From NCBI GenBank assembly GCA_977020255.1, contig CDROCS010003345.1:124001-188000 (forward strand): 64,000 nt of DNA. The letters are read 5' to 3'. The DNA is from Obrimoposthia wandeli. Taxonomy: Eukaryota. This document shows positions 1-64,000 of the stretch, piece after piece; the stretch's first letter is position 1; every line of letters starts with the position of its first letter. The translations under genes were made by a program, and so were the position numbers. Below the pieces are notes generated by a model. The model ran no database searches. It was not told where the DNA came from and saw only the letters and a list, made by a program, of their open reading frames with translations.

Positions 1-854
1 TTTCCACTGCCTTTAAACTGCACAACCTTTTTTTCATATAAAATGAGGCTTTTAAATAATTTGTTCAAATGTATTAAAATACAATAATCTTCATACGTAG
101 ATTTTTCAATATTTTGACCAATTTCACCAAACATCTTATATAAAACAACAATCTGAAACTCATATTGGTTGCGGGGCAGGAGCAAAATGTTAACCGCCTA
201 ATGACAGATTTTCGTTGGTTTATGAAAGTTCTCCTTTTTTTGCATTATGTGCGAAAGACTAATTTGAAAGAGTTTTATATTTTTGCAATTTTTTCCTATG
301 CTTATATGGAAATTTTCACTTTTCCATACATAGAGAATTTGAAAGAAAATGGAAATACTTTGACATTTCTTTCTACTGGATCGTTCTACTCGTAAAAATA
401 AATTGTCCCCATATGGAAAAGTAGTACTTTTTCAATTTCAGAAAATATCTATATATGTAAGGACTGTATTCAAATTTTTAAAAAACGGAACAAACACTTG
501 CTATTTTTTACTTTGTTGCTTTTTTCTCATATTTTTTATAGTCCTATCGTTATTGCAGTAACCAGCTACCCGGAAACTAGTCTCGATGCAGAAGAATCGA
601 TTGTTGCAACAGTTAGTTCCTATTTCTTATTATTCAAATTTGTCCACGATTTTTCCATTGTTTATTTGCGCAACAAAATTGTTTAACAATCTATTTTTAA
701 TATTTTTTCTAATGAATTTTAAACTTATTTTTTATTGTTTATTATGAGGTACTTATGTAAAATTAACTGCACTAATTTTAATTAAAAAATAAAATATCAT
801 ATTAATCATATAGCTTCTCAATTACATCTGTATATTCAAATAAACTACAATATG

Positions 855-1496
855 GTATGGATAAAAAATATCGAGACTCGACATGAATAAAAAGTGTTAT
901 GACAATAAGATTTTATATTTATAAATACATTATAAGTTAGGTTTATTTTTTAATATAACTGCCTTCCTCCCATACACACTTTTTTCACCGCTCAACTAGC
1001 ATTTTATGGATTCCTAATTGTTGCAACATATTCTGTACTGATTTCATACATATATTTCGCATTGAAAGTTCTCTTTGCGTTACTTTCCTTTCATTTTTAA
1101 CAATTTTAGTTAACATTTCTAATTTGTCTTCTCCAATTTTATGAGGTCTTATACTTTTAGCTTCATCATAAACATTCTCCCTCCCCGATAAAAAAACTTA
1201 TTTATCCATTTATATATGTTAGCACGACCCATTGCTACTTTCCTGTACACTTCTTGAATTTCTTTAACTATTTCATGTCTTTCCATGTTCTTCAAAATTA
1301 AATATTTTATAACACTGCTTATTTCAACAGCTTCATACATTTTCTATAAAATTGTTATAATATTAATATTCAAATTCTTTCTTCAAATAAAAATTATTTA
1401 AAATAAGGCCTAGTCATTATGATTAATTAATATATTTAAACAACACTAGACACTTTAATTCATATGATATCGAGTCTTGATACTTTTTATCCTCAC
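855..1496 (-). mobile_element. Decayed mariner-like element with ~45-bp TIRs and a transposase HTH remnant
   Basis: ggataaaaaatatcgagactcgacat (859-884) is an imperfect inverted repeat of atatcgagtcttgatactttttatcc (1467-1492). ORF 1149-1340(-) EIVKEIQEVYRKVAMGRANIYKWINKF resembles the Mos1-type N-terminal HTH. Confidence 0.7.
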
Positions 1497-1497
1497 T

Positions 1498-1620
1498 CAG
1501 GGCCTGTAAGAGGGGGGCAATGGGTCGTTTGACATGGGCCTCTGAATTCAAGGGACCTCCTAAATTTAGATATACATTTTATAGCAAACTATGCAAACCT
1601 TAAAAAAAAAATATTTAATA
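1498..1620. mobile_element. Terminal fragment of a hAT-type element related to the MITE at 9941
   Basis: cagggcctgtaagagggggg...aaatttagatatacattttatagcaaactatgcaaacct aligns with 9941-10030. No matching second end was found. Confidence 0.65.
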
Positions 1621-3342
1621 CTTTTACGTAGAGCAACAAAAAATATCATTATAATAAAATCTAATACAACTATGAGAGGCCCTAATTTTTGGTGTAATTC
1701 TACTTTCATTTGCCTCAAATATTTTTATTGTTGAACAACTAACTGCCGACACAAATTAGATTTTATAAATTTTACGTTTAGAACTCAAAATCTGCATAAC
1801 TTTCTTACTTAGAAAATTTTGCGGTACGTTATATGTTTTATCATTTTATGAATTCAAAATTTTAAAGAAAAATTTAAAAAAAACAATAGTAAGCTTTGAG
1901 TTGTTACATTATTCCAATCTTTTCTACGTATAAAAATTTATGTAACCGTTGTTAGTTAGCAAAATTAAAATACATTTTTAAAATGTTTACAAGTGCTGTT
2001 GAAGTGTTTTGTTTAAATACTGATGGTGGAATTGAAGTTAATCTATTGAATGCTGAAACATTTTTATGGTCGGACAATGGGATACTTGATAAAAATAACC
2101 ACACCCAAATGAAATCATTTCTGAAAATTACTCGGTTTGAAATCCCCAAAAAATATTCCAAAAGACACAGCCAGCCGTAGATTGCCATATTGATTATTTT
2201 CAAGGAAACTTACATCTGGTGAATTATTCATTATTTTCAACAACTTTTAATTCGCTTTTAACATTTCAACACGAAGGAATGTTGTGTGTTAATTTTAAAA
2301 AAAGATCTTTTGTATATAATGAAATAATGATTACTTGATGATTGAGTCATTATTTTAAGTTGAGCCGAAAAAAAAACGCTTTTTCTTTTTATTAAATTTT
2401 TAAAAGTTTTTTAAAAAAAATTCGTATAATTTACATTTTATTTTTATTTTAGGATATAAATAAATATGCCAATTCTATCTAGCGATCAAAAATCAGCAAT
2501 TATTTACACGTTTAGGTTGATATACAAATAAGAATAAATTGCAAAATTATTTGCCTTTAACGAAGATACGATAAGATAAGACATTATTGATCCAGAAATT
2601 CACTAATCAGGCAATAGACCACTGCAGTTTAAATGACTACGTCTCACAATAGACAGTAGCTAGTTTCCTTCAAAAATTGAACTGGTTTAGTAGGATAATA
2701 AAAGAACGAGAATATGTAACAGCAATAAAATATAATAAAAAAATTCACCAAAAACAGTTTGTTTTTCTGAAGAAACCTCGATTTGTTTGGCTCCGTGGTG
2801 GTGGACACCATTTAGGTACCCTGAAAATAGCTCCAATATTCCAAAATTCGTTTTAAAACCTTCAAATTTAGAAAATCAGAAAATTATGTTTTACATGTAC
2901 ATTTGCAAGACGATTTTTGATCAGTGTGCCAGGTTGCATACATTCTTGGGCATTTTAATAAATATATTTATGCGTTAACTAATTTTTTTCGTTCCATTTT
3001 TATTATTTGTAATCTTTTAAACCTTGAAAATTGCAAAAGTTTCCATTTTTCTGCACATCAAAAGGATTGGGCAATTCCATAAAATCCATATTTTCTTACG
3101 ATTCCAATGACAATTTTAACCTATATTTTTATTAAAATGTAAAAGAATTAGTCATTCAAATATGAAACAAAAGCTAATATTTTAAATTGAAATTTTGTTG
3201 TTTATTTTAATATGTTGTGTATGTTTTCTGATCGACGCATTTTAAACTGATTTTTAAAAAATGCTATCCCTCTTACAGTTTTGTAAACATTTATTAATTT
3301 GTTTTACTTAAATCAATAAAGTGTTTCATTGTTTATTATTTG

Positions 3343-3894
3343 TTCTTAGGTCTTCAAGGTGATACACAGATTTATGTGTTTCTTATGCCTTTGGGACAGT
3401 CTTGAAGATGCACTGCACTGCATCCCTATAAAATGAACTAAGAGAACTGTGTTTACCCGGAACAAATTATTTTAAAGAAGGACACCTTCTAGAACCACGT
3501 AAAGTATAACTTTGAGAAGTCTAAACAAAGATGGTGATGCATTCAAGTTTTTGCATTCAAAGTTCCGTTTTATTAGTGAGCCAAAGTTACAAGCCGGAAA
3601 TTGTTCAAAAACCGAAGATTCACAAATGTGCTCAATGTGATAGGTTCCTTTTCAAAAGAACAATGTGAATTTCTTTTGAGTCTTTGCAGTACGTACAAGT
3701 TTTACTATCTCAGCTCTTGCATGAGTATCAATATGAATTTTATCGATTCACATTTGTGCTATTTCTCTGAAAGCTGTTGAGCTTATAGTGAAGAGTACGG
3801 CGACAGATTTTGTCACAACGTGCCTACTATTGAGCAACATTGTCAGGGACACTGGAATCGGTCAATGCTGGCTCACTACAGCTGGTGATTAAGG
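3343..3894 (+). pseudogene. Degenerate DNA transposase, probably Chapaev3-like (CMC)
   Basis: Frameshifted motifs LGLQG-YT-CFLCLWDS, DGDAFKFLHSKF..SEPKLQAG, CMSINMNFIDSHLCYFSE..AYSEEYGDRF, EQHCQGHWNRSMLAHYSW match the family with the GYTK.PCFLCLWDSR...HFLHSHLDYF..N...SEEQGERFHQ signature. Confidence 0.7.
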
Positions 3895-4199
3895 ATAAAT
3901 GTCCATTGTGCCAAATATAAAAGAAGAACAAAAAATAAGTTTATTTGCATTTGATGTAAAATATAATATAAGTACTCTCAACAGATTTAAGAAAAAACTA
4001 AATGGAAGCATTTGCTTTGCATTTAGTCGCTAATAAATTACAAAATGACTACTTCCATGCTCTGTGTTTTTTTGTCGCCTACTAAATTTGATAACAAGAG
4101 ATATCAATGCTTCAGGTTAAGTAAGATGAAAAAACCTAAAATTTACGTTTGTTATTGAATTTCATTTAAATCCATTTTGCATTATTTTACAAGGTTCAT

Positions 4200-4900
4200 T
4201 ATACAAAATATTTTTATGAACTGATGTCATACGTTTTCCACAAAGATTATTTGATACAAAATTTAACTAAGATCTTCTCTTCCATGTCATTAAAATTCCA
4301 TAGAACTTCAAATAAGTTGCATAAAGAAGAAACAGCTTTGAACCTTTCCTTAAGACCATATATTATTGAGTCAATTATCTCGTGAAATATGCTGATGTGA
4401 AAATATACTTCTACAGATACTTGATCTTTTATTCGGCATTTTGTCGCAAATTCTGAAACTATTTCATTAGCTGCTGGAATATTTTCGCCTCCGAAAAAAG
4501 CAAATTCCATCCATTTTTAATTTCTTTTATATCTTCAATAAGTTTGTCAATATTTTTTTTCTGTTGTCAGTGTTGATTTCTGAGTTTGGAGAATTTGATT
4601 TGTTTGATGCAATCAAACCAATATCTTCATCCAAATTGTATACATCAATACACATTCAAGTGATATAATATCTTTTTTAAAAGATTTAATCTGAGTCTGA
4701 GCCTCAGTTGGAAGACTACATAGCTCAAATTCATTAAGAGCTGATAATAAGGATTTTAAATGAAGGGCCACAGGTTTAACAGCATCAATTCTTGCAGACC
4801 AGCTGGTTTTTGATATGTTGTGTAAAGAAATTCCATGAATAGGTTTTTTTAAAACCTCCCATCATTTTGGACTGCTTAATATATCTTAATCGCTCTGCAG
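4200..4900 (-). pseudogene. hAT transposase relic (ZMYM1/DUF4371-like)
   Basis: Minus-strand ISKTSWSARIDAVKP (~4772-4815) matches the hAT TRWSAR motif. ORF 4247-4510 has FHEIIDSIIYGLKERF, typical of the pre-dimerisation helix. Confidence 0.6.
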
Positions 4901-5974
4901 CTAATGTTAATGGTCAAACACAGTAACGCATGATATATTTGATACTATTTTGTACACAATTCATCGTGAAGTTAGTAAAATTACAAACAAATATAGTACA
5001 ATAATAACGAATGTTGCACATTAACTCTTTCTACTCTAAGGCATGTGTACTAAGGCAATGTTTAGTATTACTACAGTTTTATTCGAACGAGTTACCAATA
5101 TTCCTTACCAATTAGACAATTTTCTCTCGGATATTCTTTCTGTTTCAGTTTATTATAATCCTTAATCGTCAGACGGAAAGACAACAATTTGTGTGCATCT
5201 AGTCAATAGCATTGTAATATCGATTTCTGTCGTGCGTGTGTTAGGGCTTGGGTTTCTAAAAGATTTGGAAGCTAAACCAACAAGAAGGGTCAAAATGAAG
5301 GTCAATTTTCGAAATAAATATATATTTGCGTTCGAAATAGAGGTAGAAAAGATACCTACTATATGTTTGGCGTATGTGCTGCTTTGTACATCTCATAATA
5401 TTCCAATGAATTCCATAATTAGAAGCCCTACAAATTTCAATCATTATAAATTTTCATTGTCTTATTATTAATTTCCAAGCAAAATGAAATGTTTTTTAAA
5501 ACTTTCTGTTGCTTTTATACAGATATATAGCCTGGATGCCCACATAGACTTATTGACATTCAAGGGTTAACTTAATAACTTAAAAGTACACTTAAATTTT
5601 AAAACAAACACATCGTAAATAAATCCAAACACACAAATATGTAATCTTTATTTAAACATAAATAATAATGTCTGTCAAAATTTATAGGCTCAATATTTAC
5701 CAATAATAATATTCAAATCGTCTGTTTCCTATGGATTTAGAAGCAAAAAAAATTATGAAATAGCTATTTAAGAATGTTTACTACAAGAAAAAACACAACC
5801 AAATTTGAGAATCCTATTTCCAAATTTTACCATTATGATCATTTTTGACGTTTTAACTCTAAAGCAGAATTCGGAAAATTTCAACAGATTTCTAATTGAG
5901 GTCGGAATTTGTGTTAAATATTCATATGCACATTTTCCCTAGAAAACGTTACTATGTTTTCTTTTTGTTCACAG

Positions 5975-6148
5975 AATACTGCGTCATTATTGACAGAGCA
6001 AAAACAACAACACTGGAGATTGCTAGAATCTGTGAGGCAGGACAGAGTTTTGAACCCAGGAGAAAGATTCCGACAATTGGCACAGCAGAGACGAGAAAAC
6101 AAAGGTCGTGCCTTTCCAGGATCTATTGAGATGATTGGAAAAACGACA
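5975..6148 (+). CDS. Putative internal exon of an unidentified host gene (phase 0-0, 58 codons)
   Basis: Polypyrimidine tract plus cacag acceptor, gtaagt donor, open frame NTASLLTEQKQQHWRLL...GSIEMIGKTT, GC-richer than flanks. Confidence 0.55.
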
Positions 6149-7019
6149 GTAAGTGGTCGTTGATTGGAGGAATAGTTGGCGATCAGAGGTGTCAGATAGA
6201 TGTGGTATGACGCATCGGCAGTTCTGTTTAGCAAAAATGTCCCATTACGTATTAAATTGTGCGAAATTAGTTTTAATGTCGTAATTTAGGGAGTACATTG
6301 TATGTAGTAAAACTGGGTATATTGATGACATAAAATTTTCAAATTATGTGATGAAGATAGGGCGTGGTTGGAATCTAAAATTCATCCCCATCTAATCGAT
6401 ATTCAAGGAATGGATGGAAGGATCATGACGAATCAGGTATATACATATCAAAGATGGATAAGATCATTAATCAAAGTCAAAAATAGATGTAAAATAAATT
6501 TATCAAATTTTAAACCTCTTTTCGATGAATTTTTCTTCAAAACTTAGTTTTGATATGGTAAAGTACTAATTTAGAAATAAAAAATTACTCCAAATTTACC
6601 TATAAGTAATATAAGGAATATTCAACTAATTCTCCATTGCTTAGCGTTAAAAATGTATTAAAATATATACATACAAGCAAATGTGTACCTGTGATCAGGA
6701 GCGGATTAATAATTTCGTAGGTCCTAAACAATTTCGAACTCTTATTTCTAAAATGTTCTTCTAATGTTCAAATTGAAAATACTAAAGAATTATTTTTGTT
6801 TGAGCATCGAACAGCAAAAACTATCATCACTTCTTTAAGTTAAAAGTGACATAATAAAACAAATTACTTTTAAAGTTTTAATTTTTAAATTTATTACTTA
6901 TAAGAGTCTTGAAGTAGAGATTATTTGAAATTTTTCAATAAAGGGGGTTTACATAAGGTAGGCCCTACGATTTTGCGGGCTATTGACAAAGTGTTTGTCT
7001 TGCCTTTAATAGTGTCTGT

Positions 7020-7560
7020 TACATTATTTGACACTGTTAATAATCAAATATTTTGACGGATTTGGAAAATATTAGAATCTATGGAAAGGATCTGAATTGG
7101 TTAAAAAGTTAATAACTTTTTCGTAAATTTGTTTTAAATGATGACTGTGTCAGATCCTGAATACTTAAATGCGCTCAAAAGTGCTCAATTCTCTTTCCGA
7201 TTAATAATTTGAATTCTAACGATTATAGAATCACATTTTCTGAAATAGAAATACTTCTAAATAAAATTTGTGTGTTAAAAAAATAAAGACACTTGAAAAT
7301 TAATGAAAATAAACCTTTCTAAATTACTTTAAAAAAGAAGCTTCATAAGTGTCGGTGAAGGTATTATTAATTTAATATGCAAATTGAAGAATATTGGTGA
7401 CACAATGATGACAACATATAGGTTAGGAAATTCTCAAATAACAAACAGAGCGATGGACTATTTTTACAACAATTTATCAATGAATATCAAAAACCGTAAC
7501 AATGTTGAAATATTCTAGAAGCGGCTGAAGACTTAACTATTTAGAATATATCACGAAGAA
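7020..7560 (+). pseudogene. CR1/L2-type LINE reverse transcriptase relic
   Basis: Frameshifted FDTVNNQIF / LENIRIYGKDLNWLKS..FRKFVL matches the AFDTVNH.IL..KL...G..G..LNW.KSYL RT motif. Confidence 0.6.
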
Positions 7561-8873
7561 TAAAAGAAAATCAGGAAGCGTTTTTTCAATAATAAATATT
7601 CATTTGAAAATGATATTAGCGATGTATTAAATATTTTACTGTTTTTTTTTGATGGAATATATGGGATGTAATAAACTTCAAAACTATTTATACTTACATA
7701 TCTAATTGTCGATATTTAAAAGAAGACAAAGTTCCACATTGAAATATTTTTTTAATAGATGAAGGTACTGTTTGTTAGTTTATTATGTTTGAAGTTATTG
7801 AAAGTATTTGATTCACTAATCTGACAGACATTTCAAACTATTTCCATCTTACAAGGTAAATTGGGGAGTGTTATGCCGCTTTCACATTTTTTTTCTCCAA
7901 ATATGTATCGTTTGACATTCTAATATCTTGCAGTAAGATGGAATTTCTCACAACTGAGATGTTCCCAGGCAAATAGGAAATGTTGTTTCAATTCACGATG
8001 GGTATTCATCTTCATCGTTAGTTTTATTTGTAATATTTAGATTATAATAATTATATAATCAGATTCCGAAAATATCCTACCGAGATAATTTGGTTATAAA
8101 GTTCCTGTAAAAATTAAAAAATCTTCTACTTATAGAATCTGGCTCTTTAGATTTATATATCCGAAGAAAAACATAACTATTATAAAACTGGATTAGGATA
8201 GTGTTGAATGCACCACATATTTTAATCGTCTGCAACGTCACTACTCGGAACAATTTACCAAATAAACATTTCTCACCTCCAAGATACTTAACAAAACTGT
8301 AGAATTACTATTTTTCCCGGATCGATACCTTATCACTAAATATTTTCGACTATTGTGTATAAATATGACATTAATGTTTAACTTAGGTTTAACTTTTCAA
8401 TATTTTCACGAAAAAAACTTTTTTATTCAAATCAACGATTGTTGACTAGTTCTTCTTGAAAAATGCTTCTTTCAAAATAATTTCAAACTATTCAAAAAAT
8501 ATAATGTACCCGCTAGCCGGTTCCAACCCCGAGGGATGTACTATGCGAAAAGATACAAGAATATATGACATAGTTTTGGTTCATTAATGTACCTTTCGCT
8601 TTAAGTTAGTTGATTCATCCCACATCGCCAGTTCTCACTAGATATTCGTATTAAATCGTGCGACTTCGATGAAGATAGCCACACATCGTATCCATTTAAA
8701 GTTTAAGAATAAGTAGAGGACAATAATTCCTCAGTATTTCTTTGTTCGCTTTATACTTCAAATGTCAGCTATTCTGACTGAAATTTAATTTTTCCATGCC
8801 CTGGTGTTACAAATCGTTGATAATTTTCAATTTAATAAATTTTCACTCTTTTGTTAATGAATATATATTTCAG

Positions 8874-8934
8874 GAACATGCAACTGCTCCAATATCTCTT
8901 TCTGGTTTAGATACTAAAAACAAATTAGAGCCAA
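8874..8934 (+). CDS. Putative host exon (phase 0-1)
   Basis: tttcag acceptor, gtgagt donor, 61 nt encoding EHATAPISLSGLDTKNKLEP. Phase is compatible with the exon at 9230. Confidence 0.5.
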
Positions 8935-9229
8935 GTGAGTCTTTTTCCAGACCATATCCAAATGATTCTCACATGAAATTAAGTAATTTAAGAAAGGATT
9001 TTCCTAAATTTTAAAAATCAAAGTTAAATATGTTCAATATTTACTATTTCAAGTACAAAGAGAAAACTTATCTTCCATTGAAATTATAGGGAAAACATTT
9101 ATTTGAAATTAATAAAAAAAATATTCATCTATCAATTTAATACTGGAATAAGACAATGACTTAATCTTTTATGTATGTCAGCTGCTGACAAGTGTAAGTA
9201 GTCGGTTTTTGACTAACGTTTCCATTCAG

Positions 9230-9345
9230 ATCCGAGCTACGTATCCGTGTCAGTGTCTGCATTTGGTTACGGTCGTACGAGTCCTGCATATCGATCTCCT
9301 GTACCCTCGAGGAACTTGCATATCAATGGAGAACTTGGTACTCAG
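9230..9345 (+). CDS. Putative host exon (phase 1-0)
   Basis: gactaac branch-point-like motif, ttcag acceptor, cag|gt donor, 116 nt encoding PSYVSVSVSAFGYGRTSPAYRSPVPSRNLHINGELGTQ. Confidence 0.55.
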
Positions 9346-9940
9346 GTGGGCTTTGTGAGCACTATTTAATTTTTCATAATTACTTTTTAAAGTTTTCAAC
9401 AGTAACTTAAATATTGAGATATTTTTAATTTAATGCCATCCTTTACTCAAAAGTATTTTTTCATTTAAATTCAAATAATTCTTGATGTCATTGTTAGGTA
9501 AGCTTTATTAATTCCATTACTGTATTTACCAATGGGTAGCTTTATTTGCAATACAGATCAAGTTTCAGATCATGTCATCACAAAACACGTACAGTTATTA
9601 AAGCTGGAAATCACTTTTTTTTGTTAATATTTTAAAATTTACTTATTTATCCTAAATAAACTTGATTGTCAATTTTTTTCTCTTATTAATTTTTAAAGAA
9701 TATATTTACATATGCATATACTCATTATTTGTTTGTTTGAGTTAAAATAATCACAAGTTTAAAACAATTTTTAAAATTGAAATAATTAATTACAATTAAT
9801 TATATAATAAATATATCTCAATTATTATTTAAACCTAAGTAATTGTTGACAATTTATACATATTTTTAACTTTACTAAACATTAAAGTGAATTCATTTAT
9901 GTCTGCAATCTACGACTCTAAAATTTATATTCACTGTTAC

Positions 9941-10457
9941 CAGGCCCTGGAAGAGGGGAGGCAATGATTCCTTTGACTTGGGCCTCCAAAATTTAGATAT
10001 AAATTTTATAGCAAATTATGCAAACCTTTTAAAAAAATTATTTAAAACGAGAAATTTGGACTATTCCCAAATATAAAGTTCATTCGTAGCTCAAAAGGTT
10101 TGAAAAGCGCTTTTATAATTTTTATTCATTAGATTCTGATTTGTTTTAAATTCTTAGAATAGTTTTTGAATTTTGATTTTAACTTTTTACACTTGTTTTC
10201 TTTTTAGCTTTTAAAGTTATTACGTTTTTAAAATAATTAATTTATAAGAAATTTACAATTTTTTAATTTATGAATTTGTAGAAAATAAAGAACTGTTATT
10301 ATTAAAAAAACATTTAGTTTTAGTGTTTTGATATTTTGAATCAGATTTTTATTTTATTTTGGATCAATAAAAACGTACAAATTTTAATTTTTTTCAGTAT
10401 AAAAAGGGCTACATATATTACCTGACATGGGCCTCCAAGTGGCTCTTACAGGGCCTG
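9941..10457. mobile_element. hAT-family MITE with 8-bp TSD
   Basis: TIRs caggccctggaagag / ctcttacagggcctg. Perfect 8-bp flanking duplication actgttac (9933-9940 and 10458-10465). Confidence 0.9.
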
Positions 10458-11399
10458 ACTGTTACTATTCCGACAACTATTATGAAAAAACAATTAAATA
10501 AATATTATCCAATTAAATTCTTTTATAGAATATAATGAATTAATAATTAAAATAAATTAGAAAATGAAATCTCAAAACTATTATTTTATTTTTATATTTA
10601 AAAATATTTTATAAATCAAAATGTGTATGTATTTGAAGTCCACTGGATTAAAATCTTTTGACAAATTATTGTAATTAAATTCTTTCATATTTTAAATTTA
10701 TTTGTCAAATTATAAACAATACAAATAATATTCATAGAAATCGTGATTTTAATCATTTATTTAATTGATTACAAGATTAAGTTTTTAAGAAACATTTATT
10801 AAAGGTATCAACTACTTATAAACATACGTAGAACACATATTTAATATTTGTGAATGAGTAACAGTAGATACAATTTTTAGCATCTAGAAATACAGACGCA
10901 AGTTATCTTAAAAATTATAATATTTAAACAATAATATTGTGAAGGAAAAAAAAATATTTATTTTTATATCTGACAATGTTTTGGAGGAACTTCTATTTTA
11001 GTATTGTTACTGACAATTAATTTCAGAATTATTTTTGATTTTAACTTTGATAACTTCCTTTATTAATTCCATACTTTGTCGGATTTGGTGGCATGTATTG
11101 GCTAAATGAACGCCTTCATCTAAAAGTTACAAGCTACTCTTCAATTGTCATACAACGAAAAGAAGTAAAATACTTTTAAACCTAAAAATAATATAAAATC
11201 GTATTAAAAAAGAGCACCATTCATGTCTGAAAATGTTATTAATTTAAAAAGTAAAATACATTCGTTGCGTCCTCGATGAAAAATCTGACAATTAATTTTC
11301 AAATTAAAAAAGTGATAAGAATATGCAGCAGTTTTATCAAAAAGATTTTTAGAATAAAAAAAACTTACTACTGAGATAACTACAATGGTAACACACCCG

Positions 11400-11900
11400 A
11401 TAATGGCATTAAGACTTGATTTTCAAAATTCTCTTCTCTTTAATAGTCTAGCTTTTCAATTAAATTGCTTGTAAAAATGTTTAACAAAGCCGTCAGAATT
11501 ATATTCAAATTATTTATATGATCTTCTCGAGCCTGGTACAGTTCAAAATGTTCATGTGATGCATCTTAAAAACCACGATGATGATTACATAGTCTTTTCT
11601 GAAACATAACTCGCAGCACTTTTTACAAATTAGCTTTTAATTCAATTTCTAAACAAAATTTCATAGAAAATTATTGTAAAAAACAGAATAAACATTTGAT
11701 GTTGATACTGATGAAAATTTTAAAGAACTGTTTATTGGATAACAATTTTTAACATCCGCATATGATTTTTAGAAAAAACAGAACATAAATTTCTAATAAA
11801 CCATTACAGTTTTTTGAGATTTTTTTAATCAGAATCTGTACAACAATCTACTGATGAATATAAAAAACTGTAACAATTTTAAAAATTCAAAAAGTAGCTG
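11400..11900 (+). mobile_element. LINE (CR1/L2-like) 3' relic, related to 53210-53640
   Basis: Shares gccgtcagaattatattcaaatt, tatatgatcttctcgagcctg and ctgatgaatataa.aaactgtaacaat blocks with the 53.2-53.6 kb copy. NKAVRIIFK-like remnant. Confidence 0.45.
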
Positions 11901-13052
11901 AGAAGTTAAATTATGACATTTAAACCAAAATTATTTTCTAGGGCGATTAATGTGGATGCTATACGAATTCTGCCCCAAAGTCCTTCCGTGTGTTGCGATC
12001 CGAAGATTCTATTTCCACACCTCTTTATAAAAGATGTTTTCTTATTGAATTTTATAATAAATTTGCAAACTTTCGTTTTAATTTTTAATTTATTTGATAT
12101 TTCATATACACTTTTACCTTCTACAGCTATTTTCGATATGTTCCATTATTCTTCGCTACAGAAATACTTATTTGTCAAAGTATTCATTTTACTTAATTTT
12201 CTAAATTACAAAATAATTAATATCGTTCTTTCTGAAACATAATTCGCAGCCCTTATTACAAATAAATGTTAATTCAATTTCTATTGCAAGGTCTAACTCT
12301 TTTTTTAAAAAACATTTCCATAAAAATTATTGTAAAAAAACAGAATAAACATTTGATGTTGATATATAGTTATTAGAGAATTAATTGTAATTAATTATTT
12401 CAATTTTAAAAATTGTTTTAAAGTTGTTATAATTTTAACTCAAACCAACAAATAATGAGTTCTTTGAATTTTTTAGAAAAAAAACAGTTTTAAAACACGT
12501 GTAACTCACAAGTTATGTGCAAGAAAATACATTACATAGATAAATATGATGAAAAGTTCAAAGAATGAAACTTGAAAACAAAATGTTATATCTCTATGAG
12601 ACCATTAAATTATCTTAAATTGATAAAAAAATTATTTTAATGTATATAAAGAAACTAATTAAAAATTGTGATTCGCATTTTTTATTGATTTATTATGTAT
12701 ATATATGCAGAGTTTTGATTTAATTGACATATGTCTAAATAGAGTAGATATATGTGTCGGGTCCGGCTCATGGGGACTTTACCCCCAGAAGAGTCATCGA
12801 TGAAAGTCCGTATCAGTCAACATGTACAATGTTCATTACGCTCTATTTTAAGGTTATCTAAGTTTCATCCTTTAAAAAGTCACCATAGTCAAAGTTTGAG
12901 TAAACTAGATTTTATTACATAACATTTAAACTATTTAAGCGACACATTTTTTCATTCATTTTATTAAATGTATTTGATTTGACTCAAGATCATTTAAACA
13001 AGCTAGGCGGATCCAACTAACGGATGGAATAACCGAACAAGAAGTCATTCAA

Positions 13053-13343
13053 ATGTATGATGATGTCTGCCAGGATGAAGAGACACGACATATCATTTAT
13101 GATACACGAATATCCAGTATGGAAACAATTATCATATCAGATACTGAAGAAGTACAAAATATCAAATCCACAAATCTATTTCGAAGAGCAATTCTCAATC
13201 TACTCTACAGCGAGTTTATCATACTCGAGCATTATGGTATCTGGTCACTTGAACAAAAACAGGGACCTCTGGAAGAAGAAATTATTGATATAATATCAAA
13301 ATGCAACTTCAAAGATTTAGAAGAAAAACGTGTTGACACATAG
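13053..13343 (+). CDS. Hypothetical ORF remnant inside the mini-Polinton
   Basis: 96-aa ORF from the track; no recognisable motif; probably part of a longer broken gene. Confidence 0.3.
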   Translation: MYDDVCQDEETRHIIYDTRISSMETIIISDTEEVQNIKSTNLFRRAILNLLYSEFIILEHYGIWSLEQKQGPLEEEIIDIISKCNFKDLEEKRVDT

Positions 13344-14340
13344 AAAAGGATTGAAACATGTCTTGATTGGAATCACCGAGTCAAGAAAGCATTAAAAGTT
13401 GAAGAAGACAATTCACCAATATTGTATAATAGTCTTACTTGAGTTAGATAGTGAATATGGTCCACTATCTGCTAAACAGTAAGCATTTATGGAAAGAAAA
13501 GAAAAATCAAACTACAATAGTTTTTCCAATAAGTTTATCGAATTTGAATAAGTAAATTATTTTAAATATAATATATATTAAACTTTTACTGATAAATTAC
13601 GATTACTACATTCCGTGGTTCATTCAAACTTATGGACGACCAGACAAACAACAACTACAGAAACTCAAAGTTGACGATCTAGATACTGATTATATAGAAG
13701 AAATTATGGATGCGTAGATATTTAAATATATTCTTCAGTATTTATTTATTTAATATTTTCTGTATTATTTTGGTTAAAATATAATTACTAAGAAATATAC
13801 TTTTTTTAATAATAATAAAATAACACTTTGTATTTCTAATAATAATGGTTAAATCATAAGTAGTAGGAAAACATATTCTTTTTAATAATAATAATGTAAT
13901 TATTTTTATTAATAATAATAATACTGATTAAATCATGATTAGTCGGAAAACATATTTATTTAAAGAATAATATCAATGTAAAAACTTTGTATTAATGACA
14001 ACTTCTAAATATACCTGTAAAAGACATAAGAATATACAAATTATTACTCGCAAGTAAAATAGAGTATAAATACATTACACAAGAAAATAGTGCCCATATG
14101 CTCTTGATTCGTTTAAACTTATCTACTTACGTTTATCATATTCCCTACTTAATGCTACTTTATTGCTTAATACTAATATTGCTTATTTAAACTTCTAATA
14201 GCTTCTTAGTCAACCTTTAAAATAGATTCAGTACGCCAAGTAAGCATATAAGCAGAATAGGGAATTATGGTATTTCGTTTTATTCCTTTAGCTTTATGAT
14301 TTTCTGTATCATCATTGAATTTAAGACAATACAATTTAGG

Positions 14341-14694
14341 TCATAAAAATATCATTTCTTTATACAACTTTCCCTTTCTCTCATCCTTAAATTTTCCAAC
14401 CACGCTATTCAATGTAATACTGAAAAGTTGATGGTTCTTTGGATAGTTTAATCTATCCAAAAGATCATCTGAAATAATCTGAGGCAGTAACTGTTTACTT
14501 AAACTTACACCTTTACATTCTAATAAAAATAAATCAGTATCAACAGCTGCTATGTTTATTTTACAATTAAACATTTGACGATGCCGTTCTAATTCTGTAT
14601 ATTGTAATTGATACATACGTAGCTTTGATAAATCTAGAATTGCCTGCCCAATATAGATCAGTCTATCTAGGGAAACAACATTTTTATTTATCAA
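14341..14694 (-). pseudogene. polB: Protein-primed PolB C-terminal fragment
   Basis: YIGQAILDLSKLRMY...AAVDTDL...VGKFKDE, collinear with the 27837-28649 copy. Confidence 0.85.
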
Positions 14695-14959
14695 AGTACC
14701 TCCAAATAAACTGCGACAACACGAGATTTTTTAAATGTTGGCTTAGAACTTAAGCATGTTAGTTTTTTTATGAATTACAAATTCTTACATTAAGTAGCTT
14801 TCTCAAATTTTCAATTGTTTTAAATTGTACGAAAATATTAATAATAAATTCAAATTTCATCAATTCAAATAACTAATTTTACCAAAATTAACTATGCTTA
14901 TTAGACTATATATTACAATAAAAGAAAATCATATATATATGTATTTAAAAAATTACATT

Positions 14960-15360
14960 AGTATCCTTTGATGGCATTTCTAGCGGCATATCTGCTTCCA
15001 ATATTTTGTTTAAATATTCCCACTCCAGCTAATTTTGATGTGTTGACGTGCTGATCCATGCTTGATCAAGGGTTGTTGGGTTGTTCCAGTTCAATTATTT
15101 CTGATTGATTTGTTATTGAAGGCATGTCTGAAAGTTGTTTCAACACCTGAATGACAGTGATTGAATATTGATAACAAAAATTACCTTGAATTGATGCAGT
15201 TCACTTATTTCTGATTGCTTCGTTATTGCAGGTATATCTGAACATTGTTTCGATACCTAAATGACGGTAATTAAAATTGATAATCAAAAATTAAATTACC
15301 TTGAGTTGATCCAGTTCGATTATTGCTGGATGTGTACTAGGTATGGAATTTCACTTTTTC
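14960..15360 (-). pseudogene. Spliced low-complexity gene with tandemly duplicated exons (mini-Polinton)
   Basis: GT-AG introns 15257-15299 and 15147-15184. Exons encode IIELDQLK | VSKQCSDIPAITKQSEISELHQFK | VLKQLSDMPSITNQSEIIELEQ. Confidence 0.6.
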
Positions 15361-16763
15361 TAAAAATAAAGTTTAATAAATTTTTAAAAATTATTATCAA
15401 GTGTTTTTATCATTTAATTGAGCCATGAATGAATAGGACATTTAAACCTTGTTTAGACTAAACGTTAATGAAAAATCTTAGTATATATATATATATATAT
15501 ATTAGTTGTGCTGAAAATATCAAACTTTGATAATTATATATTACAAAAATGAGAATAAATATAAAAGATATGATTAATTATTCTGAAGAAAAAAATTCAA
15601 AAACGATCCTAAATCTAAAATAATTGTATACTGAGAATTAGTTATTTATGAAAATTTCTAATTATTTTAAAATAAAAAAACACACCTTAATTGATAAAAA
15701 AAGAAGATTATAATGTATTCAATATTAATATTCAATATAAATATTCACTGTAGTACTTAGTGTTTTACAGTGATTTAAAATTTATTATTTTAAGTGAAAC
15801 TAAGTATTTTACAAAGAACTAAAATTAAAATATATTAAAATAAATTTATGTAAGTAACATTTAGAGTTAAGATAATAGAGTCCAAATTGTAAACGTACAA
15901 ATAATTAAATTAATAAAATACCAGAAAAATAATTCAATATTACATACCCTTTATATTGTTTTAATTACGAACAAAAATATTTAATAATCCTTATTTTATA
16001 ATTTTTAAAAGATAGGCTGTGTTAATTAAGGCTTTGTTTAGGGGTGGGCGATGATCATAATCATCAAAATATATTTGTTGATGACATAACAATCATCTAG
16101 CATTTTATTATGTAATGTTTACATAATAATGTCATTGTAGTCGGCATCCGGCACTCTCAAGAGATTACATCATCGTTGACTCTTCGGGGGTAGTCTCCAT
16201 GTGCCGGACCCGACACATATATCTACTGAATAGTAACAAAAAACAATTGATACGTCTTTTGGGGACATACTGCAAAGAACAGTATTTTATTTAGAGAAAA
16301 ATAAGTATTTTCAGTCAAAATAAACAAACTGTAGAATGATCTACAAAAATCTGAATGATTAGAAGATTTTTTACTTTTAACTGATCTCATTGGGCTTTTG
16401 CAAGCTGATTGCATTATTGTTCACTAATGACGCTTTACACATAAGGACAAGTTCTCCTTTCCACGTTTTATACCAATTTTTTAGAAAGAGTTGTTGGATC
16501 CGTCGAATTTAACCATGACATAAATTTGTAATTACTGATAGCCAGTGATAAATTGGGTCAATAATTTTCTATAAATCGCTGAATTTTGTATCGTGTTGCA
16601 TAAAAGCATTCCACCTTTTTCAATAAGAAATATGCTTCCCATCATAAATTTATCGTACTTTTAGTTTACACATTAAAATATAATTAATATTAAAATAAAA
16701 ATTCTAATTTTTGTTTGTTGTTGTAATTTTGTAATTTTTGTAATTTATTGAGTAATATTACAA

Positions 16764-16836
16764 GCCGGGATTGTTCAATAGTAGAATGCGTGATTTGCAA
16801 AAGGTGAGACCTGTAGTTCAATTCCCAGTCGCCGCA
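16764..16836 (+). pseudogene. tRNA-derived pseudogene or SINE head
   Basis: 73 nt with A-box-like tgttcaatagtagaa and B-box gttcaattcc, and an imperfect acceptor stem (gccggga/tcgccgc). The anticodon stem does not pair. Confidence 0.5.
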
Positions 16837-18408
16837 ACTAACATTTGCCCAAACCTAAAAGTATTAAATATGACTTTTATTATCATATATTTGTTTGTCA
16901 TTATTTTAATTATAATTAACGTTTTGAGCAAGGATGATCACTCTTTTACGAAGGTAAATTTTACCAAAAATTCAAAAGATAGAGCCTCGACATTATACTG
17001 CTAAGAATTCACTTACTGTATTTAATAAGACACTACAATATAATAGCATTGACCATTTTCATTCCCATATCATCAGAATAAAAGATTGAAATGATAAAAT
17101 GTTTAGAAAAATTTATTAATCCACATAATTTCATTGTTTTTATTAGCAGTCGTGTCAAATATTAGCCTGTGTGCAGTGAAAATATTTAACAGTTGCAAAA
17201 TTATTAAATTTAAATTATCTAGTTTTCACCATTTACATTTATAATACCTTTCCAATCAACAGCGACTCTGCTACCATCATGTGGTGTCTTGACGAATTAT
17301 GGCCAATAGCTGTGGTCTTTTGTTACACGACGGAGTTGAGATAGTATCTATAAAATGACTTTTATGCAATGTTCTACCCATTGAAACAGAACAAAATGGT
17401 GGTGAATGGAACATTAATGAAGAACCTGTTGCTGGTTGCATTAATGCTACCAGTGAGCATATCGCTGACTGCTGAAATAAGTATCGTCACGGACAATAGC
17501 CAGAAATGCCTTCAAATCAGTTCAGTGCTCAATGCGGAAACCTTCATATTTCACAAACTATTAAAAACTTGTAAAGTTTTTTATAAATCTGCAACTGATT
17601 CTAAAACTTCCAATAACTCTTGTGGAAGTACGAGTTACAAAATAATTGACAATCAAACGGAATATTCGGGTAAAAAGGCTTTGTAATTATCATGTGATTG
17701 AATAAACATTTCTGACATTTCTGACATGTGGTGTAAAATAAATGTTTACATTTTATGAAACTTGTTTTACCTATTTAATATCAAACAGGAATTTATCAAA
17801 TTTGATGTCTTATAAAGAAGAATAACATAGGATAATCATAAATAGCAACGATATGTATATTAATCGACAGTTAATTAAATTATGAACGTATTCGTAACGA
17901 TTTATTTTCTTTTATTAGACTTTTAATGTAGAAATTTAGCAAACAAAGTGTTTCTTTGAAGGTGGAAGATCCTATTAAGACTTCATCAGCATCCCTTAGT
18001 AGGTGGATGTGTCCAGTCTAATCCACACACCCCTCCCCCTACTGTCCTTTAAAACCGTACATGTGTGAGGAGTGAAATTTCGTGCATGTGTGTGGAGTGA
18101 AATTTTGTGTATGTGTGTAGGGGGAAAAATTGAAAAAGCATCGAATAGGAGGGAGGGAGGGTCCTCCCTTCATATTTTTTATTTTGCTTTGAAATTTATC
18201 TCCAAAGTGGTTAGAGAAGACCACGGGAATCCATATTGACCCCGGCGGCTTATCGCAGACGAGATTACAAATATATTACTACTATTTTTAAGATTTTAGA
18301 TTACTACATGTTAAATATTTAGGTCAGATTTATAAGAGAAAAAAATATCTATATAATTTAGAGGAGAAAAAACAAAATACGAGTCAAAATTATTTTTCAA
18401 AACATTTA

Positions 18409-18813
18409 TTAAACATAAAACAACATATTGGCTTCACTCAAAGTCCAGAGAGGCTGCATTTTCCCATCATCAGCAAAATATCCATTGAGACGTATTGAGA
18501 TATTCCATAGTGCTTCCTCTAGAATTGGAGCAATCAAATATCCTAGGTCATCTTTAAAATTCAGACTGGGATCAGTTTCAAGCCGGAAACAATTTCCTTC
18601 ATATACATAATCAAGAATGTAAAATCCCAAAATATTTTTCAATTGCTCAATATCAGATGTTGTTAAAATTTCGATGAGATATTTTTTCTCCACTTTTGAT
18701 ATTTTCACAGGATTCATAACTCGTATAAATTGATGCCTCTTTAATATATTACATAGTTTTCCTTTTGAAATTTTTTCTGGATAATAAAAATTTGCTACAC
18801 ATCTCTTATCCAT
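18409..18813 (-). CDS. Polinton accessory hypothetical protein (134 aa)
   Basis: Intact ORF with normal protein composition near the left end; no recognised motif. Confidence 0.55.
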   Translation of the reverse strand: MDKRCVANFYYPEKISKGKLCNILKRHQFIRVMNPVKISKVEKKYLIEILTTSDIEQLKNILGFYILDYVYEGNCFRLETDPSLNFKDDLGYLIAPILEEALWNISIRLNGYFADDGKMQPLWTLSEANMLFYV

Positions 18814-18992
18814 TTTAAAATAAGGAAACTGATTAAAAACAATGTTTATAAAAAAAATGCATTAGGGATACATATAAGATACAAATATTTAAAAAATAAA
18901 ACTGATTATTAAATGAAAGAAACATAGTAAAACCGATTACAATTTATTAGACGCAAAAGTTAAAACATAGAAATATGAGGACATTCAATTTT

Positions 18993-19412
18993 TCACATAG
19001 GCAACTTTGTTCCCATTTCATCTTTCTTGTAACCATAAAGTCGAATTGTTACAGTCCATTGCTTCTTTTTTGGAAACGCATCAATATCAACATATCTTCC
19101 ATAGTCATCTAGAAATGCTTCATCGGCTCCTCGGATATAAAATTCGTTCTTATTGAAAGTAAAATTCGGAACTGCCTTTTCAACTTTCTGTTTAAGATAT
19201 TGAAAATCTGGTTTTTGAATATTTGATAGATAATAGTTGAACTTTCTTCTTTCAATTGTCACGGGATTTACTAAAGCAATCAGTTGAGCCTTCTTCAAGA
19301 ATCTGACTTTGTATTTGAAATATTGTTTCACTTCTTCATACATATCCTTATACGATTCTTCAAACATTTCTATATCTTCGTCATCGCTTAATACCTGTTG
19401 GCTATCGTCCAT
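18993..19412 (-). CDS. Polinton accessory hypothetical protein (139 aa)
   Basis: ORF with acidic N-terminus and a beta-strand-like C-terminus (KQWTVTIRLYGY); function unknown. Confidence 0.55.
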   Translation of the reverse strand: MDDSQQVLSDDEDIEMFEESYKDMYEEVKQYFKYKVRFLKKAQLIALVNPVTIERRKFNYYLSNIQKPDFQYLKQKVEKAVPNFTFNKNEFYIRGADEAFLDDYGRYVDIDAFPKKKQWTVTIRLYGYKKDEMGTKLPM

Positions 19413-19653
19413 CGTTGATAATTGACTTTAATATGAATGCATTTACTGTGATTTGTGCTCCAATGGTGCATTCTTTTATACTAATTTCTAACAAAGACAT
19501 GAATCTCATTGATTAAATCCATATTAAAAATCAAATTTGATTGGAAGATCATCCAATTATAATAGGTTTGTAAGATAATTACAAGAAACGTGCAATAAAA
19601 AAGCAGGTTCAGACATATATAAAGAAGATTTTACAGAATATAATTTTAGTCTA

Positions 19654-20084
19654 ATGAAACTCGTAAATATAAATTATAAAGGTAGAACAGAAGATGATGT
19701 TTCGTACTTACCATTCAATGAATGGAAGCCGAGACAATATGTGGAAAAGTTTGACAATTTCACAGTTGTTATTTTTCCTACAGGTTAGTTTTTTTTTTTA
19801 TTTTATTTTCATATTGAATTCGTTTAGGAAATTGTCGTGTTATGGGATGCAAAATACTAATGCTTGGGTTCAATTTACCATTTGGAATTCGAATCACTGC
19901 AATACAATCAATCACAATTTCGGCTAATCTCGGGAAACAGATAAATCTTTTTAAAACTGCAGAGAAAATGAAAGAAGAATGCATGTTTGAACCAGAATTT
20001 TTTCCTGCTCTCAGTTATTTGAAGTTTAAACCGCTATGTGTAAATATATTTTCCAGTGGTAAAGTTATGATATTGGGATCGTAA
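19654..20084 (+). CDS. Spliced TATA-binding-protein-like gene (exons 19654-19783, 19828-20084)
   Basis: A 44-bp GT-AG intron (19784-19827) joins FTVVIFPTG|NCRVMGCK. Second repeat IQSITISANLGKQINL...FEPEFFPALSYLKFKPLCVNIFSSGKVMILGS matches the TBP core IQNIV..../YEPELFPGLIYR..KP...LLIF.SGK.V.TG. TAA at 20082 may be a premature stop (frame stays open to ~20159). Confidence 0.8.
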
Positions 20085-20178
20085 AATTTTGATTATCCAA
20101 ACATTGTTAATTTGATTTTAGAAAATATATCTTATTACATCTTGTTATCTTTTCTATAAACAAACCCGTTTAAACTTA

Positions 20179-20460
20179 TTGTTTCAAATGAATAATACTA
20201 TAAATAGAGACAATGAAGTGGATTGTCTTGTCGACGAAATATTTTCTGGAAAAATTAGGGGTAAACAAATTTTATCAGAATTAAAAAATAATGATATAAC
20301 AAGAGATAACATTGAAATATTGGTTAGATCACACGTTATTCGAGAATTAAGAAATCGTACACAAATAAATAAAATTATAGCCAAGTATTCATTAATTAAT
20401 TTTTGTATTTCATCTACAATAGCTCTAACATTGTACATTTCAATAAGGAAACTTCTATGA
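20179..20460 (+). CDS. Small Polinton hypothetical protein with C-terminal hydrophobic segment
   Basis: 93-aa ORF ending FCISSTIALTLYISIRKLL, between the TBP-like gene and the ATPase. Confidence 0.45.
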   Translation: MFQMNNTINRDNEVDCLVDEIFSGKIRGKQILSELKNNDITRDNIEILVRSHVIRELRNRTQINKIIAKYSLINFCISSTIALTLYISIRKLL

Positions 20461-20498
20461 TAATATAAACAATATTAAAAAATGAAAGAGTATATGCA

Positions 20499-21146
20499 AT
20501 GGAGCTAAATAATAATGCTGTATTTCAAATAGTTGGTCCCAGTAGAAGTGGAAAGACACATTTCGTATGTAAATTGTTGCAAAATAAATCTCTTTTCAAA
20601 TCTAGTTTTAAAAATATTTATTGGCATCATGGTGGAGGAGGGGAAAGTGAATTAGCCAAAACAGAAGTTTGTAAGTTAAAGGGAATACAATTTATTGAAG
20701 GATTTGATGCAAATTGGTGTGAAAGATTGAAAAAAGAAGATGTAATAATAATTGATGATTTGTATCAGGAAGTTATCAAGGAATCGTACTTTAATAATTT
20801 ATTTACAAAGATTGCAAGACATCGTGAAGTAATAGTTATATTTATCACTCAAAATCTTTTTCACCAAGGAGGTCACCATAGAACTAGAAATCTTAATGTA
20901 CATTACTTAATTTTATTTAAAAATCCTAGAGATCAAACAGTTGTAGATTTCGTGCCCAGACAAGCGTTTCCTCAAAATAAGAACTTTCTAGTTGATTCAT
21001 TCCACGATGCTGCTAAACAAGCACATGGGTATATATTTATTGACTTTACACAAGCTTGCCCAGATGATTTACGTGTTTTAACATACATATTTAATTCTAA
21101 GGGAGTAACTGTTTATAAACAAATAGAGAACAATTATAAAATATAA
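20499..21146 (+). CDS. Polinton packaging ATPase (A32/FtsK-HerA family)
   Basis: Walker A GPSRSGKT, Walker B IIIDD, FTKIARH, FITQNLF, HYLILFKNPRD. Confidence 0.93.
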   Translation: MELNNNAVFQIVGPSRSGKTHFVCKLLQNKSLFKSSFKNIYWHHGGGGESELAKTEVCKLKGIQFIEGFDANWCERLKKEDVIIIDDLYQEVIKESYFNNLFTKIARHREVIVIFITQNLFHQGGHHRTRNLNVHYLILFKNPRDQTVVDFVPRQAFPQNKNFLVDSFHDAAKQAHGYIFIDFTQACPDDLRVLTYIFNSKGVTVYKQIENNYKI

Positions 21147-21323
21147 ATTTACAATGCCTTTTAAGAAGTTGATAGTAAAACGTAAAGCAAAGCCTAAGAA
21201 ATCAAAAAAAAATCATTAAGAAAAAATAAGTAAAAAAATTAATCAAATCTGTAGTTAGAAATATAAAAAAAACCTTAATGACTTCGAATATAAACAATAT
21301 TCAAATTGAACCTTTTTATTAAA

Positions 21324-21651
21324 ATGAAAAAAATACAAAGAAGCATACCCTATTTTAAAGCTTTAGTCAAATCCTTTTCTCATAAGAGAATGATTATTCT
21401 TAAAGCATTTCTATCTTTTGTTGTAGATGATTTATTGGAAGTTTTGTATAATATAGTTTTGGGTCGAGTAAAAGTTGGAAATCGGAAAAATATATTAAAG
21501 AAATATAGAAAAACTCTTCTAGATATTGCTAATGTAAAAAGTAAAAAAGGAAACGAAATATTATTCTTAAACAGAATGGTGGTTTCATAGGGGCTGTTAT
21601 TCCAATTGTTGCTTCAATTATCAGTAGTATTATAGCTGCGACACGTTCATA
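21324..21651 (+). pseudogene. Conserved small basic Polinton protein with QxGGF amphipathic tail (frameshifted)
   Basis: ORF 21306-21590 plus shifted tail KQNGGFIGAVIPIVASIISSI. Confidence 0.6.
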
Positions 21652-21737
21652 AATAATTAATTCAAAAATTTGCTAAAGATATGGGTGCTAACCCTTCTTT
21701 ACCTAAATTTAAATTTTCTTTCTATTCAAATTGTTGT

Positions 21738-22765
21738 ATGGAGAAGATATGGTTCAATCCAGAAGATCCAATTGGTTACACCGGAGTTTCAAAATTAGCA
21801 AAAAGAACAAACAAAATTACAAGAAAACGCAGAAATGGCTGAGCGACCAGTTAGCCTACAGTCTGAACAAGCCGATGAGAAGAAGGATTTTAACTAGAAC
21901 TTACAAAACCGGCGGTCCTAATAATTTATGGCAAATGGATTTGATGGAGATGATCCCATATTCTTCCATTAATAAGGGATATCGATATATTTTAACATGT
22001 ATTGATGTATTTAGCAGGTTTGCTCGTGCAATTCCAGTTAAAGAAAAGTCTTCAATAGCTATGCTTTAAGTCATTAAAGAAATATTAAAAGAGGACATTC
22101 CACAAAATATGCAAACTGATTTAGGAAACGAATTTTATAATAAGTAAGTTCAATCATTATTTAAACAAAATAATATAAATCACTACTCTGTGTTTTCACA
22201 GTATAAAGCAGCAGTACTAGAAAGATTTAATAGTACTTTAAGAGATCGAATAAAAAAGTATTTCACAAAAGAAGGAAATAAAAAATGGATCCAAGTTTTA
22301 CCTAAAATAATACATGCATATAATCACTCGGAACATAGAGGTCTCAAAAGAATGAGACCTGTTGATGTTACTAATAAAAATTCTATGGATATTTGGATGG
22401 ACAGGAATAAAAAAGAAAATATTAAAAAAGCTAAATATAAGAAAAACGAATATGTCCGAATTTCGAAAATTAGCTCTACTCCATTTATTAAAAACTTTGA
22501 TCAGAATTGGAGCGATGAAATATTTTGTATAAGTAAAATTGATCAAAAGAGTAATCCAATAATGTATACTATTAAAGATGCTGACAATAATATCGTTCAC
22601 GGTAAATTTTACGAGCAAGAACTACAAGTAATATCAAATAAACCTAGCGTTTTCCGTATTCAAAAAATATTAAAATCTAAGGGTGCCGGTAAACATAAAC
22701 AATACTATGTTAAATGGCATGGTTATTCAGATCCAACTTGGATATCAGCATTTAATATAATATGA
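21738..22765 (+). pseudogene. int: Retroviral-type integrase with C-terminal chromodomain (disrupted)
   Basis: WQMDL, LTCIDVFSR, QTDLGNEF, AVLERFNSTL, YNHSEH, GKFYEQELQ, YYVKWHGY. One frameshift and in-frame stops. Confidence 0.92.
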
Positions 22766-23825
22766 AGTCTATGTATATGGTTTTACTTAGTAACGGATGT
22801 CCGAAGACTCAACCAGATAATTACGCTAGTAGCTTTATTATCGATTGGGAAAATACTATAAATCTTCAAGAAGAATGGGAAGCGGCTTTAACATAATTTT
22901 CCTTTTATTATTCTCCAATTACTATAAGAAAAAACTCACATATTTCGTTTACAAAAGAAGTTGATCATGAAAAATCAATTGAAGTTGTGATTGGGTTTGA
23001 TAGTAAAGGAAAATTTTATTACAATTGTATAGATAAAGAAGTGAAAGTAATATATGAACAAAACAAAGTCAGATTTAAAAATCGACTAAAACATTTTTAA
23101 AAACCTATTCAAATTATATTTGGATCTGATATAGAAGCTCTTCAATTCGGTTTTGACAGTGAACATGTAGTAGGTATGAAGAGATCTGATATAGCCTCAT
23201 CTAAATCGTTTAAAAATGTTCCTGATAGAGTAACAAAAGTGTTTTTAGTTGAAACGAGACCAAAGTATGTAGTGGAACTGAAAATGTTTTCAAAAGATTA
23301 TAAATTAGATAGTGAAGTGAATTTATGTAACTTATTACAGAAGGAATGTAGTGAATATTTCGATAAATGTGTAACATTAAAAAATGGTAAAATAACGTTT
23401 ACAGTAAAGAGAAATATAATATGAGTTTTATTTGTTGATAAACTCGCTAAAAACCTTGGTTTAAACATAAATACCTTTGAAACCCATACAATAAAAACCA
23501 TATAAGCTAAAATTAAGGCAAAACTTTAAATTCTGTTAATCATTTATATATTTATATTAATTTAATAGAACCAACGCTTGTAGGAGGACAGCGAGTTCCA
23601 CCTTTGAGAACAATATGGATATCTAAAAATGAAATAAAAGATGGGGACGCTGTCGGTATGTGTATAGATCAACCAATGTATCTTCCAGTTTCTCCCTTTT
23701 CTATAAACAATATTGAAGTAAATATTAGAGATGATTCCGAACAACTAATAGATTTCACGTACGGGGCCAAGACAAGTTTAACAATACATTTAAGAAAACA
23801 AAATGGCGAATCCAGCAATAATTGA
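22762..23825 (+). pseudogene. Minor capsid (penton-like) protein, disrupted
   Basis: N-term MYMVLLSN...PDNYASSF..W...I.L..EWEAAL; C-term LIEPTLVGGQRVP.LR...QPMYLPV...INNIEVNIRD..EQLIDF. Confidence 0.8.
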
Positions 23826-24102
23826 GGCTTATAGTCAAAGCCAGCAAGGTGGAGAATTACCATATTTTGTTGGCAAACAATATGGATCTGGCTGGCTTAG
23901 AACATTAGGTAGATTTGCCTTTCCTCTTTTAAAGAGACTCGCCCGATTTATATCAAAATTAGGAAAGGATTACCTTTCATCTAAGGACAATAAACTAATA
24001 CCAACTTTTAAGAAGCATGCGCTTGATGAACTTGATAATGTTTTACCTGAAGTTGCTAATTTGATTAGAAAAGGTAAATCAAATAAAAGCCAAAGATGCA
24101 AT
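23803..24102 (+). CDS. Polinton core/membrane-lytic-like protein N-terminus, in frame with the piggyBac transposase
   Basis: YSQSQQGGELPYFVGKQYGSGWLRTLGRFAFPLLKR motif (Q-GG-LP-F-G-Q-G-G) typical of the gene preceding the Polinton MCP. Confidence 0.65.
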
Positions 24103-25875
24103 ATGTTGCGTCAACTACCACGGAGACTAGCTCGTAATGATGCCAACAGACTGTTGTTTGGCCAAGATATTGATGATGACGCCGACTCTATGCATGATTT
24201 ATCAGAGGATGATGTTGCAAACAATATCGATCAGAATCTTCCAAATAATGGTGATGGCGATGCAGCCCCTCCCGTTGCTGATGGAGATGAACAAGCCGAT
24301 GACTTTCTAGATGAAGAAGCTTTGCGCAATTTTTCAAGTGGTGAAAGTGACGAAGATGATGATCCACAACAGCAAAGAGGATTGATTTCTCCCAATGGAC
24401 AAATATGGACATTGAATCAACCGGCAGCAGTGGGAAGGCAACCAGAGGCTAATATATTCCGTGGTGTCCAAAGATTTCGTCGTGGTTTGCACCCCGAATC
24501 ACGATTAGAATCTTTTGAAGTATTCTTTGACAGTTCAGTTAATTGTGTGATAATGTTTACAAACTTGTATGGTCGCAGATTGGCCCGCGAAAAAAGCGTT
24601 GAATAGAAGCAAGTGACTGCAAATGAAATGCGACCATTCATTGGACTTCATTTTCTTGCAGGCGCCCTAAAGGCACATCATCGAGTACTGGAGGAAATGT
24701 GGTCGGATCGTGATGATCATGCTCTTTTTAGGGCCACCATGAGCTGCCACCGCTTCAAACAACTGAAGCAAGCATTACGCTTTGACGATCCCATAAGGAG
24801 GGATAGGGAGGATCCCCTGGCTCCCATTCGTACAATTGTGCAATATGTGAATGGCAGTCTGGTCTATGCTTATTCGCTTAGCCCATTCATTACTGTTGAT
24901 GAGCAACTGGTAGAATTCCATGGCAGAGTTCGTTTTAGACGTTATATACCTACAAAACCAGGCAAATTTGATATAGAAATCTACTGGTCTGTGGATGCAG
25001 AAAACAGTTTCCCACTGCGGTGTTTAGTATACATTGGTGAGAAGACACTTTCGAGACAAGAGAAAGAAGACTCCCCATCAATTCCAGAAGCCGTCGTCTG
25101 GAACATTGCTCGTCCCTTGTTGAACGAAGGAAGGAACATCACAGGAGATAATTACTTCTCATCTCTTCACCTATGCCAGAGATTGTTGGAACGGCAGACT
25201 ACATATGTCGGCACAATGCGACAGAATAAGCGAGAGAATCCACCATTAGCAAAGACAACAACTGGACGACACAGGGGTGATAGCATTCACTACTACACTG
25301 ATGATGCCACTCTTTGCTCCTTTTGGGACAAGGGCAAAAACCCAGTTTTACTAATTTCAACCCAACATAAAGCCCAACAAAATCACACTGATAGAAAACC
25401 AGAAATCGTGATCTTCTATAACAGTACTAAAGCCGGTGTGGACACCCTTAATAAATTGAATAGGACATTCTCATCGAAGCGCAAGTGTCGCCGGTGGCCT
25501 TACTCGATCTTCTTTTCGTTAGCAGATAATGTTTGCTATGCTGCCCTGTTGTTATGGAATTCGTACGAGGTCAACAACGATTCACATTATGCATTCAAAA
25601 GAGAGCTGGCATATGAATTGTGTACACCACTGATTCGACAAAGATCCACTATCCCCAACCTCAGTAAGACCATCAAAACGGCAATTGAACGTCTTGGTTT
25701 ACAACCTCCTATGGTGCCACTCCCTCGTCAACAAGCAGTTCGCACTCAGGGAAGGTGCTACATGTGCCCGAGAGGTCCAGACCGCAAACAACGGAAAATG
25801 TGCTTCGAGTGTCATCAATTCATTTGTCCAATACATGGACAAACGCGTAATGTGTGCAATAATTGCATTGTTTAG
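24103..25875 (+). pseudogene. piggyBac transposase, near-intact with one in-frame TAG (24604-24606)
   Basis: Acidic N-terminus, TMS..RF..L...LRFDD, TVDEQL, TGDNYF, YVGTMRQNK, KAGVD, RRWP, C-terminal Cys-rich domain RCYMC...CFEC..FIC..H...C. Confidence 0.93.
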
Positions 25876-26084
25876 CTTTATAAACTTATACCTAACTGTA
25901 ACTGAATAAACTATTAGACTCTCTGTGCCAGAGTACACTTCAAGTATTTTATGTTCAATTCATCATACTAATAAAGTCTGTAACTTTTTCTATTTTCTTA
26001 AAATACGTGTCCTATACCAATAAAGTAATGTTTTTCTATTTCTATAATGAATGGTTCTATAATAATTAGTTTAGCTTTTATGCT

Positions 26085-26248
26085 TTCTAAGAAACGTCGT
26101 TTAGGTAGTAGCTAATAGAGTACTTACTACCAGAACAGAACCTATTGCTTCTTTATTTGCAATGAATTCCAATGGAATAGGCTGGGGTGCAAAATGCACC
26201 CCAAACGTCGTTTACCTAGTAAAAACGTGAACAGCGAAGAACTGTTAA
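26085..26248 (+). repeat. piggyBac right-end region
   Basis: Palindrome ggggtgcaaaatgcacccc and repeated aaacgtcgttta motifs. Exact TTAA junction ambiguous (26229-26248). No left end visible. Confidence 0.5.
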
Positions 26249-27192
26249 TGATGCCATTGTACTCTTAATGATGTCAAAATTGAAGGTGGAAATTCTTCCT
26301 ATGCTCATAAAGCTTTGATTGAAAGTCTTTTGAATTATAGTACAGATACTCAAAATATTAATTTGGCAACCATTGGTTATGATAAAATAGTTGCAACTCG
26401 CAAAGAATGGATTGCAGGTTCTAAAGCTTACGAAATGTGTGGGTCTTTGAGATTGAATTTCTTTGAACAACCGAAATATTTAATTCATGGTGTTATTGTA
26501 CAGCTTCGTTTGAAACGTAATAAATGGAATTTTTCTTTGATAAGCACAGACGTTCTGAAACCTAGACTTGATATTTTGGATGCAAAATTGTATGTCCGAA
26601 GAGTTAAAACCGAGCAATCAGTTTTAATGGCATATAATATATGAATGGAAAAAAACAATGCTTGTTATCCTATTAAAGAAACTAAACTTATATCCTATTC
26701 TTTAAGCTTTTAATTAGGATCAAATTTTTGGTGATGTAAAATTACCGAAATTCATTTTAATTTCTTTTCAAAAAACTGCAAAGTTTCTAGGAAATTATAC
26801 GACAGATGCAACTCAATTTGACAATCTTAATGTAGGTTCAGTGACACTTTCAAGAAATACTGATTATCGCGAAACATATAAAACAGATTTCGAAAGTAAC
26901 GCTTATGCTTTAGCATATACGCAATCTATTATTCGGAATTTGGGCCAACTAAATAAAAATATAAACAATGGTATTTCTTTCACTGAGTTTAAAAGCAGCT
27001 GCCCGTTCTTCATTCTTCACATTTGTTTTGGCACCAGACTTTGATATAAACCAATGCCAACTACCAAAGGATGGAAATTTACGACTAGAAATTAAGTTCA
27101 ATGCAGCTTTAACACATCCTACTACGGTGCTTATTTACGGAGTGTTTGATTCGGAAATACAAATCAATAAAAACAGAACTGTCATATTATAG
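26245..27192 (+). pseudogene. Major capsid protein (double jelly-roll), N-terminus missing, frameshifted
   Basis: LNDVKI..GNSSYAHKALIESLLNYS, FFEQPKYLIHGV...LRL, LDAKLYVRRVK, F.LAPD...KDGNLRLEIKF..AL..PTTVLIYGVFDSEIQI.KNR.V. Confidence 0.88.
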
Positions 27193-27239
27193 AATGAAGT
27201 AAGACATTTTTTAAATTTATATTTATTAATTTTTATTTA

Positions 27240-27572
27240 GTTTAGTACAAGTACAAGAATCAGCAGAGAATGTCCTGGGTGATAAATTCAATGGAGTTTA
27301 TCCAATGATATGATCCCATTTTTCAATGTGGAGGTTACATTATCAATACTCATACTTCGAATTTACCGGGAGAACATTGGATAGCTATTTATGTTAGAGA
27401 GTGGACAATACATGTATTTGATCCACTTGCAATGTATTATCCACACAAACTTGTTTCAACTATTCAAAAAGAACGAAGAAGTGTATTTTACATCAAGATA
27501 CAATATCAGGATCCTGCGACGAGAAACTGTGGACATTTATGTATTTTATGGTTATCGTTGCAAAACGATTAG
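27240..27572 (+). pseudogene. Adenain-like maturation cysteine protease
   Basis: IINTHTSNLPGEHWIAIY...FDPL...YQDPATRNCGHLC gives the His-Asp-Gln-Cys set. 5' part frameshifted. Confidence 0.85.
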
Positions 27573-27836
27573 TGTGTTATAAAAATAAATATTTTTAAAG
27601 TTTTATTTTGAATTATTTTTTAAATCCCTAAAAAAATATAAGGGTAAAATAATAAAAGACTTAATACGAATTTATTTTAATACATTTATTAAAAACAACA
27701 TCACAATGAGATCTGTCAACGAAGATAAGGTCCATCCTAAAAAATATATTGAAATAACAAAAGGTTAGAGTCAAGGTGCCATAGGGATCTAAAATTTTAA
27801 TAAACTAAACTAAAAAAATCAAAAAATGAAAACCGT

Positions 27837-30800
27837 TTAAATTCGGAAGTGTCCATAAGCCAGGCTAGCGTTCTTTTCTACCCAAAAGCGCTTGTCGTCA
27901 TTACTACTCAAGGCGATTTTGGTTGATTTATGGCAATAGAGTTGATGGGCTCTTGAAATAAATCTAGTTTGCTCAACGCTTTCAATACACCCAGTATCAT
28001 AAACTTTCCGGTGGGCCTCACGTGTAAGATTGTTTCTTCCCACAACCTTTGCTCTCATTGAACATGTATTATTAGATGCCTGCAAACTGTAGCATTTAGG
28101 GCGTAGAAAAATACAATCATCATACAAATCTTGTCCCTCGCTTTCATCCTTAAATTTCCCGATAATATCCTTTAAACTCATAGAGTGTAGAGGATAGTTA
28201 GCGAGATATTTATGGGTATCTAGTAAGTTGTCCCTAAACATTGCTGGTAATAATTGATTATTTAAACTAACATTCCTACATTCTAAAAAGAAAAGGTCAG
28301 TGTCCCCAGCTGCTATTTTGATCTCCCAATTGAATTCTCGTCGATATTTCTCTAATTTTATGTATTGAAGCTCGTACATTCTGAGTTTAGAAATGTCTAA
28401 AACCGTTTGACCTATATAACTCGGTCGATCGAGACAAATACTCTGTTTTCCTAATAACACTGCTACCAAGTCATCTGCAATTGTAAAGCTACGCTTGAAG
28501 TTGGCATGAGGTAGAGGTAGAGTAAGCGTCCACCCATACAAATTATTAATGTCGATGTACAGAATCTCCGTGGATTGATTTTTGACAACATGATGTTTGT
28601 TGACAAAAGTCATTCCACCGCGTATACCATAATCATACATTTGATACATCGAGGGATCATACAGTAACTAGATATTAATTTAAAGGGTTTTTATTGCTGT
28701 TGCCCATGAAAGACCAGTTAAACTAAAGAAATGCATTGGATCTAGCCCATCTTCTGCTAAAGACTTTACACGAAAGGACTCAAAAACATCAGCTAAAAGA
28801 TAAATGTCTAACTTCATATAATAAAGCATATATTCTAAAAGATTTCGACAATTATTCACCCAAAATGTACGGGCCTCATTATAGTCTTGAAGACTTACAC
28901 CCTCAAATTCAGTTATGGGTGGGATTTCTGTTGTATTTTCTAAATCTGCAAACGTTTTCGCAAATTTATACAGAAAAATCCCCTTATTTATACAGAAAAA
29001 TCGCCATGCATTTAAAGATGCCGTTAAATTTTTTAAAGACCCACTCAAAAACTGCAGAGAATCTATGAATCTTAAACTTCAGAATTCAGTATATGCAGTT
29101 ACAATTAAATATTTCTCTGAAGTTTGAGGTATACATAAAATTTCCCAAGAGCTTAATGTACCCAACGCGTATTTAAGTATATGATGCAAATCATATCCTT
29201 TGAGATTATGAAACACGATGGGAATGCGTGGTTTTTTAGGGAGGCCAAGGTTACAGAGGTTGCACGCCGCTCCCAAGTATCGCCCCGTAACATGATAATG
29301 ATCTCTGACTAACTTAGACTGGGTTCCACACAAATAACATAATCTACAAGAATTAAAATTAACCCAGTCTATGCCTGTCATGATCATTGCTTGATGAGCA
29401 TTAAGATCATACCACAGTTTGACAATTGTTGTTCCTAATTCTTCTAATTTCAACATAAAATCTAAAACACAATTTGGGCCGGAAAATTTATGATACTGTG
29501 TAATATTGGGGCCTAAGAATAGTAGTCCTGCCAAATCCGGTAGGTGAATACTCTCATACTGGTCGTGTAATGCTAGAATTGACTCAAAATCTGCATACAC
29601 CCTGAATTCCACGGGTATTCATTTTGTCCAATCCCTGAATTTTAAATCCTTATCCTTAGGCATGCTATATAGCGTATTGTCATCAGGATTTAGTGAACAT
29701 AATGTCAGATGTTTGCTGTAAGAGAGCTCGGATCGGAATCCATGCAAACATCTATGACACCACTTACATCTTATCCTAACCGGTAAGGCTCCATTATCTA
29801 AATTTAGAAGATGATCTAAATTGGGAATTGCAGCATAATGGAATTTTTTATTATGTTCGAGCAAAATTAAGTTGACCTGAGTCCCCTCATTTTTGCTCCT
29901 ATAAATTACATCTAGAAAAGGATTTTTAAAAATTTCTTCGTCTGTTACATTAACTGGGATATCAGTATTATATTTGAATACATTAATACTCAAGTTATAA
30001 AGTAGTTCAAATCTTGATATCGCAGTTAATTTAACAGGAAAATCTATTCCATGATACTGCAATTCATTTAAAAAAGGGGTATATTTACTGACACGCTCTC
30101 TATGCTCAGTAATTACATCTCTTTGAGAATGGCCAACACGCTATACAGAAAGCAAAGGTTATCACTGTTTTGTATGTTAACAATGGAACGTGAAAGTTGA
30201 AGAGATCTAGGTGAAGGAATCTATGAACTCCCCGAAAGATATATCATGTCAGTGAACTTTGTTAGAACAAAGCTAACATCGTGAATTCTAACTAGAGTCC
30301 ATCCACTACTTAACTCGCTATAATTAGCAATTTTTTCATCTAGGTTTCTTCCAATTTCAGTTACAAAATTATCATAGAAAACAGTTGCTTTATGTGAAAT
30401 TACCCACGTTTTATTCTCCTCATTGACATTTTTAAACTGCACATTTGCGCAAAATTTAACCTTATCCTGTCCTAATTTAGTCACTTCTGATTTTAAAAGA
30501 CTTTCAATATTTGAATCTACACCTACGTTTAATAAAATTTCATTTCCTAATGGCACCTTAACTATAACATATTTATTCTTTAGGTGATACTCTATAGTAG
30601 CACCGGTTTCTCTACGTTTTTGGGGTGGGACCTTATTCAGAAATTGGTCTCGCCTCTTTCTTCCTACAGTCGCTGACAAACCTCCCCCTAATTGAACGCG
30701 AAGACAACTATTTATATTAACAGTTGAGGTGGAATGTGCTGCTATTGGTGATGCTGCCGATGTTGAGGCAATCGCAGCTGATGTAGACGATGCTGCTGTA

Positions 30801-31772
30801 ATAGATGCTACCGCAGATGATGAGACAGTGGCAGTTGTAAAGGCTGCATTTGAAGTTGGGGTAGCTGAGGTAGTAGCCGACATTGCCGACGAAGAAGCGG
30901 CTGTTGTAGAGGTTAATGCTGCTGAAATAAATATATTAAAAAAAATAAATTATTATCTCTAAGGCGTCTAGGCACTCGCAATGGGGGAGGCATTGTTGTC
31001 GTAGCGGACGACGGCTGTATCACGGTATTTCCTGAATAAAAAATAAAAAATAAAATATATATATTTACAATTTTAAAAAATAATCAGAAAAATAATAATA
31101 AAAAAGTACCTAATGAAGGCAATCCAACTAAAGTTGGTTGGAAGTCCTCTTCATTGACGGAATCCATCCAGCTGTCATCCGTGAACTCGACGAAATCGGA
31201 TTCCTCGGTGGTCTCCAACCAGCCGTTGTCGCTCCACTGAGGCTGCTTCATCTCGAAATCTGACTGGGTGATATTTTCCATGCAGCTATTGTCCGAGAAT
31301 TGGGTTGCAGGCGCCAACTCCTCAAAATCTTCTTGGGAGATGTCGTTCATCCACTCATTGTTAGTCATTTGAGTGGATGGGGCAGAATCAGGAGACGGGA
31401 GACCAATCGCATGACCGTAAAAGGGTTGATCGACTGCAACTGGAATTGGGGCAGGAGCTGGAGCGACCTGTGAATCGCGCACCAATTGCACGATATCACA
31501 CTTCTTGTTGTTGGTCGTGAAACAGGATAGGTGAGCTCGATGTTCACCGAATAAGTCTCGAAACACCTTCTCCTCCATTGTTCTGCAGAAGAGGCAGACG
31601 AAGAATTGAAGCCCGCGAGACTTTGTCCAATAGTATGCGGACATTATCTCCATGCAGGACTCTCCTCCATGCGGAGCCGAAGCACCACAATATGCTGGAA
31701 ACAGGATACACGTAATCTGAAATAATAAATATTAATAAAGAAATAATAAATATAGATTCTTACCATAGTCAT
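27837..31772 (-). pseudogene. polB: Protein-primed family B DNA polymerase with spliced N-terminal extension (disrupted)
   Basis: GSS*IP...IVNIQNSDNLCF, YADFES, RDH.HVTG.Y.GAAC..CNL, FHNLKGYD, Y..LDIYLLADVFE, GIRGG, YIDINNLYG, GDTD. Motif B (KxxxNxxYG) is deleted. Introns 31717-31763, 31032-31109 and 30922-30956 keep the frame. Confidence 0.9.
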
Positions 31773-31985
31773 TATTTCAAATAGTCGGGGACTTTAATGA
31801 AGAAAGTGTTTGCTTATATACTAAAATTTATGCACAGATGCTCTTTTCCTATTGGATTAAAAAATTGAATTTTATTGAGAAGGATTGTTTATCTGTTAAA
31901 TGGTCGAATTTTTTTTTTTTTATTCCCCCAATCAAAATAATTATTTGTAATTGGATGAAAATTATGAATTAGAAGAATTGTTTAT

Positions 31986-32469
31986 CTACATGTCTAGTAA
32001 TAATAAGATAGACTTAAACATTTTTTATATGCGCAATGGTCACCATGATTACGATATGGACAGCAAATATTTCGTGGAATTTTTAATAGATGATCACGTG
32101 AAATATTTAAAGTATTCAACCTCAATTTGGGAAAATATTTTTTTAAAGTCTTATACTTTGGCCATCCATTTCATCTAAAACATAAAAAATTCCAATTTCT
32201 ATATCCAAATTAGATTTTATTTTATCAAAAATACGTATTTCACAAAAAGCCTTATGTCCTTCTTTCCATTTTAATAAATGAAAGTAATTAGTTAAATATA
32301 AATTAGTAAATTTTTTCTTATAATCTAATCTTTTAAACGGAATATATATTTGAAATATGAAATGCAAAGGATGAAAAACGTCGCATACATCCATAATACA
32401 TAATTCTTTTATAATATAATCACCATTTTTGTTAATGAAAGCCTCAAAATCTATGATATATTCCTGCAT
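31986..32469 (-). pseudogene. DEDD/DnaQ-like exonuclease-type protein with C-terminal Cys/His cluster (frameshifted)
   Basis: YIIDFEAF...YIIKELCI...HF.F; shifted C-term ICCPYRNHGDHCAYKKC. Confidence 0.55.
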
Positions 32470-32584
32470 AATTATCTAAATTTGTAGCAAATCCCGTTGT
32501 TTATAACGAAAATAACCATTAATCAAAAATTTATTAAAATAACAAAGTACTCAGGATTCAGTCTTTCATATTAAGATTGGTATA

Positions 32585-33001
32585 GGAGATAATTTTATGT
32601 ATAATTTAATCCCATTTTTATTATCTATTTTACAAAACACATTATTTATAAATTTGTTTATATTTAGACAATTATGTAACATAATCAATAAAGACAAAAT
32701 AATAATCAAAAATTAATATTGTCAATTCTCCTATGAATATTAAAATAAATTATATTAAATGTAAACATACCTAAATATTTCGAAATTAAATTACATAATT
32801 TATCTCCAACAATTTCCGGAGTATCATTTTCTGAAAAGTAATGATTTTTATAATCTTCCATTAAATCTGGAGATAATTTTATGTATAATTTAATTCAATT
32901 TTAATTATCCATTTTACAAAAAACATTATATATAAATTTGTTTATATTTAGACAATTATGTAACATAATCAATAAAGACAAAATAATAATCAAAAATTAA
33001 T
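32585..33001. repeat. ~133-bp direct duplication (32585-32717 and 32868-33001) overlapping a small spliced gene remnant
   Basis: Near-identical ggagataattttatgtataattt...aaaaattaat blocks; minus-strand GT-AG intron 32731-32770 lies between them. Confidence 0.75.
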
Positions 33002-33029
33002 TTTTTTGTAGAAGGACCCTCTTCTGGTT

Positions 33030-33890
33030 TAATCTGGAGGATTCTCTTTCTTGGTGCTCGCCGAATCCTCCATCTCTTCTCTTATTTTTTCATCCACCTT
33101 CTTCTTTTACATTTTGATCTTCTTATTCCACTCCACGATCCGACGTCGTTCTGCTAGCCGCCTATTTTGTATCTCCACCCGACGATTCCACTCGGTTGCG
33201 ACAGCAGTATACAAATTTTGATTGAGGACCCTCTTTAGTAGCCTTTCTCTTCTGTGGGGCTTTCTTCTGTTTCTCCTCCTTCTCACGCTGAAGCTGACAT
33301 GAGACAGCATCCTGTTCCCCCTGTGAATCTGGAAGCATTGCCGGTGTATCCAGTTCCGCCAGGAATTCGTCCAATCCAGCTTTATCCCAGGCCTTATTCA
33401 AGTTCTGGTTGGTTGTTGGAGATGCAGTCTCCCAAGCCCTGGTCAAATTTGATGTATCCTGCAGGCGTTGTTGACTTGACGGCGGACTAATCTCGATCGG
33501 TGAGACTGGGATCCTCTCGTATAGAATTGGCCCGTCGTCCACTGGAGATGAGAGAATCTCCTGCCGTCCAATCACCGCCTCAGAAGAATGTCGAATTGAG
33601 GTGGAACATTTTCTCGAGCGCTTCGTCTTCTTCACCTCTGCTCGCTTCGTCCGTTTCTTGGGGAAAGGAGTAATTTCTCCCCATTTCTCCTCAATTATCC
33701 TACAAAATATTAATAAAATTTAAACATATAAATAATTTACCTCAATGACGGGCAGGTTAGCCTGTTTCACCAACTTGGCCTTATTCCGAGTGTGGGTTTT
33801 GACCCGAAGGCGTTGCGGTTTATTAACCGCCGCTTGCTTCCTATCCACCGGTTGAATAGGCGTCGCCTCTTCGAGAATGTTTTCCATCTA
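33030..33890 (-). pseudogene. Spliced basic/low-complexity Polinton gene, related to 14960-15360
   Basis: GT-AG intron 33700-33740 (the frame join needs an additional lesion). NLTRAW/NLNKAW..LDEFLAELDTP resembles TLDQAW..LNKILEADMP in the mini-Polinton. Confidence 0.5.
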
Positions 33891-35507
33891 TGTGAATTAT
33901 TAAATTTAATATCTAAATAATTTATCTTAAAATTATCTGGAGACGCTAGGTATCGGAGCTCACTCCTATTTTCATTCATACCGTCAAACTTAGTGTTGTT
34001 TTCTGTTAATCTCGCTTTAACTTAGTCGTTCTAACTTTTAACATAATTCAATATCACTGCTTCTTATAGTTGCTTACTTGTGATTAATCTAACTGCCACG
34101 TAATATAACTTTTATTCATACGAAAACTCTATTTTATTTTACTCAGTCTAAATTACACTCGCATTGAATCATACTCTCGACACTCTTATTTTTCAATTAC
34201 TTACACTGTCACCCATCCACAATTGCAGTTTTACAATCACTTGCTAAGACATTTACTTGTATTTTCATTCACTTGCATTCATTTACATTCATTCTAACTC
34301 TCATTTATTCAAACTAGCACGTAAATTAATATATTTACTAATTTTCATTCATACTTGTACTTGACATTCGTACTTGCAATCGTATTCTTTCTTACTTGTA
34401 CTTGTAACTGCATTCATACTTGTACTTGCATTCATTGTTAATTGTACTTGCTTTTATTTACATTTACACTTGTATTAATTCATACAATCGATGATTAATT
34501 TTACTTGTTCTCACAGGAGATTTTTAATATTTTAGAAAGTAGAATAATAAATAGAAATACTAAGTTGATAATCGAATATGTATATAATTTAATTTATTTA
34601 CATATAAAACAAATATAATTAAAGATTTGGTAATCTAATTTATAAACAAAACTTTCAGTAAATTTGAATTACATTTGTTTGCAAATTAATTTTCAATATT
34701 CGATACAAATATAATACATGTATAAAATTAATTTTTGCAGTTTTAAAAATAAAATGTTTTAAAAATATTTTCGATTATTTAAAGTGAAAATTGGATAATA
34801 TAAATACTCAACTTATATAAATAAATATTTTTTTAACCATGTTCTTTAAGAATAAAGAATTCAAATTTATCAGATTTTAAAACAATTCAATTAAGGAATG
34901 TTATCAAATGAGATAAGAAATTTTTAATGATTTATGTGTATATTTTTGATCATTGTAGCATATGAAAAAAACAATATGCGAAAAAAAGCTTAAAATTTCA
35001 CATCTTAATTAATATAATTTTAAATAGATTATTAATCTTATTCATTGATTGATAGTATTAATTTGATAATTACAAATTAATAATAACATTTTTCTTAATA
35101 ATTATTATATTTTTAATATTTTCATCATTATTTTTAATGCATAAATTACAAGCATGAAATTATGCAATTTTAAAAGTAATTAATATTTAACATATTTAAT
35201 TTAGAGTTATAATAAATAAGTTTGTTTTTGAATATACATTTGTTTAAATAATTCAAAAGTGATAATATTAAAAGAAATTTGCAGTAATTTAAAATATTGT
35301 TAAAATTATTGGCAGTATTCGACAGTATTCCTTAGTGAATTTTAATTTTTTTTAATAGAAATAAAATGAAATAGGTCACCTATTTTATTATTTTATATTT
35401 AATATTTACCAGAAAATGTATTAAATATATACGTTAATTAGACATTAGTTATGAAAATCTTTCCAATTTATGAATGTAATGTAATTAGATTTTAAGAAAT
35501 TTATTTT

Positions 35508-35710
35508 TGTTGAGATGAAGTAATTGAGTAATTTGGGTTGAGAAGACAAGATCTTGAAATTTTATTGATTTATTTTTATCAAATCCATAATAAATATGTA
35601 TTATTATTCATAATACATAATTACAATACTTGTAATAACAAAATGTGCACACATAAACAAAATGACAACACAAAGAGTAAAATAGTGTGCAATGAAAACA
35701 TATCACAACA
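35508..35710 (-). repeat. 3' LTR of the gypsy element
   Basis: TG...CA ends, direct repeat of 40176-40358. Adjacent PPT agggagaaagttaaa on the minus strand (35711-35725). Confidence 0.9.
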
Positions 35711-38700
35711 TTTAACTTTCTCCCTAAGTTATGGAGTAACAAAAAATAGAAACAAAAGAATGTGTGAGTCGATTATGAGGTTTTTATGGTGGTTATCCTG
35801 TTCCACGTTAGTAATAGTTTAAGGAATGAAGTGTTGTTGTTGGTTGAATTTAACGTGGTTTTTGTTGGTTTTAAATGGGGTTATGGTTTTTGTATTTCGG
35901 TTGTTAATAAGCGTCGGTGTTTGTTTTTTGTTGATGAGTGTTGTGTTATTGTCATGTTATTGTCATGTTCTTTTATGATGTTATATGGGCCGTCATATTT
36001 TGGTTCCAGTTGTCTGGTGTTGCGGAGTTTGATGTATGTTAGTTTGTTTTTAAGTATGGGTATGTGTGTCGGTGTCTTTACGTGTTCTGTTTGTGTTGTT
36101 GTGATCCGTGGTATGTGGTTTTTGAATACGCGTTGAGCTGGGCTTTTGTTATCGTTATGGTGCGGGGTGTTGCGTATTCCAATCATGACTTGTTAAATTA
36201 TCTTGGGCCAGTTGTGGGGTTGTTGTAAACATGATAAAGTTTCTTTAATGCGTCTATGGAGTCGTTAAATTTTCCCGTTAGATTGTGGATTGTATGTCGT
36301 AGTTTTAATGTGTTTGATGTTGTGGTTGTTGCAATATTCGTTGAATGTTTCGCTTATAAATTGTCAACCTTGGTCGGTTATGATTTTTGTGGGGAATCCA
36401 TATAAGGTAAACCACTGTTTGTGTAATTTGTTTAGTATGGTTGATGTTCAGATATTTTTAATGGGTACGGCTATACACCAGTTAGTGTTGTTGTCGAGTA
36501 CGGTGAGTAATAATGAATATTGTTGGTGGATTGGTAGTGGTCCTACGAGGTCAGTGTGAATAGTATGGTAAAGAGTATCGCATGTGATGTGTAATTGCTT
36601 GGTTGGTGTGTGTTTCTGGGTTTTGTAGAGATTACATGGCTCGCATAGTTTGACATAGTTTTGAGTGTCTTTACGCATATTTGGCTATAGGTAATGGTGT
36701 CTGATTAGTTCGTAAGTGCCTTTAATTTCAGGGTGGTGGATGTTATGAAATGAGCGATGCATTTTTGGTTTAGCTCTCGTGGTATAATTGTTCTTGTGAT
36801 TCCTGTGATAGTCGTATCGTACCATATGTTGTTAAACATTGTGAAGTTGTATGAACTACGTGTGAATTTATGTAGTTCTTGTTTCCCGATGATTTCGTGT
36901 GGTTGGAAGAGTTTATCGATTGTGTTTATTTCGTATAGTTCGGATGGTCTAGATAACGTATCAGCTATAATGTTCGAGGAACCTGGAATATATTTAATGG
37001 TTGTGTTGAATTGTGAGATGTAGTTTAGTTGTCGTTGTTGTCTTGGTGTCGGATGTTTCATATGTAATGCGTGTATTAGAGGTTTGTGGTCGGTTTAAGT
37101 GGTGAAAGTTTTGTCTACTAGTTGATTTTCGAATTGTTTAGTGGCTTGATAAATGGCTAATAATTCACGGTCATATGTTGAATATTTGATTTGGTGTGTC
37201 TTTAGTTTTTTTGAGAAAAATGCTAGTGGTGATATTTTTTCGTTGACAATCTGATTGAGTACGGCTCATGTTCCTAAGTTGGATGCATCGGTGGTTAGTG
37301 ATATCTCAGCGTTGTGTATTGGGCTGGATAATGAAGTTGCCGTTTTAAGTGCTTCTTTTGCATTGTCAAAATCTTTCAATTGTTGTTCGTTAAGTTTAAT
37401 TTTCGAATTTTCGAATTTTTATTTTTGTTTTTTATTATTTCATTGAGTGGTGCTATATGTATATGTGCAGCGTTTTTAATATGTTGGTGATAGAAGTTTA
37501 TCATTCCTAGAAATCCGCGTAGTTGTTTTACCGTGTTAGGTGGTTGTAATTCGCTTATCGTTTTTATTTTCCCGGTGTTGGGACTGATGCCGTCTTTTGA
37601 TAGTGTGAAACCTAAAAAATTGATGGTTCTTCTATTAAAGCTGCATTTTTCTTCATTGAGTGTTAATTGATGTTTTTTGATTAGGTTTCTTACTATTGTT
37701 ATATCTAAGTTGTCTTTCGTCTGGGCTAGCTATTAATATATCGTCAATGAAAGTTATGACATTCGGGATGTTGGAAAATATTTGATCCATATGTCGTTGA
37801 AATGTTGATACAGAGTTCTTTAAACCAAATGGAATTTTTATATATTCATATAGACCGAATGGTGTGATTATGGCGGTTTTCTGGATATCTTCAGAGTTCA
37901 TGGGTATGTGGTGATATTCTTATTTTAAGTCAAGTTTCGAAAAGGTTGTTGCTCCAGCCGTTCTTCTTATGATATCGTTGATTAAAGGTAATGGATAGGC
38001 GTCAGGTGTTGTCATAGTGTTGAGTGCTCTATAATCTCCACAACAGCGCCATTCTCCTGATGTTTTCTTTTCATCATGAGTGCAGATGCCCAAGGTGAGT
38101 CTGACACTCTGATCGTTCCTTCTTGTAATAAATTAGTGAAAGTAGTTTTGGCTGCTGCTAATTTGTCTGGTGGTAGCGGTCTTACTTTGGCATGGCATGA
38201 ATATCCTATTGTAATAATTTTGTGTGTCGTGTTGTGCTTCTCTTGTATAGGTGTGCTCGGTGCTGTGATGTTCTGTTTATCAGTGTGGTTAATTTCGGGT
38301 GTTTCATATATGATGTTTTCAGGAGAGTTTGTTTGTATGATGATTTATTAGGCGCATATGAAGAGTTGCATCTTGGATGTCGATTATTATTGTGGTAGTT
38401 GCCTTGTATTATTGAGTTTTCTTCGTTGACAGTTTTTGTGAAGTCGGTTTTCGTTAATATTGTTCTGTCTTTGCAGTCTATCATAAAATTGTGTTTTACG
38501 AGGAAATCAGATCCTATTATCGGTTGGGATACGTCCGCGATGATAAAATTCCATTGGTATGCTGTATTGATTATAATTAAATTCAGTTTTGTTTCGCCGT
38601 ACGTTTTGATTGTGGTGTTGTTTGCTGCGATGAGGTTTATGTGATGTGTGTTGTATGTTTTATAATTTTTTTGGGTGCATAGTGTATATGGAATTAGTTA

Positions 38701-40159
38701 TAACGATGATTCGGAATCTATTAAAAAATTATATGTGGTGTTGGATGGTTGCGCCTTGAAAGTGGAATTTATACCGACGTATAATGGTGCGTTTATACGT
38801 GGTATTAATCGTTTTTTGGAAATGAGCACGGTGCTTCACATTTATATGCGTTTTTTCCGTACGTTTTATGGTAGTAACACATGTTTGGTTGTGAATCTTT
38901 TTGCGATGTGTGAGATCCGTTAAATTTGAAGTGAGGTGAATGAGTTCTTCGGTGAAAGTGTGGTGATTGATTTCTCTGGTGATGTGCAGATGCTTGGTTT
39001 TCTTGGTTGAAATGGGGCGGTTTGTTGTAGTTTCTTATGATAAAGTTTTGTGATTGGTGTGTTGGATGGTATTTTGAGTAAGGTGGTTGATCTCTGTTGG
39101 ATGGGAGTTGTTTCTGTAGTTATGTCTGTGGTTGTTTCGATTATTAAGAGTGATTTTCCTGAGGAGTTTGTTATTCTTCGCTAGTTGATGACTGATGGCT
39201 AGTAATATTGTGTTTTGTTGAGTGTCTTCGTTTTGTGGTGGGTGTCTGATGTGGTTGGTCTCAGTGTGGACTCTGTTATGATGGATATTGTCTGCAATGT
39301 CAGTCATTTTCTCTATGTCTATGGTGTTGGTTGCGGTTATTATGTATCTGGTGTTTGGTGGTAAAGTTTTAAGGAAACACTCTTTGAGGATGTTGGATCG
39401 TGGTGTGAGTGTTGTGGGTCAATGTTGTATAATTGTTTTTTCAAATGTTTGAGTAGTTGTGATGGTGTTTTAGAGTCTGTGTTAGATGGATTGAGTAATT
39501 GCTCGAGTGCGTTTTTTGTCACGTTTCTTCGATTTTTATTGATGTGCCTAATTAACTCTTTCGTGGGGTCTTTGTGGCTTAGAATGTCATTAACATCCTC
39601 CGCTATGGTCTAGATTGTGGTAGCGGGCAGCTTGTTTATGATGTGTGTTGTGATCTCTATGTTGGTATGTTTGTCTGTGGATATTAAAATAATATTTGTT
39701 AAATTTATCCAATCGGTTGGATTGTTGCTTTCATCAGCAAAGTATTGTGAAGACTTAATGTGTGTGATGGTTGGTGGTTGTGTTTTTGGCATTTGTGTTT
39801 GTTGTATTTTGAATGTTGGTGAAAAGAAGTGTTGTATGTAGAAGTGTTAGTGACTAGTACAGTTAAGAAGAACCTAGGAAAAAAAGAAAAAGGCAAATGT
39901 TAAATGTTGTGATATAAGGGTTGTGATTCCCACCGTCAGAAGTTGCCAGAACGATGGTAGAACGGTTGGATGGTGTGGAGAGTAGTTGTAGAGGGTTGCT
40001 GGATCGAGAGTTGGTCGTTGTTTGTAGTAATTTGTTCGCGTTGGTTGTTGTTTGTTGTAATTTGTTTGCGTTAATCGTTGTTTGTTGTAATTTGTTCGTG
40101 TTGGTCGTTGTTTGTTGTTTGTTGTAATTTGTTCGTGTTTGACGTTGTTCGTTGTAATT

Positions 40160-40172
40160 TGTTCGGGCGCCA
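40160..40172 (-). promoter_or_regulatory. tRNA-Lys-type primer binding site
   Basis: Minus strand TGGCGCCCGAACA, 3 nt from the 5' LTR; matches the tRNA-Lys(UUU) PBS. Confidence 0.85.
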
Positions 40173-40175
40173 ATT

Positions 40176-40358
40176 TGTTGAGATGAAGTAATTGAGGAAT
40201 TTGGGTTGAGAAGACAAGACCTTGAAATTTTATTGATTTATTTTTTATTCATAATACATAATTACAATACTTGCAATAATAAATAACAAAATGTGCACAC
40301 ATAAACAAAATGGCAACACAAAGAGTAAAATAGTGTGCAATAAAAACATATCACAACA
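40176..40358 (-). repeat. 5' LTR of the gypsy element
   Basis: tgttgagatgaag...tatcacaaca; adjacent PBS. Confidence 0.9.
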
Positions 40359-41329
40359 CTCTGTCAGTCAAAAATTAATTTGTATTAAGTTTGTTAATAT
40401 GCTATTAAAAGGTTATCAAGTATAAAATAAATGAAATATATTGAAAATGTAGGCATAAATTTAAAATAAATATATAAATTTAATATAAATTTATATATTT
40501 CGAGATAACGCATAAAGATAGTATTAATATTTTATTAGAAACATATACATTTTATACATCATTGTAAGCCGAGGCAGTCCACGCATTCGACAGCCGATTA
40601 TATAAAAGTTTGAAGTAAATCTTCTTTTGGTGTACTTTTATGTTTCATTTTCCATATTTTGGACCATGAAGACATTTACAAAACATTTCTACATGAATAA
40701 GAGCCATGTTTTTCAATGTTTTGAAAATATCTATCGCCTTCTTCGTCCGCTTTTCAGTGGTTATATATTCAAGCTCCATATTGACAAATTAAATGATTAA
40801 AAAACAATAATTAAAAAACATATGACTATTTTAATGCATATGGATTATTATTATACAAATTGTATTCCAAAAATATCTAAACTTTTTTTAATTATTTTAC
40901 ACATAAAATTGAGATAAACATAAATGGAAAAACATTCAAAAATAAAGTTTTTACTTTTTTGAATAAATTGTTTTAATAATACTTAATTATTTTTATGAGT
41001 TTTTAGCGCCAAATTTAAAAGTAAGGAATACGGTCGAAAACTGCCAAATTATTAATTTTACAAACTTTTATCAAAATTTAAGTTATTAAAAAACAAAGAG
41101 GAGTTGGGTATAATTAATGCAAAAAATTGCGGTCATTTAAAATTTTGTTAAAATTAGTAATTTTAAAAATCTTATCAAAATTTATGTTATTCAAAAACTA
41201 AAAGGAGTCAGGAATAATTAATGCAAAAAATTGTAAAAATATGTACAAGTGAGTTAATTTTTGTATAATTATATTATTTTTAAATAAAAAAAGTATATAA
41301 TTATAATTTTAAATAAAAAAAGTATTTTA

Positions 41330-42500
41330 ATAATTGTAAAATTAAAATTTGTTTGATGTTTGCGTTTAAACTAAATTGTTTAAACCAAATTATTTAAATA
41401 GAACAATAAATTTAATAAAAAGTAACGTATTTTGAATTTTATAAACATCTTTGCTTCATTTTTATATTAAAAAGAAAATTACATTTCAATATTATATTTT
41501 TTAAAAAATTGATGTAAAAATAATTTTTTTTAATGTTTCCGTTTTAATAAAATTAATGAAAATTTTGCCTTAATTTAAATATTTATAAAAAAAAATTAGT
41601 AAAATATTTTTTATGTTTATTAAAAATGTTATCTAATTTTTTTAATTAATAAAAAAATAAGAACTTTAATATGTTATTTAAAAAAACAAAACATTAAATT
41701 GTATATTATTCTTTTATTTTATAATTAACATTTGTTTGTTTAATATTTATGTTTTAAATCAAATTTGTTTAATTACATAAATAGAAACAATGAAAACTTT
41801 GTGCAAATTTAAATATCTATCATAGAAAAATATTTTGAGTAAAAAACATCTTTGCTTCATTTTTATATTTTAAAAAATTGAACTTCAATATCATATTTAA
41901 AAAAAAACTATGTCAAAATAATTTTTGTTTGATGTTTCGTTTTAAATTTTTTTTAAAATAAATTAATAAAATTAATGAAAATTTGGCGGAAATTTAAATT
42001 ATTGTGAAAAAATAGTAAAGTATTTTGAATTTTATAAACATTTTTGGTTTATATTTATTTTAAATAATGGTACTTTAACATTTTATTTTTAAAACATGTT
42101 AAATTAAAATTTGTTTAACTTTAACTAAAACTAACAAATTATATTGGCTCACATTTAAATTAAACAATATTATTATTTTAACAATTTACAAGTATTTTTA
42201 TTTTTCACCAAGACTCCTTATTTTAATAAACAAAATTGTTTAATTACATTAATAAAATTAATAAAAAATTAGCGTAAATTTAAATATTTATTAAAAAAAA
42301 ATTAGTAACTTATTTTGAGTTTATTAAAAAAAATTGATTAATATTTATTTTAAATAATGGTACTTTAATATTTCATTTTATAAAACCCGTTAAATTAAAA
42401 TTTAGTACACTTTAACAAAAACTAAAAAGTTAATTTGGCACAAATTTTAATTAAAAAATATTATTATTTTTGAAATTACAAGTATTTTTATTTTTCATAG
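41330..42500. repeat. Diverged AT-rich tandem repeat (~290-400-bp period)
   Basis: Recurring aaacatctttgcttcatttttatatt (two copies ~400 bp apart), taaataatggtactttaa (42061, 42351) and taataaaattaatgaaaattt. Confidence 0.5.
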
Positions 42501-44060
42501 GACCCCTTAATTTAAGGGTATGGTTGAACTCAATTTTGATAGACAAATACTACCATGTAATCAAATAATCAACTTTGTTCCAAATTTTTTTAAAAATTTT
42601 TACATGATTAAAAGCACAATATTTTGACAATGTATTTAAATCTTTGAAATTCCAACCTTTTTACACTTTCATCTATTGTCAACCATACCTTTATGATGAA
42701 TTCACCTTCTAAAGATGATTCCAACCATGTACCAAAACCTTGATATTTTAAACTTCATTTTGTCCTTAGCCCGACTCCTTCATTTATGGACGACCACAAT
42801 CCTTTAGATGTGATGGTCAACTATATATGATCACAACCATACCTTCAAACCATCAAGTCATAACTGAGTCCGATCCTTTCATATATGGACGACCACAACC
42901 CCTTGGCTATATATAATATACCATAGAGAGTCACAGCCATACCTTAAAACCTTCATAACCTTTCTCAGCCAAACCCTTATGGTGTGGCAAGCCACCCTTG
43001 ATATGACGTTATCCTTTTTGGTGTGCCCACACAAGGAGGAGGTCAAGTGGCCCAGACTCTATCTTCCAACTACTCACATCTTTAATTTTTTTTCAGTATA
43101 ATATTTTTTTAGAAATCTTCTTTGTCCGATTGTAAAGTAGCGAGGAAAAAAACTTATTTTAAAGGAAAATAAATAATTAAAATTGTTCGCAAAATTTTCT
43201 TCCTTTGTATATGAAATTTTGTTTTGTTTCAGATATCTGAACTAAATCGACAGAAATCTTTGATTGCTAGTAATGCAACTAAAATTTTGAATCCCAAAAA
43301 GGGGTCATGTAGCCAAATTCTCGAACTTGTTAAAATATTCTCTTTTGAACTGTCTATATTCATTATAATTTATCTTTCTTGGTGGATATTCGTAAAGTTG
43401 TGATTTATTACTAATTAATGCTATTATTTCTGTTACATTTTTTTATCATATATCATAGTTATTCATTATTTGATCATATATCATAGTTATTCGTTATTTG
43501 AACATAGGCATATAATATTATTATAGATTTCTTTAGAGATTCATTGGTGGCAATATATTTCTTTAGTGATTCATTGGTGGCAATAGATTTCTTCAATGAT
43601 TCATTGATGGCAGTATATTTCTTCATTGATTCATTAGTGGCAATATATTTCTTCAATGATTCATTGGTGACAGTATATTTCTTCAATGATTCATTGATGG
43701 CAGTATATTTCTTCAATGATTCATTGGTGGCAATAGATTTCTTCAATGATTCATTGGTGGTAGTATATTTCTTCAGTGATTTATTGGTGGCAGTATATTT
43801 CTTCAATGATTCATTGATGGCAATAGATTTCTTCAATGATTCATTGGTGGTAGTATATTTCTTCAGTGATTCATTGGTGGCAGTATATTTCTTCAATGAT
43901 TCATTGGTTGCAAAAGATTTCTCCAGTGATTCATTGGTGGTAATCGATTTCTTCAGTGATTCATTGGTGGTAATATCTTTCTTCAGTGATTCATTAGTAT
44001 CAATATATTTCTTCAATGATTCATTGGTGACAATAGATTTCTTCAGTGATTCATTGGTGG

Positions 44061-46158
44061 TGTTGGGGTTTCTATATGAAACTTATAGATCCTCTTGAAT
44101 GTGGAGGGCCCCAACGAGCTCCCAAAAACAGGACTTGTAAATGGTTGTGGCCTACATAAATGAGATGCCATTGCCTGTCTCAATTCTTATCTGAAGGTTT
44201 GTTGTTTTGTCTTAATCTGAAGGGTTTAGAACAATGCTTTCTAGTTGTAGGAAATCGTTTATTTATTAAACACACTAGACTAACACGAATCAATACGTTT
44301 ACGTACGTATTTCTAAAAGGTTACAGTAAAATTCCTAAGACTTATGTAAGTCTCTACACAAGTGGGGATGATCCACGTATCGATTTTAAGTTTATGTTTG
44401 TTTTAGTTACTAGAGTCTTTACTCTCAAAATAGGGATTGATTTTAGAGAGCTGCTGCTCTAAAAATATAAGTAGTTTAGAGAGCTTATTTCTCTAACTGG
44501 GGATGGAGTTTAGTAGAGCTGTTGCTCTAAATTATGGGTAGAAATATGGGGTCAGTTCATTCAAAATGTGGGACAATTTATATCAATTTTCCTTCAAAAT
44601 TGCTTATAAAATTACTGTACAATATCAATGTACTCAATTACATTTTTTATTTCCCTTTCAAAAATGGCCTCTGAAATTACTGTAAAATATCAATTTACTC
44701 AAAACTTTCATTTTCAAAAATGGCTTCTAAAATCGCCACAAAATATCTGTTTACTCAAAACTTTCTTTTTCAAAAATGGCTTCTTAAATCGCCACAAAAT
44801 ATCTGTTTACTCAAAACTTTCTTTTTCAAAAATGGCTTCTTAAATCGCCACAAAATATCTTTTTACTCAAAAACTTTCTTTTTCAAAAATGGCTTTTTAA
44901 ATCGCAACAAAATATCTGTTTACTCAAAACTTTCTTTTTCAAAAATGGCTTCTTAAATCGCCACAAAATATCTGTTTACTCAAAACTTTCTTTTTCAAAA
45001 ATGGCTTCTTATATCGCCACAAAATATCTGTTTACTCAAAACTTTCTTTTTCAAAAATGGCTTCTTAATCGCCACAAAATATCTGTTTACTCAAAACTTT
45101 CTTTTTCAAAAATGGCTTCTTAATCGCCACAAAATATATGTTTACTCAAAACTTTCTTTTTTTTAAAAATGGCTTCTTAATCGCCACAAAATATCTGTTT
45201 CTATATTTCCTATCTCACCAATGTTTAGGAATACCGCCGATTCAATCTGCGTCCCTGCGATATCCTGCGAATCCCTAGCTTGAGATAGCTGGGCCCGTGA
45301 GCTGTTGATCCGTTGTGTTTGTTCCTCGGCGTTCGATCCAGCAATCCACGTATGCTGGCGAGATTGGCGATTCCGGAAAGATCTGCGAGATCTGTTTTGC
45401 AATGAAATTGATTCACTAACTGCTCTTCTCTTACCTTGTGCTGCTGATCCGCTGTGTTTAATCTGATGCAGTTCCGATCCAACAATTTACGATTTGTCCA
45501 CTAAATTCTTCCTTGGATGCAAGGCAACTTCTCCAACCAAATCTCCGAGATTTTACGATTCTTATCCTTTCTTTTAAACGTTGATTTACTCAAGGCTCTT
45601 TTTTCCAATCAGCCTCCTTTTATTTAATTTTGAGTCAATTACGGCAATTCTCTGTTATCGATCCTGCAATTAGGGAATTCAACTTGCACTGAAAATAAGT
45701 GCACTTACGTTGCTGGCTAAAGCTGTTGTTTCTCCCGTCCGTGTTCTGCTCGGTTCTCGTCGGTCGCTAATGGACTCTGTCTGTTCGGTCGCTAATGGTC
45801 TCTAATGGATGAGGTAACAATTTTGTTTGCTCGGTCGCTAATGGACTCTAATGGATGAGTTAACAATTTTCTAAATTAGCACTTTACCTTGATTCTTCTT
45901 TTAATTGGATTTTTCTTCTTCTAAATTATACCTTCTTTGCTAATCTTTTGTGAGGGCCTTTTGCTTTTAATTTTAACTTCTTATATACTGCACATCATAC
46001 ATGACCTTCGTGGTCCTTAAATATTTTAACGTACCCCTTTTAATTTCAGCAATTCAATTTTAAATAATTTTATTTTAATTATAACCTTGCTTTCAAGGAT
46101 TTTATTTTGATATAAATTAAATCAATTATTTAATATTTATCAAATCCTAATCCTAACA
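44061..46158 (-). mobile_element. Solo LTR (2098 bp) with 4-bp TSD GTGG
   Basis: tgttgggg...cctaaca termini; gtgg at 44057-44060 and 46159-46162; minus-strand TATA (~45980) and AATAAA (~44260). Homologous to 59085-60652. Confidence 0.9.
44655..45202. repeat. ~56-bp tandem array (~9-10 units) inside the solo LTR
   Basis: Unit aaaatatctgtttactcaaaactttctttttcaaaaatggcttcttaaatcgccac. Confidence 0.92.
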
Positions 46159-47999
46159 GTGGTAATAGATTTCTTCAATGATTCATTGGTTGTAATAGAT
46201 TTCTTCAATGATTCATTGGTGGCAGTATATTTCTTCAATGATTCATTGTATATGAAAAACTGAAAAAGATTCATCATCCATTACAATAGGTTATTTGTAT
46301 AAGTTAAGAATTTGGCACGATTGTTTTTCATTACAGTATATTCTTTTTCTCTTTTTATGCTTTTACTTCTTCTTATGCCTTATATGCCTGATTGATAGAC
46401 TGACCTTCATGTTTAATGCGTAGTAAAATATAATTCTACATGTCGCTTTAAGCCAAACGATTCATTATCTTTGTATATGTCTAGCGATCAATAGAAATCA
46501 CGCGACGGGATATTTTTGGTTTGCAGATGTCTTAAAGCACTTAATTTACGTTATTTCAATATTAAAAACATTGCGATAAAATTTGTTCGGATGTTTGGTT
46601 ATCACTCGATGTATATAAAATTTGCTAAGACCATATTTTATATGTAACATTCAATTAATTCTATTTATTATTTTAAAATATTAAATTATTACTTTCTTAC
46701 TTATACCATGCTTGAAAACTCTATCCATATATACAATTGTCAATTTCTTTATTTTATATAATTTATGAATAAATGCTGGAGTAGATTTATTTTGGTATGT
46801 AACAGTAAAACAATTTAAAAACAAAAAAGAGTTATACAATTATTTATGATGATTTTTTATATTTAAATGAAAAATGAAATCAGAGATAAATATCTAAATA
46901 ATTTTTGTCATTATTTTTGAAAATATTTAGAGATATTATTAATTGAATTAATTGACATTCTATAATTAATTATATTTCTTCATTAATTTCACATTCGTCA
47001 ATTTAAAATAATGAAAGAAAATTAACTCAAATCTTTATTTCAATAAAATAATCAAATAGTAAAATAATTTTGTATTATATTTGTGCCATTAATATTAAGT
47101 CTTTCAAAACAACAACAAAAAAGTTCAGAATGGTAAAAAGCTGAAACAGAAATTAAAACCATATTAGAAACTTCGAAAAATATAAATCAAAGCAGATCTA
47201 AACTGCGATTTTCGTTAAAGGAATCTTGCAAAATAATTTTGATGATTGCGTATGATTGGGCTATAGAGAGGAAAGGAGAGAATTGAAGAGAGGGAGAGGA
47301 TGACGAGGGAAGAGGGACGGAAGGTGTCATTGCGAAGAGAAGGGATCGACGTTGGGGGCAGTGTGCAGGCGATGAGGTCTAGTCATGTACATAGAGCAGC
47401 TGAGAGTCTGCTGCTGACGGTGGTGGAGATGGGGATGGACGTGGTGACTAGATGGGTGCAGCCGATATCTAGCGGGAACATCCGTCCGCTGTCGCATCTT
47501 CTGGGTGTCGCTGCTGTCACCGTATGGACTGCACAGAAAGACATCGATAACTGGAAGTTTACGTTTATGTCGAACGATTCACAGTAAGTAAAAATGTTTT
47601 TGCCCTCTCACGCTGTGGGGTAGAAGCAAAAAAGATCGTCAACTCCGGATGCTAAACCTTTTTAGTTGAAAATGCAGGTAATTTTTTGTTGTTGGAAAAG
47701 TTAAGTAGGTCATATAGTTGAGGATCTTATTGTTTTTAAAAGATTAACTATACCAGTTTTTTTTAGATTTAGATGTACCATCGAAAATTATTGACCAAAT
47801 ATGTTTTCAGATATTCAATATATTCCTTCGTTTGATTTACATTCGACCCGATATATATATATATATATGTGTGCAAATGTATATTTACTTGTAACAATTA
47901 ATTAATAAGTATGATCGGTTACAAAAATATGAGATGTATATATTAGTTTCGTCACACCCCAGAATGTCGATCAGCGATTCACTGCGAGACGCTAACTTC

Positions 48000-49400
48000 C
48001 AAAAGAGTTTCCAGTCAGCGATTTTGACTGCAGTTTGATTGAAATAGGTTTGGATGGATGACGATCATTTAAATTGGTGGTAACAATTTTTAAAGCCGAT
48101 TGTAAATTATATTCTGAAAAATTACAATGTCGTTGAATATGCATTTTCTCAATTATCACTCGGAATTTTTTCCCCAAAACTCGAGAAAATGTATGTTGAA
48201 CAGGGTGAAATATTCAATCATATCAGGGTGTGACCAAAGTTGTGAATGGTCTAGAGAGTATGCAAGCAAGCCACCATGAATGTCTGTGAGAACGCACCGC
48301 ATAGCAGATGGGCCCTCCCATTGGCATCGCTGCTGTTGCTTGTGAGGTCTGTGTACGTGGGGAGGTAGTGTCTTCTTGCAGTCTGGGATACTCCTCGATC
48401 TACCCTCTGTTTTGGATGAGGAGCAGCGCGATGGCAACCAATGTTGATCCACTTGTGTAATAGAAGATCTGTCACGAATTCCCGAGTTTGCCTGCACCAT
48501 TTAATATCGATAACACTGAGTTACTACAAGATCTATACCAGTAGAAGTAATGAAAACTGTCTAGAATACAATATTTAACCCAACTGAATACGCATAGTAT
48601 GAATAAGCGTACACGTAAAAGTTCATTAATATTACAGTTCCTCAACAAGTGGAGACATGAATAGGTCCAAGTAGCTTCTATTAAACACTGGTGTATTGTT
48701 CAAGATAAGCATTTTGATCCACATTCCCAATCTACTAACACAAGCACGATGGATCATTAATATAGTAGTACTTCGTAATTGCTGCTGTGGTTGTCGTTCA
48801 GGCCACAGGTTGAATCCTGTCCTTCCTGAAACAGTTCGAGAAGAAATGTCTGTACTGGTTTAAGACAAAGGTCAGTCGTGCTCAAGTTCCCGTTTTCAGT
48901 GTCTTCATTGACCTTACCTCACTTGCAGTACAATCTTTTCTCTTGGAGCCATGTCCGCTTGCGACAGCCCATCAACTCCAGCGAGTGTCCCATACGCTAC
49001 CTCGTGAAACTAATGATCACATCTTTCTGTTAGCTGTTCACCAGCCCATCTCTTACCCCTCATTTTCAATAAATTGACCTAGTCCTTGCAGTTGTCTTCA
49101 TACGTGCTTTTGCTACGTCAAAGCACCACTTTCTACCCAACTGAGGCATTTATCCACCTCGCGCTGCCACCATGTCTACCCACACTTGTCCAGGTCACAC
49201 GATTGGTTTGATCTACTGATCTCACCCAGTCAGATATACACTTCCTTAAGTAAGTCGTATTTGGTGATGTACTTGAATCTCGACAGGATCTCCACACTCA
49301 ACATATTTTTGGTTGCTATCCTCATATTCTTCCACTCATCCATCTGCTCTACTAGCCATTAAAGTGCTAAAAATGGTACAGGAATTACTTTCACATACAA
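48000..49400 (-). mobile_element. Unassigned GC-richer retroelement relic; part recurs inverted at ~50470-50735
   Basis: Shared blocks gtatgg.acactcgctggag and gacctttgt.t.aaacc..t...ttcaacc...gcctgaac.acaacca in opposite orientation. No open frame; family uncertain. Confidence 0.35.
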
Positions 49401-49437
49401 AAGATCATGCACAACAATAACACTATTATTGGTCCCG

Positions 49438-49614
49438 AAATTAATTTGATCCATATCTGCCTATGCTTCAGTTGTGGAATTGTAATTCACATAAGCATAT
49501 CCAGAAAAAGTATCGTAACCAAATCTCTACATATATACATGAAATTCCCATGATGCTATAATCTATCGCATAGAACCGCTTCAGTAACATCAGGATGCAG
49601 ATCTCTAAAATATG
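49438..49614 (-). pseudogene. PABPC: Poly(A)-binding protein RRM1 pseudogene fragment
   Basis: DLHPDVTEAVL...ICRDLVT...GYAYVNY....EA.ADMDQINF matches PABP GDLHPDVTEAML..VCRDMIT..SLGYAYVNF..DAERALDTMNF, with stops and frameshifts. Confidence 0.7.
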
Positions 49615-50962
49615 ACTTGCACACGTAACGAAATTTATAATTTTTATTTATTTCATCAACATAAACACAATTCACTCAAGTTTGAAAACAACACGATGTA
49701 TGGCTATTATATGGCGACACCAAAACATCAAATCACTTTAAAGTACTAACACATTCTTGGCCTCCAATTATCCCAATGGAAACTTGTACGTAATTAGTCC
49801 GAGTCATTATGCGAGTCTCATTCTACAGAAAGTTTAAAAGCTTGAAATACCAATTATTTAAACCAACTCAATCTGCCAGCGGTTTTTCGAATACGACCTA
49901 TGAAGGACTTTTGGGTATACTGAAATCAAAAGTTTACTATAGAAATCGGGTTACAAAATATCATTCCCCAAATTAGGAACGCATCGTGTAATGGACAAAA
50001 TTATGTTTTATATTAATGTTAATTTTAATAAATCTTTAAATAATTTCTTGAATTTTTCCAAAAAACTTTTCTATAATAACTTTGTGTAATAACATTTTAA
50101 AGAATTTTTATTAGGAGAGCCTATGATTTTAAAAATTTGTTGGACAACATGATTGTTAAAACACAAATTATTCATATTTCTTTCTTTATTCAAAATACTT
50201 TCATCAACATAACTAACACTATGTGTGACTACACAGTAAGATAATCACATACATATACACATGCCGCACAGACTGCAACACCGCCAGAGAAACTATCACA
50301 CATACACTCTGATATCGAACAAACAAAGCACTTTATAGTTCTCATTGGCCCATTTTAAACGCATTTTAATTGTTGTTGGTGAAGCTTGGCTTTTTAATGT
50401 TGCAAAGTGTAAAATGAAGAGTGCATAGAGAAAGAAAATAATTAGAAACGTCAGGACTAGGGTAATTTACGATAAAGAAGTGGTGTGTGGAAGTTGAGAA
50501 CAACTGTCTGAAAAGCGTGGTCAGTAGTTCTCGGTCTCATGTATGGAACACTCGCTGGAGCTGAGGAAATAGCATAAGCGGAGAGAGAACAGACAGTGAA
50601 AGATAGATGGCGAGGAACAGCTGTGAACACGACATTTGGTTCATTGTAGACCTTTGTTTGAAACCTGTGACATGGTTCTGGAACCAGTTTAGAGGAAACA
50701 GATTTCAACCGCCGGCCTGAACCACAACCATACAAAAAGCATTCATACGTACATCATGTTTCAAACAAAGACGGATTTTCTAAGCAACACTCATAAACAA
50801 TGACAAAGAAACGTTTTGTTAACTACTAATAATTTTAAGATCCACTGCAAATTCCTATTCTCACAGTACATTTGGTAACAGACAATTTTCAACATGACTC
50901 AGTTTGGAGGCAGACAAATCGCAGAGTAGATTGTCAAGACGTTGTGAAACTATTTGTAAAAT

Positions 50963-51114
50963 GGTGTGGTGTTTCCCAAATACGAAAACCTTATTCACAA
51001 ATAGGCTCATTTGACCGAAGTTTCTGGCTAGATGAGAAGGTGTGGTGTTTCCAAAATACGGAAACCATATTCACAAATAAGCTCATTAACCAAAGTTCCT
51101 GGCTAGCTGAGAAG
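50963..51114. repeat. 76-bp tandem duplication
   Basis: Two copies of ggtgtggtgtttcc.aaatacg.aaacc.tattcacaaata.gctcatt...ctggctag.tgagaag. Confidence 0.75.
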
Positions 51115-52864
51115 ACATTCATTTCAAATTATAATCATCAACTTTCACAGACATTCACTTATTTTAATTAGCTTATATTTAATGACTTTTCTGACGTGTA
51201 TCTGTAAAAACAGAAGAGACAAAATTGAACTAATAGCAGATAAATGATATTCAATTCTACTTAGAAAAAATATTAACTGAACACCCTAACTGTTATATGC
51301 GCAAATAAACCAGATACGTGAACATAAATTTCCTCATAACATTCAAGTTCGATCGATCTTTGACATTATATTTGATTTATCTTAAATTATTCAGACTTTG
51401 AAAGACGATTTCCCATTCAATCTGTTTCTCGGTATGTTGACAAAGCTGTTGAGACTCATAAACTCGCGACATTTGATAAAAGAAACTTTGAAAACAGTGA
51501 TTGATTGTGTGATATATTCGACATTTCTCAACGATAAACGAAGTGTAGATTATATAAATTAAAGATATATTTTTATTTTTATATCGATGATAATGCAGAC
51601 AAAATAGCATTCAGAGAGATGTTTTCAAATAAATAATTTATATTAACAATAATTTCCATGTTTTTAAAAATCAAATTTCAGATTAAAATCCTCATTGTTT
51701 TCTATTAAATTAAATCATGATTCTTATTAGAAAAATATATAGTATTTCAAAAATGAATTTTAGACATCATCTTTGTGGTTAGGCAGGTGTTAACTTTATC
51801 TCAAATCTAGGGTATAGTTAACATGCGAATACTCCCAACTGGGAACATATGAATATTAAAATAATCATTTAAAAAATTACTTTTATCATTCATAACTATT
51901 AAATAACTTTACAAACTGAGAATTTTGAACTAAAGGATCAAAGTAACTCTGCCCAAATGCTCTTAAATAGTCGACACAAATTTCAAACTAAACTGGATTT
52001 GATCGAACCATTTTCTACAATTATGTATGTCGATTATATATTATATAAGCTATATTACAATTTTCATATAAATAAAACTGAAGATTAAAATCTTTTTTAT
52101 TTTGAAGTTTATATTAATTTTTGTAATATTTTTTTGTTTAACAAAAGTTATAACATTTAAAAAAAATCTTTTTATATTCAAACTCTTAATTATTTTTAAC
52201 CTATTTACAATTACATTTTAAATAAATTAATTAACCACGCAATTTGAAATATTACAAATTTTTAATAAATCATTTTTACTATTTATCTATATATATAAAT
52301 TTAGCAAATATTACGCATACATTCTTCGTAATTTATATTAACCTTAATAACATTAATATCTAGAAGATTGAAGGATTTACCTATGTTATTTGGTCACAAT
52401 ATCCCATATCCACGCGAATTTTTATCCATTGAAGTAACTAAGCATGATTGTTTATAAATTTTTGCCAATATTCATTCTAGTTTCACAAATAATTTCACCA
52501 ATAAATAAAAGGCCTCAACTTATTTAGATGATTTAATTATATTAACTTAAAGAGAAATCATTTAATTTTTTTTCAAAAATCAACAGTTTCAAAACTTATT
52601 GTTTAAAACAAATTGCTAAAAACAAGTAATTTATTAAAATGTTTCAAAATTATTTTTCAAAAGTTTTTTGTAACTTTAATTATTATTATATTTATTTCTT
52701 AAATTTATATTTAATTATCAAAAAGTTATAACAAATAAATTATAAAATAAAAAAAACAAAGATGTAGTTATTTTGAGAAGTGAAAATGTATTTTAGAACC
52801 ACTTTTATTTAATACTTTGTTCTAAGACAGTACATTTTAAATTAATTGTAAAGTGCATATAATT

Positions 52865-53060
52865 GAAGGTAAAAATAAGACACAATTAATTGATGAAATA
52901 ACGAGAGGAAAAGCATTTTATCATATAACTAAAGAATTAGATGTGAATACAAATACTGTTAGAAAATTTTGAATTAAGTACCGAGAGTTAGGTAAGATCT
53001 CAAGAACAATTGGTTCTCATTAAACAACTAGAAATACGATATGTTCTATTAAAAAGGATA
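52865..53060 (+). pseudogene. Tc1/mariner N-terminal HTH relic
   Basis: GKAFYHITKELDVNTNTVRKF..KYRELGKI resembles the G.S...IA..L.V...TV......Y...G pattern. Confidence 0.4.
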
Positions 53061-53209
53061 CGTATTATTCAATTTCTGAAAGATTAAAGCATTTAAGTGA
53101 TCAAATGAACGTTGTATTAAAGTTTTATTCTTTATTTCCTTTTATAATTTTTATCATTTTCTTCCAGTAATATTTTTGTTTAATAATATAAATATTGTGA
53201 TTATTACAT

Positions 53210-53640
53210 CAAGACTTGATTCTCAAAATTATATTCTTTTTAATGTCAGCTTATCAATTAAATGACATGCAAAAAATTCTGAACATAGCCGTCAGAATTA
53301 TATTCAAATTCAAGAAAATGCTAGTACAATTGAACATTGAAGCTCCATTGTCTGATCAGTGTCAGAATTGAATTCAAGATCCCACTTATTTTCAGAAAAT
53401 GTATTCTCTTAGAAAAGCTCAAATATTTATATGATCTTCTCGAGCCTGATGCAGTAACCATGTATATGCATTTTAGAAACCAAAATGGTGACTGCAGGTT
53501 AGTTAAGAAATTCTAAAATAACAAACAGTTATGGAATATTTGAAATTTATGCTCCGAATCTCCGAGATTACCGATGAATATAAGAAACTGTAACAATGTT
53601 GGAAAATTTAAGAAGCATATGTAAATTCAGAAAATACTAC
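53210..53640 (+). mobile_element. LINE (CR1/L2-like) 3' relic
   Basis: Shares blocks with 11400-11900 and 7400-7450. Confidence 0.45.
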
Positions 53641-53879
53641 AAAGATTAATGCAAAGCTTTTAGATATTAGCCCATTATTAAACATATATGATGTACTCAG
53701 AACCAGAAAAATCCTACCGGCAATATTTGTTTGTAAAATTCCATATATACATGTATATATATTGTGTTTGTGGAATCTGACTCTTCTGAATTATGTCTAC
53801 GATGGAAAAAATAACTGGCGACCACGCGGAAATAAATGTAGTGACGAAAAATCAAGCAAAAAATATTCTCGAGTCTATG

Positions 53880-55200
53880 CCATAAGAGAATGATGTTTCA
53901 GTACAACATAAGAAGATATGATGAAACGAGTTCAAAGGAAGGTGAAAAATGGTTGAAAGATATAAGAGAGTTGGTCAACGCAAATGATCTTAATAACGTG
54001 GATACATTTGATTTACTGTTGTCCGATGAAGCTGCATTATCATGGAAGGATGTCAGTGAAGCGATAAATTCAGCAAGTCAAAAATCGTTTGAAGAAAAAT
54101 TCTTATAAAAGAAATTCATTGTAGATAGAGTATGTGAACTCACACAGATGAACCAATTAGCAGGCAAACGTTTCTCAGTGTTCAGCATTAGTGTTAGTAA
54201 TGGAAAACAACTTTCATTAAAAATAGCGTACACAGCAAAAAACTAAAGGAACAATTATTATTAAAACCGCATATGCCAAAAGAAAAAGTAGAGGAATTGA
54301 CAAAGATTTATAGTGAAATTGAGAAAAAAGAAAGCTGAAAAAGTTCCAGAATACATATATAATACATTAAAAATAGGATACAACCGTCCTCATGACTCAA
54401 ACAATACGAAGAAACACTCACTACTAGTATCAGTACATCACAGAAAGAAGATATGTTAATGAAGTAAAAGACACATAAATAGGGATGCACAAAACAAAAA
54501 TAATAGGATTCAAATGCCTTGATTTTTCTTAAAACAAATAGATAAAAAGAAATATAATTTAGCCAAGGGACTGCCTGTTACAAAAAGTAAAGAACTTTAG
54601 CCAGGAGCATGTTTTTGTTGTGATGAGAAAGATAATTTCCGAAACCAATGTCCTCTCAATCACAAATGTTCTATTTGCAAGAAAGGTCACAAGTTCAACA
54701 GCTGCTATCTTTTAAAGAACCCACATAAAACTTCAAGAGTATATTAGAAGAAGTGGGAGAAAATAATGAAGATTTAGAAGATTGTAATAGTGACGACATG
54801 GTATTACATGATGTTAATCAAGGAAACGTGTGCGATTTCATTGCTCACATTTCGTCTGTGGGATCGAGCGTATATAACCAACGCAGAATTAAAAGATGTA
54901 TATGAAGATGACGGTCGCGAATGGAATATAATGAGTATTTATGATGTAGATCTTGAAATGGTATAGGATTCCTGAGCGTCAGTTACTGTAGTGAGTAAGG
55001 ATTGTTGGAAGAAAGTAGGATGTCACAAAATGAGACAGTAATTTATATCTGGGTGGAGTTTTTTCGAGTAGTCATCAACAACCTTTATGTAGGTTTAAAA
55101 CTAAAGTGTTGTGAATTGGAAAGGAGAATGTTCGTATTAGAAGAAATTAAATCAGATTTATTGGTGGAATCTATACAATGAATACATTTGGGATAACGCT
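53880..55200 (+). pseudogene. LTR-retrotransposon gag-protease relic
   Basis: Gag-like ORF 53890-54108; two zinc-knuckle remnants CFCCDEKDNFRNQC and CSICKKGHKFNSC (~54600-54715); decayed DS-ASVTVV protease motif (~54960). Confidence 0.65.
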
Positions 55201-55754
55201 GCAGGAAGTATGTAACTTGGACACGTCGTGTATAACGTTTTCCTCGAAAGAAATAACAGATAAAATATGTAATTCTTTAAAATGCGAGACTCAATTCTAG
55301 GACATTATATTGAGGAGTTTGGAAAAATATTTGTGTTATAAATTTGATTAAGGATATACCAAAATTGGCTTCTATAAAATATTTAAACGATATTTAAATG
55401 ACATAGACCTACTAATAAAATATTCTAAATCCATGCCAAATAATTTATAAGTTTGTTTGTTAAGATAAAAAACGCGTGAATAAAGTACAAAGTAATAAAA
55501 AAATACTATAGTCTTCTAATTAAGTTTATTTTACAATTTTCAATTACTTATTTATATTTCAACACCAGAGGTTTGACTTTACCTCATTTACAGTTTCGAA
55601 ATTTTATAAATTTCTTAAATTCTCATCATCCGAAAGTTAATTTTTTACGATATAAATTCTAAATAATTTGTGACCATTTCCGTGCTACACCATTCTTTTT
55701 TTACTAATCCATTTAAACTATCTAAAACATTGAAATTTGGTTATGTATTTGAGT

Positions 55755-56794
55755 GAAAATGGTAATAATATAATATAATTGTAATACAATAAAAAATATA
55801 TAAAATCAAATGAAGAAATTTAATTGTAGTGTGAAAGTTAAATTAAACTCGAAGCAATGTGATAATTATTATTTATAATTCTTTAATTAAATTCAATCAT
55901 ATCCGTAAATTACCTGATTAAATAAGATTTGAAGTAATATCATCCCATGATTTTTGGAGAAAAGGGTGCGACGGTCTGTAAATGTTTTCATTAATAACTT
56001 TTACTAATATATTTCTCTGAAATAATTTTTGTAGTTGTAAATCTATGAAATATTTAATCGCTTTGATTCATTATTGGGTAATTCAACTAACTTCTTAATG
56101 AAAAAATTGCTAAAAATACACTTTGAAAAATATTAAAGTATGTAGCTTTATAATAAGCAAATTAAAAATCTAATATTAGTTTATTTATTAAAAATTACAC
56201 TCATATTTTGCCGAGGGAACTTCGATACGTATTTTTAATAATTAGCTTATTTTACCTCTTTAGCACATTATCCCCTTTTTGTAAATTAGGCTCTAAAGTT
56301 TAGAGTGACAGTTTATCAAAACGACAAAAGTAATGCTATTTAGGACTTAAAGCTTTAAAATTTAGATATTCTTTTAGACACTTACGAAAATTACTAAAAC
56401 TCAATAAGAAATGTAACAGATTTTCTGTGTATTTACTCAATTTAGTAACTTTCTTGTGGGTAGTTCTTAGTGACATTTTATATTATTTATGCATATATAC
56501 TTTCAATTTGAAGACACTTTAGGATATTTGACATTGAAAACCAATTTAATAATTAAATTGAAGATTAATGTAGACAGTAATATATTTTTTAATAAATGTA
56601 TGAATATTTTTAATGTTATCGTTAGGAAAATGGTAATAAGATAATATAATTGTAATACAATAAAATATATATAAAATCTAATAAAGAAATTTAATTGTAG
56701 TGTGTGAAAGTTAAATTAAACTCGAAGTAATGTGATAATTATTATTTATAATTCTTTAATTAAGTTCAATCATATCCGTATAATTACCTGATTA
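55755..56794. repeat. ~165-bp direct repeats (55755-55920 and 56626-56794)
   Basis: Near-identical gaaaatggtaataa...ttacctgatta blocks about 870 bp apart. Confidence 0.8.
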
Positions 56795-58625
56795 GACAAG
56801 GAATTCGTCAACGTACTTCCGCAATAAGAACATTCGGTATTGGAACTTTTTTGCTTCGTTAAATACTTCAGAATCATATCTAGGCACATGAGCTATCATC
56901 AAATACATTTACAGGTCAATTGAAAAATAAAATTAAACATTGACTTTCCATAAATATAAATATGCCGGTTTAGCCAATTAAAATCACCTAAACAATCCCA
57001 GCACACAAGATACTTGTTGGAAAAGATTTGACTTGTAAAAAGTTAACATAAGATTTACACACTTACATTTCACCTAAACACTTACACAACGTGGTTGCAC
57101 ACACTCTTCAGTATGACTCCGTATGGCTGTCTGACGGTGTATGTATGTAAATAAAGGCTATATGTAACTGTCTAGACAACAATGATTTTTAAAATTCTAA
57201 CGACAAGACAATGTGTGTTGCAGTCTACATCTAGCTTATTTATTCTAGATTTATAGATATACCACATAAATACATATTCATAAATACATGTACTACATTA
57301 ATTCAGCGAATTATGGCAAAAAATAACTATTCAGTTTTCGGTTAAACTGAATTCTTTCAATGAAAGCTAAACAGCTGTTGTAATATTTGGATAGGCTTAA
57401 CAGCGATTTGTGTAAAGAATGTGAATGGAACTTAAATTCTTTCTGATTTAGTTCATGTAATTTAACCGTTATAAATACTTTGAGGCCCTTTCTACCCAAC
57501 TCTTGGTCAGCAAAGTAGAATCATTATAATTATCGAAATAAAATACATCAAACACCTAAGAAATCTCAGACCAAGCCAATTTTCTCCTTATAAGTTATAT
57601 TTTGATGATACTTTCAAAAATATTTGAGCAGCCGTTCGCTTTTTTGTAGTAAATTCATTATTAATAGACTTAGTTTTTATTTTACTTGATACAAACTTCC
57701 CACCGGCAAACCAATCGCAGATTTGAACTCGATGTACATTTCTACATTTGAAGTAAGCAAGATAAATAACCATTTGACAAAATATTTTTCACAAATTTTA
57801 TTATTTTCTTAGTCTAAAAAGTGTTTAATTTCGGGTTGAGTACTGGTTTGTGGACGTGCATCTTTGGAAATTAAAGGGTGTGCTTTGATTTTGATGTCAT
57901 ATTATAGCTGTGGTTTTGCCATCACCAAAAATGTATGAATGATATTATAAAGTTCCACAATGTTTTAATATTGAATGTGATTTGTGTTTTTTTTATAAAT
58001 TTCAGTGTGGAGTCCGCTATGAGGTATTATTGTGTTTCTCTTTTAATTTTATTTTGTTGTTGCAATACACGAATGGGTTTTACTTCTTTTTAATGTACTG
58101 AATCGCGGGTAAAATTTTGTTTTATTTTGAATGTGTCTAAATGTGAATGTGGGCTTGAAAATATGAAGTACTGATTTGAAATTTGCACTTTGTTATAAAG
58201 GTCACATTTTGTTTGTCAATTTTACTTTGTAAGCATTTACATAAAAAAATATATATATTTATTGCAATTTATAAATTTTAATTGACTGTATATGAATAAA
58301 ATGAATCACCAAGCTTGTTTGGCGTATCATTGTGGCTTACATAAATAATTTTCTTACTTGAATTTTCGTGACATTTCCTAACTTTTAATGATAAAGAAAT
58401 TTTACTCTGAAATGTAAAGACTTTTGAGGTTCAGAATGGACGATTTTATTAAATATTATTAAAATAATTGGCTATATTTGTTGGGAATATAATTTAATCT
58501 TTTCGAAAATTTTATTTTAATTAATCGTTTTATTAAAAAATTAATAATTAAAAGAATTCATTAAATGTTAATGAATTAATGCAATTTAGCATTTCGTTTT
58601 TTATTTCAATTGATTAACTTAATGT

Positions 58626-58680
58626 CAATCCCCGAAAGTCTTGCAACTGTTTCATACTGTTGGGCTCATCAGGGTGATGG
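58626..58680 (-). ncRNA. Degenerate type I hammerhead-ribozyme-like motif
   Basis: Minus strand ATCACC-CTGATGA-GCCCAACAGTAT-GAAAC-AGT TGCAAG ACT-TTC-GGGGAT. Core boxes and stems I and III are present; stem II is mispaired. Confidence 0.45.
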
Positions 58681-59084
58681 CTTATATCTGACTTTATAGT
58701 GGAGATTTCCCGCAAAGCCAGATATAATACTGTCAAGTAAGGGAGGCAGCATATGGAAGACTCTATCCCAGATCGAGTCGTCTCTTCTTAGTTACTTCGA
58801 TATGTGATCAAAACAGGAATAAATTTACCCCAGGTCAGTCCACCACATCTTCTCTCCATGCACAGACTACCTCTCCTACAGGCACCCTTTTCCCCACTCG
58901 CTCTCTTTCTTCCTCTTTTTAACAGAGCAGCACTAGTGGAAAATACGACCCAAATTGCCTTTGATTAAATTTATGGCTAATTGCAATTTCTAAAATACAA
59001 AATTTAATCCAGAAAATTTAAATTTTGTGATGGATTCTAATAAAAGAATATCTCTTTTTAAAACAATATATTTACAATCCAGTT

Positions 59085-60652
59085 TGTTGGGGGTTCTATA
59101 TGAAACTTTTCAGATATAGATCCTCTGATGGAGGGCCCCAACGTGAGTTCTATAGAAGCAGGACTTGTAGTTGTTTGTGGCCTACTTAAGCTATGCTTGC
59201 CTATCTCAATTTGTGTCTGAAGATTTATTATGTCTAGGTGTTGCGAAATGTGTGAAGAGCTGTGTATACCGGTATTACAAAATTCCCTTAGTGTGGTGTT
59301 GTATATGGAGTTGGTCGACACCTACTTACTTGCAAGGGTTCGGTTCAATACAACACTGTCTAAAGTAGGAAATCTTTATTTCTAAAACACACGAATTTAC
59401 GTTCTAACACGTTCTAAAAACCACAATACTAATCCTAGTTACTTTGCACAGTCTCTACACAAGTGGGGATGATCCACGTATCGACTTTAATTTAGGGTCG
59501 TTGGTTTACTAGAGTCTTTGCTCTAAAAATATGGGCAAGTTAAGGTTGTAGATTTTATGGAGCTGGTTACTCTAAAAAGATGGGCAAATTAGGTTATTGA
59601 TGTTAGAGAGCTGGTTGCTCTAAAATATGGTTTGATTTTAGAGAACTGGTGGCTCTAAAAATATGGGTTGATTTTAGAGGGTTTAACTATTTTACGGGTT
59701 CCGGTTCAGTGGGACTTGTGCAATGTGAGAAAATCAACTTATGAATATTATGTGACAATATAGAACAATTTAACTTCACACTTTTCTTCCCTAGCCCTCT
59801 CACCTCCTCCGGATATCCTTGGTTCCTTCCTCGCGCTGTCTGCTACGACTCGGCTGATCCATCGGTGTTCGAGTGTCCGGTAAGTCCTGGTTCCTGTCTT
59901 GCTTTGTGCTGCTGATCCGTTGGTGTTCGTTGATAAATTCGACCTCGGTTATCTTTGTCGATTTGACCTGTACGTCTGGTAATTTAATAGGCAAATTTAT
60001 TCCTTCTTACGCTATCTGTTCCGGCCTCAAAAAGCAAATTGGTTTCGGTGATATATTTTTCTTCGACTAATAAGTTTCTCGAAATTACTGACTCTTCTCT
60101 ATTTTTTCCGGCCGTTTTTCAGAAGCACCAACTATCATTTTTGGAAATTGTCTGCCTGAAATAATCACGTAAGTGGCTTTTAAAGTACTTAATTTACCTT
60201 CTTCTTCTCAGGCGCTATTGGACTCCAATTAGATTGAGTCTCGAAGAAATCCCTGCCGTTCGTTTCCTAGACAGCACTTATCTCGATCAGTGTGACTCTG
60301 TGGCGACTCGCTGATGCTGAGTGCTGACGGCTGGTTGCTCCCACGCTAAAGCAATTAGTTCTTGTCTCGATACGCTGGCCTTCTCCTTAATTAATCTTCT
60401 TTCTTTTCTTTTCTTTAATTAGTTCTTAATTCTTGGGCTAAATTCTTTTTTTGGGGCCTTTTTGTAAAATGTAAAATCCCTTATATACAGCACATTAAAT
60501 CATGGTCCTAAATATTTTTCCGATAAAATTCTATTTAATTTTAATTTAATTTTAATTTAATTTTATTCCTTATTTAACCTTGCTTTCAAGGATTTATTTT
60601 GCTATATAAATAATTAATTATTTTGAAAATTATTCAAAACCTAATCCTAACA
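59085..60652 (-). mobile_element. LTR (1568 bp), probable 3' LTR of a large element extending beyond the window
   Basis: tgttgggg...cctaaca termini, homologous to 44061-46158. TATA (~60480) and AATAAA (~59375) on the minus strand. Flanks agtt/tagc do not form a TSD. Confidence 0.85.
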
Positions 60653-60954
60653 TAGCTCGGGGGTTCCAAAAAAGTTACGTCCCCGAACGTATCGATTTTA
60701 ATTCACTTAATCCAAGATTTTAGAAAAAACATCCCCACTTAACTTCAAACATTCAAGATACTCATCAAACTTACCCACTTATCGACAAAATTCGGTATAT
60801 ATTTTTTGTTGTTGAATAAAATTCAGACATTGTCAACGAATGTTTATTTTAATATGTAATTTTACAAAAATGATTTTGAAGAATGAGAAGGATTAAGACA
60901 AGAAAAGGAGAAGGGAAGGAGATGGTGTTAATGTCAGGTTAGTCAATCGTCAGG

Positions 60955-61446
60955 TCAATTGTCAATAGTCAACAGCATTACCCGCTTCAAGGGCAATGTT
61001 GGGAATGTTTGAGTCTCGCCGAAATACAACTCCAGTTGTTGGAAAATGTCAAGGTGGGGGCTCTGACGAAATTGAGGGGCGCCGAAACTGTGTTGCTCAT
61101 GGGTGTTGAGCCACACTCTCCGAGCATACTGCCACGAGTGGCGGTCACAGCTAGACCGCCACACCTCTCGGGTGTTGCGCTGTGCGTCGCGACGGCGCAC
61201 AGGACAAATGGGGCATCGGCACCACTCGCCACCGATACAACTGGTGGGTGAGCGTGTGCTCTTTGAACGTCCACGGCAGTGAACCGTACAGTCTGCGAAG
61301 GGTGCCCTGCACATTGGGCAGGTGATGTTGTTGGCGGGCCGAGCTTTGGCTCACATGTATAGACATGTCTCGTGGAACCGGTGACGGCACCCGGCAGGGA
61401 TTGCCGAGGAGTCCCAGATTTTGCTGAGACAAACCGAGCATATCAT
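60955..61446 (-). pseudogene. RING-H2 protein 3 (one in-frame TGA at the conserved Trp)
   Basis: MICSVCLSKIWDSSAIPAGCRHRFHETCLYM*AKARPANNITCPMCR, followed by a Cys-rich segment CRCPIC. Confidence 0.75.
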
Positions 61447-61745
61447 CTGCGCGAATGGTGTATTGGTTAAATCACTTTCTCTATCTGAAGCTTATATGAT
61501 TTTAGACCTAATATTTTAACTTACCGAACTTTGTCTTTTATTTGGGTACGTTCACATTCTAAGTATATAAAAATTGTCTTTTTGGTTTTTTTATCAGTAT
61601 AATAATTACAATTTCAAATAAACATCATACATAAAAATGGTAAAGGTAATTTAATGTTTCACAAGATTATCCAATATAATTACAATTTATGGTAGATATT
61701 TTACCGCGGTATGCGATACACAGGGTTAGTTCATGATGTCACGTT

Positions 61746-62432
61746 TTATGTCAAAAAGTTACCTTCAGTTATTGTTGGCTGTTGGGCTGGCCTGTGCGTC
61801 GCTCCTCCACGCAGAACATACACCAGCAGTCGCAGATGTCCTTCCAGCAGTGCACGATGGGTACAACTGCTTGAAGACAATCTCAGTTGTATACGTAGTA
61901 TACCAAGAAGGATGTCCTGCACATCGGGCAGGTTGAGTAGTCGAGGGGCGTGTTGCTGTTGACAATTGGGATCCATGTCTCGAGGCACTGGACATGGAAT
62001 TTGTGTCCGCAGTTGTTGGGTTTGGAGTAGAAGTCCACAATGTCCTCGTAGCAGATGGAACATTCTCCAGACATTGCTGTGAGAGGGGTGATGTTGAATT
62101 TGGGCTCGATTAAGGGTTGGTTGTTGTGTGATATTTACACAAAAGTGGTCGGATCTTGTCGTTCTGATGTACAGAAAAAACACCAACACTCTCAAAATTT
62201 TCCAAAAAAATTCCACCTGTACATCTACATCCTCTTGGTTGGGTTCTATTATGATGAACTTTGTGAATTGTTTTCTGCATACAGGGCAACGAGGATATGT
62301 TGGATGGGGAAACTCTCCATAAGTTCTGATCCATTTTGATAAACATTCCTCGTGGTGTAGGTGGTTGCAGGCATTAGGTCTTGTTCTTCGTTCGGGTATA
62401 TCTTCCAAACATATTGGACATTCCTCAGACAT
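61746..62432 (-). CDS. RING-H2 protein 1 (3' extent uncertain; overlaps RING 2 in another frame)
   Basis: ECPICLEDI...PNACNHLHHEECLSKW...CPVCR, then hydrophobic FFWKILRVLVFFLYI. Confidence 0.8.
   Translation of the reverse strand: MSEECPICLEDIPERRTRPNACNHLHHEECLSKWIRTYGEFPHPTYPRCPVCRKQFTKFIIIEPNQEDVDVQVEFFWKILRVLVFFLYIRTTRSDHFCVNITQQPTLNRAQIQHHPSHSNVWRMFHLLRGHCGLLLQTQQLRTQIPCPVPRDMDPNCQQQHAPRLLNLPDVQDILLGILRIQLRLSSSSCTHRALLEGHLRLLVYVLRGGATHRPAQQPTITEGNFLT
61883..62074 (-). CDS. RING-H2 protein 2
   Basis: ECSICYEDI...PNNCGHKFHVQCLETW...CPMCR (C3H2C3). A Cys-rich CDCWCMFC segment follows the stop in the same frame. Confidence 0.8.
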   Translation of the reverse strand: MSGECSICYEDIVDFYSKPNNCGHKFHVQCLETWIPIVNSNTPLDYSTCPMCRTSFLVYYVYN

Positions 62433-62559
62433 TCTAAATACATGATGACAATTAATTTCTACATGAATTTTACATAATTCTACACTTGTTTGTACATTCG
62501 CTTCTACATATCTCTACATATTTTTACACACTAATTTATTTACAACCTCCTCTGCCTTG

Positions 62560-63996
62560 TCATGTCTTGATGGGAGGCGGAGGTAAGGGTCGAAATTCCA
62601 CTTCCTCCATCATGGGTGTGTTACAGCATCGTAGCTCTTTGCATCTTCGCTGTATTCTTGGGCATATCTGACTGCCTTTCACGAACACGACTGTTAGTGG
62701 AAATACTGCAGTTGAGACTACGGCCATTACGATTAAAGCATTGACTGGTGTCATTCCGCTGTCTGATGATTGGTAATCGTACTTTATTTTGATGTTTGTT
62801 GGTTTGGATGGCGTTTCTAGTGGTGCTGTTCGGTTTCTGTGTATGATGTCCGATTTTTTAATAAATCGCAGATTTGGATTTTTTGGTTTTTGTCTAAAGG
62901 GTATTAATATTCGAGATTTGAGATCCAGTGGAATCGTTCCCTTTACTCTTCTCCTCTCGATGACTGTGCTTTGGTTTCTGGAATTGGGCTTTCTTCCTTT
63001 CACCTTTGCCTTCTTTATGATTGTGTTTGGTTTCTTGGACTGGAATTTCCTGGGTCTGATCCACGTACCCATTCCACGAAATCGCCTTGTTTGACACTTT
63101 AAAGTTACATATTATATTTGACCTGTTATTACGATGATTACAGTAGAGGTTTCTTTAGCATTACTAGGGATTCGGTTACATAAACACTCTGCATCATAAT
63201 GTGGTACTAAATTTTGGGGTTGTATTGCAAATTTGATTCCGTCATCTGGATTGGGACACGCCACTGTTACCTTGTCAGTTTCTAGCAATATGAAAAATAA
63301 ATTAACGGAATTCCATACAGTTTTACGTCGTTTACCTGTGACCATAATCATGTCAATAACTTTCCAGATGCGCTCATCATTAGGCAATATTACTGATTTT
63401 GTTCGGATAACTTGGATAATCTGTTTCTTTTTATATATTGTTATTCGTAGGTATAATACCTTTTCATAATAGAATAGGATCAGTCGGTAGTAAAGTGTAT
63501 GTTTGTCAATCTTTATTTCAATCTCGCGGATAACGTACAATTTCTGATCAACATTTTCGGTTGCGGATGTTTGTAGTTGAATGTCTATTATGTGATTTAA
63601 TTTTAGTAAAGGTATTTCTATGTATAACGCACGTATCGTATCTTGTCTCCATTTACTGATCATGATCTCGTAACCAGCCTCGATCGTGGTGATTTGTATG
63701 ATCAGCATGATTCCTATTATCATTCGGTTCCGGATCTCAAGAACTTCTCTGGGATAACCCAGATTACTCATAAAGTATGGCCTTTCCTCGATACGTTCAA
63801 AAATCGTTGGCTGATATTCCGGTGCTGGTTCATTTATGAATGCTGGCCTTGGTAGTGTTGTGTCGATTTTTTGTAAATTCATTTGACCTGCTTGTCTTGC
63901 GAGATCATGACCATTCTTTTTTGATTTCAGCTCAATCTTTGTACAACAAATCAAGATAAGTAATATTAATATTATGATTCCGATAATCAATGACAT
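62560..63996 (-). CDS. Putative membrane protein ORF(s) in the env position; two in-frame ORFs separated by one TAA (63112-63114)
   Basis: Hydrophobic segments LIIGIIILILLILICC and MIIGIMLIIQITTIEA, Cys-containing middle, basic region, TM-like LIVMAVVSTAVFPLTVVFV, Cys-rich PPPP tail. May start beyond the window. Confidence 0.55.
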
Positions 63997-64000
63997 GATT

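Follow-up and report, generated by a model that had tools for sequence, protein, structure and literature searches.

Three RING-H2 genes form the fixed 3' cargo of a Burro-like, env-bearing Ty3/gypsy element in Obrimoposthia wandeli

Three small RING-H2 genes, RING-A, RING-B and RING-C, are the fixed 3' cargo of an env-bearing Ty3/gypsy element of about 23 kb that has a GAG-ENV-POL (Burro-like) layout, and to judge from their sequences they likely encoded small ubiquitin ligases. The 3' end of the copy described here lies in a 64,000-nucleotide stretch of a 1.35-Gb assembly (positions 124001-188000 of contig CDROCS010003345.1, or C3345; hereafter the window), in which the following features concern us:

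44061..46158, minus strand: solo LTR of a diverged subfamily, with the 4-bp TSD GTGG, inside a 30-bp tandem array
59085..60652, minus strand: 3' LTR (TG...CA), with a TATA at 60487 and the shared AATAAA at 60598; no purine-rich PPT adjacent
60939..61446, minus strand: RING-C gene, ATG at 61446; RING-H2, C-x5-CxCxxC and a C-terminal IDLT SIM-like motif; stop inside in this copy
61769..62074, minus strand: RING-B gene, ATG at 62074; RING-H2 and a cysteine cluster with CxCxxC; stop inside in this copy
62135..62432, minus strand: RING-A gene, ATG at 62432; RING-H2 and C-x6-CxCxxC; frameshifted in this copy
62560..64000, minus strand: ORF-X, the 3' end of the polyprotein, with several hydrophobic segments, no Pfam family, and a proline-rich tail followed by a stop; runs past the window

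That the minus strand carries three C3H2C3 RINGs, as the original prediction had it, is borne out by matches to Pfam zf-RING_2 in the window frames (E 6e-9 for RING-A, 1e-9 for RING-B and 3e-5 for the half of RING-C that precedes its stop), and none of 300 shuffled versions of the segment contained the RING-H2 pattern. All three genes are disrupted in this copy: RING-A by a frameshift near residue 76-81, RING-B by a stop codon at 61885-61883, after amino acid 63, and RING-C by a stop codon at 61353-61351, after amino acid 31, with its SIM-like motif out of frame. The cysteine cluster said to follow the second and third RINGs is there (CxCxxC in RING-B and RING-C), but the hydrophobic segment said to follow the first is an artefact of reading the wrong frame beyond the frameshift and is rejected; open copies of RING-A show a CxCxxC instead, which in this copy lies in the other frame (62191-62138).

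Open natural copies encode proteins of 99 (RING-A), 101 (RING-B) and 175-176 (RING-C) amino acids, which match zf-RING_2 at E 2.9e-9, 2.5e-9 and 5.6e-9, respectively; RING-A reads open in 20 of 54 copies and RING-B in 31 of 55. All three share a layout in which the RING-H2 is followed, some 25 residues on, by C-x5/6-CxCxxC. They are paralogues, with identities of 38% over 93 aa (A-B), 38% over 88 aa (B-C) and 32% over 53 aa (A-C). The C3H2C3 ligands are present in RING-A, -B and -C, as are the E2-binding I/V, W and P and the linchpin R; zinc ligands plus the full set I/V-L-W-P-R, residues that we take to face the E2, are intact in 36 of 40 (A), 41 of 47 (B) and 25 of 30 (C) matched RING cores. 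AlphaFold predicts a RING and then a beta-hairpin, with pLDDT values of 86-94 over residues 1-30 and 51-70. RING-C ends in (E/V)PTIDLT(I/M)D, the IDLT of which presumably fits the pattern of a SUMO-interacting motif (SIM). It occurs in 38 of 51 RING-C tails (four of these gapped) between variable adjacent residues, and sits in a low-confidence part of the predicted structure; open RING-C copies have this single SIM-like motif, and RING-A and RING-B have none. One copy carries, after RING-B, a diverged RING-C-like ORF without the first CxxC, which hints at a variant cassette.

The original prediction placed the RINGs in a giant LTR retroelement. A second LTR, pol and gag are indeed found upstream in the sense direction, on the same strand and to the right of the window, along with an env and a primer-binding site (PBS); the element is large, but at about 23 kb its size is modest beside the more than 30 kb of Burro (PMC6431247). 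Counted without the Polinton that splits it, it measures 22.9 kb, being interrupted after 65153, resuming at window-equivalent 96916 and extending to a 5' LTR at 111488-113729. In sense order it comprises the 5' LTR, a tRNA-Met PBS, Gag, a ubiquitin-like (Ubl-like) domain, a BCL2-like domain, Env, protease 1, BIR, an IAP-type RING, protease 2, RT, RNase H, integrase, DUSP, ORF-X, RING-A, -B and -C, and the 3' LTR, and its PR-RT-RH-IN order is that of Ty3/gypsy (Metaviridae). The Env (PF24664, E 1.5e-64) is of the gB/mononegavirus type and lies in frame between Gag and PR; BIR, the IAP-type RING and DSPc match at E 5e-14, 8e-6 and 7e-35, and the DUSP is closest to DUSP10/MKP5. Gag matches Pfam weakly (E 0.018). 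For the Ubl-like domain, 13 of 13 PDB matches are ubiquitin-like, the best of them weak (E 0.089), and one relative matches ubiquitin at E 4e-5. The BCL2-like domain gave no match in a single-sequence search, and with a five-sequence profile its best natural protein was Bcl-xL (E 0.012), which ranked below designed helical repeats. Protease 1 is mostly deleted in this copy and is seen in others.

One open frame spans the BCL2-like domain to Env in two loci and Env to PR in three, and for 15 of 19 adjacent motif pairs there is at least one natural copy in which both motifs lie in a single open frame, a sixteenth pair having been found separately. None of the copies examined is open from end to end, the longest ORF being 1,047 aa. 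All probes from Gag to RING-C (protease 1 aside) occur in this order at nine of 27 long loci; the remaining long loci are deleted, truncated or interrupted. ORF-X ends at the same stop (about 62560) in 32 of 33 motif matches, and the RING genes are located between this stop and the 3' LTR.

Directly 3' of the RINGs there is, as predicted, an LTR with a TATA box on the minus strand, but the AATAAA that is common to the LTRs lies upstream of that box. The element's own 5' LTR is without its outer 37 nt or so; a perfect 4-bp TSD is present in three other full copies, and one more has a TSD with one mismatch. The PBS is complementary to the tRNA-Met of this genome over 18-19 nt. It begins 8 nt inside the LTR end, a greater distance than usual, and the segment before the 3' LTR (60653-60700) has no purine-rich tract, a conserved non-purine motif standing there instead. 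LTR pairs are 90-98% identical by block; because most copies have decayed and the LTRs of a pair differ by 2-10%, any function of the RINGs may be historical.

The family is numerous. A 32-mer from the start of RING-A has 650 matches with at most one mismatch (its reversed control has 0), which is a lower bound on the number of copies and includes some tandem units, and RING-C gave 150 matches among the 150 scored, nearly all of them full length, at 76-100% identity. That the RINGs belong with this LTR holds elsewhere in the genome: 59 loci chosen for the cassette or for RING-C have an LTR match in all 59 cases, ORF-X in 58, RING-B in 58 and RING-A in 57. A further 20 loci picked by the RING-A motif only all adjoin ORF-X, with 13 keeping RING-B, 10 RING-C and nine the LTR; the inspected loci among them have a truncation or an interruption, and there is no stand-alone RING-A among the 20. 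Pieces of the element also occur as tandem units, both at 149-163 kb of C339, where ten units of 1.54 kb each hold the end of ORF-X and a truncated RING-A, and in units of 5.5 kb and 11.5 kb elsewhere (C2588, C2730).

RING-A, -B and -C were under purifying selection, and in the coding frame only. Variants were counted against the commonest codon in each column at 56 loci, after removal of three segmental duplicates (20 loci had been selected because their RING-C is open), and those present in at least four copies gave pN/pS ratios of 0.18 (A, 54 copies), 0.23 (B, 55) and 0.12 (C, 51), as against 0.87, 0.66 and 0.94 for singletons (Fisher p 4e-4, 5e-3 and 7e-20 versus shared variants). Control ratios were 0.68-2.7 in shifted frames, 0.52-1.4 in antisense and 0.70-1.10 in spacer, none of them below its own singletons at p<0.05; elsewhere in the element, shared variants gave 0.05 for the DUSP and 0.28 for ORF-X. 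The original prediction had proposed a dN/dS test of the RINGs with other copies; the purifying selection seen here recurs in the independent sample of 20 motif-picked loci, with ratios of 0.24, 0.15 and 0.09 for A, B and C (16, 12 and 9 alignable copies). The low ratios of shared variants, set against those of singletons, indicate that the proteins mattered while the family spread and that copies decay after insertion.

Because an ORF lying behind a polyprotein of about 5,400 codons needs a subgenomic mRNA of its own, we infer one for each RING gene, and the sequence around the start codons suggests that these mRNAs would be spliced or trans-spliced. A splice-acceptor-like YAG (62434..62436, minus strand) lies 1 nt before the RING-A ATG, and like AGs lie 2 nt before that of RING-B (62078) and directly before that of RING-C (61448). 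The chance of finding a YAG 0-2 nt before an ATG is about 0.05 for each gene, although the three sites are not independent because the paralogues may share one ancestral acceptor. The AG is kept in 54 of 54 (A), 46 of 55 (B) and 50 of 54 (C) copies, a retention that is not above that of many spacer AGs (controls 4/54 to 51/51), and a search of 44 LTRs yielded no conserved splice donor. Introns interrupt the host SUMO gene, of which no intronless copy was found, and this gene likewise has an AG directly before its ATG. For the ORF3s of other LTR elements, spliced messages are the usual route, according to the part of that account available to us (PMC5408684).

Searches for relatives of the RINGs reached the RING core and stopped there. 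The combination of RING and CxCxxC had no homologue in either of two protein libraries, in IMG/VR, in the Polinton or among 20 further genomic RING loci; proteins of 55-177 aa included no candidate homologue of RING-B, and none of the best 150 profile-search matches had a RING followed by CxCxxC. In IMG/VR, 24 loci match the RING core only, structure searches recover the RING fold only, and the second cysteine cluster matched no known family in profile or structure searches. The nearest look-alikes in the Atlas are viral small-RING clusters only (0.91-0.92), and those from Foldseek include PE38 (E 3e-4) and ICP0/IE2 (E 2e-3 to 1e-2); being confined to the RING core, with weak E-values, they are leads and not kinship. 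Two donors were considered and set aside: the Polinton, which has no match to the RINGs, and a host RING gene, since among 20 of 150 listed zf-RING_2 loci the only matches beyond the core are the element's own copies, the other loci being 30-39% identical to the element RINGs over the core. The genome also holds a large family of intronless genes of about 300-335 aa (on C736, C143, C289, C1051 and more) with an N-terminal RING-H2, a helical middle and a C-terminal cysteine cluster. Many of them stand in tandem arrays, such as one on C289 in which 18 copies are spaced 3.3 kb apart. These genes are unrelated to the element RINGs beyond the core and are possibly an expansion of host defence E3s.

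As to function, the reading we prefer is that the RINGs were spliced accessory E3 ligases, with RING-C acting in the manner of a STUbL or ICP0 against host silencing or defence proteins; we judge it to be evenly balanced between right and wrong. Under this reading, each RING gene would have for its translation a separate subgenomic mRNA, made by splicing or trans-splicing, and the proteins would recruit a host E2 and act as ligases. The IDLT of RING-C would bind host SUMO, so that RING-C could work like ICP0 or RNF4 on SUMOylated repressors, and RING-A and RING-B would reach other targets via the CxCxxC domain. Together with the IAP, BCL2-like domain and MKP-like DUSP of the polyprotein, the RINGs would ensure that the host cell survives and stays permissive while the element replicates. 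The anti-defence role that the original prediction proposed is somewhat strengthened, as far as sequence motifs can do so, by the SIM-like motif of RING-C and the intact E2-binding residues. In the portion of the literature at hand, a RING plus a SIM is the STUbL layout, used by ICP0 against SUMO-dependent silencing (PMC3174244), and RNF4 carries four SIMs (PMC12751080); the single SIM-like motif of RING-C, with none on RING-A or RING-B, therefore counts against the STUbL reading. Also against an anti-silencing role is that the IAP of the best-studied relative, Burro1, acts on apoptosis and not on silencing, as stated in the part available of a paper that cites Lee 2026 (PMC13465017).

A serious competitor, although we consider it rather improbable, is that the RINGs were active E3s of a cell-survival or stress module formed with the IAP, the BCL2-like domain and the DUSP, acting on apoptosis or on JNK/p38 and maybe benefiting the host stem cell, as is reported for Burro1. 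The polyprotein does hold BIR, IAP-type RING and DSPc domains, with a DUSP of the DUSP10/MKP5 kind and a weak BCL2-like domain, and the BIR-RING of Burro1 shields stem cells from caspases (PMC13465017, in the part available). However, the three RING-H2s come without a BIR, TRAF or death domain, and each is a gene to itself, whereas the IAP RING is part of the polyprotein. Moreover, a SIM points to SUMO substrates, which are largely nuclear.

If the RINGs served the element's own cycle, whether by attaching ubiquitin to Gag, Env or ORF-X so that they enter ESCRT budding or by clearing pieces of the polyprotein (Ubl-like), we might make sense of their company, since the element has an Env, a weak ubiquitin-like domain and a membrane ORF, and a SIM could bind the element's own Ubl. 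This we regard as unlikely: three relatives with the same Env-in-polyprotein layout have at their 3' ends a DEDDh exonuclease (two of the three) and otherwise ORFs of no known family, with no RING, so that this mode of replication does not need RINGs. A still smaller chance attaches to a role as zinc scaffolds or as decoys, in which they would bind E2, SUMO or DNA/RNA but would not ligate productively, and so act as dominant-negative sinks or transcriptional activators. The proteins are very small, their second cysteine cluster is of no known family, and the viral IE2, PE38 and CG30 RINGs act as transactivators, but all three paralogues retain the linchpin Arg and the residues of the E2 face. 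Finally, the notion of hitch-hiking DNA, under which the RINGs came from the host or a DNA virus and have no function for the element, to which their breakage here and in most copies and the insertion of Polintons into the element might lend colour, is scarcely credible and already largely refuted by purifying selection confined to the coding frame, the fixed order in all full copies, the lack of any stand-alone RING-A in 20 motif-picked loci, and the absence of a match to the Polinton or, beyond the core, to 20 other genomic RING loci.

The Polinton that splits the element is 31.8 kb long (window-equivalent 65154-96915), with terminal inverted repeats of about 95 nt and a 6-bp TSD. Its IAP resembles that of the retroelement both in the segment before the RING (38% identity over 103 aa, E 2e-15), where solved IAPs, which match the BIR or the RING only, do not, and at the RING end (59% over 39 aa). 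These likenesses suggest that IAP cargo is shared between retroelements and Polintons. We make no such claim for the DUSP: at 31% identity, the two versions appear no closer to each other than to cellular DUSPs. Tentatively, and as something possible more than probable, the element might be pictured as carrying alternatively spliced accessory genes like those of complex retroviruses, including an ICP0-analogue STUbL that would strip SUMO-dependent (piRNA/heterochromatin) silencing, with anti-apoptotic cargo swapped with co-resident Polintons. The same Polinton encodes, besides the IAP, a TBP-like protein, a DUSP-like ORF and an ORF with two SIM-like motifs, and it seems to contain a second, inverted Polinton. 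Another Polinton, decayed, occupies 18400-33700 of the window and has an inserted piggyBac-type transposase (24607-25872, PF13843 E 1e-56).

The element is Burro-like but is not Burro, with which we compared it by description; the comparison drawn in the original prediction proved apt in the layout of the polyprotein (Ubl, BCL2-like, in-frame Env and BIR, the first two weakly supported). Burro/GYPSM1 are giant planarian gypsy elements of more than 30 kb with one huge polyprotein of about 4,900-5,100 aa, and they have in common with our element Gag, an in-frame mononegavirus-type Env before PR, BIR(+RING) and RT-RH-IN and, putatively, a Ubl/SUMO-like and a BCL2-like domain (PMC6431247). Cargo related to apoptosis and ubiquitin was thus already known from Burro (PMC6431247). 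Unlike Burro, our element has two proteases that flank the IAP, and a DUSP and a membrane ORF after IN; the MATH, ankyrin, dUTPase and CCHC features of Burro had no Pfam match in the 12 decayed element ORFs scanned. Three separate 3' RING-H2 genes set it apart as well, and do not figure in the portion of the Burro description at hand (PMC6431247).

Gene order and Env class also agree with the GAG-ENV-POL errantiviruses with gB-type Env, known in Platyhelminthes, Nematoda and Bryozoa according to the part available of a recent account (PMC13524379), the main text of which contains no occurrence of RING, accessory or ubiquitin. In a tree of 44 sequences chosen from 240 matches, the RT-RH region groups at 99/99 with 25 proteins, 16 of which have Env in the polyprotein. 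Relatives in this GAG-ENV-POL clade have two or three proteases, and what lies between these differs (ankyrin, Ig, C2H2 or ubiquitin-like domains). The element's Env was not found in viral contigs.

Like HSV-1 ICP0 (PMC3174244) and baculovirus IE2/PE38, the proteins have an N-terminal RING, an intact E2 face and, in RING-C, a SIM-like motif; the RING is likewise followed by a predicted beta-hairpin. Unlike these, they are RING-H2 and not C3HC4, measure 100-176 aa, have a single SIM-like motif (on RING-C) and are retroelement-borne, and the likeness is one of the RING core only. Rotifer LTR elements with an enzymatic ORF3 also have accessory ORFs other than env that sit between pol and the 3' LTR, but there the ORF is single, encodes DEDDy or GDSL and, in the part of the account available, shows no clear departure from neutrality (PMC5408684), whereas here there are three paralogous RINGs under purifying selection. 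No account of three separate RING genes, or of a RING array, at the 3' end of an LTR element turned up in a search of sources other than Grohme 2018, Lee 2026, supplements, Repbase and Dfam.

To the Burro picture, in which cargo takes the form of polyprotein domains, the RING cassette adds accessory genes that stand apart at the 3' end. To our knowledge, anti-silencing weapons have been described in few animal transposons. Three proteins of 100-176 aa, the targets of which could be found by standard proteomics, make degradation of the silencing machinery by animal retrotransposons a testable idea.

Several minor observations concern the surrounding genome. A separate element of 4.65 kb, bounded by direct repeats and carrying a protease-like ORF, lies at 35506-40358 of the window, and another multicopy element (BEL/Pao-looking, a label given by eye) has a ubiquitin-like domain fused before Gag-like ORFs. 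The assembly is contaminated: bacterial COX1 genes are numerous in it, and its animal mitochondrial sequences are of two types. The main type, which reads best with table 9, a code that makes a flatworm host likely but that echinoderms share, is divergent and present in eight similar copies, one of them in a 271-kb contig of 27% GC; the second reads best with table 5 and is probably food or contamination.
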